From NCBI GenBank assembly GCA_048634345.1, contig JAIWAP010000002.1, positions 1-45,341 of the forward strand: a stretch of 45,341 nt of DNA, written 5' to 3'. The position numbers and the translations under genes were made by a program. The number at the start of each line of letters is the position of its first letter. The stretch's first letter is position 1. The stretch comes from Methanobacteriota archaeon (GTDB taxonomy: Archaea; Halobacteriota; Methanosarcinia; Methanosarcinales; Methanogasteraceae). Of the stretch, positions 1-45,341 are shown one piece after another. Below the pieces are notes generated by a model. The model ran no database searches, was not told the DNA's origin, and saw nothing but the letters and a program-made list of their open reading frames with translations.

Positions 1-119
1 AAGCCCTCTTTGAACCCGATGATCACACGTTCATCTGTTTCATCTGCTGCTCCAACCGCACCCATCGATGCAACTGATAATATCATTACTGCTGCCAGAA
101 TCGTTATAATTTTTCTCAT
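1..119 (-). CDS. 5' end of a secreted-protein gene running off the left window edge
   Basis: Minus-strand ATG at 117-119 with a GAGGG purine run about 9 nt upstream. Translation MRKIITILAAVMILSVASMGAVGAADETDERVIIGFKEG shows a basic n-region, a hydrophobic core and a small-residue cleavage context. It is missing from the ORF track only because the window edge truncates it. The family cannot be determined from 39 residues. Confidence 0.4.
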   Translation of the reverse strand, partial: MRKIITILAAVMILSVASMGAVGAADETDERVIIGFKEG

Positions 120-132
120 TTTTATTCCCTCT

Positions 133-169
133 CAAAAAAAATTAAAAGATATGACGTGCGTCATATCTT
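133..169 (-). terminator. hairpin plus oligo-T terminator downstream of the 189-812 gene
   Basis: Near-perfect palindrome aagatatgac-gtgc-gtcatatctt at 146-169. On the minus strand it is followed by TTTTAATTTTTTTT (plus-strand A-run 134-147). It lies between the stop of the 189-812 gene and the start of the next minus-strand gene. Confidence 0.55.
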
Positions 170-188
170 GTCATTCATCATCCGGAGA

Positions 189-812
189 TCAGGGGTTTAC
201 CGGCGCGCCATCGCAGACTACCACATATGGCTGTGGTGGTGCAGTAAGTACCGTTTGACCATACACAAACACTAAGCTGAAACCGAAGGGGTTGAACATA
301 GCGTTTTCCTCGGTTAGTGTTCCTGTTGCGTCACTTATGGCAATTCCAAAAGGCGCTACCGCGTACAGATCTAAGTTGTTGGCGGTATCAGTCCATGCAA
401 TTGCGTAATGCGCAACAGGGGCGGCACCAAAAAAATCAAGCCAAAGATGCAAACCTTTGTGTCCTATATTAGCTCCACCTGCAAAGTCACTCGATCCTAC
501 ATCAGCACCTAATACTCCAATGTCCATATCGGCAGTTATTGGTACACCAGCTGCCATTGCCTGTGCCAACATGGAACGAACAGTGTCTTCGTTTGCCGCC
601 ACCGAGGATGCTCCAAGCCCCGATTGTTGAATCTCACTCATGACCATCTGAACCACTGCATCGGGTACATCGGCTTCCGGGACAGGTACTCCTGGTGTTG
701 GTTCTATCGGTTTGTCGGGCTTGATGGGGCCCCATGCTCCAACTGTAGCAGCACTCAGCATAATGCCCACGGTCACAAGTACAGCCACAGCAAATATTGC
801 TTTCTTATTCAT
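189..812 (-). CDS. secreted hypothetical protein (signal peptide, Pro-rich linker)
   Basis: 207-aa ORF. N-terminus MNKKAIFAVAVLVTVGIMLSAATVGAWG looks like a signal peptide, followed by PIKPDKPIEPTPGVPVP. Strong SD (AGGAGGG) 6-7 nt upstream of the ATG at 812. No recognisable catalytic motif. Confidence 0.6.
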   Translation of the reverse strand: MNKKAIFAVAVLVTVGIMLSAATVGAWGPIKPDKPIEPTPGVPVPEADVPDAVVQMVMSEIQQSGLGASSVAANEDTVRSMLAQAMAAGVPITADMDIGVLGADVGSSDFAGGANIGHKGLHLWLDFFGAAPVAHYAIAWTDTANNLDLYAVAPFGIAISDATGTLTEENAMFNPFGFSLVFVYGQTVLTAPPQPYVVVCDGAPVNP

Positions 813-908
813 GTTATTTCCCTCCTATTGTTGTTTGTTCATGTACTATGGACCCACAAGGGATCCAATCGATCATCCGCATTTGCGATCATACGAATCG
901 CGCCTGCG

Positions 909-984
909 GTCCTGCAGAAAAGCATATAAGCGAAGTCAGCGCATATATTATATGCGCTGCGGGGCTCCTGCAGCGCTTTTCTGC
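909..984. repeat. nested inverted repeat / palindrome upstream of the 189-812 gene
   Basis: Inner 23-nt palindrome cagcgcatata-t-tatatgcgctg at 937-959. It is flanked by outer arms gcagaaaagc (914-923) and gcttttctgc (975-984). Confidence 0.4.
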
Positions 985-1080
985 TTTACACATCATGCGC
1001 CACAACGCAGGTCACTCGACCTTTAGTTATGGTGCGATTAGATAATCGTTCCAGTGATATTTAAGAAGACATGAAACAAT

Positions 1081-1166
1081 GTTACTGAACTATGTTCAGT
1101 ACTATGTTCAGTAACTATGTTCAGTAACTATGTTCAGTAACTATGTTCAGTAACTATGTTCAGTAA
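1081..1166 (+). repeat. tandem 13-bp direct repeat array (ctatgttcagtaa, six units) preceded by one inverted half-unit
   Basis: Units at 1090-1101 (12 nt), 1102-1114, 1115-1127, 1128-1140, 1141-1153 and 1154-1166; the last five are identical. gttactgaac at 1081-1090 is the reverse complement of the gttcagtaac core that spans each unit junction. Confidence 0.9.
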
Positions 1167-1213
1167 CAGTGCTCCCTATATCTTTTTGTATGAACAGTAT
1201 CAGTATAATTACT

Positions 1214-1438
1214 ATGTCAAAGTGGTGCCGGATATTGGAAACCGTATTGACATACCTGAGGGACAACGATTGGGTTACGATCGAAGAGATTATCGAGCAG
1301 ATAGGACTTGCAAAAGAAAAGGGGATGAAAATACTTGATTTCCTATCTGAGTGCGATTTCATCGAGTTTGATACACCAAAGGAAAAAATCAGGAGCACAA
1401 ATTCAGCGTTACAGTTACTAAACATGCCGGACATATAA
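1214..1438 (+). CDS. small winged-helix-like DNA-binding protein (~74 aa)
   Basis: The ORF track gives 1169-1438 from an alternative start. The first ATG at 1214 yields MSKWCRILETVLTYLRDNDWVTIEEIIEQIGLAKEKGMKILDFLSECDFIEFD, a pattern typical of small archaeal wHTH proteins. It lies immediately downstream of the 13-bp array. Confidence 0.5.
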   Translation: MSKWCRILETVLTYLRDNDWVTIEEIIEQIGLAKEKGMKILDFLSECDFIEFDTPKEKIRSTNSALQLLNMPDI

Positions 1439-1439
1439 C

Positions 1440-1667
1440 TCAGATCTGTAATTCCATGCATTTTTTAAGATATTCTTGTCCTTTTTTGGTTATTTTATAA
1501 AGACCATCATGTTGTTCCACCAGTCCATGTTCCTGCAAGAAACTCAGATATTTGTTTGCGAGTTTGAAGTTCAGATTTGCTGCATACACGATCTTTGTTT
1601 TAGTGGCGCCACACATAACCACATCAAGGATGACGACAACAATGTCGAACTTACATCTACGTTCCAT
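1440..1667 (-). CDS. small archaeal wHTH transcription regulator (COG3432-like)
   Basis: Internal ATG (M18 of the 92-aa ORF) gives MERRCKFDIVVVILDVVMCGATKTKIVYAANLNFKLANKYLSFLQEHGLVEQHDGLYKITKKGQEYLK. This is the characteristic layout of the short archaeal winged-helix family. Confidence 0.6.
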   Translation of the reverse strand: MERRCKFDIVVVILDVVMCGATKTKIVYAANLNFKLANKYLSFLQEHGLVEQHDGLYKITKKGQEYLKKCMELQI

Positions 1668-1829
1668 GATATCACCACTTACACCGTTTTGATAGGAACA
1701 CGAAAAATTTCGTGCCACTTACATTATGACGGGGTATGTGCTATAACTAATAAATCACATTTAAAGCTTTTGGTTTGACCGGCTTTGGGACAAAATTCAC
1801 ATACACCCCTGCCTGCGCCAATGTGGTGC

Positions 1830-2830
1830 CACGTCGCCTATGACCTTATCCCACCCTTCGGATATCATGCGCCACAAGCTTCAGTCGTGTCTTAGTCTCC
1901 CATCCGCCGAATCAAGTCTCTTTCTTAGCGGCGCGCCAAATCGGCGCTTCACCATGGAATTGACTGTTTCCGAGATTGAAACGCATATGATATCCTTCTA
2001 ACCACCTTTGGGGGTCTACCCAGAGCAAATATTGCATATCATACCACCCCAGAGCCCCTTTGCTCTTGAAAGTTACATTACTGCGGGGTAGAAAGTATGG
2101 CGTGGCGTTATTTTCCGAAACCAGATTGGTAATCCATCTACATCCGTAAATACCATCTCCAAGAACGTTCTCCAGATTGGGATGGCAACCCGAGTGTCTG
2201 ATCGGGAAGCCTCCGAAAACATCGTAGTTTCTCCAATTGAGTGATCAGGACTTATGGACATTCCTGAAATCAGTTTATACTGAACCCTACACCCATAACA
2301 GCATAAGAGAACCCCCTCTTTGCAGATAAGTTCGATTCATGAAAACTATCGTCTACCTGCTCCTCGGTTGCAGACTTTGATTTCTTATGATTCTTCTTAG
2401 AATTCTGTTTTTGACGCTTATCTGCATAATTTTCCTTATTAGAGGCACTAAAACCTGTGCCGTCGAACGAAAAGGTCGTCTCTTTACCTTCTACACTTTC
2501 ATTGGTTATTACTACGATTTCGTCCAGAATTTTATTCACAGACTCTCGATCGTATCCGCGTTCTATCGTTTTGTAAGAAAAATGGCTGCTTATGCCCAAT
2601 TTCTCCCGGAATAGAAGCAAAAACCCTTCAGCCACTCTATTAGACGATTCCGTGTATGTTTGCAATAACAGTGTTTTGGCGATGTCGGCAGGATTGATTG
2701 GCGGTCTGCCAGGTCCCCGTTTTCTGGGCGACGTTCTTTCTGTTATCCGTTTATATGCAGCAATTCCCGCTCAGTCGTCCACCCCATACTCTTGATCTTA
2801 CTTATCGAGCTTTTAGTCGTACGTTAGGCA
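1830..2830 (-). pseudogene. decayed DDE transposase (IS5/ISH3-like), multiple frame breaks
   Basis: Minus-strand fragments in different frames: KRGPGRPPINPADIAKTLLLQTYTESSNRVAEGFLLLFREKLGI...FSFDGTGFSASNKENY (first-Asp DxTGF block, 2270-2780) and ISETVNSMVKRRFGAPLRKRL (C-terminal block, about 1921-1985). Stops and frameshifts separate them. The family subgroup is uncertain. Confidence 0.55.
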
Positions 2831-2988
2831 CGCAAAAACGAAAAATGTAAATGGCATATATCCAAGACTTGATATTTTAATCGCTCATGCGAAAATGCCT
2901 CCGAAAAAGGCAAACCCACCAGTAGATATATGAAAAGCCAGGCTCATTCCGGCGTTTATACCACCAAACATTCGGTCCCAATCCCCCA

Positions 2989-4355
2989 TCAATATGGTGA
3001 GGGATCTTTAAGAATGACCGGATAGTCTCTTTCAAACCCATAAAGCAATGCTGTAAGGATGTCTTCCATCGAATCAAATTTAAATCCAAAAAATAAAGAC
3101 CTTATCTTCTCCCAGAGACTTCTTTTACTTCCCAACTTCTCCCAAACGGATCGAAATAGCTGACAGGCGTGTTGCTGCGCCCGATCAACCAAAAACGCCA
3201 GCATCATCAACGTAGCGAAAACAACTGATAGATTCGCCTTTCCATGTCCATAGTTGTGCTCAAAGTGATATCCTTGATTTTTGAGCGTGTTAAATGTCTC
3301 ATTCTCAATTTTCCAGCGTGCTCTACCACCACGCATGATTTTAGAAACATTCTTTTCGGTTACCGGTATATCCGTGACCCAACTGAAATGCAACGTTTTT
3401 TTGGGTGTAGTTTCCCAGTATTCTACAAAATTCACCAACAAATCTTGGTTAGATGCGTTCAAAGGGACTTGATTGATAAAACGGAACTTATAAACAGTAT
3501 CCTCATCTTTATATTCAATTTCTGTTGTTAAACCATCTTTCACAGCAGACTCGACATAATCGAATAAAAAGGCGTGGTCACCTTTCTTCGCCCCTATAAT
3601 ATAATGCAATTGATGTTTTTCCAATTCATGGATGTGCGGAGCATTTGAATTTAATGAGTCTTCCGTTACAATCAGGCGTAAACGCGGATGCACTGCTCTC
3701 AATTTCTCAAAAAACGCTTGCCGGCATTGCGTTCACAATCATTCTTCGTTTCACCATCTTGTTTGATGATCGGCTCTGGTGCTAACGGTATTACTTCCCT
3801 GAACTCCGGGTGAACGATCGCGGCACCTAGCATCTGATGGTAATATGTAATTTCCCCGGTTTTTGAGTTTATTTTCATAGAACACTGATCGCAATGGACG
3901 GTATTTGAAGAGAAATAGCCCGTACCATCTACAGAAAGCAGATAACACCCGTTCATAAAGACCATTTTTTCTAAAACCTTTCCTCTTTGGAGTTGACCAA
4001 AAACATGCTTAAATATGGGACCTATGCAGTCTGGATCCACCCCATCCAGGATCGTGCGCATCTGGGAATCGCTGGGTATGGCACCTATCTTGTATACCGT
4101 CTTCAAATTAGTATCTCCAGATTGCCGCTCTTCAAAAGCAAGTAAAGAAGGATCCTTAAGGGAAAACATGGCAAAAGCTGACATAAGTGCATCAGCTAAG
4201 GGAATCTCGATATCCCCTATCCGATGATCTGGTATTCTCTCAAAACTCGTGCGAACGCTGCTGAATAATGCGTCAGCGTTCAAATCCTTCCGAAGTTTCA
4301 CTTTTCTTTTGCTCATGCATGCAACCATCCATTGAGTTCCAAATTTGCTAAACAT
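2989..4355 (-). mobile_element. DDE transposase gene (IS4/ISNCY-like) split into two ORFs by a frameshift near 3702-3733
   Basis: ORF 3699-4355 (LLSVDGTGYFSS, a DDE first-Asp context) and ORF 2989-3702 (IVTEDSLNSNAP..., RWKIENETFNTLKNQGYHFEHNYGHG) read as one protein if a 1-nt shift is allowed. The two frames overlap only within 3702-3733. IS ends and TIRs could not be located. Confidence 0.7.
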
Positions 4356-4691
4356 TATTTGGGATTGTTCTTTGTATTACTCTACGATGTGCATAAATGT
4401 TTACGAAAGTATAGAGAATCGACCCTTCGTCCGCATGCGTTTACAGACACACCGGGAATTGCTGTGTGACAGCCCCCGGGGGAGTGCATGATTCTTGTGT
4501 AGGGGGGTGTTTCGCAACAAGTCTATGACAAATGTCTGTGCAACAAGGCGGTCAACTTGTTGAGCGTCATGTCAAAATTCTGATCGTTCCGGATATCCGG
4601 ACCATAGAGCAGTAGAGACGAACTCGAATCAACAACAACATCGAAACAACGCTATCGCCCAATAACTTTACAGCCATTTGTATTCATGATA

Positions 4692-4729
4692 TTTATATAC
4701 AATCGCGATAAATATCCTTCGGGAGGTGA
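4692..4729 (+). promoter_or_regulatory. TATA box plus Shine-Dalgarno for the small 4736-4825 ORF
   Basis: TTTATATA at 4692-4699, about 37-44 nt upstream of the ATG. GGAGGTGA at 4722-4729, 6 nt upstream of the ATG at 4736. Confidence 0.45.
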
Positions 4730-4735
4730 ACGAAA

Positions 4736-4825
4736 ATGGAAAATATAATAGATAGTGTCGGGACGCTCATGATTCTCGCATTGGTGGTATACGTCGGCAC
4801 CATGCTTCTGGGTGTCCTGTCATGA
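4736..4825 (+). CDS. 29-aa hydrophobic micropeptide (single predicted TM helix)
   Basis: ATG 4736 to TGA 4823-4825 translates to MENIIDSVGTLMILALVVYVGTMLLGVLS. It is below the ORF-track length cutoff. It is supported by the canonical TATA and SD spacing described above. Confidence 0.45.
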   Translation: MENIIDSVGTLMILALVVYVGTMLLGVLS

Positions 4826-4827
4826 CT

Positions 4828-4885
4828 CAAAATAAATTTAACCACGGAGATTGCAGATTGTGGCTCTGCACGCTCCGCGGTTAAA
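4828..4885 (-). terminator. hairpin plus T-rich tract downstream of fsr (between convergent genes)
   Basis: Arms tttaaccacggag (4837-4849) and ctccgcggttaaa (4873-4885) match at 12 of 13 positions. On the minus strand the hairpin is followed by TTTATTTTG. Confidence 0.4.
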
Positions 4886-4895
4886 TACGGTACCA

Positions 4896-6824
4896 TCACA
4901 CCTGATCCAGAACCTCTTTGATGAACCTGCCCTCGCCGACGTTCTTCATCACATTCCCGAGCCGCTCTCTGCCCGGCTTTGTCTTGTACTTGACAAGCGT
5001 CTTTGCAACAGCATCGATTAACCCGGGAATCTCCTCTGTCGTACAGAACGACTTTAAGAGTATCCCGTCAGAAGGTCTTCTTGCATCGTTTGCGCCGATC
5101 CACATCGTGTATCCGCGCTCCTTCTCGATTGCAGCCTCGTGCGGGCAGCCCCTGATACACCAGCCACAGTATACGCACTTGTCCTTGTCAATTACTGCCT
5201 TTCCAAGAACGATTGAGATCGCATCGACCCTGCAGAGTTCGGCACAACGCCCGCAACCGTTGCACTTCTCTGTGTCGATCTCAGGGCGCACCTGCCCGAT
5301 CAGACCGACGTCGTGGCGCTTGGCTCGCACACAGTCGTTAGCACAGCCCGCGATACCGATCTTCATCTTGTGCGGCGTCAGTCGCTGAGCAAATGCCATT
5401 GTGAGCTCTCCTGAGAGTTTCTTGGTCTCGACAAGCCCTTCCGTGCAGTAATCCATGCCGACGCACGATGAGACATAGCCCATCCCGATCGTTGCAAGCC
5501 CGCTCGCATAGATCTCGCTCATCAGTTCGTCCACGTTCGTGCCAGGAACTCCCTGAATCTCGACGCTCTGTCGTGTTGTAATCTCAAACGTCCCATCGCC
5601 GTACTTCTTAGCAAGTTCAGCAGATTTCGCAAGCTGATCTGCGCCGATGAGTCCTGCGTTGGTCTTTATCTTCACAAAGAACGTGCCCTTGGTCTCGCCC
5701 ATGACGCCGGGGTAGTCGGACGCCCAGTAGAACTTGACCTTCTTTCCTTCACCGAGCCTACGAGCGAGTTCCCATTTGAACCGCTGCATCTTCAAGCCCG
5801 CAAACTCCTCGATTCGGTGGAGATCGATATCCGACTTTGTCTCGATGTATCCTGCTTCCTCTGCCGCTTTGATCAGCTCTACGCCTTTTTGCGTCCTTCC
5901 CATGAGCGTCGTCCAGCCCTTGCCAGAGCCCATGTATCCTGCCGAGATGTCAGAGAGTTTGGAGACTGCATCCCTGCATATCACGCAGCCGTCCTGAACA
6001 CAGCCCGCATTCCAGAGATCATTGAGATCAAAACCGTGTTCGCCGGAATCGGTCGTCACAACCAGTTCGTCGAGATGTATGGCGGCTCTTCTGACCTTAC
6101 CGAGGTCCACACCCTTCTCTTGCATGAACACTGCCAGCTTGTCGTAGTTGAAGTTCTCGGTGCAGAACAAGCCGATGACGTAAGCGATGTTCGGAACCTT
6201 GATCTTCTCGCCGTTCTCGCCGACCTCAAAGCCGTGCGACATCATGCCCGGGAAGAACTGGGTCTTCCGAACCCCGTATACATGGCATGGCAGCCCGACA
6301 ACCGCGGCATTCGTGATGTCGCCCGCGTCCTTGATCGCTGAGAGCACAGGAATTGCGGAGTATTTCGAGCCAGCAGAATCGAGCAGTTCATCCTTTGACC
6401 GAACAACGCGTGAACTCGGTTTTCCTGCGTCGCCGGTTGCGATCACGCCATCGATCAATCCATTGTCCATACAGTACGAGAGAAGAGCGGTCACAGCGCC
6501 GCCGTCCTGTCCAGCCTCCAGTACCGCAGGATCGGTCGCCCGTGCAGCCACAAGCGTTTCGTACTGTCCGAGCAGCGCCGGTGGTTTTGCTTTGAAACCA
6601 AAGATATTCGGACCGATCTTTGATGCAAAGGTGACCACGCGCTGGCAGACGTCCTTACAAGCGCCCTGCCCGTTTCTCGGACACTCTTCCTTCAGTGCGG
6701 GACCGTCTTCCCGAAACTCAATTCTGTCGTTCGGACAGACCGCGGCACATGCGCCGCAGAATGTACATAATCCCGCGTCGACGACCTCGTCTCGCAGGAA
6801 CCATTTATATTCTTCGTTTGTCAT
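4896..6824 (-). CDS. fsr: coenzyme F420-dependent sulfite reductase (FrhB/FpoF-like N-half fused to a siroheme sulfite reductase C-half)
   Basis: 642 aa. N-terminus CTFCGACAAVCPNDRIEF plus the FrhB-type body. The C-half has a NiR/SiR fold with GCANDC and two ferredoxin-type clusters (CNGCGRCAELC, CVYCGWCIRGCP). This is the two-domain architecture of Fsr. An SD-like GGGG lies about 10 nt upstream. Confidence 0.85.
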   Translation of the reverse strand: MTNEEYKWFLRDEVVDAGLCTFCGACAAVCPNDRIEFREDGPALKEECPRNGQGACKDVCQRVVTFASKIGPNIFGFKAKPPALLGQYETLVAARATDPAVLEAGQDGGAVTALLSYCMDNGLIDGVIATGDAGKPSSRVVRSKDELLDSAGSKYSAIPVLSAIKDAGDITNAAVVGLPCHVYGVRKTQFFPGMMSHGFEVGENGEKIKVPNIAYVIGLFCTENFNYDKLAVFMQEKGVDLGKVRRAAIHLDELVVTTDSGEHGFDLNDLWNAGCVQDGCVICRDAVSKLSDISAGYMGSGKGWTTLMGRTQKGVELIKAAEEAGYIETKSDIDLHRIEEFAGLKMQRFKWELARRLGEGKKVKFYWASDYPGVMGETKGTFFVKIKTNAGLIGADQLAKSAELAKKYGDGTFEITTRQSVEIQGVPGTNVDELMSEIYASGLATIGMGYVSSCVGMDYCTEGLVETKKLSGELTMAFAQRLTPHKMKIGIAGCANDCVRAKRHDVGLIGQVRPEIDTEKCNGCGRCAELCRVDAISIVLGKAVIDKDKCVYCGWCIRGCPHEAAIEKERGYTMWIGANDARRPSDGILLKSFCTTEEIPGLIDAVAKTLVKYKTKPGRERLGNVMKNVGEGRFIKEVLDQV

Positions 6825-6885
6825 AATATTCGCCCCTTGTAGAGTTCTGTTGCATATTATGCTTAGGTCTTTTCGTTGTTCACAC

Positions 6886-6943
6886 CCCTATATAAAGATT
6901 TCGTAATACCGTGACGGATTTCGTTACACAATATTTTTATACC
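6886..6943. promoter_or_regulatory. divergent fsr / lrp promoter region with two TATA-like boxes
   Basis: ctatataaag at 6888-6897 and tttttata at 6935-6942. The second box ends 22 nt before the ATG at 6964, which is compatible with a leaderless or near-leaderless lrp transcript. Confidence 0.35.
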
Positions 6944-6963
6944 GTCGAGACATAGTGATAATT

Positions 6964-7482
6964 ATGGAAGATCATCGCAACCATGGAATCAAGTGCTGGA
7001 GAAAGGAGTCGTGTGAGGGTCTACTCGAAACGCTTGCAGTCGATGACATGGACATGAAGATCATCCGGATATTGAGCGAGAACGCGAGGATTAGTAATGT
7101 CGATATCGCAAACAAGATCGGTGTGAGTGAGGGAACGGTCAGACGAAGAATTGCCGAGATGGCTAAAAATAAGGTAATCGAAGGTTTTATCTTACTTCTT
7201 GATTGCAAAGAAGCGGAGAAGTGCGTTAAGGCGTTCATAAGTATGGAAATTGCTGATCCGAACCTGCAGGGCGTTGCGGATGAACTGCTCAAGGATCATG
7301 AACGGATCATCGCCCTATATCGCACAAACACACGATTCAATCTGTTATGCGAGGTCATGTTCAGGTCTATCATTGAATTGCAGGAGTTTATCGACAGATG
7401 TCGTAAAATCGAGGGCATTGTAGATTCGGATGTGAAGATGGTAATCGGATCGTACAAGAAATGCCTGTGGACCGGGATATGA
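6964..7482 (+). CDS. Lrp/AsnC family transcriptional regulator
   Basis: MDMKIIRILSENARISNVDIANKIGVSEGTVRRRIAEM is an HTH_AsnC motif, followed by a RAM/AsnC_trans_reg-like C-terminal half. The start is ambiguous: GTG 6955, ATG 6964 or ATG 7048. Confidence 0.8.
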   Translation: MEDHRNHGIKCWRKESCEGLLETLAVDDMDMKIIRILSENARISNVDIANKIGVSEGTVRRRIAEMAKNKVIEGFILLLDCKEAEKCVKAFISMEIADPNLQGVADELLKDHERIIALYRTNTRFNLLCEVMFRSIIELQEFIDRCRKIEGIVDSDVKMVIGSYKKCLWTGI

Positions 7483-7511
7483 TTCACATAAATAACTGGG
7501 ATGTATAACTC

Positions 7512-7961
7512 CACTCCTCTCGCTCGTCGCCGATCTCAACGACGCCGCGTCCTTCCGGGTAGGTAGAAGAAGACATCCGCCATCGCTCGCGTTGGATTTC
7601 AACGCCTCACCGGGTTGCAAGAGTGATGTGTGCTGCCGGGATCTGCCGGGTATCATGGATCATCGATACATGAAAGTTGTCACGGGTTTGAGGATACGGG
7701 AGCCGATCTTGCATCAACGATCTTCATCATAGCACTCCTTTCGTAAACTCCTCAAACCCGATCCTGTCGGTGAAGTCGCCGATCCGATCATTTGGCTTCG
7801 TATTCGCGGTGTAGTAGTCAAATACGCTCTGCGCAACCTTCTTCGCAACCCCAATCGACTCGACGTGGGGCAGTTCCTTCGCGCTCTGCCTGATTTGATA
7901 TCGCAAGATAGAGCCGACCCCTGTTGTATCTCCCTTGAAATGTACTTTGAAAACCTGCCAT
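7512..7961 (-). pseudogene. decayed second copy of the rbr-like / small sulfite reductase / cupin operon (collapsed by an internal deletion)
   Basis: Nucleotide-level similarity to 12166-12540 and 13390-13451. Examples: gccgatctcaacgacgccgcgtccttc at 7529-7555 versus 12181-12207, and the peptide tail RIGDFTDRIGFEEFTKGVL versus RIGDFIDRIGFEEFTKGVL. The cupin part has several frameshifts. Rbr-like codons 1-27 are joined directly to the last ~50 codons of the reductase near 7874-7882. Confidence 0.75.
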
Positions 7962-7984
7962 GTCTGTAGAATCCACCTTCTGCC

Positions 7985-8633
7985 ACGATTATATGGAAGT
8001 GGAGGTTGAAGCTCATTTTCTTGGAAAATGGATGCAGCACAACAACGGCGCCCGCAGTTAACCGTCCGTTTCGCTGTTTGTGGGAAATTGTGTCGTTGAT
8101 CGCTGCAATCGCAGCATCCATCAAGACCCTCAGGATGAAACGGTTGTTTCTCACAACGGTCCACAGATCGTCCGGGATTGTAAGTACTGTGTTTCGATGA
8201 TGTACGCCCCATAACGCGTTTTGGAGAGATCTTGCCCCTATGTCTGTGTGGTTCTTGCCGCAATTCGAGCAGATACGACTGTTGCATCCGAAATGGACTA
8301 TTAATATGGTTCCGCAATGTTCGCACTGGTGAAGAAGCAGCGGCTCTCATCCTTGCAGGAGTCTGCGCAGCAGCGGCGAAGCCGGCATCTTATTGACTTC
8401 CTTGATCTCAACGTCTCTGAGGTTGTCTTTCCCTGCGAGGCGGAATGCGCCCCACTTATAGTTGTCCTCGAAAATGTGTCGTACAGTGAAGGGGTATCGG
8501 TAAGGAGACCGATGAGAACTGCGACGATGTATGTTTCGGGTGAGGGGATGTCGAGGTACACCGGATATATGTATGGTTGATCTTGGCGATAAGTAGTGCG
8601 TAAGGAGGTTTTGAGTTTATAGTGATATACCAT
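7985..8633 (-). pseudogene. truncated, frameshifted IS91-family-like transposase remnant (Zn-binding domain plus start of the Y2 transposase domain)
   Basis: Minus-strand reading CEHCGTILIVHFGCNSRICSNCGKNHTDIGARSLQNALWGVHHRNTVLTIPDDLWTVVRNNRFILRVLMDAAIAAINDT...AVVVLHPFSKKMSFNLHFHIIVAEGGF matches the IS91 pattern (CxxCG..fsCksRxCpxCg; vlHtfg...hPHiHvlvtgGG). The N-terminal part lies in another frame, and the C-terminal half of the protein is missing. Confidence 0.65.
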
Positions 8634-8640
8634 AAAAAGT

Positions 8641-8790
8641 CACAAATTTGTAGCAGTTTAGTTTCGGTTTAGTTTACTAGTACGTGATGTGCATTGCGAG
8701 CATATAACATTATAGTGCGGAAATCGTCTACAACTTTCAGGAAAAGTACAAATATCGGTGCGGTGACCTGCTAATGATCGACGAGAGGGA
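8641..8790 (-). repeat. duplicate of the rbr-like upstream (promoter) region
   Basis: tagtttactagtacgtgatgtgcattgcgagcatataacattatagtgcggaaatcgtc aligns with 13494-13555 (tagtttactgccgcagtgatatgtattgcgagtatataacattatggtgcggaaatcgtc). The IS91-like remnant separates this segment from the decayed rbr start codon at 7961. Confidence 0.6.
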
Positions 8791-8915
8791 CATGAAAATA
8801 CTATAGACGCTTCGCAAAAATTCCCGAACTCTAATTACCGAGACCACAAAGCTTATAGTGTATGAATACCCTACAGTCTCCGCAGGTGTTACAAAACCTG
8901 CAGGAGTTGGTATAA

Positions 8916-9722
8916 ATGAATATTGGAAGAAAAAGCAACTATGTCATTTTGGCAGTGTTGATGATAATCCTGCCAACATTCGTAGCAGCTTGTCCCCCCC
9001 AGGCGTCCATAGGTGACCGTGTCTGGGAGGATCTCAACGAAAACGGCGTACAGGATGATGGCGAAACTGGCATACCTGATGTCACAGTCGAACTCTACGA
9101 CTGCGATGATGTCCTGGTAGACACAACCTACACCGATTCGGAAGGTCTGTACAGCTTCACTGTCGCACCTGGCGACTACTACGTGACGTTCACGACCCCT
9201 GACGGAATGGTCTTCAGTCCGATGGATCAAGGAACGGATGATACTGTAGACAGCGATGCCGATCCTACAACCGGAAAGACTGTGTGTACCACGCTTGCAC
9301 CTGGCGAGAACAATGACACGCTTGACGCAGGAATGTATGTTATGCCACCTCCACCTGGTACCGGGACCCCTGGCTACTGGAAGAATCATCCGAAAGCATG
9401 GCCTGTCGTTGCAATCACCATCGGCGGTGTGACCTATTCAAAGGATGATGCAATAAGTTACATGAGAATGCCTGAAAAAGGTGACAAAACTTACACCATA
9501 TTCAGGGCGCTGGTTTCTGCCAAATTAAACGTACTCATCGGCAACGATGATTCCTGCATCGCAGACACCATTTCTGATGCTGATGCGTGGATGGAAACCT
9601 ACGGACCAGTCGGCAGTGGCATACATGCCAGCAGTGATGCCTGGAAGGAAGGCGAGCCGCTATATTGGGAATTGGATGACTACAATAATGGCGAGCTACC
9701 TTGCGCATTCCCACGTGACTGA
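8916..9722 (+). CDS. secreted/lipobox protein with an SdrD-B/Cna-B-like domain and a GYWKNHP-type C-terminal domain
   Basis: N-terminus NYVILAVLMIILPTFVAAC (VAAC resembles a lipobox). GDRVWEDLNENGVQDDGETGIPDVTVELYD...TDSEGLYSFTVAPGDYYVTF...DSDADPTTGKT...LDAGMY is the SdrD B-like repeat signature. The C-terminal half begins GTPGYWKNHPKAWP. Confidence 0.75.
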   Translation: MNIGRKSNYVILAVLMIILPTFVAACPPQASIGDRVWEDLNENGVQDDGETGIPDVTVELYDCDDVLVDTTYTDSEGLYSFTVAPGDYYVTFTTPDGMVFSPMDQGTDDTVDSDADPTTGKTVCTTLAPGENNDTLDAGMYVMPPPPGTGTPGYWKNHPKAWPVVAITIGGVTYSKDDAISYMRMPEKGDKTYTIFRALVSAKLNVLIGNDDSCIADTISDADAWMETYGPVGSGIHASSDAWKEGEPLYWELDDYNNGELPCAFPRD

Positions 9723-9749
9723 AGCAAAACCAGTGAAACAACGAAGGTT

Positions 9750-9786
9750 ACTCAGGCTCAGCCTGAGTTACTTTTTTTCTTTTTTG
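9750..9786 (+). terminator. hairpin plus oligo-T terminator after the 8916-9722 gene
   Basis: actcaggct-c-agcctgagt (9750-9768), followed by tacTTTTTTTCTTTTTTg (9772-9786). Confidence 0.6.
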
Positions 9787-10365
9787 TAATTGTGTAGCTT
9801 AGCCTCAGGACTTTCTCTTACAATCTCGCCCCATTCCGATTTTTTGAGGGTACATGAACATTGACCGCGAACTTTGCATCGATTATATCTTTGCTCAATT
9901 ACCGCAGCCATCTTCTCATTGTTGACCCGCACGGTGTCGTAGACCGCGATCGCGGTATCGTTTGGCTCTGTTCTTGCCGAATCCAAGATAATTATGATAC
10001 CATCAGACAGTACCCAGTCATCACCGATCCCGCGAAAACTCAGATACAACTCAGTCTCTCGTCGGAATCACTGTTTAACCAACGCATCCACTCGATGTTA
10101 CACTGCGTTTGAGTTAGTTTTCTGCTGTGAAATTGGTTGTGACCGGCACAATCGAAAAATCCAGTGAAATCACCACATCCTTAAATTTTACCGCAGAGCA
10201 CGCCGAGAACGAAGAGACTCGAATCGGTCTTAAAACTCTTGTACCCTATCTCGCTCTCCGCGTGCGATAAATCACTGACTTTTTAGACAGTGCCTCTCGA
10301 ACGTTTTAGAAGTAATTCCATTCCTTACAGAAGAAATTGCAAGAGTGGATCAAAAACGCAACCGA

Positions 10366-10403
10366 AATAAAATAAAAAAAGAGTGGATGGGCATAGCCAT
10401 CCA
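10366..10403 (-). terminator. hairpin plus oligo-T terminator after the cytochrome gene
   Basis: Stem tggatgg (10384-10390) / ccatcca (10397-10403). On the minus strand it is followed by TTTTTTTATTTTATTT (plus-strand 10366-10380). It lies 20 nt downstream of the stop at 10423. Confidence 0.55.
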
Positions 10404-10422
10404 TCCCTCAATCTCAATCGAT

Positions 10423-11991
10423 TCAGTTCCGCCTCTGCAGCAGATACGCTACAGCCATAAGCCCGCCGAGTGCCGGAATAATCCCGAAACCGGGTGTGGA
10501 TGCGGCTGAGTCGCCGGCACCTTCGCCAGCTCCGATCCCTGTTCCTGCCTTCGCGTTGAAATCAGCGAGATTCAGGCTCTCGCCCGGTTTTGTTGCGCTG
10601 ATCAGGTTTCCTGATGCGTCCTTCTCGACATCGTATCCGAGCGCCTCAAAGTCGATGACGTGATCTTCGTGACAGTCCTTGCAGGTCAACGCTTCGTCCT
10701 TTGGCGAGACCCCGTGGAAGAGCCCCATGTACCGTTTGGCGTTCACATACTGAATCGGGTCATATATCTTGCCGGTCGCCTCAAAGAGTGCCTGAGTCAT
10801 GTTGTCGGTCTTCTTAACAGTCATGACTGTGAATGGCAGCATGTATGTACCGTCCCACGGCTGTCTGCCAAGATGCAGTCTTGCCGCATAAATCTTTGAC
10901 GCAGGATTATCGATTCCACCGACTGGCTTTGCCATCATCACAAATCCGTCGCTATCTGGCACTGCCGGGTCTGCGATGTCCAGTATCTCAGACCATCTGT
11001 TCCACCAGACATGAATCGGTGCAGGGTTGCTCTCACGCACGAGCGTCTCGTGATACATATCCCCCGCACCAAGATGCCGGTTCCCCCAGTCACGGGAGAT
11101 CTCAACGGTCTGCTCCTTGCCATACGATGTGACGTGGCAGGCTGTGCAGTAGATCCTGTCCGTGTGTTGGTTGTACATCGAACCCTCGTAATGCGGTTCA
11201 CTGCCGTGACAGCTCTTACCGGCGCAAGTGACCAGGAAATCGGTATCATCGACCCGCATGTCCATGCCTCTGCCTGACACATGGTGGTCTACGAAGACGT
11301 GACAGTCCTGGCAGGTCATGCCAGCGCTCATGTGGACATCGAGGTCTCGTGAGACCTCATCTGCACTCATCGCAAGCTCGAGATCGCCCCGCTTGTTGTT
11401 GTCGCCGCCGCCCGCTGTTGCATGGCAGCGCAGGCACATCTCACGCGTGGGCAGTCCGACACCGCGGGCTGCTGCGGTCGCATCGATCGACGGATCAGGA
11501 CCGGTAGAAGTCTTCTTGTAGTTCGGTGCGTGGCAGATCAGGCAGTCGATCTTCTCAACCGAAAAATCGTTCTCGAATAAGCCATAGCCTGCATGGCATT
11601 TGCCACAGAGGGCGTCATTCGATTCGGTGCCCACGCAGAACTCATTCACACCCACGAGTTTGCCAGTCATCTCGCCTTCCTTTCCGACGACGTGTTCCGC
11701 CTCGCCCATCCACGTGTTGTGGATCGAGGTTACGAAGCCCTCACCTTCTTCTTGGTGGCACGCAAGACAGGTCTCAGCACCGGTGTATTCATCGATGCCG
11801 GCATGTGTCCCTTCAGCCGCAGATGCGGTTGACGCAATTAGCAGACAGAAAAGCAGAACAACTGGAAACCTCACCGCTGCGATATGGCGCAGGGATGGGG
11901 TGGTCGCATTTTGTGTATTTATTGTCAATTCCTCCTTTCGGTATATCTGTGTAGACATTACGATTTTAGTAATTATATCTACGTTATACAC
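10423..11991 (-). CDS. octahaem c-type cytochrome with signal peptide and PGF-CTERM archaeosortase anchor
   Basis: Haem motifs: CLACH, CGKCH, CLICH, CLRCH, CQDCH, CTACH, CKDCH plus CAGKSCH (CX4CH). Signal-like RFPVVLLFCLLIASTASA/AEG. The C-terminus reads AGTGIGAGEGAGDSAAST-PGF-GIIPALGGLMAVAYLL-QRRN. The start is uncertain: GTG 11991, ATG 11958, TTG 11928 (2 nt after AGGAGG) or GTG 11874. Confidence 0.85.
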   Translation of the reverse strand: MYNVDIITKIVMSTQIYRKEELTINTQNATTPSLRHIAAVRFPVVLLFCLLIASTASAAEGTHAGIDEYTGAETCLACHQEEGEGFVTSIHNTWMGEAEHVVGKEGEMTGKLVGVNEFCVGTESNDALCGKCHAGYGLFENDFSVEKIDCLICHAPNYKKTSTGPDPSIDATAAARGVGLPTREMCLRCHATAGGGDNNKRGDLELAMSADEVSRDLDVHMSAGMTCQDCHVFVDHHVSGRGMDMRVDDTDFLVTCAGKSCHGSEPHYEGSMYNQHTDRIYCTACHVTSYGKEQTVEISRDWGNRHLGAGDMYHETLVRESNPAPIHVWWNRWSEILDIADPAVPDSDGFVMMAKPVGGIDNPASKIYAARLHLGRQPWDGTYMLPFTVMTVKKTDNMTQALFEATGKIYDPIQYVNAKRYMGLFHGVSPKDEALTCKDCHEDHVIDFEALGYDVEKDASGNLISATKPGESLNLADFNAKAGTGIGAGEGAGDSAASTPGFGIIPALGGLMAVAYLLQRRN

Positions 11992-12036
11992 AATGCTGTT
12001 ACGATAAACTATTTTAATCTTTGGCGAGATTCGCGG

Positions 12037-12375
12037 TCACAGCACCCGCGTCTTCTCCTTCGGTCTTGGCGTCTTCACGACGAGGAAACGAAACACCGAC
12101 TCGCTTTCATTAAGCAGACGGTGCGGAACTCGGGAAGGACTCTCGATGAACTGATCTGCCACGACCTCCTCGCGTTCGTCGCCGATCTCAACGACGCCGC
12201 GTCCTTCGAGTATGTAGAAGAAGACGTCAACCGGAGTTGCGTGGAGTTTCAACGCCTCGCCGGGCTGCAACGTGATGTGTACTGCCTGGACATGCTCGGT
12301 GTCATGAATCATCGACGCATGAACACCGTGCGGGTTTGGGGATACAGGTGCGCTTATTGCATCGACGATCTTCAT
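12037..12375 (-). CDS. cupin domain protein
   Basis: 112 aa. HITLQPGEALKLHATPVDVFFYILEGRGVVEIGDE...PSRVPHRLLNES fits the two-motif cupin pattern. Its start overlaps the stop of the upstream gene (TGATG, shared nt 12375). Confidence 0.75.
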   Translation of the reverse strand: MKIVDAISAPVSPNPHGVHASMIHDTEHVQAVHITLQPGEALKLHATPVDVFFYILEGRGVVEIGDEREEVVADQFIESPSRVPHRLLNESESVFRFLVVKTPRPKEKTRVL

Positions 12376-13055
12376 CAGAGCACTCCTTTCGTAAACTCCT
12401 CAAACCCGATCCGGTCGATGAAGTCGCCGATCCGCTCCTTTGGCTTTGCATTCGCGGTGTAGTAGTCAAAGACGCTCTGTGCAACCTTCTTCGCATCATC
12501 AATCGACTCGACGTAGGTCAACTCCTTTGCGATCCTCGGCTTCTTGCCAGCCTCGCCTCCGACAACCACCTTGAAGCCGTTCTTGAAGCCGAAGAAACCG
12601 AGGTCCTTAACCCATGACTCGCCGCAGCAGTTCGGACATCCTGATACGCCGATCTTGAACTTCGCTGGAAGGTTCATGCCGTGATACGCATCATGCAAAG
12701 CCATCCCGAGACCGAGGCTGTCTGAGATGCCTTTCTTGCAGAAGGTGGTTCCAGGGCAGGTCTTGACGCTCCGGACGCAGAGCCCGATTGCAGCACCTGG
12801 GCTCATCCCGAGGTCATTCCATGCGGAATCGATGTCTTCTTCCTTCAAGCCCACAATGACCATCCGCTGTGCGCTTGTTATCTTTATCGCGGCTGCACCG
12901 TACTTCTCTGCGACTTCCGCAATCTTTCGCAGGGTATCTGGCGAGACCACGCCTGCCGGAGTGTCCGGCGCTATCGCATAAGTCTCTCTATCTCTCTGCA
13001 CGACTGCTCCCTTCTCCGGTATGTCGTTCTTCTTCTCGTTACTCATCTTTATCAC
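12375..13055 (-). CDS. small (~25 kDa) siroheme-type sulfite/nitrite reductase (alSir / P590 / Dsr-LP-like)
   Basis: NiR/SiR ferredoxin-like half-domain (AIKITSAQRMVIVGL). Cys clusters CVRSVKTCPGTTFC and GCPNCC are arranged as in siroheme-[4Fe-4S] enzymes. The C-terminal half of Fsr in this window is paralogous in layout. The start is GTG 13055 or ATG 13046. Confidence 0.8.
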   Translation of the reverse strand: MIKMSNEKKNDIPEKGAVVQRDRETYAIAPDTPAGVVSPDTLRKIAEVAEKYGAAAIKITSAQRMVIVGLKEEDIDSAWNDLGMSPGAAIGLCVRSVKTCPGTTFCKKGISDSLGLGMALHDAYHGMNLPAKFKIGVSGCPNCCGESWVKDLGFFGFKNGFKVVVGGEAGKKPRIAKELTYVESIDDAKKVAQSVFDYYTANAKPKERIGDFIDRIGFEEFTKGVL

Positions 13056-13067
13056 ATCTCTGTGTTT

Positions 13068-13451
13068 TCACCATCCATGCGCATCGAATCGCATGAGAAT
13101 TCCTTTCAGCCCTGCTTTATGCCGGGCTTCGTCCTTTGATGCTCGCTCGAAGAACCGAGCCGCATCGATGTTGCCTTCCGCTTCGGCTGCCTTCGCAGCG
13201 TCCGCTTTCTCGGTTTCAGCCATGGTCTCGCCTTTGAGCATCATCTCGAGGTTTGCCTTAGTGTCGCCGATCATGCCGAGTATCTCTGCAATCTCTGCGG
13301 CATGCCATGACTCGTCCATCGCGAGCTGCCTGAAGTACATGGCTGCGGTGTGATGTCCTTCGCGCTCTGCCTGCTTTGACATCGCAAGGTAGAGCCCGAC
13401 CTCTGTTGTCTCTCCCTTGAAGTGTGCTTTGAGTTCGTCTTTCGTTGCCAT
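13068..13451 (-). CDS. rubrerythrin/ferritin-like diiron protein without a rubredoxin domain
   Basis: 127 aa. ETTEVGLYLAMSKQAEREGH and ETMAETEKADAAKAAE...EARH contain repeated E...ExxH-type helices of the rubrerythrin four-helix bundle. SD AGGAGGT upstream of the ATG at 13451. Confidence 0.8.
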   Translation of the reverse strand: MATKDELKAHFKGETTEVGLYLAMSKQAEREGHHTAAMYFRQLAMDESWHAAEIAEILGMIGDTKANLEMMLKGETMAETEKADAAKAAEAEGNIDAARFFERASKDEARHKAGLKGILMRFDAHGW

Positions 13452-13560
13452 TTAGAGACCTCCTACATTGTTAGATGGTTGCGTAAACCTTTTAATAGTT
13501 TACTGCCGCAGTGATATGTATTGCGAGTATATAACATTATGGTGCGGAAATCGTCCATAA
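13452..13560 (-). promoter_or_regulatory. promoter/operator region of the rbr-like operon (conserved in the decayed copy)
   Basis: Minus-strand TATA-like ctattaaaag (13487-13496) and ttatatac (13527-13534). The segment 13494-13555 is conserved with 8660-8720 even though the coding part of that copy has decayed. Confidence 0.45.
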
Positions 13561-13877
13561 ATCCCTGCAAAAGTACGAAGATCAATATGGTGATGCGCAA
13601 TTTGACGAAAGAGACACGTTGATCCCAGACATATTTCGTGAGAACGCACGCAAACCGCAAACCGCAAACCGAGATCGCTGCGAGACCCCGGATCCCATAG
13701 CAGTGTTACTGGATTTTTCGGTCAGATTCTCAGTGCCCCCAATTGATACTGGTCCCAAAATGTTACTGCGAACTGTCCGGTTTTTGGGAATAGTGAACTG
13801 TGAACTATTCACCAAACACAGGATCTGCCGGGGTATGAAGGTTTTTTTGAATGGTATGTGTTTAGCTGAGGCGAAAA

Positions 13878-13999
13878 AACCACGAGATTTCACGAGATTG
13901 ACACAAGAAGATGGTAGTACCAAGATATTGGTGATATGTTTGCATGTTATATCCTGCCTCCTCCTACTTTCTCGTGGAAATCTGTGCAATCTTGTGGTT
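13878..13999. repeat. MITE-like palindromic element built from CACRAGATT words
   Basis: Terminal inverted repeats aaccacgagatt (13878-13889) and aatcttgtggtt (13988-13999) match at 11 of 12 positions. Internal words cacgagattt and cacgagattg occur in tandem. The right end (ctcgtggaaatctgtgcaatcttgtggtt) is nearly identical to 25270-25298. Confidence 0.55.
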
Positions 14000-14176
14000 A
14001 GCTAAACACGTACTGCAAAACGTTGCGCCCTCGGGATAGTGCAGCCAAAATTCAAGGAGCCGCCCTCGTTTTTGAAGATATCCGTATCTTATACTGCCCG
14101 CCACCGGTAGGCAGACCGAGTTCAAACCTGAGCAGATGCATCCTATCCAAATCACGCCTTTTCATGTACGCCCTAT

Positions 14177-15733
14177 TTATGCGTCAACCCCCCCAGTGAT
14201 CTTCAGCGCATACCGTAAGCCCTCCTGTATCGACCGCCTTGTCACCAGTTCTGACATATCAATGCCAAGATCAACAAGCGTATGTGCAGACTCAGGTCGC
14301 ACTCCCGTGATGATGCACCCTGCGCCGAGCAGTTGCGCAGCTCTGACGATCTTGATCAGTTGACCCGTCACATACGTGTTGATCTCATGAACGCCTGTCA
14401 CATCAAGTATCACGACGTCTGACTGTGTCCTCGTGATCTCGGTTAGAAGCGTCTCCATGATGATTCCAATCCTGTGTTCATCGATCATTCCGATGAGCGG
14501 CAGCGCAAGGATTCCGTCCCAGACCGCAACAACCGGTGCGGACAGGTCCTCCTGCGAGATTCGCAGTTTTTCGACGAGTTCCTTTAAGTATTCTTCCGAT
14601 TCTACAAGTTTTTTCGTCCGCTTCTCGACCTGCGACTCAAGGCTTATACTGTACTCCTCCAGTTCCATCCTTGATCTCCTGATCTCACCAGTCATCTCAT
14701 CAAAGGATCTTGAGAGATCCCCGATCTCATCTTCCGCATCTGTCCCGACTCTTTGATCCAGGTTCCCGCTCTTCACCTCTTCAACACCTCTGGAAAGTTT
14801 CAAAATCGGCTCTGTTATCGTTCCGGCAAGCATCATGGAAACTATGGTGCCTGCAATCAGGAGAACCGCAACAACCACCATCGTTACGCGCGTTAGCCCG
14901 GCAACCGGTGCGAGTGCTTCTTCCTCATTCATCTCTGCAACCAGCACCCACTCCGTCCCTGATATGTGCTTATGAACCTGGAGGACATCGGCACCCAGAT
15001 AATTCGTGGTCAAGACCGCGGTATGTCTACAACCATCTCTCCCTGTGTGTTTCATCTCACTGGCTTTCGTCTTTAAAACGGCATCCTCTACAAACCTCGA
15101 TGGCGTTATCATGTAGCCGTCACAGTTTACGAGGTATATCTCACCGGTTTCACCGAGACCGGTTCTTTCTGTTGTGATCGCGAATAATCCCTTTTCAGTG
15201 TCAAAATTTAGCACAAGAACTCCCGAAAATTCACCGTTCACCAGAATTGGTGCTGATGCGCTGATAACAGTGTTTCCGTTGGATATGGCGGTGCGGAGGT
15301 CTCCGATGTAAACCCCGTTTTTACCCTTCAAGAAGAAGTCGTCGGTGCTCCTGTCAAGCCCGACATCAGCACGACTGGACGTAATCACTGTGCCGTTTTT
15401 ATCCAGCACCCTGACCCTTGAAATCTCGTCATGAGACTGTATTACACTTTTTATCCTGCGATTAGCCTGCTCCATTCTCAACGCATGATCCTTACTTTCA
15501 TCTACTGCATCTCTAAAGGAATTTTCTGTCGCCATCATCCCGGTGAGCGCCCTGTACCCAATTAAATCAGTCTCGACGTGATCCGCTCTCGACTGCGCAG
15601 TTGACTCCAGATGAAGGTAAACCTCCTCTTCAAGCATATTCTCTGCGATGCTCTGGCTGACCACGATCGTGGTAACGCCTGTTACCATGATGAGTGCAAT
15701 CGTGATTGCAAAGATCTTTATCTGTATCTTCAT
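14177..15733 (-). CDS. membrane sensor: dCache-like periplasmic domain, HAMP, coiled coil, RsbR-type STAS domain
   Basis: TM1 IFAITIALIMVTGVTTIVV, a ~270-aa extracytoplasmic region, TM2 VTMVVVAVLLIAGTIVSMML, and HAMP (PILKLSRGVEEVKSGNLDQRV...IGDLSRSFDEMT). C-terminal STAS: LSAPVVAVWDGILALPLIGMIDEHRIGIIMETLL...VVILDVTGVHEINTYVTGQLIKIVRAAQLLGAGCIITGVRPESAHTLVDLG. ATG 15733 is preferred over GTG 15769. Confidence 0.8.
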   Translation of the reverse strand: MKIQIKIFAITIALIMVTGVTTIVVSQSIAENMLEEEVYLHLESTAQSRADHVETDLIGYRALTGMMATENSFRDAVDESKDHALRMEQANRRIKSVIQSHDEISRVRVLDKNGTVITSSRADVGLDRSTDDFFLKGKNGVYIGDLRTAISNGNTVISASAPILVNGEFSGVLVLNFDTEKGLFAITTERTGLGETGEIYLVNCDGYMITPSRFVEDAVLKTKASEMKHTGRDGCRHTAVLTTNYLGADVLQVHKHISGTEWVLVAEMNEEEALAPVAGLTRVTMVVVAVLLIAGTIVSMMLAGTITEPILKLSRGVEEVKSGNLDQRVGTDAEDEIGDLSRSFDEMTGEIRRSRMELEEYSISLESQVEKRTKKLVESEEYLKELVEKLRISQEDLSAPVVAVWDGILALPLIGMIDEHRIGIIMETLLTEITRTQSDVVILDVTGVHEINTYVTGQLIKIVRAAQLLGAGCIITGVRPESAHTLVDLGIDMSELVTRRSIQEGLRYALKITGGVDA

Positions 15734-15778
15734 CCGCCCAGCCCCCGACCAACTCCGAATCCGGAACACTACAAACCA

Positions 15779-16549
15779 TCATTTCCCGTCATTCAATCTG
15801 CCTATCGCGTACCTGAGCCCTTCCTGCATGTCTGCCATCGTGGTCAGGTCACCGATGTCGGCGCCCAGATGGATTATCGTCTGCGCAATATCCGGACCGA
15901 TGCCAGTCATTATGCATTCCGCGCCAAGCAGCCTCGACGCGCTCACAATCTTCAGTAGATGGCTCGTCACATTGGTATCGACCGAACGGACACCGGTGAT
16001 GTCGAGTATGACAAACTCTGACTGGGTCGCAACGATTCGCTCAAGCAGGATCTCGGTTATGGTCTGCGCCCTCTTGCTGTCGATCGACCCGATCAGGGGA
16101 AGCGCAAGCACCCTGTCCCATATCTGGACAACCGGTGTTGAGAGCTCCTCCTGCGCTGCTTTGAGCTGGTTTGCAAGCACGGTAAGCTCCTGTTCTCGCG
16201 CCAACACATCTGTTATGTCTCGTATTGTCATGAGCGCCCCGAAATACTCGCCATTCGAATGCACGCCAGCGACCGCTATATCCAAACTTCTGCCAGCAAC
16301 ATCGAGCGTCGTTTTGACCACCTCGGCGGAGCTCGATTTTAGTCGGTCAAGTGCCTCGATCATGTCCTGTTGTTGTGACTGCGGATGACATGCAAGAATA
16401 TCCTTCCCGATAATATCTTCCGGGAGGTTTAGCAGGGTCTCTGCACGTTCGTTCACGAACTCGATTTTGCCGCCCGGATTCACAAGGATCACTCCATCGG
16501 CAATACATGCAAGTATCGCCTCCAGTTTCTTCTTATCCACTATTATCAC
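15779..16549 (-). CDS. PAS domain plus RsbR-type STAS domain protein
   Basis: N-terminal PAS (ILACIADGVILVNPGGKIEFVNERAETLL). C-terminal LSTPVVQIWDRVLALPLIGSIDSKRAQTITEILL...FVILDITGVRSVDTNVTSHLLKIVSASRLLGAECIMTGIGPDIAQTIIHLG closely follows the RsbR C-terminal pattern. Confidence 0.8.
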   Translation of the reverse strand: MIIVDKKKLEAILACIADGVILVNPGGKIEFVNERAETLLNLPEDIIGKDILACHPQSQQQDMIEALDRLKSSSAEVVKTTLDVAGRSLDIAVAGVHSNGEYFGALMTIRDITDVLAREQELTVLANQLKAAQEELSTPVVQIWDRVLALPLIGSIDSKRAQTITEILLERIVATQSEFVILDITGVRSVDTNVTSHLLKIVSASRLLGAECIMTGIGPDIAQTIIHLGADIGDLTTMADMQEGLRYAIGRLNDGK

Positions 16550-17786
16550 CCATTCTGTGCTTTGGCAATGTAAAATAAAATGCGCTCCCTCCCCCGATCT
16601 CGCTCTCAGCCCAGATCTCGCCGCCGTGCAGCTCTATGTACCCTTTCGCAAGCGTGAGCCCGATTCCGATCCGGTCACAGTGTCTGGTAAGCGTCGCATC
16701 CGCCATAAAGAAGCGATCAAAGATTTTTGGCAGATTCTTCTTTGAAATTCCAACCCCGTTATCGCTAATCTTTGTAAGGACATCATCTCCGCGATCGTCC
16801 ATGGAAATCCGGATATTTCCGTCAATTCCCATGTAATATGCCGCATTAAACACAATATTATCCATGACGCGTGTGACCTTCTGTTGATCACAATCGATCA
16901 CCAACGACATCGGGATGTTCACGTCTACTGCATGGTTCTTTTCGGCGATCAATGCCTGATGCCGCGCAAGAACCTCGCTTACGACCTCGCATAACCGCAC
17001 CGGGGTATAGTTGAGCTTCAATATGCCTGCATCAAGGTCTGCGAGGTCGAGCATGTCGCCGAGCATCAATTTGAGTTTATTCGCATTGGTTTTTATATTA
17101 TAGATATAACGCTTCTGCTTGTCAGTGAGATTCGCAGACCGAGCATCGATCAGGTCACTGAACCCGATGACCGCGGCAAGTGGTGTGCGCATCTCATGTG
17201 CGACCACGTTGATGAAATCCACCTTCATCCGCTCCAGTTCTTCCCGCCCAGTCACCTCGTTTGCAATCTCTATGACCAGCCGGCTGCCATCGGGTAGGTG
17301 GAGTGGTGCAGCCGCTATCTCAAATATCCGCCCGTCTTTATCGGTAGCTGTGTATCTGAACTGGTCCTCGCCTTTGTGGATGATCTCCTTGACGCCACAG
17401 ATTTCGCATGGCTCATCCCGTCCGAAAAACACTTCATAGCACTTCTTGCCGACGCTGTTGCCAAATATCCTGATCAGGAACTCGTTCATGTACACGATCT
17501 CGTAGTTCTCGTTTTCGATTGCCACGCCGGCGGGCATATTCAAAAGCAGCAGTTCAAGCTCTTCCTTGCTATAATCTCCCGAGTCATCGACCTGTGCATG
17601 TGCCCCCATAATCCACCATAATATCATTATAAAGAAGGGTACATAAACGTTGAGGTCGATCGCTGCTGGGATTTTCTGGCAGGTGTTATCGGTTAGGGTA
17701 AGTTGCAGGTCAGATCCGTGCAACCTGCTCACATAAATATCGCTGCCGCATAATACGCCCCAAAGCAGAGAAGAAACACGCCGCAT
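16533..17786 (-). CDS. sensor histidine kinase (TM, Cys-containing PAS, HisKA, HATPase_c)
   Basis: H-box FINVVAHEMRTPL. N/G boxes VMDNIVFNAAYY, DNGVGI and GIGLTLAKG. The PAS domain contains CYEVFFGRDEPCEICG. The stop overlaps the start of the next gene by 17 nt. The annotated start overlaps the LysE gene by 58 nt, so the true start may be internal. Confidence 0.8.
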   Translation of the reverse strand: MRRVSSLLWGVLCGSDIYVSRLHGSDLQLTLTDNTCQKIPAAIDLNVYVPFFIMILWWIMGAHAQVDDSGDYSKEELELLLLNMPAGVAIENENYEIVYMNEFLIRIFGNSVGKKCYEVFFGRDEPCEICGVKEIIHKGEDQFRYTATDKDGRIFEIAAAPLHLPDGSRLVIEIANEVTGREELERMKVDFINVVAHEMRTPLAAVIGFSDLIDARSANLTDKQKRYIYNIKTNANKLKLMLGDMLDLADLDAGILKLNYTPVRLCEVVSEVLARHQALIAEKNHAVDVNIPMSLVIDCDQQKVTRVMDNIVFNAAYYMGIDGNIRISMDDRGDDVLTKISDNGVGISKKNLPKIFDRFFMADATLTRHCDRIGIGLTLAKGYIELHGGEIWAESEIGGGSAFYFTLPKHRMGDNSG

Positions 17787-18331
17787 CCTGCCAGAAATGT
17801 GCGGTATGTGCGATCAGACATCAATTTCCCGCCGCTGCTCGATATTATCGAAACAGAGACATACCAGACTATATCGGCGATCCAGTGTCCGATAATGAAG
17901 AGTAAGGCTGCAACAACGCCGATCTTGAGCCCGTCCATGACCATGCTGTTTCCGATGGTCAGCCACCAGACCAGGAAGTACGGGTTTGACACCGATGTCA
18001 GAGCGCCTGCGACGACCGGACTGCCAGTAATGCCCCTTTTCACGTCAAACGTGGCATTCCTCGACGAGCGTATCGTCATCATCCCGAAGATGATTAAAGC
18101 CCCGCCCCCCACGAGCGATACGATATCAAAGACTATATCATTTGCGATCGAGAATCCAAGCAATATTACGCCACAGATCAGGACTTCGACCGCCGCATGT
18201 CCAAGCACGATCAAATGACCCGCAGTCCAGCCTCTCCGAAGTGATGCCTCGATGGTCGCAAAGAGCATCGGTCCGGGGACGGCGGCTCCGGTAAGCCCGA
18301 TGAGAAACCCGATTGCAAGCAGCTCGATCAT
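17729..18331 (-). CDS. LysE/RhtB family amino-acid efflux protein
   Basis: 200 aa with about six hydrophobic helices. N-terminus IGFLIGLTGAAVPGPMLFATI is the LysE-family signature region. Confidence 0.75.
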   Translation of the reverse strand: MIELLAIGFLIGLTGAAVPGPMLFATIEASLRRGWTAGHLIVLGHAAVEVLICGVILLGFSIANDIVFDIVSLVGGGALIIFGMMTIRSSRNATFDVKRGITGSPVVAGALTSVSNPYFLVWWLTIGNSMVMDGLKIGVVAALLFIIGHWIADIVWYVSVSIISSSGGKLMSDRTYRTFLAGCGVFLLCFGAYYAAAIFM

Positions 18332-18364
18332 GCGTCATCTGCCATTTCATCATTCTGTGTTCTG

Positions 18365-19714
18365 TCATTCTGCCGCTTGGTCATGCGCCATGCTCTGTCC
18401 TGCATCGTCAGGTCTTGCACGGAGGCGTGCGGCATGTTCGATCCGCTGATCGATCAGCGCAGCAGTCCCGATGTCGGACCTTGCATAGAGGTCGCCGCGT
18501 ATCGCAGAAAGCCCGTGTGCTGCGATCTTCTCTGCATCCGCAATCGCCGGTGCGATCCCGACGACCGCAATCGCCCGCGATCCGGTGGTGTACACCGTCC
18601 CCCCCTCTTCATAAACGCTCGAATAGAATAGCACAGCATCCCCGGTATCGCCGATCTCGATGACCGAGTCCTTCACAGGGTTCTCAGGGTAGCCTGCCGG
18701 GACCAGATACTTGCAGACGGTTGCAAGACGCTCGAATTCAACATCCAGATCAGAGAGCGACTCATCCGCGACCGCCTGCAAGATGTCTGCAAAATCGGTC
18801 TTGAGCAGCGGAAGTACGTTCATCACCTCAGGATCGCCGAATCGTGCATTAAACTCGATTACCATGATTCCTTTTGCGGTCAACATGAACTGACCGTACA
18901 ATATGCCTTTGTATGCGCCGGCATCATCCCTGATCTTTTCGATGACATCACGCATGATCTCTTTCGCAGCCTCGTAGTCCTGTTCCTGCAGAAACGGCAG
19001 TATGTTGCCTGCGGCAGAATAAGAGCCCATGCTTCCGGTATTTGGTCCCTTGTCGCCGTCGTAAGCGCGTTTGTAATCCTGCACAGCCGGTGCAAATGCA
19101 AGCGTCCTGCCATCAGTGAATGCCTGCACCGTGAACTCCTCTCCCTCAAGATTTTCCTCGATTATGACCGGTCCATCACGCAGAACCTCGGAAGCGTACT
19201 CTTTTGCGCCGTTTATGTCAGAAAAATGATCCCCCATCACCCGGACTCCTTTTCCGCCTGTAAGCCCGGTCGGTTTCACGACAACATTGCCGAGTTTCTC
19301 GATGAACGCGTATGCTCCGGCATCATCGCCCTGCTCGAAGACCTCAAAGACCGGGCACCCGCTGATATTGTGCCTGCGCATGAACCTGCGAGCATACGCT
19401 TTGTCAAGCTCGATCTGCGCAGGTGCGAGTTTCGGTCCGAGGCACGGAAACCCTTCACATTCGAGCACGTCCGCAAGTCCGATCGCGAGCGGTGCTTCAG
19501 GACCGATCACGACAAAATCGACGCTCTTTGATCTTGCATAAGGGAGAATGTCCTCGACAGTCTCCTTTGCAATCAGGAAATCCCTGCACAATCCCGCTAT
19601 CCCGGGGTTCTTCTTGCTCATAACCGCATACAGATCAGAACTGCGGCTGCCGCGTGCGATCGTCTCTGCAATCGCATGTTCTCTGCCTCCGCCGCCGATG
19701 AGTAATATCTTCAT
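18365..19714 (-). CDS. purD: phosphoribosylamine--glycine ligase
   Basis: [22 protein letters not shown] at the internal ATG (cat at 19712-19714), followed by an ATP-grasp body ([38 protein letters not shown]). The 60-codon upstream extension in the ORF track would run into the proS promoter and is discarded. Confidence 0.9.
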
Positions 19715-19851
19715 GCTTCTCGAGTTTGTGTAAATGGCGCATAAGAGTTTTGCCGGAGCCTCGCCATGTTTTGCGAAGACCGTTAGACCGTTGTGCGCTT
19801 GAAAGTCCCTCCGGCAAAGGTTTATGTCCATGACCCCCGACTTTTTAGTTA

Positions 19852-21294
19852 ATGGAAAAAAATGCGCAGCAGCCAAAACTTCCACCGAAGTCACGCTTCA
19901 GTGAGTGGTACCACGAGCTGCTCGCTGCGGCGGAGATCATGGATATCAGATACCCGGTCAAGGGTCTGTATGTGTGGTATCCATTCGGATTTTCATTACG
20001 AAATAAGATTTACTCGATCATACGGGAACTCCTGGACAACGACGGTCACGAAGAGGCGTTGTTCCCACTTTTAATCCCTGAAAATGAATTTATGAAGGAA
20101 GCCGAGCATATAAAGGGATTTGAGGATGAGGTTTACTGGGTCACGCATGGAGGCACCGCGCCGCTGGACGTGAAACTCGCGCTCAGACCCACGAGCGAGA
20201 CCGCGATCTATCCGATGTACAAGCTCTGGATCAGGTCACATGCGGACATGCCGCTTAAGCTCTACCAGATCGTGAACACCTTCAGGTACGAGACCAAGCA
20301 CACGCGTCCGCTCATCCGCCTGCGTGAGATCACGTCGTTTAAGGAGGCGCACACCGTGCATACCGACTGGGATGATGCGGCAAAACACGTAGATCGGGCG
20401 GTCGAGCTTTACCAGGAGTTTTACAGAAGGCTTGGAGTCCCAACTGTCGTTTCAAAGCGTCCTCCCTGGGATAAGTTCCCGGGCGCGGATTACACGCTTG
20501 CAGTCGATACCTTGATGCCTGACGGCAAGGTTTTGCAGATAGGGACGGCGCATCATCTCGCAGACCACTTTGCAAAGACATTCGAGATCACTTACGAGGA
20601 TCCAACCGGCGAGCAGATATATGCGCACCAGACCTGCTACGGCATATCAGAACGATCCGTGGCTGCCGTGATAAGCGTGCATGGCGATGATCGCGGGCTT
20701 GTGCTGCCTCCTGAGGTTGCACCTGTGCAGGTGGTGATCGTGCCGATCCTGTTTGGTGACCACGATGTGAATGAGACGGTACTGGAGGCGTGCAGGTCCC
20801 TGCGTGACCGGTTCACAGATCATGGGCTTCGTGTCAGGATCGATGATAGTGATGATCGCCCTGGTGCCAAATACTACCGGTGGGAACTGCGGGGCGTTCC
20901 GGTGCGAGTCGAGCTTGGACCAAGAGACCTCGCAAAGAACTCGTGTATGCTGGTGCGCAGGGACACAGCAGAGAAACGATCGGTGTCGATCGACCTGATA
21001 CCCGGCGAGGTGCAAGACTGCATGGACGCGGTGGTAACTGATATGTACCACGCCGCCAGAGATGCGTTAGACTCGAGAATCTTTGACTGCGAGACACTGG
21101 AAGAGGTATCAGAGAGAACAGCTAACGGGATTGCACGGATATGCTGGTGTCTTGACGATGATTGCGGGCGCGAGATGGAAGATATGACCGGCGTCCACAT
21201 ACTCGGGATACCGGTCGAGCCACAGGGAAAGACCGGACCGTGCCCGATCTGCGGAAGAGATGGGACCCCGGTGCTGATGGCTCGAACATATTGA
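19852..21294 (+). CDS. proS: proline--tRNA ligase (archaeal/eukaryotic type)
   Basis: 480 aa. [32 protein letters not shown], class II motifs ([30 protein letters not shown]) and a C-terminal Zn-binding segment CWC...CPICG. Confidence 0.9.
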
Positions 21295-21456
21295 AAACAA
21301 AGTGAGGGATTGATATTAAACTGAAAAAACGATCTGTTTTGCGGAAAGTAAACAGAAATAGGGATGTTAATGGCGTTGAAGCAGTAGATGACCCGGAAGC
21401 CAGCACAGTCAGCACAGGAGAATATGGGTTCGAATTTAGAGTCAGAGAACACTGGC

Positions 21457-22008
21457 ATGTTTGTACTCCCTGGTGATTCGATAGGCGCGACCGAGGAGTT
21501 TCGTGCTGGTGCGCAGACGTATGAGAGCGCGGGTAATATCTATGCAACCGTCGCAGGGACGGTTAAAACCGATAACAGAGACCGAACCATCTCTGTAATC
21601 CCGGGTACAAGTACTCCACCGGTCCTCAAGCGAGGAGACGTGGTTATCGGGCAGGTTACCGGGCTGCGGGACTCGCTCGTACTGGTGGCGATTGCCGGGG
21701 TGAGAGGAGTTACTGATCGGGCGATTCCTGATGTGGGACCCGCCGTAATCCATGTATCCAACATCAAGAAGGCGTATGTCAAGGATATCTCGCGTGAGTT
21801 CGGATTATTCGACATCGTGAAGGCGAGGATCACCGATCTCAGGAACATGCGTCTTGACACGTCAGAACCTGAACTCGGGGTCATGAAAGCGCTCTGCTCG
21901 AGATGCAGGACCGCGATGACACAGAATGGCTCCAGACTGGTGTGTCCGGAGTGCAACCAGGTAGAAACACGGAAAATGTCCACGGATTATAGAACCGGCG
22001 TCATCTGA
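21457..22008 (+). CDS. csl4: exosome complex RNA-binding subunit Csl4
   Basis: MFVLPGDSIGATEEF...NIYATVAGTV is the N-terminal domain, followed by an S1-like core (GDVVIGQVTGL) and a C-terminal zinc ribbon CSRC...CPEC. The start is taken at the internal ATG (M24 of the ORF). Confidence 0.8.
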   Translation: MFVLPGDSIGATEEFRAGAQTYESAGNIYATVAGTVKTDNRDRTISVIPGTSTPPVLKRGDVVIGQVTGLRDSLVLVAIAGVRGVTDRAIPDVGPAVIHVSNIKKAYVKDISREFGLFDIVKARITDLRNMRLDTSEPELGVMKALCSRCRTAMTQNGSRLVCPECNQVETRKMSTDYRTGVI

Positions 22009-22038
22009 GCCAGTGGTCAGAGTGATGAGATACAGAGG

Positions 22039-22161
22039 ATGAAAGATCAGGGCAACACATTCATCGAAAATATCCTGCGAGAAGGGAAGGAGATTAAAAT
22101 CAGTGACTTCCTCTCCGCAGTTCACTCAACCACCGACAAAATCATATTAGAGAAGCCATGA
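22039..22161 (+). pseudogene. 40-codon stub resembling the C-terminal end of a nucleotidyltransferase/HEPN-system protein
   Basis: MKDQGNTFIENILREGKEIKISDF... The FIExILxEGxxI ending is typical of C-termini of MNT/HEPN-pair proteins. The stop overlaps the ATG of the next gene. Weak call. Confidence 0.25.
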
Positions 22162-22556
22162 ACTCACTCGACGAAAAATTGAATAAAGCCATCGCAAGGA
22201 TCGATTCGTTGGATGATTTTGAAAAAGTTGAATTTGTTATTCAGTACGGTTCGTCTGTGAGCGGTATGATGACGGAAGACTCCGATATCGATCTGGCAAT
22301 CTATTATGATAGCAAAGACGACAGTGAATTAGCTCGATACAGATTTAAAGTACTTTCCAATCTTTTCGATGATATTTACGATATTCAAATCTTTCAACAG
22401 CTCCCTCTGTACGTAAGAACAGAAGTTCTAAAAGGAAATGCGATCTACTGCAAAGACCGAATTTTTTTATACGGTGTTGCGCGGCAGACGATAGAAGAAT
22501 TTGACGCATTTAAACACCGATACTACGACTATATCGGAGAGAGGCGCCTCGCATGA
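22158..22556 (+). CDS. mntA: minimal nucleotidyltransferase antitoxin (MntA-type)
   Basis: YGSSVSGMMTEDSDIDLAIYY matches the GSx(n)G...DxD Pol-beta superfamily motif. 132 aa. 4-nt overlap (ATGA) with the downstream DUF86 gene. Confidence 0.8.
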   Translation: MNSLDEKLNKAIARIDSLDDFEKVEFVIQYGSSVSGMMTEDSDIDLAIYYDSKDDSELARYRFKVLSNLFDDIYDIQIFQQLPLYVRTEVLKGNAIYCKDRIFLYGVARQTIEEFDAFKHRYYDYIGERRLA

Positions 22557-22996
22557 GGACGAGTCTTATACGAACAAAAGTAAAAGAGATAGAAGAGAGC
22601 CTTCAGGTGATAGAAGAGCATATACCAGATGATATTGAAGATTTTTTATCGCTTGGGATAATCAAAGATGGAATCTACAAAAGACTGGAATTTTGTATAG
22701 AAAACGTTTTTGACATATCTGCAGTCCTGAACGCAGATTACAATCTTGGGATTCCTGGCAGCGATGAAGATATTGTAGACAACTTGATCCGAAATAAGAT
22801 ATTGCCTGAAGATATGAAAGAGAAATTGGGATCCATGAAAGGGTTTAGAAACATCATGGTTCACAGATACGGAAAAATCGATGATAATCTTACTTTTAAT
22901 ATATTATCAGAACATCTTGGTGATTTCTATGAATTTATATCTCTGATCAACGATGTGATCTCCCGAAATGATTTCGCCATTGCCCGAGTAACCTGA
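22553..22996 (+). CDS. hepT: HEPN/DUF86 toxin (HepT-type)
   Basis: FRNIMVHRYGKIDD contains the Rx4HxY HEPN motif. 147 aa. Translationally coupled to the MNT gene. Confidence 0.8.
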   Translation: MRTSLIRTKVKEIEESLQVIEEHIPDDIEDFLSLGIIKDGIYKRLEFCIENVFDISAVLNADYNLGIPGSDEDIVDNLIRNKILPEDMKEKLGSMKGFRNIMVHRYGKIDDNLTFNILSEHLGDFYEFISLINDVISRNDFAIARVT

Positions 22997-23084
22997 TAAA
23001 CCCTCTGTATCGACACGTTCTTATTGTATAACAATCATGTGATAGTAAAATACAAACTAATAATAGAAACAGGAGTAACAAAAA

Positions 23085-25118
23085 ATGGATAACTTATTAT
23101 ATCTTGCACCTGCGGCAGGCATTCTCAGTCTGATATTTGCAGGTCTGTTCGCACGCACTGTCCTGAAGCAGCCAACCGGCACAAAAGAGATGCAGGAGAT
23201 TGCATCTGCGATTCAGGAGGGTGCGATGGCGTACCTGAACCGGCAGTACAGGACGGTTGCAATCGTTGCGATCATTCTGGCTGCTGCGATCTTTGTTCTG
23301 CTTGATGACGGGGCAAAGATTGCAGCCGGGTTCATTGCCGGCGCAATAGCCTCTGCTGCTGCGGGCTACATCGGAATGAACGTATCAGTTCGCGCAAACG
23401 TGAGAACTGCCAATGCCGCGAAAGGCGGAGTTGAGAAAGCACTCACCCTTGCGTTTCGGGGCGGCGCGGTGACCGGGCTTGCTGTCGTCGGTCTTGCGTT
23501 GCTTGGCACAAGCGGGTTCTACATATTATTCGGAGGAGTTCCCGAGAACGCCGATCTGATCATCGGTTTTGCGTTCGGTGCGAGCCTGATCAGCCTCTTT
23601 GCACGGGTCGGAGGCGGCATCTACACGAAGGCGGCAGATGTCGGCGCGGATCTCGTCGGCAAGGTGGAAGCAGGAATCCCGGAGGACGATCCGAGGAACG
23701 CGGCAGTGATTGCTGATAACGTCGGCGATAACGTCGGGGACTGTGCTGGAATGGGCGCAGACCTCTTTGAGACGTACGTTGTGACCGCACTTGCCGCGAT
23801 GCTTCTTGGTGCGCTCGTGATCGGCGAGTACCCAAATGCAGTCACATACCCACTGATGCTCGGGGCGGCTGCGATCGTGGCATCGATCATCGCAGTCTTC
23901 TGCGTCAGACTCGGCAAGGATGGGAAGATCATGCGTGCGCTCTACAAAGGCGTTGCAGCCGCGGCGCTGATCAGCGTTGTTGCGTTCTATTTCATCACAG
24001 ACTGGCTGATGGGTGGCGATATCAGGTTCTTTTATGCGACACTCGTCGGGATCGTGATCATGGTTTTGATCGTGATCATTACCGAATATTACACCGCAGT
24101 CAATTTCAGACCTGTTAAGACGGTTGCTCGTGCAGCAGAGACCGGGGCAGGTACAAACATCATTTCGGGGCTTGCAATCGGTCTTGAAAGCACTGTAATG
24201 CCGGTGATTGTGATCTGTGCCGGCATACTGGTCTCATTCTTTGTGGTTGGCGGACTGGACGATGCAGCCATCGGTGTGTACGGCATCGCTCTTGCGGCGG
24301 TCGCGATGCTCTCGACGACAGGGATCATCGTTGCACTCGATTCGTACGGACCGATCACAGACAACGCAGGCGGCATCGCAGAGATGGCTGCACTTCCACC
24401 GAGCACCAGGGATGTGACCGATCAACTCGATGCGGTCGGAAACACCACGAAAGCGGTGACCAAAGGTTATGCGGTCGGATCAGCCGCTCTCGGAGCGCTC
24501 GCACTCTTTGCGGATTACAGGCATCAGGTGGGTCTTGTTGACGCTGGTGCGCTCGGTCTGGATAACCCGATGGTACTGGTCGGGCTCTTCATCGGTGGGC
24601 TCCTTCCGTTCCTCTTCAGTGCTGTTACGATGAATGCGGTCAGTAAAGCTGCTTTTGAGATTGTGGAAGAAGTGCGGAGGCAGTTTCGGGAGATTCCGGG
24701 TATCATGGAAGGAACCACAAAACCGGAGTACGGGAAGGCTGTGGATATCGTGACAAAGGCTGCTATCAGGGAAATGGTGATTCCGGGCATTCTTGCGATC
24801 GGTGTGCCGCTTGCTGTCGGTATCGTGCTTGGTCCGGTTGCACTCGGCGGACTTCTCATCGGGATCATTGTTGTCGGTCTGCTGATGGCGCTATTCATGG
24901 CAAACAGCGGTGCCGCGTGGGATAACGCGAAGAAACTGATCGAGGATGGTGCGCACGGCGGCAAAGGCTCTGATGCTCACAAGGCGGCAGTAGTCGGCGA
25001 TACCGTCGGCGATCCGTTCAAGGACACATCAGGACCTGCATTGAATCCGTTGATCAAGGTGGTCAACATCATCGCGATACTCTTTGCCGGGCTCTTCATG
25101 CGAGGCGGGCTGATCTGA
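23085..25118 (+). CDS. hppA: membrane-bound H+-translocating pyrophosphatase, K+-independent type
   Basis: 677 aa, highly hydrophobic. Signatures [39 protein letters not shown] and [30 protein letters not shown] has Lys in the GNTT(A/K) position associated with K+ independence. Confidence 0.9.
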
Positions 25119-25236
25119 AACGCGAGGCGGCGCAGGTGCATTTGGGTGTACGCAAAAACCCATGCACCCGGCACCCCGGGCATCGGAGCGATGGCAGCGG
25201 ATTATTCATGCTGAAATGTGTGAATATCCGATATAA

Positions 25237-25298
25237 AACCACTATATTACACAAGATTAACACAGAAATCTTGTGGAAATCTGTGTAATCTTGTGGTT
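25237..25298. repeat. short CACAAGATT-word palindromic element abutting the truncated CDF gene
   Basis: cacaagattaacacagaaatcttgtggaaatctgtgtaatcttgtggtt. The right end aatcttgtggtt (25287-25298) is identical to 13988-13999, and cttgtggaaatctgtg matches ctcgtggaaatctgtg at 13970-13985. Confidence 0.5.
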
Positions 25299-25299
25299 C

Positions 25300-25740
25300 C
25301 TACCACAAGTTACCCGAACATGTACATGAAATCATTCCGACGAGGTAACTGCTCAGAAGCAGGGTGAAGAACAACGATATCAGTGCAACTATAATCGCGT
25401 ACGGGACATTTGTCAGGACGTTCATCGTGGTAAACTTCTCAACCGACGTGAGAATGATCTCGTATCCTGCGTAAATGATTGCAAGAGCGAGGAAGAGGCT
25501 CACGATATTCTCCGCCCTGTAAAATCCATAAGGAAACGTCTCTGTGGGCTTACGATCCGAAATCTTGAGACCTATGAGGACCCCGATGGAACTGATCACA
25601 TCCGTGAGTGAGTGGATCGCATCAGCAACCAGGGCGATACTTCCTGAAAGTGTGCCAGCAAGAAATTTGATTGCCGCCAGAAATGCAGTCACCGCTATGG
25701 ATATCAGGGCGGCTTTCTTATCTCTCGCTACATGCACCAT
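25300..25740 (-). pseudogene. cation diffusion facilitator (CDF) transporter, N-terminal ~half only
   Basis: ISIAVTAFLAAIKFLAGTLSGSIALVADAIHSLTDVISS...PYGFYRAENIVSL is the CDF TM1-TM3 signature. The ORF ends after ~146 aa by reading into the repeat element, whereas full-length CDFs are about 300 aa with a cytoplasmic C-terminal domain. Confidence 0.6.
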
Positions 25741-25983
25741 CAGGAAACAATTGACTGATAAACCTTTAACACTTACCTATCAAGTGCGCGTGTCACAACT
25801 GCGCAACTCCCTGTATAGGGTCATCGCGCCCGGGGGAGAAGTTGAATGTATGAATACCGATTTATCTCTACGAATAGTTTCAATACAGTTTTTAAAATAT
25901 TGGACATATCAGGCTCTTTGACAATTCGCGTTGCCGGGCATCTCATAGATGAATCCTGCCTATGTGATATTAAGTGCTTAGAG

Positions 25984-26069
25984 ATCACGAATGACACGAA
26001 TAAACGAATTTCACGAATGCTAAACCGGAATAAATTAGTGGCATTCGTCCGGGACGCGTAATTCGTGAT
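25984..26069. repeat. CACGAAT-word palindromic element
   Basis: atcacgaat (25984-25992) / attcgtgat (26061-26069) are the outer arms. acgaatgc (26013-26020) / gcattcgt (26041-26048) are the inner arms. Internal words: cacgaatgacacgaataaacgaatttcacgaat. Confidence 0.4.
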
Positions 26070-26643
26070 AAAAACTGTTAGAAATAGACCAAATTCTCGA
26101 TAAACTCCTCGAAACCAGAGTGGAACGAGTTTTGGTAAATAACCGATATGGCTGGTCGTTTGTTCACCACAACGCGAGATATCAGAGAGCCTGATATGTC
26201 CAATATTTTCTATGGTGCTTTGTTGCAATCCTACGAGATACCGTCCAAGCCCCTGCACGTCTGTTATATCAGTCTGCACGTTTTTTCAGGCGGTCGATTA
26301 TTGGATTAAAATATAATTCTCAAAGTTGACCTGCAAACAAAAACTCCGGTATTTGACAGCGCGACGGTCCCCGGGGCTTTGCTTCGCATTCACGTTTGTC
26401 ATTCATCCGGGTGTTGCGCCGACTAATAACAGAGCCAGAAGTGGGCGCGAGTCAGGGACTATAGACAGCCTCCGAATGCTGATGGTGAGGCTGAGCGGCT
26501 AAACACGTACCTTTTTATATATCCTGCACGAAATGAGACCGTTTACGGCTCCCCGGTATATTACCGGATGAACCGGATGCAGAGTTGACGACCCGCGCAG
26601 GGAAGGGTATAAAAATGGCTTATAAACGGATCGGAAGGAAATA

Positions 26644-28641
26644 ATGAGAAGATCGTTGCCATTGCAGGAATTAATCGACTTCGACGAGCTTCAAGAGATC
26701 CAGGACGGATTTGCAAAGATTATCTGCACATCTTCAGTGATCTTTTCGCCGGAAGGGGACGCCCTGACCCGTTTCAGCAACCCAACCGGTTTTTGTTCGC
26801 TGATCCAGTCAACCAGAGAAGGGATGCAGTGCTGTTTCCAGTCATTCGCAGATATGAGTCGGGAAACCCTCGAGTCAGACGAGCCTGTGCTTATGCGCTG
26901 TTTCGCGCACGGCGCCCACTATGTCGCGCCGATCATAATCGATTGTGAGCGCAAAGCAACAATGTTTATGGGACAATTCGTAACAGAGGAGTTCTCCCCT
27001 GAGCAATTGAATGAACTCAGAGAAATCGCCGCGCAGATCGACGTGGATCCGGACCGGCTGGTCGCAGAAGCAAAGAAGATGCGTGTGGTCAAAGAAGACA
27101 TGGTCCGGAATTATGCAGCCTCGCTGTCACAGACTGTCAGGGTTATCGCGAGGCTGGGCGCGCAGGCGATCGAACTCATGCGGGCAAAAGACGCACTCCA
27201 GGAGTCACACGACAAACTGGAGTCCCGCGTAAAAGAGCGCACCGCGGAACTCGCTTTAGCAAACACCGGACTGAAACGAGAGATCGCCGAGCGAAAGCTT
27301 GCTGAATATCGTATTGAGCGCCTGAATAGCGTTCTCAAAGCTATCAGGAATGTTAATCAGTTGATCGTATCTGAGAAAGACCGGGACAACCTCCTCCGGA
27401 AAGCCTGTGACATCCTGTTAGAGGCGCGGGGCTACGATGCCGCGTGGTTCGGGCTCCTGCGGGATGATGCAACATTCGAGATGGTCCTGGGTTCTGACTC
27501 AAGACGCGATCCTTCCCGCTTCTGCGATGACATGGTTGGTAGGAGCCCTTCACCATGTTTCAAAGACGCGCTTTTCCGGAAAGAGAGGATTACGATCGTT
27601 GACAAATCCGTGGAGTGCAAAGATTGCACCTTCAGGAGCACTTATGCGGGCACCGCAACTGTTATCATCCGGGTTGAACACGCTGGAAAGCTCTTTGGGC
27701 TGCTCGCAATCGCGCTTGCCGCCGATGTCGATGCCGACGACGATGAAAAAGAACTCCTCCGGGAGGTTGCTTCCGACATTGCGTTTGCCCTCCATGACAT
27801 CGAGATGGAAGAAGTACGTGAAGCCATTGAAAACGCGCTCCGGGAGGGCGAGGAGAAGTACCGCACCCTGATTGAGAATATCCAGGATGGTGTATTCCTC
27901 ATCCAGGACGGGGAGCTTAAGTTTGTCAACGAGGCGTTCGCAAGGATACCGGGCTACACAGTGGAGGAGATCCTCGGGCTGGATTTCGGGGGACTTGTTG
28001 CGCCCGAGGACCTGGATATGGTTGCGGATCGCTACGTCAGGATGATGGCAGGGGAAGACGTACCCATGGAGTATGAGTTTCATGGCATACGGAAGGGCGA
28101 GGATACGCGAACCATCGTTCATATGACCGTTGGGCTCACCGAGTATCAGGGTAAGCCGGCAGCGATCGGAACGGTGAAGGATATAACCGAGCGAAAGAAA
28201 ATGGAAGGTGCGCTCCGGGATAGCGAGGAACGGTTTAGAATGATGTTTGAGAACATGAGTAACGCAGTAGCCGTTTATGAGGTGATTGACGAAGGGCGGG
28301 ATTTCATCTTCAAGGATTTCAACCAGTCAGCAGAGAAGCTGGATGATATGAAGAGAGAAGACCTGATCGGTAAAAGCTTGCTCGATGTATTCCCCGGAGT
28401 GGTTGATTTCGGACTTTTTGATGTTTTTCAGAGAGTATGGCAGACCGGAGAACCGGAGCATCACCCGATCTCTCTTTACAAGGAGGGGAGAATCAGTAGC
28501 TGGAGAGAAAACGATGTTTACAAGCTGCCATCTGGCGAAATCGTTGCGATTTATGAGGACATGACCGAGCGCAAGCGGCGCGAGGAGCGTGCAACGGGTA
28601 AACGAGGAACTGGGGGGGCGGGGGGAGGAGAGGACTGCTGA
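26644..28641 (+). CDS. cytoplasmic sensor protein: PocR domain, coiled coil, GAF, two PAS domains (kinase module lost)
   Basis: PocR-type N-terminus (IQDGFAKIICTSSVIFSPEGDALTRFSNPTGFCSLIQ...CFAHGAHYVAPIII), a GAF-like middle region, and PAS repeats (EKYRTLIENIQDGVFLIQDGELKFVNEAF; ERFRMMFENMSNAVAVYEV). The ORF ends in a Gly-rich out-of-frame tail right after a G7-C-G6 tract. Confidence 0.75.
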   Translation: MRRSLPLQELIDFDELQEIQDGFAKIICTSSVIFSPEGDALTRFSNPTGFCSLIQSTREGMQCCFQSFADMSRETLESDEPVLMRCFAHGAHYVAPIIIDCERKATMFMGQFVTEEFSPEQLNELREIAAQIDVDPDRLVAEAKKMRVVKEDMVRNYAASLSQTVRVIARLGAQAIELMRAKDALQESHDKLESRVKERTAELALANTGLKREIAERKLAEYRIERLNSVLKAIRNVNQLIVSEKDRDNLLRKACDILLEARGYDAAWFGLLRDDATFEMVLGSDSRRDPSRFCDDMVGRSPSPCFKDALFRKERITIVDKSVECKDCTFRSTYAGTATVIIRVEHAGKLFGLLAIALAADVDADDDEKELLREVASDIAFALHDIEMEEVREAIENALREGEEKYRTLIENIQDGVFLIQDGELKFVNEAFARIPGYTVEEILGLDFGGLVAPEDLDMVADRYVRMMAGEDVPMEYEFHGIRKGEDTRTIVHMTVGLTEYQGKPAAIGTVKDITERKKMEGALRDSEERFRMMFENMSNAVAVYEVIDEGRDFIFKDFNQSAEKLDDMKREDLIGKSLLDVFPGVVDFGLFDVFQRVWQTGEPEHHPISLYKEGRISSWRENDVYKLPSGEIVAIYEDMTERKRREERATGKRGTGGAGGGEDC

Positions 28642-28790
28642 ACTAAAAACGCGCAAACGAGCAGTTGAATGCGACGATTGTGCAGGTATACCATGCGCAG
28701 AAGGTGGAATCATTGGGGATTCTTGCCGGAGGGATCGTACACGACTTCAACAACCCCTGGGACCATAACGGCTCTCTGGCAACATCATAA
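28642..28790 (+). pseudogene. frameshifted and truncated HisKA remnant of the preceding sensor
   Basis: In other frames: VNEELGGRGEERTAELKTRKRA, then QKVESLGILAGGIVHDFNNPW (H-box, His codon 28740-28742). A stop follows at 28788-28790. No HATPase_c coding sequence follows. Confidence 0.6.
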
Positions 28791-29020
28791 TCAATGCTTA
28801 CAACCCAAGTATCCCGCCCAAAAAAAATCAAAACCACCGCTCCACGACCACACACTTTCGAAATTTTGGTTATTTATTGTTTTGAAAAGCTCGGGTTTGT
28901 GGCGGTGTGGGGTATAACGAGTGAAACCAGAGCGAAACGAGCCGATATATGTATCCGCTTCAAATTAAGTGGTAACCGATGCACCATCTAAAAAATAGGC
29001 GATTTTGATAATTATCGTAG

Positions 29021-29131
29021 ATGCAGATTTCACAAATTTACGCTGATGTTGCCTTAAATCCGTGTAAGCAGTGTTAATCTGTGGCTTATATGACTTTTAG
29101 CCACAGATTAACACGGATGAACACAGATTGA
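29021..29131. repeat. CACAGATT-word element with a perfect 16-bp hairpin
   Basis: gtgttaatctgtggct (29071-29086) / agccacagattaacac (29099-29114) with a 12-nt loop. Flanking words: gcagatttcacaaattt and gaacacagattgag. Confidence 0.55.
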
Positions 29132-29203
29132 GTTTTTTTCTGTATATTTTCAGAAAGATTGAAGATGGGTTTTACCATGCTTTTTGAAGTGGATACCGAT
29201 CTA

Positions 29204-29953
29204 TCATTCTTTGTGTATAAAGATCTGGATCGAGCACAAAATCATGAAAATCCCAAAAAAAATTTTTAATGTGGTCGCAGGCAGGATATTTGCAACAATG
29301 GCACCGAAAATAGCTCCGATCATCGACGTGGGGATCAGGAATTTTATTGCGTCGGTGTCTATGTTATTGAATTTCTTGTGGAATATCGCTCCTGTAAGGG
29401 TGGTTGGCAGAATAACCGTCAACGAAGTGGCGACTGCTTCGTGTATCGACAGTCCGAAGAAAAGGTTTAGCATTGGAACCATTATCACGCCACCACCGAT
29501 GCCAAATAGGGCGGAAGCCGAACCGGCGATCAGACCCAGAATCACCAGCAGGGGGTATGCACTGGTATCTGAAACCGTTTCGGCAGGAAAATTTATTATC
29601 CCGGTCAATTTTAACCCCATAAAAAATAAGAGCGAGGCGAATAATTTTGTTAATAGTTTGACACTCATCTTATTTGCCAGTTCAGCACCAAACTTTGCAC
29701 CGATGATCGAGCCTGCAACGATAAATAACACGATAAAGAATTTGATATTGCTGCTTTCTATGATATAGTGTGCTATTATTCCAACGAAAGCAGTAGGAAC
29801 TATCGTTGCTAACGACGCACCGATCGCTCTCTTTATTTCGTAATTAAAGAATAGGATCAATGCTGAAATCATGATCGCACCTCCGCCGATGCCCAGAGCA
29901 GCGCTGCAGAACCCTGCGACCAGACCAAGAAGCAGCAAATTGAGATTCTTCAT
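29204..29953 (-). CDS. TauE/SafE family anion (sulfite/sulfonate) exporter-type permease
   Basis: 249 aa with about 7-8 TM helices. Duplicated GIGGG(A/V)IM motifs (AALGIGGGAIMISAL and ALFGIGGGVIMVPML) are typical of DUF81/TauE. By eye it is visibly more AT-rich than its neighbours. Confidence 0.8.
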   Translation of the reverse strand: MKNLNLLLLGLVAGFCSAALGIGGGAIMISALILFFNYEIKRAIGASLATIVPTAFVGIIAHYIIESSNIKFFIVLFIVAGSIIGAKFGAELANKMSVKLLTKLFASLLFFMGLKLTGIINFPAETVSDTSAYPLLVILGLIAGSASALFGIGGGVIMVPMLNLFFGLSIHEAVATSLTVILPTTLTGAIFHKKFNNIDTDAIKFLIPTSMIGAIFGAIVANILPATTLKIFFGIFMILCSIQIFIHKE

Positions 29954-30066
29954 CCGGTATCATATTTTGACGAACCCCCTGTAAAAACGTTGCTCGCCAG
30001 AATAGGCTGCGGCGCACTGTCAGGTATTTTTATGTACCTGCGACACAATTTTGATCAGGGATACGT

Positions 30067-30756
30067 ATGGCAAGGAAAAAGAAAACCGGCGACGCTGAAA
30101 AAACGGTCTTCACTCCGGAACTGGACAAAACCATAAAGAAGGGCGGGGCTGCGATCGCAAAGATCCTGAAAAACGACCCTGATGGGAGAAGCATCCGGGA
30201 TCTGATCGAATACCACTTGCAAGAGATCGATGATGGCACACGCGACGATCTTGCGATGGCTCTTGCCCTGGCGTTTGATGAGGCGGTCGAGCAGACGATA
30301 GCGTTTCCGCTATTCACCAATGATCCGCTGGTGCTTGCCGAGTACGAGCAGGTAGGTGTGCCTGAACGGGCGCTCTGGTTTCTCCGCTATCTTGTTTCGC
30401 TCTATGGTGCACGAGCCGAGGATGCGGTGATCCGCCTGGAGCATCCTGACGGATTGAAACAGACACATTTCACTACCAATTACGACGAAACAGGCACACC
30501 GCGCAGCATCACGATGAAACTCACCAGAGCGGACAACGATTCGATCATCATCACCGACGCGCCGGATTCGTACCTTTTTTTAGTTTATCAGATGCTTGGG
30601 CGGTTGGCTGGCATCGAGCCTCCGGATGCGGCGGATACGAGCATCAAGAACGCACTTGAAAGTATCGGGGACAAAGTCGAGGGCAGGGTCAGGGACGGCG
30701 CCAGAGACAGCATCACGGGCAGTATCAAGGATAGTACCAGAGAACCCAAATCGTGA
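30067..30756 (+). CDS. hypothetical protein (229 aa)
   Basis: Clean ORF with host-like composition. Basic N-terminus MARKKKTG. 4-nt ATGA overlap with the downstream amidohydrolase. No motif recognised. Confidence 0.55.
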   Translation: MARKKKTGDAEKTVFTPELDKTIKKGGAAIAKILKNDPDGRSIRDLIEYHLQEIDDGTRDDLAMALALAFDEAVEQTIAFPLFTNDPLVLAEYEQVGVPERALWFLRYLVSLYGARAEDAVIRLEHPDGLKQTHFTTNYDETGTPRSITMKLTRADNDSIIITDAPDSYLFLVYQMLGRLAGIEPPDAADTSIKNALESIGDKVEGRVRDGARDSITGSIKDSTREPKS

Positions 30757-31883
30757 TGGAAGAATATTTGCTCTCGGGAAGCATTCTCTGCGGCGATGAT
30801 TTTGAGGTGGTAGAAGGCTACATCCGCATCAGCGATGGTGTTATCACAGAGGTCTGCGAAGAACCGGGACCGGTGGACGCGCGGGCGCACGGCATTGTCG
30901 TGCCGTGTTTTGTGAATGCACACACACACATCGGCGATTCGGTGCTGAAAGACCCGCAGGTTGCGGATCTCGCCAGTCTCGTGCAACCGCCTGATGGACT
31001 CAAGCACCGGGTGCTACGCACAACCGACATGCACGATCTTGTGCGGGCGATGCGGGCAAGCATCCGTGACATGGCTGCAACCGGCACCTGCGCATTCGCT
31101 GATTTCAGGGAAGGAGGTTTGCGCGGGGTGCAGGCACTGCAACAGGCGGCAAGCTCTGCTCCTGTGGATGCGGTGATCTTTGGCAGACCGGAGGGTGCTG
31201 GCGGTGATGGTGCATATAACAGGAGTGATGTGGATATGGGGGGCGTGATGGACCTTAAAGATGAGATCGGCTCGATACTTGGCTGCGCGGACGGTATCGG
31301 GATCAGCAGCACCAATGATTACGGAGACGGGGTCGCAGCGGCAATCGCAGAGCACGCAAGGAAATGCGGCGGCAGGTTTGCGATCCATGCAGGCGAACTC
31401 GATTCGACAGATATCAAGGATGCGCTGACGCTAAACCCAGGTCTCCTGATACACCTGACGCACGCATCGGCTGATGACCTTTGCCAGGTTTCTGATCATG
31501 ATATCCCGGTTGCGGTCTGTTTGCAATCGAACCTCCTGACCAGAGTTGGCATGCCGCCGGTTGAGGCGATGTTTGCTGCGGATGTGACGGTTGCTGCCGG
31601 AACCGACAACGTGATGTTTAATTCGGTGGATATGTTTGCAGAGATGCGTTTTTTGTCTTCGATATTCAATCTGAGCGAGCAGCAGGTGCTCGGGATGTGT
31701 ACCAGATCTGGTGCGCTTGCACTCGGTCTGAACTGCGGGATCATCGAAATGGGGGCAGATGCGAATGTGATGGTGCTTGATAAGGATTCTTATAACCTTG
31801 TGGGTGCAAGAAACATCCTCAGAAGCGTGGTGCGGCGTGCAAGAGCCGGAGACATTCTGTTCTGTTCCTGCGGTAATGTTTAA
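30753..31883 (+). CDS. amidohydrolase superfamily protein (chlorohydrolase/aminohydrolase-like)
   Basis: VVPCFVNAHTHIGDS contains the HxH metal-binding motif. Later AIHAGE and GTDNVM match the His and Asp metal-ligand contexts of the amidohydrolase fold. Confidence 0.75.
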   Translation: MMEEYLLSGSILCGDDFEVVEGYIRISDGVITEVCEEPGPVDARAHGIVVPCFVNAHTHIGDSVLKDPQVADLASLVQPPDGLKHRVLRTTDMHDLVRAMRASIRDMAATGTCAFADFREGGLRGVQALQQAASSAPVDAVIFGRPEGAGGDGAYNRSDVDMGGVMDLKDEIGSILGCADGIGISSTNDYGDGVAAAIAEHARKCGGRFAIHAGELDSTDIKDALTLNPGLLIHLTHASADDLCQVSDHDIPVAVCLQSNLLTRVGMPPVEAMFAADVTVAAGTDNVMFNSVDMFAEMRFLSSIFNLSEQQVLGMCTRSGALALGLNCGIIEMGADANVMVLDKDSYNLVGARNILRSVVRRARAGDILFCSCGNV

Positions 31884-32015
31884 GATGTTACCAATCCGTT
31901 GCTATGATATGCCATTTCATGTCATGAACTCCCTACTGACCTGCTCCTTGATCTATCAGGTCCCGTGGCGTGACCTATCCCGTAGTCATAGACACACCAT
32001 GTGGGGCGTGGGGCG

Positions 32016-32744
32016 ATGAGGCTGGCAGCGCTGGTTTCGGGTGGCAAGGACGGCTTATATGCGGCGTATCTTGCCAGCAAGAGCGGGAATAGCGAGATCA
32101 GTGTCGTGGTTGCGATAAAATCGCTCAATCCGGAGTCCTACATGTATCACGTCCCGAATATTGATCTTGTCAAGCTTCAGGCAGAGACGATGCAGATCCC
32201 CCTGATCTTCAGGGAGACCTTCGGAGTGAAGGAAGAGGAGCTTTTCGACTTAAAAGCTGCTTTAGTAGAAGCAAAAGCCAGATACGGCGTGGAAGGCGTC
32301 GTTTCAGGAGCGATATACTCCAATTACCAGAAGAAGCGGATTGAGCGCATCTGTGCCGAACTTGGTCTGGTGAGCCACGCACCGCTCTGGAAGAGGAATC
32401 CGGGAGAACTCTGGAATGAGATGTTTGATGCAGGGTTTGAGGTGCTGATCTCGGCTGTTGCTGCTTACGGTCTCACAGAGGATTGGCTCGGACGGATAAT
32501 AGATAGAGATGCTTTTGAGGAACTGTGCGATCTCCACGGCATCTGTTATGTCTGCACAGGGGGCGAGGGTGGCGAGTTTGAGACGTTTGTCACGTATTGC
32601 CCGCTTTTCAAAGAGAAGATCGTGATCGAGGAGTCGCGGAACGTGTGGGATAAACAAACGATGAGCGGGCAATTGATCATCGAAAAAGCCGCCAGAACTC
32701 CCGTGTCGTCAGAACAGACGGTTGGATCACAAAATTCCGCTTGA
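32016..32744 (+). CDS. diphthine--ammonia ligase-like ATP pyrophosphatase (MJ0570/Dph6 family)
   Basis: MRLAALVSGGKDGLYAAYLA is a PP-loop-type SGGKD motif. VVSGAIYSNYQKKRIERICAELGL and GGEGGEFETFV are family signatures. Confidence 0.7.
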   Translation: MRLAALVSGGKDGLYAAYLASKSGNSEISVVVAIKSLNPESYMYHVPNIDLVKLQAETMQIPLIFRETFGVKEEELFDLKAALVEAKARYGVEGVVSGAIYSNYQKKRIERICAELGLVSHAPLWKRNPGELWNEMFDAGFEVLISAVAAYGLTEDWLGRIIDRDAFEELCDLHGICYVCTGGEGGEFETFVTYCPLFKEKIVIEESRNVWDKQTMSGQLIIEKAARTPVSSEQTVGSQNSA

Positions 32745-32873
32745 ATGCAGGGAGTCGCAATACGGTTTCGCTGGCATCAGCACTTGCAAATCGCGCAATT
32801 GCGACTTCCAACTATTCAAACAATCTAAACCCTTTTGTAGTAGTCCGGTGTATGACAGATGCGAGGTATTTCT

Positions 32874-33767
32874 ATGGAACTAAATGGAGTAGAGATCGAA
32901 GATACCTATGCAGAAGCCTTTGGCATCAAGATTGCACGGGTACTCATCACTGGCGCGAGCAAGCACTGGGCAATGGTTGCTGCAACGGAAGCAACGGGAT
33001 TCGGGACATCTGTGATCCTGTGCCCGGCAGAGGCTGGAATTGAGTGCGTGGTCGATGGCAGCAAGACACCAGACGGACGTCCGGGCGTCTACATCCAGAT
33101 ATGCACGTTCGGGTACAAGGCGCTTGAGGAACAGTTGCTGAATCGTATCAGTCAGTGTGTGCTCACAGCACCAACGACTGCTGTGTGGAACGGGCTTCCT
33201 GATGCAGAGAAGCAGTTCGATACCGGATTCAAGCTGAAGTTCTTTGCGGACGGGTATGAGTCAGAACTTGAGGTCGGCGGGCGGAAGGCTTATGCGATCC
33301 CGATGATGGAAGGAGATTTCATTATCGAGCACAGCATCGGTGCGGTTGATGGTGTTGCAGGAGGCAACTTCTTCATCCTTGCAGACAACCAGATGGCAGG
33401 ACTTGCGGCAGCAGAGAACGCTGTGGAGGCGGTCATGCAATGCGAAGGCTCAATCACGCCATTCCCCGGTGGAATTGTTGCAAGCGGCTCCAAGCCTGGC
33501 GCTGACACGTACACGTTCATGAAGGCAACAACGAACCAGAGGTTTGCTCCGACGCTCAAGGACAAGGTTGAGGACACAAACATCCCTGCAGATGTGAACG
33601 CGGTCTACGAACTCGTGATCAATGGTGTTGACATAGAGGCTGTGACTGCTGCAACCAAAGCAGGAATTGAGGCTGCTGTGAAGATTCCTGGCGTCAAGAA
33701 GATTACTGCTGGAAATTACGGCGGAAGTCTGGGCGCGTTCAAGGTTAATCTTGGCGATCTCTTCTGA
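32874..33767 (+). CDS. ftr: formylmethanofuran--tetrahydromethanopterin N-formyltransferase
   Basis: MELNGVEIEDTYAEAFGIKIARVLITG... gives 297 aa from the internal ATG, which matches the canonical Ftr N-terminus and length. Confidence 0.9.
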   Translation: MELNGVEIEDTYAEAFGIKIARVLITGASKHWAMVAATEATGFGTSVILCPAEAGIECVVDGSKTPDGRPGVYIQICTFGYKALEEQLLNRISQCVLTAPTTAVWNGLPDAEKQFDTGFKLKFFADGYESELEVGGRKAYAIPMMEGDFIIEHSIGAVDGVAGGNFFILADNQMAGLAAAENAVEAVMQCEGSITPFPGGIVASGSKPGADTYTFMKATTNQRFAPTLKDKVEDTNIPADVNAVYELVINGVDIEAVTAATKAGIEAAVKIPGVKKITAGNYGGSLGAFKVNLGDLF

Positions 33768-33775
33768 GATCGTCT

Positions 33776-33793
33776 CTCTTTTTATTTTTTATT
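33776..33793 (+). terminator. oligo-T termination tract after ftr
   Basis: ctcTTTTTATTTTTTATTc begins 9 nt after the ftr stop codon (33765-33767). Confidence 0.45.
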
Positions 33794-33862
33794 CAGATTG
33801 TTGATATACTCCAAAATGGAAGAATATACGCAATGTGAATCACTTCAGAGAGGTGTAGAGCT

Positions 33863-34156
33863 ATGAATACCAGAATTTGCAACGGCATCCGTGATCGAAA
33901 AGTCATCCGATTCTATTATGGCGGTGGCTTTCGTACGGTGGAACCGTTCTGTCATGGAATAAGTACGGTCGGAAATGACGTGCTGAGGGGCTGGCAAATC
34001 GGCGGCTATAGCGAGTCCGGCGAGCCACAAGGATGGAAACTATTCCAAGTGGATACGATTTCCCATCTGACAATTACTGATGAGGTGTTTGAGGGCAGAA
34101 GGCCCGGATACAATCCCAATGATTCGGCAATGCTGACCATCTATTGTCATGCGTGA
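33863..34156 (+). CDS. stand-alone WYL-like domain protein (97 aa, no HTH)
   Basis: RKVIRFYYGGGFRTVEPFCHGISTVGNDVLRGWQIGGYSESGEPQGWKLFQVDTISHLTITDEVF follows the WYL pattern (i.f.Y....R.veP...g.....L.gyq........Wr.F.ldrI..l....F). Confidence 0.6.
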   Translation: MNTRICNGIRDRKVIRFYYGGGFRTVEPFCHGISTVGNDVLRGWQIGGYSESGEPQGWKLFQVDTISHLTITDEVFEGRRPGYNPNDSAMLTIYCHA

Positions 34157-34272
34157 TATGCTATATCGATCCAGAGGAGGCGCACTACGTCTAACAGCGT
34201 CTATTCGCAATTGAGTTGATGCCTTACCCATCGCTTCGTTCGGGCAACTCCCCTCTTCGGTCGGAAGCTTGG

Positions 34273-34317
34273 GTATACGCGAAACGGCAAGCAAAATTCG
34301 TGCCGCCTTCGGCGGAC
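34273..34317 (+). repeat. left copy of a ~46-bp direct repeat bracketing the nuclease gene
   Basis: gtatacgcgaaacggcaagcaaaattcgtgccgccttcggcggac. It shares the identical blocks aagcaaaattcg and ccgccttcggcg (a 5-bp stem hairpin ccgcc-ttc-ggcgg) with 35712-35757. More hairpins lie just downstream (gctcgct/agcgagc at 34323-34346; aagcaaaat/attttgctt). Confidence 0.6.
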
Positions 34318-34417
34318 GCTCTGCTCGCTCATTTTGCTTAGCGAGCGGCGTGCCTACGCCTCCTGATAGGCTCGTTCGCTGAAATCGCTTGAAACCATCC
34401 TATGAAAAGGTGAGTCT

Positions 34418-35659
34418 ATGAAAGATTGTACGCACCCAACTGTTTCTTGCATCAATCCGTATGAACTCATCCGCAAGTATCGGTGTAACTCTTGCGGTGA
34501 AGTTATGATGTGTGCATGTGAGGAAAAGTTTGCTCGCCGCTTCCTTTCACATCAATTGAACTGCGGGAACGAATTAAACACAAATCGTAGGATACCGGTC
34601 ACCATTGGGTTCCAGAAGGGTATTTGTAACACATGTCGTGGACTCCCAGAAGAAGCTCACCCGATGGCACCGATATATGGAAGGACTACAAAGATTGTTC
34701 GATACTACTGGCGAGAGATTGCTTTCGAAACAATTCGGCGATTTGGAGAATGGACTGAGAGCCAAGGATACTCCGACTGGCTCACAGCCAGAGTAAAGCA
34801 TCAAGAAAAATACAACTCCATCAAACGAGAAGTTATCGGAGAGATTAAAGAGCTACATCGGCGCTCTCCCAAGTATGTATATCAAGAAGAGTCTCAAAAC
34901 GAAGTTCTGACCAAGTATCAGGTCGAGGTGGTGAGACTTGATGGCACCTATGTGAAAAAAGCAGAATCCGGTGTTGTGATTCTTGATGGAGATAAACTAT
35001 GCTCGCCGGAAGAGTTCGCGGCGCATCACTTTGAGAGAATGGGGTATAAAGTTGTATTTACCGAGAGTGTTCCATTCCATGCACTATTTGGGATATTTAT
35101 GTGGCTACTTATCCAAGATCAAAGTGATCCTAAAGTCCGTGTAGTGGGTTTTGGAGACCGTGCAGCTTTTGAGCAGGGAATCGCGGGCAAGCAGATATGG
35201 ACTTTTCTTCCTGAAGACTTTGGAACGATTAACTATGCCATGCGAAGGGCTACCGCCATCGACGAACATTTTGCTCTCATTCCAGAGCAAAAGGAGGAAC
35301 TGCTTCAGGTATTCGACTACTGGGTCGAGCCAAGCGTTGGCTTAAGACAATATCTTTGGGCACATCGTTCTCAAGACATTACGAAGGCGCGAGAAATAGT
35401 TTCCATATTGCCGGTGGATGTTACACGACGGATACTAAGGTACTTGGTAGCGGACTATTGGAAAAGATACTGCGGGTGGCCCGACATGATTGTTCATAAC
35501 CAGGACGAGTTCTTTTTCGTTGAGGTAAAATCATCTAATGACAAACTTAGCGAAGATCAGAAGAATTGGATACGAGGAAATAGCGCCGAGCTTCACTTGC
35601 CAGTTAAACTCGTCAAGATTCACAAACGAGGTGTCGTTAAAAACCCCCAAGTGATTTAA
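34418..35659 (+). CDS. FAN1-like structure-specific nuclease: Cys-rich N-terminus plus VRR-NUC (PD-(D/E)xK) C-terminal domain
   Basis: C-terminus GWPDMIVHNQDEFFFVEVKSSNDKLSEDQKNWI matches the VRR-NUC/FAN1 catalytic block (PD...EVK..ND.LS..Q..W). The middle region HHFERMGYKVVFTESVPFHALFGIFMWLLIQD resembles the FAN1 pre-nuclease helical region. The N-terminus has about 10 Cys (CTHPTVSC...CNSCGEVMMCAC...CG...CNTC). Confidence 0.75.
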   Translation: MKDCTHPTVSCINPYELIRKYRCNSCGEVMMCACEEKFARRFLSHQLNCGNELNTNRRIPVTIGFQKGICNTCRGLPEEAHPMAPIYGRTTKIVRYYWREIAFETIRRFGEWTESQGYSDWLTARVKHQEKYNSIKREVIGEIKELHRRSPKYVYQEESQNEVLTKYQVEVVRLDGTYVKKAESGVVILDGDKLCSPEEFAAHHFERMGYKVVFTESVPFHALFGIFMWLLIQDQSDPKVRVVGFGDRAAFEQGIAGKQIWTFLPEDFGTINYAMRRATAIDEHFALIPEQKEELLQVFDYWVEPSVGLRQYLWAHRSQDITKAREIVSILPVDVTRRILRYLVADYWKRYCGWPDMIVHNQDEFFFVEVKSSNDKLSEDQKNWIRGNSAELHLPVKLVKIHKRGVVKNPQVI

Positions 35660-35711
35660 GATAATAACTGTATACACCGCGTTGTTTAATTCCGCCCCGG
35701 TCGAGCACTGC

Positions 35712-35757
35712 GTATATACCGGAACAATAAGCAAAATTCGCACCGCCTTCGGCGAAC
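35712..35757 (+). repeat. right copy of the ~46-bp direct repeat bracketing the nuclease gene
   Basis: gtatataccggaacaataagcaaaattcgcaccgccttcggcgaac. See the left copy at 34273-34317. Confidence 0.6.
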
Positions 35758-35832
35758 ACAACGCCAATCCGGCGGCGGGACTGCACCCGCTATACAAAAT
35801 CCAGATATACCGTTAATAACATGTAAACTACG

Positions 35833-36098
35833 ATGATCTCCAAAAACGATAAGCTTCTGATATTGAAATACGCAAAAAATACAAATTGACAAGAGTGATG
35901 CTCTTCGGCTCATCCCGAGAAATAAGAGACGCGAACGATATAGACATCGGCGTAACTGGACTGGCGCCCGAATCATTCTTTGCGTTCTGCTGGGAGCTGT
36001 ATAGAGATCTGTCCAAGCCACTGGATGTCGTAGTTTAATTTGAGCAAAGATTGTTTAACAGACTTGTAGAACGGGATGGGGTAGTGCTGTATGGTTAG
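35833..36098 (+). pseudogene. minimal nucleotidyltransferase (MNT) with an N-terminal frameshift and an in-frame TAA
   Basis: IEIRKKYKLTRVMLFGSSREIRDANDIDIGVTG...SKPLDVVV-TAA(36036-36038)-FEQRLFNRLVERDGVVLYG-TAG. The GS...DxD motif and the typical C-terminal ERDGVVLYG lie in the same frame but are interrupted by a stop. The ATG at 35833 is in a different frame. Confidence 0.55.
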
Positions 36099-36237
36099 CA
36101 TAGAAGAGAATGTCCGCGCCGAAATGAAGAATATCACAACGGTTCTGACTGAAATAGAGAGAGTAAAGGATATGCCGCAGAAAGAACTCGTGGTTCTTGT
36201 GGGGATCGTTAACTATCTCACAAAAGTTGAGGGATAA
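36091..36237 (+). CDS. 48-aa ORF in the position of the MNT partner (probable truncated HEPN-like remnant)
   Basis: ATGGTTAG start/stop overlap with the MNT pseudogene. Translation MVSIEENVRAEMKNITTVLTEIERVKDMPQKELVVLVGIVNYLTKVEG. Too short for a full HEPN domain, and no Rx4H motif. Confidence 0.3.
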   Translation: MVSIEENVRAEMKNITTVLTEIERVKDMPQKELVVLVGIVNYLTKVEG

Positions 36238-36304
36238 ACCGCCATAAAATGCTGATTGCGGGCATTCGCGCCATTCCCCACATCAATGCTTTTTTGTAAG
36301 ATGT

Positions 36305-36742
36305 GTGGCAGAGAGCAGGACTGTGGCATTGAATAAACTCACCCCCAATCTGATGGTTGAGGACGTAAACCGTACCGTTGAGTTTTACCATGATGTTCTT
36401 GGGTTTGAATTCGTTATGGGCGTCATAGAAGAGCTTCAAGAGATCCTGACATCTTATCAGCAGGACAGATCGCTGGATTACGCGATGATGAAGTGCGGGA
36501 ACGTGGAGATAATGTTTCAGGCAGAGAAAAGCCTTGCCAGAGCGCTTCCGGTGCTGAAAGGTAGGGAGATCGGTGGCACTCTCACTCTGTACATGGAACT
36601 CGATGATGTTTCAGATCTGTATACAAGAGTGAAGGATACAGTCGCGGTCGTGAAGGATCTGCACACCACCTTTTACGGGATGCAGGAGCTTTACATCGAG
36701 GATTGTAATGGCTACATATTGACGTTTGCAGAGGCGGCTTAA
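36305..36742 (+). CDS. VOC (glyoxalase/bleomycin-resistance) family protein
   Basis: LTPNLMVEDVNRTVEFYHDVLGFEF...VEIMFQ...LYMELDDV...FYGMQELYIEDCNGYILTFAE is the beta-alpha-beta-beta-beta VOC pattern. It has a GTG start. Confidence 0.7.
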   Translation: MAESRTVALNKLTPNLMVEDVNRTVEFYHDVLGFEFVMGVIEELQEILTSYQQDRSLDYAMMKCGNVEIMFQAEKSLARALPVLKGREIGGTLTLYMELDDVSDLYTRVKDTVAVVKDLHTTFYGMQELYIEDCNGYILTFAEAA

Positions 36743-37049
36743 ACCGAGAGTACAATGACGCCCCGCACCAGGGGTTGGATGGATTATCCCCGGGACCTGC
36801 AGAGCTATGCTTCTGAAAAGATCCGGGGTGATCGATGAACTGCTCGAAAGAGTTGGAACGCAGAAAGGGGATGTCAAGCGAAGAGAAGATCGACGAGGAG
36901 TTTGTTGGTAGGCTGAAGAATTTGCTGCATCAGGTGAGGATGGGCTGTGACAAGAACTCGCTGGCGTTTGTGCTATTCTGCAAAGAAAGGTAGAGTGAAA
37001 AAATGCGCGTATCCCAATAACTTTACATGGATTTAGCAGCAATTAAATT

Positions 37050-37307
37050 ATGATGGTAAACGGTACAACTGTTGGGGACATGCAGGATGCAACCATTTCT
37101 AGTAGTATCGAAATCGCGATATACGCAAAACTATCTTCGATTGAAAACGAACTTGACAGCATCAGGACATTGCTCCGGAGACCAAAAAGAGTTGTTTCGC
37201 TGCGAGGTATTGCCAAATCTCTTGTAAGCGATGAAGAACTGGAGAATTCCATAAAAGATGCTAAGAAGTCTTTATTCAAAGGTGCCGATGATGTTTTACG
37301 TGGCTGA
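37050..37307 (+). CDS. putative antitoxin of the downstream PIN toxin
   Basis: 85 aa. C-terminal SLRGIAKSLVSDEELENSIKDAKKSLF resembles archaeal VapB-like antitoxins. The 3' end overlaps the PIN gene start by 20 nt. Confidence 0.55.
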   Translation: MMVNGTTVGDMQDATISSSIEIAIYAKLSSIENELDSIRTLLRRPKRVVSLRGIAKSLVSDEELENSIKDAKKSLFKGADDVLRG

Positions 37308-37671
37308 CACTCATGCTCTGATTTGGTATCTGCTTGGAACGCTGCCGGGTCGTGTCGATGAGATATTCAGGCAGGCAGAAACTGGTGAAACCATTGTGTA
37401 CATTCCAACAATCGTCCTCGCGGAATGCTTTCATCTGGTAAAGCATGGCAAGATCGCTTTGGATTTTGATGAATTACTCACAAGAATCGAAGAAAGTGAT
37501 AATTTCATCGTGATGTCATTTGATTTCAGGATTGTAAAATTATTGCCGTTGATTAACGCGCCAGAACTGCATGACCGGATCATCGTCGCCACTGCGAGGT
37601 TGCTTGGTGCCGTATTGATCACAAAGGACAAAGAGATTGTGGAGTTGGAGGATGTCCGTGTTGTGTGGTGA
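37288..37671 (+). CDS. vapC: PIN-domain ribonuclease toxin (VapC-like)
   Basis: MMFYVADTHALIWYL (first acidic residue), VLAECFH and HDRIIVATA give the conserved D/E/D pattern. AAGGTG lies 6 nt upstream of the ATG at 37288. Confidence 0.75.
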   Translation: MMFYVADTHALIWYLLGTLPGRVDEIFRQAETGETIVYIPTIVLAECFHLVKHGKIALDFDELLTRIEESDNFIVMSFDFRIVKLLPLINAPELHDRIIVATARLLGAVLITKDKEIVELEDVRVVW

Positions 37672-37851
37672 TCGGGGAGTCTGTAGGGGTTTTAATGGCT
37701 ATATCGCCCCATAAGCCTTATGGTGTCGCACTGGCGTATGCGGGTGGGGGGGTTGCGTAAATTTCGTCCCGGAGTTTGGTGCCGAAAGCCAGCTTCGCAT
37801 GGGGGCATCCTTGTGGTTGACCATAAAGTTAGAAGTGGCTTGCGATGGACA

Positions 37852-38910
37852 ATGGTTATGGAAGACATGATGCCCGATCCAAGCCCTGTCACCTACCCCT
37901 TCACTTCAGGAGCTGCTGCGTACGTCAGGGAACTTGGGGTCAATATTCCGGATCTCCTCGAAAAGCGGGTGTACGACCGTGCCCGTGCCCGCGGCGTGGA
38001 ACGGGTGATACAGGCAATCGATGGCAAAATCGAGAAGAATACCGACACCGACATGCCTGCGGAACTCGATGTGCTGTCCTATCCGGTTGCAAGAATGATC
38101 GTGTCCTGCATCGGCGATGATTACCTGATCCGCAGATACGCGCTTGCAGAGGCGAAAGCCGCGCACGAGTCCCTCCTAAGCGAGCGGCAGAACATTCTGG
38201 CAACGATGGGTCAGGAATTCGGGATGAATATTGATATCTCTGAGCAGAGGTTCAGGCTGCATTTCACCGATTATGTCAGGTATGCCCACCGCATGCACGA
38301 CCCCGGATGGAAACTGGTGAACCGGCGACTACAGAGCGGCTGGCTTTCACTATCCAGGAAAGAGTTCACGCGGTTACTTCAAGAAGCGATTCGAGATCGT
38401 ATACAGCAGGATTTGCCGCTTGATATCCCATCCGAGACCGAGATCTGCGATAAGCTCTCCGGACACATTGCTACCGTGAAAGAGTCTCTCGGCGCCCGCA
38501 AGACCGAGTTTGAGATTGGGGGCGAGGTTGATTCGGGCGCATTTCCGCCGTGCATCGCACAATCAATCGCGATGCTGCAAGGTGGCGTCAATCTGGCGCA
38601 TTCTGCAAGGTTCGCAACCACGGCGTTTCTGCGAAACATCGGCATGAGCGTGGATGATATCGTTGGCATGTTTGGCGGGTCGCCTGACTTTGATGAGACG
38701 CGGACCAGATATCAGGTCGAGCACATCGCAGGACAGGAGTACACCGCACCCGGCTGCGATACGATGAAGACTTATGGGAACTGCGTGGGCGCAGACGACC
38801 TCTGCAAGAGAGTTGCGCATCCGCTCAATTATTACCGGATCAAGAAGAGGGGAAAAGGTTCCAGGGGGTCGGCAGGGGCAGCACATACACCGGTTCGTCC
38901 GACCGCATAA
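37852..38910 (+). CDS. priL: DNA primase large (regulatory) subunit PriL
   Basis: FPPCIAQSIAMLQGGVNLAHSARFATTAFLRNIGMSVDDIVGMF...YTAPGCDTMKTYGNCVGADDLCKRVAHPLNYY contains the four-Cys Fe-S domain of archaeal PriL. The start is uncertain (ATGs at 37852, 37858, 37867, 37870); the ORF-track start at 37720 is probably too far upstream. Confidence 0.85.
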   Translation: MVMEDMMPDPSPVTYPFTSGAAAYVRELGVNIPDLLEKRVYDRARARGVERVIQAIDGKIEKNTDTDMPAELDVLSYPVARMIVSCIGDDYLIRRYALAEAKAAHESLLSERQNILATMGQEFGMNIDISEQRFRLHFTDYVRYAHRMHDPGWKLVNRRLQSGWLSLSRKEFTRLLQEAIRDRIQQDLPLDIPSETEICDKLSGHIATVKESLGARKTEFEIGGEVDSGAFPPCIAQSIAMLQGGVNLAHSARFATTAFLRNIGMSVDDIVGMFGGSPDFDETRTRYQVEHIAGQEYTAPGCDTMKTYGNCVGADDLCKRVAHPLNYYRIKKRGKGSRGSAGAAHTPVRPTA

Positions 38911-38911
38911 T

Positions 38912-39109
38912 CGCACGTTCGATTGACGCCTGAATCGTCGAACAGTCAGCGATCGGGTCTGAGAACGGGAGTCCGGGTTCGATTAGGGCTGCGCAGCCGC
39001 GCACGATCTCTGCGGTCGCCTCAGGTGTTGGGTCGCCCGCGCAGATGTATGCGATGAGCGCGCCCTCGTCGCGGGATTTTAGTTCAGTGGATTTGTCTTT
39101 AAGGTTCAT
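38912..39109 (-). pseudogene. trpA: tryptophan synthase alpha-chain N-terminal stub
   Basis: EGALIAYICAGDPTPEATAEIVRGCAALIEPGLPFSDPIADCSTIQASIERA matches the TrpA N-terminal signature (ali.YitaGdP...iElGiPFSDPlADGptIq). Similarity ends after ~66 codons, where the sequence runs into the 3' end of priL. Confidence 0.6.
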
Positions 39110-39136
39110 GGGGATTGTCGCCCATGTTGTTTTTAT

Positions 39137-39440
39137 TCATCTTGCTTTTCGAATATTTGCTAATAACTCTTTCACCTTCATCACATCTTCTTCACTTCCC
39201 TGGTTCTCAAATAACTCTTTTGCGATCTCAAACTCCTTCCTTGCCTCTTCGGGTCTTTTTGTCATCAAGAAGAGGATGCCAAGATTTGTATAGGCTTTAG
39301 CATTTTTCAGCATTTTCATAATCTTTCTTTTCATCAAATGAATTTCCAAGATAAAATAGATCTTCAGCATCTTTCAATTCAACGAGAAGCGCCAAAAGAG
39401 GTGGAAGATGATCTTCAGGCGAATAATCATCCACCATCGA
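39137..39440 (-). pseudogene. frameshifted small TPR-like protein
   Basis: MVDDYSPEDHLPPLLALLVELKDAEDLFYLGNSFDEKKDYENAEKC-stop. In the next frame KAYTNLGILFLMTKRPEEARKEFEIAKELFENQG follows, a TPR-type consensus. Confidence 0.35.
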
Positions 39441-39807
39441 GTCCAGCGTCCAATCCTACACATTTATGACATTAAAACCCCCTTTCGGTTTTGTGATAAA
39501 ACTGTTATCCTCAAGCCGGTTGACTGAGTTGATCCAGTCAAGTTCATCGATTTCAGTCTTGAAACCCAAGTTTCCCGCCCAAAAATCAAAACCGCCATCG
39601 TATGGCTGCATGCCTCCAAAATTTCGGCTATTTCTTGGTCGTAGTCTTCTTCACTTAATCCCCATCGATTTTAGATACCCCTTTACCAATGCCACTACCT
39701 TAAGAAGATAATCCAAATGGAATCAATAAAGTAAATACAGTTGGTATCTTATTATGCCAATATAAAGATTCGTAAATTATTACGAATCCACAAACAAGGT
39801 GCCAACC

Positions 39808-40920
39808 ATGTTTGATTCCATCCGCAATATTATGGATGAAGAAGTAGACAGTTATCGAGACCGTATATTTTCTCCTCTAATCCCCCTATCTGCCTTCTTG
39901 TCTCAAGTACTCAAGTATCAGATCAATCCTGCCAAAATGCGAAAGCGTTGGTGATTGCGGAACGTGTGGCACAAGGCGAGGTGCCTTGTTCGTCAAACAA
40001 CAAATCTTACTGCAATGCCCACATGCGCCTGCCTGAAAGCCTTGTCAGGCGACTGGTGCATGAGACGGGGAGATTACTGCATCTGAAGTCAGAGGAGGAC
40101 TCTGAAATGGAAAGGTCGCTTCAGTTAAGCGGGTAGATGGAAACGACGGTCTCGATGCCAGATACCCCTGAAAACCAGGAAGTATATCCGCAGCCCGAAG
40201 GGCAGAAGACCTGGGTGTTGGCTTTCAAATTGTCCGTATCGTCGCTATAGTCTCATTATCTTGCGGAGCAGTCCTTGACAGCAGCGATTGGACCTTACAA
40301 GGGCGCAAGGAAACTGGTGAACATGCTCTGTTGCGCCAGATATTGGACAGCATATCCGCAGGCGATATTATATTAGGAGATCGCTACTATTGTTCATATT
40401 TCTTGATTGTCATGCTACAGCGGTTGGGCGCGGATTCTGTCTTCCAGATCCATGGCAGCCGCAAAAGCGATTTCCGCCGAGGTGAGCAGCTTGGTAAAAG
40501 AGACCATATCGTTATATGGGAAAAGCCAAAACAACGACCGGACCCGGATGACTGAGATCATGTACTGCCAAATGCCAGACACGCCCGACAATACGCGAGA
40601 TCAAATTCCATGGAAAGGTCATTATTACCACTCTCCTTGATCCAAAAGAAGTTACAAGAACGGAAATCGTGAACTTTACACGAAACGGTGGTCGATCGAA
40701 GTGGACTTCAGATTCATCAAAACAGTTCTCCGGATGGATGTTTTGAGGTATAAAACACCTGACATGGTGCGTAAGGAAATCTGGGTTCATTTACTGGCGT
40801 ATAATCTGATCCGAACGGTCATGGCACAGGCGGCGCATCGTTATGAACCTGTGTCCGTTACTCACTAAACCACGAGAAGAAGCCCGTAACGAATTACGTG
40901 GAGGTGGGTATCTGCTTAAA
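39808..40920 (+). pseudogene. IS4-family DDE transposase, heavily frameshifted
   Basis: Fragments in several frames: MFDSIRNIMDEEVDSYRDRIFSPLIPLSAFLSQVL; TVSMPDTPENQEVYPQPEGQK; ILDSISAGDIILGDRYYCSYFLIVMLQRLGADSVFQIHGSRKSDFRRGEQLGKRDHIVIW; ELYTKRWSIEVDFRFIKTVLRMDVLRYKTPDMVRKEIWVHLLAYNLIR; LLTKPREEARNEL. Confidence 0.7.
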
Positions 40921-41085
40921 GTAGTGGCATTAGGCTCACGCCCATATCCGGCAACCCCCCTCTCGCATACAAGCAAGCTTGCAGCAGCCGACGACACCCG
41001 GGGGTCTCGGAAAGGTGTTTGTGGACCGAAAGCCGCATACGATCCTCTGCTTGACCGGCGGGGCAGGGATGCGTTCCGAGCATGT

Positions 41086-41856
41086 TTATTTTACCACCCC
41101 ATCATACACCCGCACAGCCCCGCCTGCCATGAACGCGACGCCGTCTGACGCAAAGGATATGCACAAAGAGCCTCCTGCAGTCCGCACCACCGCCCGATCG
41201 CCGGTCCGCCCGAGTCTGCGTGCCACATAAGCGGATGCGACCGCACCAGTGCCGCAACTCAAGGTCTCCGCCTCAACGCCGCGCTCATACGTCCTGATCG
41301 TGATCTCGCTCCCGCTCTCGACTTTCACGAAGTTCACGTTCGCACCATCCGGAAATACGGGTGCATACCTGATTCCGGGTGCGATCTCGTCGATTGCGAT
41401 CTCCATATCGTCCGTAAAGATTATGGCATGTGGAACGCCAGTGTTTACAGAATGTACCTTGTATCCGTTGATCTCACGTACGCCGCCCCACTCCGGAGTT
41501 CCCATGTCCACTTTTATCCACTCGCCGTCCAGATCGACCGTCAGAACGCCCGCAAGCGTCTCGATTGCAAAACTCCCTGTACCGGTTATGTAACCCTCGT
41601 CGATTGCGTACCTCGCAAGGCACCGTATGCCGTTTCCGCACATCTCTGCCTCAGATCGATCCGGCTGGAAGAGCTGCATCCTGATATCGGCGCAGTCAGA
41701 CTTCAAAAGGAAGAGGACGCCGTCCGCACCGATCCCAAACCTGCGATCGCAGTAGGTGGCTGCAAATTCGGCTTTGTCTTTGACGATCTCGTTTTGATAT
41801 TCGTCGATCAGGATGAAGTCGTTCCCGTTTCCGTGCAGCTTAGTGAACTTGATCAT
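41086..41856 (-). CDS. dapF: diaminopimelate epimerase
   Basis: FTKLHGNGNDFILID, MCGNGIRCLARY and SCGTGAVASA supply the two catalytic-Cys motifs of DapF. Confidence 0.85.
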   Translation of the reverse strand: MIKFTKLHGNGNDFILIDEYQNEIVKDKAEFAATYCDRRFGIGADGVLFLLKSDCADIRMQLFQPDRSEAEMCGNGIRCLARYAIDEGYITGTGSFAIETLAGVLTVDLDGEWIKVDMGTPEWGGVREINGYKVHSVNTGVPHAIIFTDDMEIAIDEIAPGIRYAPVFPDGANVNFVKVESGSEITIRTYERGVEAETLSCGTGAVASAYVARRLGRTGDRAVVRTAGGSLCISFASDGVAFMAGGAVRVYDGVVK

Positions 41857-42124
41857 GATGTCTCCACCTCAAACTGGAATCGCAAATTTTATTAATCTTT
41901 GGGGTATCCCGGAATCGTACACCAAACCCGCGCATTAAACACCCGCAATCTTGGATTAATCACCGGATCAACCCCGCAGCTCCAGATTACCGAAAGTCTT
42001 ATAACCGTGTTCACAAAGGTTGCTAAAGACCAAAAACAGTTTATGTCACTGATGGAAAATCATATCGCCGCAACGATAAGGCTTCTCCGTTTGTACATCT
42101 TTTAAAAAGCGAGGCAACGAAACG

Positions 42125-43246
42125 ATGAAAAACATAAAATATCTTACGAGGCTGGATCAAATAAGCGAATTGGGAGATGAGGAACAATTCGCACTCAAAA
42201 AAGTCACTGAAAAGTTTGCATTCCGCACAAATGATTATTACATGTCCCTGATCGATTGGGACGACCCTGATGACCCTATACGGCGCATTGTGATACCGGA
42301 TCCAGGAGAACTTGAGGAATGGGGTGGGCTTGATGCTTCCGACGAAAGTGTGTACACTACCACTCCGGGTTTGCAGCACAAATACGAACGCACCGCACTC
42401 CTGCTGGTTGCCGACGTATGCGGCGGGTACTGCCGGTTCTGTTTCAGAAAGCGGCTTTTCATAAACGATCGCGACGAGATCGCTCGTGATGTGACAGAAG
42501 GGCTACAATACATTCGCGAGCACGAGAAAATCACAAACGTGCTGCTCTCGGGCGGCGATCCGCTGATGCTCTCCACGAATAAACTGGAAAGAATAATCAG
42601 CCAGATTCGGGAGATTGAGCATGTCCGGATCATTCGTATCGGCACTAAAATGCCTGCTTTCAACCCCTACCGGATCATTGACGATCCGTCCTTGCTTGAG
42701 ATGATACAAAAATACAGCACCGATCAGAAGAGAATCTACGTGATGGCGCAGTTTAATCATCCAAACGAGCTTACCGACGCATCAGTCGAATCAATACGCC
42801 TCCTCATCGAAGCCGGCGCCATAATCACCAACCAGACTCCGATGATCCGCGGGGTCAACGACAACCCAAAAACCCTGTCGGCGCTATTCAAGAAACTCTC
42901 CTTCGTCGGGGCGGCTCCTTACTACGTCTTCCAGTGCCGACCGACATCAGGCAACCACGCATACGTTGTTCCGGTCGAGGAGGCGTACGAGATATTTCAT
43001 CAAGCTCAGATAAATTGTTCGGGTCTTGCCAAGCGGGCGCGGCTGGTTATGTCCCATTCGACAGGGAAGATTGAGATCGTCGGAAAGACAGACGCGCATA
43101 CATTCTTCCGCTATCACCGTGCGGCTGATCCGGAGCGGATCGCTGATTTCATGATCTTTAAGAGCAATCCTGATGCCTGCTGGTTCGACGACTACGGTGA
43201 ACCGGTCACAGAATATTCAATCTCGTCAAACGGCGATTCGAGCTAA
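42125..43246 (+). CDS. KamA-family radical SAM aminomutase-like protein
   Basis: CGGYCRFCFRKR is the CxxxCxxC cluster. The N-terminal FAFRTNDYYMSLIDWDDPDDPIRRIVIP and GLQHKYERTALLLV are lysine 2,3-aminomutase family signatures. At 373 aa it is shorter than AblA/KamA proper, and no ablB is adjacent. Confidence 0.8.
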   Translation: MKNIKYLTRLDQISELGDEEQFALKKVTEKFAFRTNDYYMSLIDWDDPDDPIRRIVIPDPGELEEWGGLDASDESVYTTTPGLQHKYERTALLLVADVCGGYCRFCFRKRLFINDRDEIARDVTEGLQYIREHEKITNVLLSGGDPLMLSTNKLERIISQIREIEHVRIIRIGTKMPAFNPYRIIDDPSLLEMIQKYSTDQKRIYVMAQFNHPNELTDASVESIRLLIEAGAIITNQTPMIRGVNDNPKTLSALFKKLSFVGAAPYYVFQCRPTSGNHAYVVPVEEAYEIFHQAQINCSGLAKRARLVMSHSTGKIEIVGKTDAHTFFRYHRAADPERIADFMIFKSNPDACWFDDYGEPVTEYSISSNGDSS

Positions 43247-43297
43247 TATCACTAATATCACAAGGTTTAAGTCTGAACGGTCTGCTATCTATAATAT

Positions 43298-44068
43298 ATG
43301 CGGCTATCAGAAATGATTGCTCTTCTGGAGGACATCGCTCCTCCGGAACTTGCTTATGAATCTGACCGGGACCGGATCGGTTTGGTGCTCGATCGAGGGG
43401 GCAACGTAAACAAGGTTGCTGTTGCGCTGGATGTCACCGATTACGTGCTTGAGGAGGCTGCACGGGCTGGAGCGGATCTCCTGATCACGCATCACACTCC
43501 GATATACCATCCGATACACCGGATATCAAAGACACTATCCGACTCGCTGAAGATCGCTCTTGAGAGCGAAATCTCGATATATACGATGCACACGAATTAC
43601 GACCGGGCGGAGGGCGGAGTCAACGATGTGCTCGCAGAGGTGCTTGAACTGCAGGATGTCGAGGAACTGGGACCCGGTCGCATCGGGCGAATAGACCACC
43701 AGATGACATCGACGTTTGCAGAGTTTGTGGCGCAGAAGTTAAACGTCTCTGTCCGATGGATCGGCGAGCGCGAGATCGAGACTGTGATGGTCGTCGGAGG
43801 CAGCGGTCTCAACGGCGAGTTTGTGAAGACTGCGATCGACGGAGGTGCTGATGCCCTTGTGTCAGGAGAACTGCGACACGATGCGATTCGGAGTGCGCAG
43901 AACCTGGCATTGATCGACGCCACGCATTATGCGACAGAGAATCCGGCGATGCAGCGGCTGTGCGACCGACTACCCGTCGAGTCAGTGTTCATCGAACACG
44001 CACCTGACGTGCAGGTGGTTGACAACACCCGGATGGCGCATCTCGACCAGATGACACGGTATGTATAG
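43298..44068 (+). CDS. NIF3/YbgI family dinuclear-metal-centre protein
   Basis: DLLITHHTPIYHPI, IYTMHTNYD and DATHYATE are the conserved His/Asp/Glu metal-ligand blocks of NIF3. Confidence 0.8.
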   Translation: MRLSEMIALLEDIAPPELAYESDRDRIGLVLDRGGNVNKVAVALDVTDYVLEEAARAGADLLITHHTPIYHPIHRISKTLSDSLKIALESEISIYTMHTNYDRAEGGVNDVLAEVLELQDVEELGPGRIGRIDHQMTSTFAEFVAQKLNVSVRWIGEREIETVMVVGGSGLNGEFVKTAIDGGADALVSGELRHDAIRSAQNLALIDATHYATENPAMQRLCDRLPVESVFIEHAPDVQVVDNTRMAHLDQMTRYV

Positions 44069-44357
44069 GCATCAAGTACTGCACAGGTAAGTCGTGGTTG
44101 CTTTTGCGCGGTTCAACCGCGTCGGTGCAATGGTTTGTGCAGCCATCCGCGCAAGCTTGCGAACCAAACCCCGGCGACGCGGCAGTCCCGTATTATGCAT
44201 GATGATACTGTAGAAAGGGCAATTTAGACTCTTGCACCCGTCTCTTTGTGTATCTCGCCATCTCAATAGGACTCGCGTTCACAATCCGGACGATTTCTTT
44301 TGGAGATCCTGGGGAATAAGTAACGAATAAGTACCCCGTGAAACGATCTTTGTACTG

Positions 44358-44915
44358 ATGATCATAACGCTCAGCGGTCTGCCCGGAAGCGGAACCAGCA
44401 CAGTGGCAGGCATACTATCGAGTTGCACCGGTTTTGAGGTTATATCTGCCGGAGACATCTTCCGAAAGATGGCAGAAGAAAGAGGACTTACGCTCAAGGA
44501 GTTCGGCAAACTCGCTTCGTCGGACACAGCTATCGATCAGCAGATCGACCGTCACCAGAAGAAGATCGCATCAGATGCGAAGCGCGCTGGAAAGGATATG
44601 GTTGTCGAGGGCAGGCTCTCGGCGTGGATGGCAGAACCGGATCTCGCCGTGCTCATCACAGCTCCGCTCGATACCCGGGCGGGCAGGATCGTGCATCGCG
44701 AAGGTGTCTCGATGGCTGATGCGGTTCGTCAGGTAAAGGAGCGAGAGGCGTGCGAAGCCGGGCGGTATTTAGAGTATTACGGGATCGATGTTGACGACCT
44801 GGGGGTCTATGATCTTGTGATCAACTCGGCAAAGTGGGATCAGCGCGGGGTGGCAGAAATCATCTTAAAGGCGATGAAGGACATGCAGGTACGCTATCGC
44901 GGAGAATCGTTCTGA
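44358..44915 (+). CDS. cmk: archaeal-type cytidylate (CMP) kinase
   Basis: MIITLSGLPGSGTSTVAGIL is the P-loop. 185 aa. EGRLSAW and later blocks are typical of the short archaeal Cmk family. Confidence 0.8.
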   Translation: MIITLSGLPGSGTSTVAGILSSCTGFEVISAGDIFRKMAEERGLTLKEFGKLASSDTAIDQQIDRHQKKIASDAKRAGKDMVVEGRLSAWMAEPDLAVLITAPLDTRAGRIVHREGVSMADAVRQVKEREACEAGRYLEYYGIDVDDLGVYDLVINSAKWDQRGVAEIILKAMKDMQVRYRGESF

Positions 44916-45065
44916 AGTTTCAGGTCTCTTGCGCTCGACTTCGACTGCCACCAGATCGCTACCGGCAACAATGCGGCAAGACGTCCTCGTAACCATCTCT
45001 AAAAATGAGGAAAAGGCGAGCGATCGCCCATTCCTTGCAAGCTTCGTGGATGTTATAATCAGGAA

Positions 45066-45341
45066 TCAGAGCACGATCTCGATGTCCAGTTCCTCTGCAA
45101 GCTCCTTGTACCGATTGCGGATCGTCACCTCGGTCACGCCTGCGACCTCTGCCACCTCTCGCTGGGTTCTGCGCTGGTCGCAGAGTATGGATGCAATATA
45201 TATCGCAGCCGCCGCAACCCCGGTGGGTCCGCGCCCGCTGGTCAGTTCCCGTTCTGTCGCAGCTCGAAGGATCGAGATGCCGCGTGCCTGCACGTCACCA
45301 CCAAGCCCGAGACCCGAACAGAACCTTGGAATGTAATCGAT
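45066..45341 (-). CDS. tfb: transcription initiation factor IIB (TFB), C-terminal part; gene continues past the right window edge
   Basis: The frame is open to the window edge: [81 protein letters not shown]. This is the second cyclin-like repeat of TFB. Confidence 0.85.

What the first reader, a model, noticed from the sequence alone, without database searches (positions are those of the whole stretch)
10366..13560. Rubrerythrin-like / small siroheme sulfite reductase / cupin operon runs into a PGF-CTERM-anchored octahaem cytochrome c
Seen: four minus-strand genes with almost no spacing. The rbr-like stop is at 13068 and the reductase start at 13046/13055. The reductase and cupin share nt 12375 in a TGATG overlap. 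The cupin stop at 12037 lies 45 nt from the cytochrome ORF. The only hairpin+oligo-T terminator lies after the cytochrome (10366-10403). The 522-aa product has seven CXXCH motifs plus one CX4CH (CAGKSCH), a signal-like RFPVVLLFCLLIASTASA segment, and a Gly/Ala/Ser/Thr linker followed by PGF, a hydrophobic helix and an RRN tail. Established: multihaem c-type cytochromes are phylogenetically restricted in this lineage (Methanosarcinales, ANME, Methanoperedens-type archaea). PGF-CTERM proteins are archaeosortase A substrates. Small ~25 kDa siroheme sulfite reductases (alSir/P590/Dsr-LP type) are cytoplasmic. Inference: I do not recognise a cytoplasmic sulfite/peroxide-detoxification trio genetically coupled to a surface-anchored octahaem protein as a described module. 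The cytochrome could be an extracytoplasmic S-oxyanion or N-oxide reductase, or an electron conduit co-regulated with oxidant defence. Caveat: the AT-rich 45-nt gap contains TATA-like sequence, so the cytochrome may have its own promoter.
Basis: partly seen in the sequence, partly recalled or inferred. Interest (0 to 1): 0.72.

Follow-up and report, generated by a model that had tools for sequence, protein, structure and literature searches.

The report
Surface octahaem reductase in oxyanion-defence island
A methane-oxidising archaeon (ANME-2) encodes a lipid-anchored, cell-surface relative of the bacterial octahaem "tetrathionate" reductase; across many ANME-2 genomes this gene sits next to cytoplasmic nitrite/sulfite-reducing and oxidant-defence genes, which points to a two-compartment shield for the methane enzyme and gives a testable clue to what this poorly understood enzyme family does.

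Summary
Four minus-strand genes (rubrerythrin-like, small sirohaem reductase alSir, a 112-aa cupin, an octahaem cytochrome) lie head to tail. The only terminator-like hairpin plus T-run follows the cytochrome. One correction: homologues place the cytochrome start near 11928/11922, not 11991. The protein is therefore about 500 aa and the spacer about 108 nt.

The cytochrome belongs to the octahaem tetrathionate reductase (OTR) family. PDB 1SP3 is its only sequence and fold match. The catalytic Lys, the active-site Cys, eight haem motifs and seven distal His are conserved. It carries a Sec-like signal and a PGF-CTERM anchor.

The linkage is not chance. Of 28 archaeal OTR genes with upstream sequence, 18 follow cupin or alSir directly. 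A second ANME lineage has cupin–AsnC–FsrII–OTR or cupin–OTR. No bacterial OTR relative shares this context. The window also holds group-II Fsr (a characterised F420H2 nitrite reductase) and an AsnC regulator. In bacteria the same cupin family sits next to alSir, hybrid-cluster protein and NapH-like polyferredoxin.

Best reading: the extracytoplasmic arm of a nitrite/hydroxylamine/sulfite defence island that protects Mcr. Co-transcription in this window is unproven. I found no paper describing the linkage. It is a new variant of a known kind, of moderate interest.

The parts
13511..13593 (-). Upstream region of the rbr-like gene with a TATA-like TTATATA; putative promoter of the gene set
   Evidence: An 80%-identical copy lies at 8684-8766, upstream of the decayed second copy. 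Sequence read. Promoter function is inferred.
13068..13451 (-). Rubrerythrin-like di-iron protein (127 aa) without a rubredoxin domain (erythrin/sulerythrin-like)
   Evidence: PF02915, 50 bits. PDB rubrerythrin and sulerythrin hits. Two ExxH motifs (DESWH, DEARH) seen in the sequence.
12375..13055 (-). Small sirohaem sulfite/nitrite reductase (alSir type, 223-226 aa; ATG at 13046 is the likelier start)
   Evidence: PF03460 + PF01077. Best NCBIfam match is the NirB sirohaem domain. CX5C...CX3C cysteines are in the sequence. 84-96% identical copies sit in the same position in ANME-2 loci.
12037..12375 (-). 112-aa cupin_2 protein; its start overlaps the reductase stop (TGATG); no signal peptide
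   Evidence: PF07883. The family is 61-75% identical in bacteria, with invariant N14, H16, H45, D50, E63, H85, N89.
11929..12036 (-). Conserved AT-rich cupin-OTR spacer: TATA-like AAAGATTAAAATAG, then GGAGG 8 nt before the canonical start position
   Evidence: Near-identical in 9 loci whose OTR proteins are only 77-97% identical. No T-run of 5 or more.
10423..11928 (-). OTR-family octahaem cytochrome c (about 500 aa). Includes a Sec-type signal peptide, 8 haem motifs, catalytic Lys90 (11661-11659), Cys98, and CX4CH at 11226-11206
   Evidence: TIGR04315, 224 bits. 1SP3 at E = 1e-48. Foldseek finds 1SP3 only, E = 4e-28, TM 0.73. Invariant residues.
10426..10497 (-). PGF-CTERM sorting signal (TPGFGIIPALGGLMAVAYLLQRRN), preceded by a G/A/S/T linker
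   Evidence: PF18204, 18.1 bits against an 18.8 cut-off; TIGR04126, 21.1 against 24.5. The motif is conserved in almost all archaeal homologues.
10374..10403 (-). Terminator-like hairpin plus T7 run after the cytochrome
6955..7482 (+). AsnC/Lrp-type regulator, divergent from Fsr; conserved member of the island
   Evidence: PF13404 and PF01037. 83-94% identical copies lie between OTR and Fsr in many loci.
4896..6824 (-). [quoted passage not shown]
   Evidence: FrhB + NIR_SIR fusion. In the alignment to 7NP8, Arg355 is Lys and the Arg423 region is missing, which matches the group-II signature in PMC6286981. Function is taken from PMC9295563.
7514..7950 (-). Decayed second copy (rbr'-'alSir-cupin') with an internal deletion, abutting an IS91-family transposase fragment (about 7942-8052)
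   Evidence: 84-95% nt identity to 12166-12534 and 13356-13432. tblastn matches alSir residues 176-226 at 84%. Y2_Tnp hit.

Best explanation
The window comes from an ANME-2 (ANME-2c-like) methanotrophic archaeon. It carries a conserved defence island against small oxidising oxyanions.

The cytochrome is an OTR-family octahaem enzyme. It is exported by a Sec signal. It is then probably cleaved and lipid-anchored at the outer face of the membrane through its PGF-CTERM signal. There its Lys-ligated catalytic haem would reduce nitrite or hydroxylamine, and/or sulfite or other S-oxyanions, before they enter the cell. Electrons would come from the cell's extracytoplasmic multihaem/methanophenazine network.

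Oxyanion that does get in would be reduced in the cytoplasm by the small sirohaem reductase (alSir) and by FsrII, the F420H2 nitrite reductase. The di-iron rubrerythrin-like protein would remove peroxide-type oxidants. The cupin has no known activity but is the most tightly linked partner. An AsnC-type regulator sits in the island. The target being protected would be the Ni(I)-F430 of methyl-coenzyme M reductase.

Shown here: family membership, conserved catalytic residues, export and anchor signals, and conserved linkage.
Inferred: the substrate, the electron donor, co-regulation, and the protective role.
For: Family and catalytic site:
- TIGR04315, 224 bits.
- 1SP3 is the only PDB sequence hit (E = 1e-48) and the only fold hit (E = 4e-28, TM 0.73).
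- Eight haem motifs, seven non-motif His, and Lys90 (equivalent to OTR Lys56) are invariant in 45 sequences. Cys98 (equivalent to Cys64) is conserved in at least 90%.

Location: signal peptide and PGF-CTERM.

Linkage:
- 18 of 28 archaeal OTR genes with at least 1.2 kb of upstream sequence follow cupin or alSir within 400 nt. 14 have Rbr + alSir. 22 of 32 contigs combine OTR with Rbr, alSir, cupin or Fsr.
- In the paralogue clade that contains the window, 13 of 14 members follow the trio.
- Spacers are only 5-40 nt in other genomes.
- An independent arrangement, cupin-AsnC-FsrII-OTR, occurs in a second lineage.
- The island abuts mcrB in L004, L005 and L025 and on fosmid GZfos27A8.
- No bacterial OTR relative has these neighbours.

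Chemistry of the partners:
- ANME-2c FsrII reduces nitrite (Km 5 uM) but does not reduce sulfite with F420H2. Nitrite inactivates Mcr (PMC9295563).
- OTR enzymes reduce nitrite and hydroxylamine best in vitro. A 2026 mutant study suggests sulfite reduction (PMC12949373).
- In bacteria the same cupin family sits beside alSir, hybrid-cluster protein and NapH-like polyferredoxin.
- alSir and FsrII from the related fosmid are among the most abundant ANME sulfur-pathway proteins in seep metaproteomes (PMC6286981).
Against: - There is no expression or activity data for this cytochrome. I could not find it in the stored part of the metaproteome table.
- In this window the 108-nt conserved TATA-like spacer suggests an own promoter, so coupling may be regulatory or only positional.
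- The canonical start codon is ATA here, and ACG in two relatives. This may mean weak translation.
- About a third of archaeal OTR genes lack the partners: L018, L031 (ANME-3), L032-L034, L040, and L001 after a transposase.
- The physiological substrate of every OTR-family member is unsettled.
- No electron donor is encoded in the locus.
- The score is below the NCBIfam subfamily cut-off (224 against 375), so specificity may differ from the Shewanella enzyme.
Confidence: 0.55

Rival explanations
1. Respiratory terminal reductase. The surface OTR homologue accepts methane-derived electrons and reduces an external acceptor (nitrite, sulfite, thiosulfate/tetrathionate or polysulfide) for energy conservation. 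This would give ANME-2 a partner-independent or auxiliary electron sink.
For: It sits outside the membrane, where ANME-2 deliver electrons through multihaem cytochromes (PMC9012536). OTR was first proposed as a respiratory enzyme. Many genomes carry tandem paralogues. OTR modules are fused into giant multihaem proteins with 16-23 haems in L033 and L034. The island lies next to mcr in some genomes.
Against: The neighbours are cytoplasmic detoxification-type enzymes and a regulator. There is no quinol/methanophenazine dehydrogenase or other energy-coupling module. Sulfite and zero-valent sulfur inhibited ANME-2a/2c in microcosms (PMC6286981). Deleting OTR in Shewanella gives no respiratory phenotype on tetrathionate. 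The non-ATG start in this window argues against high expression.
Confidence: 0.12
2. Non-catalytic electron conduit. The protein only relays electrons at the cell surface, as MmcA does, and its position next to the reductase genes has no chemical meaning.
For: MmcA, an electron conduit, is the sister family of OTR (bioRxiv 10.1101/2023.04.20.537704). Small PGF-CTERM multihaem proteins are common in ANME and have been proposed as relays.
Against: The Lys ligand is invariant across 45 sequences and the active-site Cys is conserved in at least 90% of them. These are the features that separate catalytic OTR from MmcA. The linkage is conserved in three arrangements.
Confidence: 0.12
3. Neighbours by history only. 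The cytochrome has its own promoter and an unrelated role. The adjacency persists because the region is a mobile, rearrangement-prone island inherited as a block.
For: Conserved TATA-like 108-nt spacer. Transposase genes and remnants lie in and near the island. A decayed duplicate is present. Several lineages have a solitary OTR.
Against: The adjacency survives divergence to about 67-75% protein identity. It survives re-shuffling into cupin-OTR and cupin-AsnC-FsrII-OTR. Spacers of 5-40 nt in other genomes leave no room for a separate promoter. Cupin remnants precede the second paralogue, so cupin-OTR was duplicated as a unit.
Confidence: 0.15

Closest known systems
Octahaem tetrathionate reductase OTR of Shewanella oneidensis (SO4144, PDB 1SP3)
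   Same: Same fold (TM 0.73). Eight haems in the same order. The Lys that ligates the catalytic haem 2 and the nearby Cys are conserved. Both are extracytoplasmic.
   Different: Only 28% identical and below the TIGR04315 cut-off. Haem motif 6 is CX4CH instead of CXXCH. This trait is shared with 35%-identical bacterial relatives. It is lipid-anchored by PGF-CTERM rather than soluble in the periplasm. The gene context is different: bacterial relatives sit after a small protein and a DUF3373 protein.
FsrI / FsrII (FNiR) oxyanion detoxification in methanogens and ANME
   Same: Same proposed purpose: reducing sulfite or nitrite to protect Mcr. FsrII is part of the same conserved island.
   Different: Fsr enzymes are cytoplasmic sirohaem enzymes driven by F420H2. 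The protein studied here is a c-type haem enzyme outside the membrane, and its link to Fsr has not been described.
MccA/SirA octahaem sulfite reductase and NrfA/ONR/HAO multihaem nitrite/hydroxylamine enzymes
   Same: Periplasmic multihaem enzymes that carry out six-electron oxyanion reductions. Related haem packing (literature).
   Different: No sequence or fold match was retrieved to any of them. There is no CX15CH/Cu site, no CXXCK motif and no Tyr cross-link motif.
MmcA of Methanosarcina (Rnf-associated heptahaem conduit)
   Same: Sister family of OTR within Methanosarcinales; surface or membrane electron transfer.
   Different: MmcA has seven haems, lacks the catalytic Lys/Cys site and is always in the rnf operon. 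Here there are eight motifs, Lys and Cys are present, and no rnf genes are nearby.
OTR homologues noted in Methanohalophilus, Archaeoglobales and Ignicoccus
   Same: Archaeal members of the OTR family have been listed before (PMC4429474; bioRxiv 10.1101/2023.04.20.537704; InterPro counts in PMC5244752).
   Different: Those reports give a different context (thermosome, biotin transporter) or none. They do not mention a PGF-CTERM anchor or linkage to alSir, cupin or FsrII.

Membership tests
OTR family (Pfam PF11783 / NCBIfam TIGR04315) | Eight c-type haem-binding motifs in conserved order | tested here: met
   Seven CXXCH plus one CX4CH, all invariant in 45 sequences. Motif 6 is CX4CH where 1SP3 has CENCH.
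OTR family (Pfam PF11783 / NCBIfam TIGR04315) | Lys (Lys56 in SO4144) as ligand of the catalytic haem 2, and a nearby active-site Cys (Cys64) | tested here: met
   TGK(90)LVGVNEFC(98) aligns to RGK(56)KNSINNFC(64). K90 is invariant and C98 is conserved in at least 90%. Ligation itself is inferred from the alignment.
OTR family (Pfam PF11783 / NCBIfam TIGR04315) | Fold of PDB 1SP3 | tested here: met
   AF2 model (pLDDT 72.7). Foldseek against the PDB gives one significant hit, 1SP3, at E = 4e-28 with TM 0.64/0.73.
OTR family (Pfam PF11783 / NCBIfam TIGR04315) | Score above the curated model cut-off | tested here: inconclusive
   Pfam PF11783: 47.4 against 22.1, passes. NCBIfam TIGR04315: 223.9 against 375, fails. 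I therefore file it in the wider family as a distinct subfamily, not as an orthologue of SO4144.
OTR family (Pfam PF11783 / NCBIfam TIGR04315) | Reduction of tetrathionate, nitrite or hydroxylamine | not testable with these tools
   Needs purified protein.
PGF-CTERM / archaeosortase A substrates | C-terminal PGF + hydrophobic helix + basic tail after a Thr/Ser/Gly-rich linker, with an N-terminal signal peptide | tested here: met
   ...GAGDSAASTPGFGIIPALGGLMAVAYLLQRRN-stop and RFPVVLLFCLLIASTASA|AEG. The HMM scores fall just under the cut-offs (18.1 against 18.8; 21.1 against 24.5). The motif is conserved in homologues.
PGF-CTERM / archaeosortase A substrates | artA (and, for the haems, a cytochrome c maturation system) in the genome | not testable with these tools
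   Neither is encoded in the 45-kb window. The literature reports archaeosortase A in ANME-2a and 2d and PGF-CTERM multihaem proteins in ANME (PMC5244752; PMC9012536).
alSir (small assimilatory-type sirohaem sulfite reductase) | A single NIR_SIR_ferr + NIR_SIR unit of about 25 kDa with sirohaem-[4Fe-4S] cysteines | tested here: met
   PF03460 + PF01077, 226 aa. CPGTTFC and CPNCC motifs in the sequence. Substrate was not tested. The best NCBIfam hit is the NirB sirohaem domain.
Group II Fsr (FNiR) | FrhB-Sir fusion in which the two sulfite-binding Arg residues of FsrI are replaced | tested here: met
   Domain fusion. In the alignment to 7NP8, Arg355 is Lys and the Arg423 position falls in a gap (residue numbers are my own count). 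87-96% identical to Fsr of ANME-2 loci.
Rubrerythrin | Di-iron four-helix bundle plus a C-terminal rubredoxin domain | tested here: not met
   The di-iron ExxH pairs are present, but the protein ends at 127 aa with no rubredoxin CxxC pairs. It is erythrin/sulerythrin-like, not a true rubrerythrin.
MccA / MmcA / NrfA (considered and rejected) | CX15CH + Cu site (MccA); seven haems in the rnf operon (MmcA); CXXCK (NrfA) | tested here: not met
   None of these motifs or contexts is present. There are no PDB sequence or fold hits to them.

The most novel reading that the evidence does not exclude
The lipid-anchored OTR homologue is a true terminal reductase. It would let marine ANME-2 pass methane-derived electrons to nitrite or to sulfur intermediates (sulfite, thiosulfate, tetrathionate, polysulfide) at the cell surface. 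That would be a partner-independent or auxiliary mode of anaerobic methane oxidation, with alSir, FsrII and cupin handling the intracellular products. It would also settle the long-open question of what the OTR family does in vivo.
Probability: 0.1. Interest if true: 0.85.

Novelty: new variant of a known kind. Interest (0 to 1): 0.55.

Why it matters
Three open questions meet at this locus.

1. The physiological role of the OTR family has been unsettled since 2004 (PMC12949373). A conserved association with nitrite- and sulfite-reducing enzymes in an unrelated lineage is independent evidence for the substrate class.

2. The roles of alSir and FsrII are unknown or only recently revised, even though they are among the most abundant non-catabolic ANME-2 proteins in seep metaproteomes. 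An extracytoplasmic partner would reframe them as one layered system.

3. Whether marine ANME-2 handle nitrogen or sulfur oxyanions themselves bears on the old debate about ANME sulfur metabolism and on how seep methane filters respond to nitrite and oxygen pulses.

The hypothesis is directly testable with the Methanosarcina acetivorans expression system already used for FsrII.

Tried and rejected
- MccA, NrfA, ONR/HAO and MmcA identities: rejected. There is no sequence or fold match and the defining motifs are absent.
- CX4CH as a unique feature: rejected. It is invariant in the 35%-identical bacterial relatives as well.
- GTG 11991 and ATG 11957 as the start: rejected. The upstream ATG is ACG in five relatives, and homologues start 8 nt after GGAGG.
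- A shared operator between the rbr, OTR and fsr/asnC upstream regions: only chance-level 8-9-mers were found.
- Cytochrome c maturation genes or artA in the window: none found.
- Expression data: the Krukenberg 2018 supplements are not held. The Chadwick 2022 supplements have no relevant hit. The Yu 2018 metaproteome table lists GZ27A8_43 (alSir), _52 (FsrII) and _56 (McrB), but no cytochrome in the stored part.
- One look-up (P0100) returned nothing.
- Sigma-70-type promoter scan: at background level and not relevant to archaea.

Full report
**Observation.**
The four minus-strand ORFs are present as described:
- rbr-like, 13068-13451;
- small NIR_SIR reductase, 12375-13055 (alternative ATG at 13046);
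- cupin, 12037-12375, overlapping the reductase stop in TGATG;
- a cytochrome ORF, 10423-11991, with seven CXXCH motifs plus CAGKSCH.

The only minus-strand hairpin plus T-run in 10200-13800 lies just after the cytochrome, at 10403-10374. None of the three junctions contains a run of five or more T.

One correction is needed. Close homologues start MNTQNAT..., 8 nt after a conserved GGAGG. The in-frame upstream ATG of the window is ACG in five relatives. The real start is therefore at about 11928 (TTG) or 11922. The protein is about 500 aa and the spacer to the cupin is about 108 nt.

**Organism and surroundings.**
The best cytochrome hits are ANME-2 and 'Methanosarcinales archaeon' MAGs, and the Eel River fosmid GZfos27A8 at 84%. 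The window also encodes Ftr, H+-PPase and other archaeal housekeeping genes.

Downstream on the same strand lies a FrhB-Sir fusion, Fsr, at 4896-6824. An AsnC-type regulator at 6955-7482 lies divergent from it. Aligned to MtFsr (7NP8), the window Fsr has Lys at Arg355 and a gap at Arg423. This is the group-II signature described by Yu et al. (PMC6286981). The ANME-2c group-II enzyme is an F420H2-dependent nitrite and hydroxylamine reductase that cannot reduce sulfite with F420H2 (PMC9295563).

**What the cytochrome is.**
- NCBIfam's best model is the 'tetrathionate reductase family octaheme c-type cytochrome' (TIGR04315, 224 bits, below the 375 cut-off). Pfam PF11783 passes.
- The only PDB sequence hit is Shewanella OTR, 1SP3 (E = 1e-48).
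- An AlphaFold model (pLDDT 72.7) has 1SP3 as its only significant fold match (E = 4e-28, TM 0.73).
- In a 45-sequence alignment, the eight haem motifs, seven non-motif histidines (enough for seven bis-His haems) and Lys90 are invariant. Cys98 is nearly so.
- Lys90 and Cys98 align with OTR Lys56 and Cys64. These are the features that define the OTR catalytic site and that MmcA lacks.
- The CX4CH motif replaces CENCH of 1SP3. The 35%-identical bacterial relatives share it, so it is a subfamily trait.
- The N-terminus is a Sec-type signal. The C-terminus is a canonical PGF-CTERM, with HMM scores just under threshold, and is conserved in nearly all archaeal homologues.

The protein is therefore an extracytoplasmic, probably lipid-anchored, catalytic OTR-type enzyme.

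**Is the linkage real?**
Look-ups of individual homologues and one scan of GTDB species genomes were mapped with tblastn. They give 32 archaeal contigs.
- Of 28 OTR genes with at least 1.2 kb of upstream sequence, 18 have cupin or alSir within 400 nt upstream on the same strand. 14 have Rbr + alSir.
- 22 of 32 contigs combine OTR with Rbr, alSir, cupin or Fsr.
- The fullest form is DUF2249-flavodoxin-Rbr-alSir(-alSir)-cupin-OTR-DUF302(-cupin'-OTR2), then AsnC on the opposite strand, then FsrII and, after one further gene, mcrB.
- Fosmid GZfos27A8 has alSir as gene 43, FsrII as gene 52 and McrB as gene 56, and it also encodes a close homologue of the cytochrome (84% identical); where that gene sits relative to the other three was not checked.
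- A neighbour-joining tree separates two paralogue clades. The window protein falls in the clade where 13 of 14 members directly follow the trio.
- A cupin-based metagenome scan found a second ANME lineage with cupin-AsnC-FsrII-OTR or cupin-OTR. L009 has a 5-nt cupin-OTR gap inside a rubrerythrin/flavodiiron/rubredoxin cluster.
- Bacterial OTR relatives have none of these neighbours. They follow a small protein and a DUF3373 protein.

**Operon or not?**
Two spacer classes exist. One is about 35-40 nt, which leaves no room for a promoter. The other is about 106-110 nt. It is nearly identical between genomes whose proteins are 77-97% identical, and it contains a TATA-like AAAGATTAAAATAG. The window belongs to the second class. 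An internal promoter is plausible and read-through is neither excluded nor shown. At the canonical start position the codon is ATG in four relatives, ATA in the window and two others, and ACG in two.

**The partners.**
- The rbr-like protein keeps both ExxH di-iron motifs but has no rubredoxin domain.
- The small reductase has the alSir architecture and sirohaem/Fe-S cysteines. Its physiological role is unknown, although it is abundant in seep metaproteomes.
- The cupin belongs to a strikingly conserved 112-aa family, 61-75% identical in Chloroflexota and other bacteria. In about 62 bacterial contigs, its recurrent neighbours are a NapH-like membrane polyferredoxin (about 20), MarR (about 11), hybrid-cluster protein Hcp (about 10), alSir (about 8) and small ferredoxins.
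- From my own knowledge, Hcp is an NO/hydroxylamine reductase of nitrosative-stress regulons.
- The common theme is reduction of small N- or S-oxyanions in anaerobes.

**Mechanism proposed.**
This is a two-compartment defence. The surface OTR enzyme reduces nitrite or hydroxylamine, and/or sulfite and related S-oxyanions, outside the membrane. alSir and FsrII remove what enters. The di-iron protein deals with peroxide. AsnC regulates. Mcr is the protected target.

In vitro, OTR enzymes prefer nitrite and hydroxylamine. A 2026 Shewanella ANA-3 study found no role in tetrathionate respiration and suggested sulfite reduction. It stressed that the physiological function has never been established (PMC12949373). 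I put 0.55 on the defence model and lean slightly towards N-oxyanions because of FsrII and Hcp.

The rivals are weaker. They are a respiratory terminal reductase (0.12), a pure electron conduit (0.12) and adjacency by history only (0.15). The conserved catalytic residues argue against the conduit. The detox-type neighbours argue against respiration. The three independent arrangements argue against mere history.

**Novelty.**
Archaeal OTR homologues have been listed before (PMC4429474; bioRxiv 10.1101/2023.04.20.537704; domain counts in PMC5244752). PGF-CTERM multihaem proteins in ANME are also known. I found no paper that identifies an OTR homologue in ANME-2 as part of the alSir/FsrII neighbourhood, or that notes the cupin link. 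The library is limited to open-access text. I rate the finding as a new variant of a known kind, with interest 0.55.

Noticed in passing
window 7514-8052 (-), and 8684-8766: A decayed second copy of the gene set: the rbr 5' end is fused to the last 51 codons of alSir and a frame-broken cupin. It abuts an IS91-family (Y2_Tnp) transposase fragment. A copy of the rbr promoter region lies 0.7 kb further on. The island has been duplicated and then eroded.
   Followed up: yes
window 11928-11920 (-); L010, L035 (ATA); L029, L038 (ACG): At the conserved start position, 8 nt after GGAGG, the cytochrome gene has ATG in some genomes but ATA or ACG in others. A conserved TTG lies 6 nt upstream. This could mean near-cognate initiation or down-tuned translation.
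   Followed up: partly
L033:56 (1749 aa, 23 CXXCH) and L034:2671 (1282 aa, 16 CXXCH): In two Methanosarcinales MAGs the OTR module is fused into giant multihaem proteins with a C-terminal membrane helix. In these the active-site Cys is replaced by Tyr.
   Followed up: no
L013, L015, L016, L020, L036, L072, L074: Many ANME-2 genomes carry two tandem OTR paralogues, separated by a membrane-anchored DUF302 protein and a cupin remnant. Cupin-OTR was therefore duplicated as a unit.
   Followed up: partly
L065-L066, L087-L148 (bacterial contigs): The 112-aa cupin is an unusually conserved family. In bacteria it repeatedly sits next to a NapH-like membrane polyferredoxin, MarR, hybrid-cluster protein and alSir. 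This is an uncharacterised but recurrent module.
   Followed up: partly
window 8916-9722 (+): A secreted SdrD_B-domain (adhesin-like) protein is inserted between the cytochrome and the decayed copy. The same neighbour follows the OTR gene in L012.
   Followed up: no
window 14177-17786 (-): Directly upstream of the rbr promoter lies a sensory gene string: dCache-HAMP-STAS, PAS-STAS and a PAS histidine kinase. This is not seen upstream of the island in the other loci examined.
   Followed up: no
window 29204-29953 (-): A TauE/SafE-family (sulfite exporter family) membrane protein lies 16 kb from the island. Any link to it is unknown.
   Followed up: no
window 22158-22996 (+); 2989-4355 (-): An MNT/HepT-type nucleotidyltransferase toxin-antitoxin pair. 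Just beyond Fsr there is a DDE transposase with an associated ORF, at the place where related loci continue towards the mcr operon.
   Followed up: no
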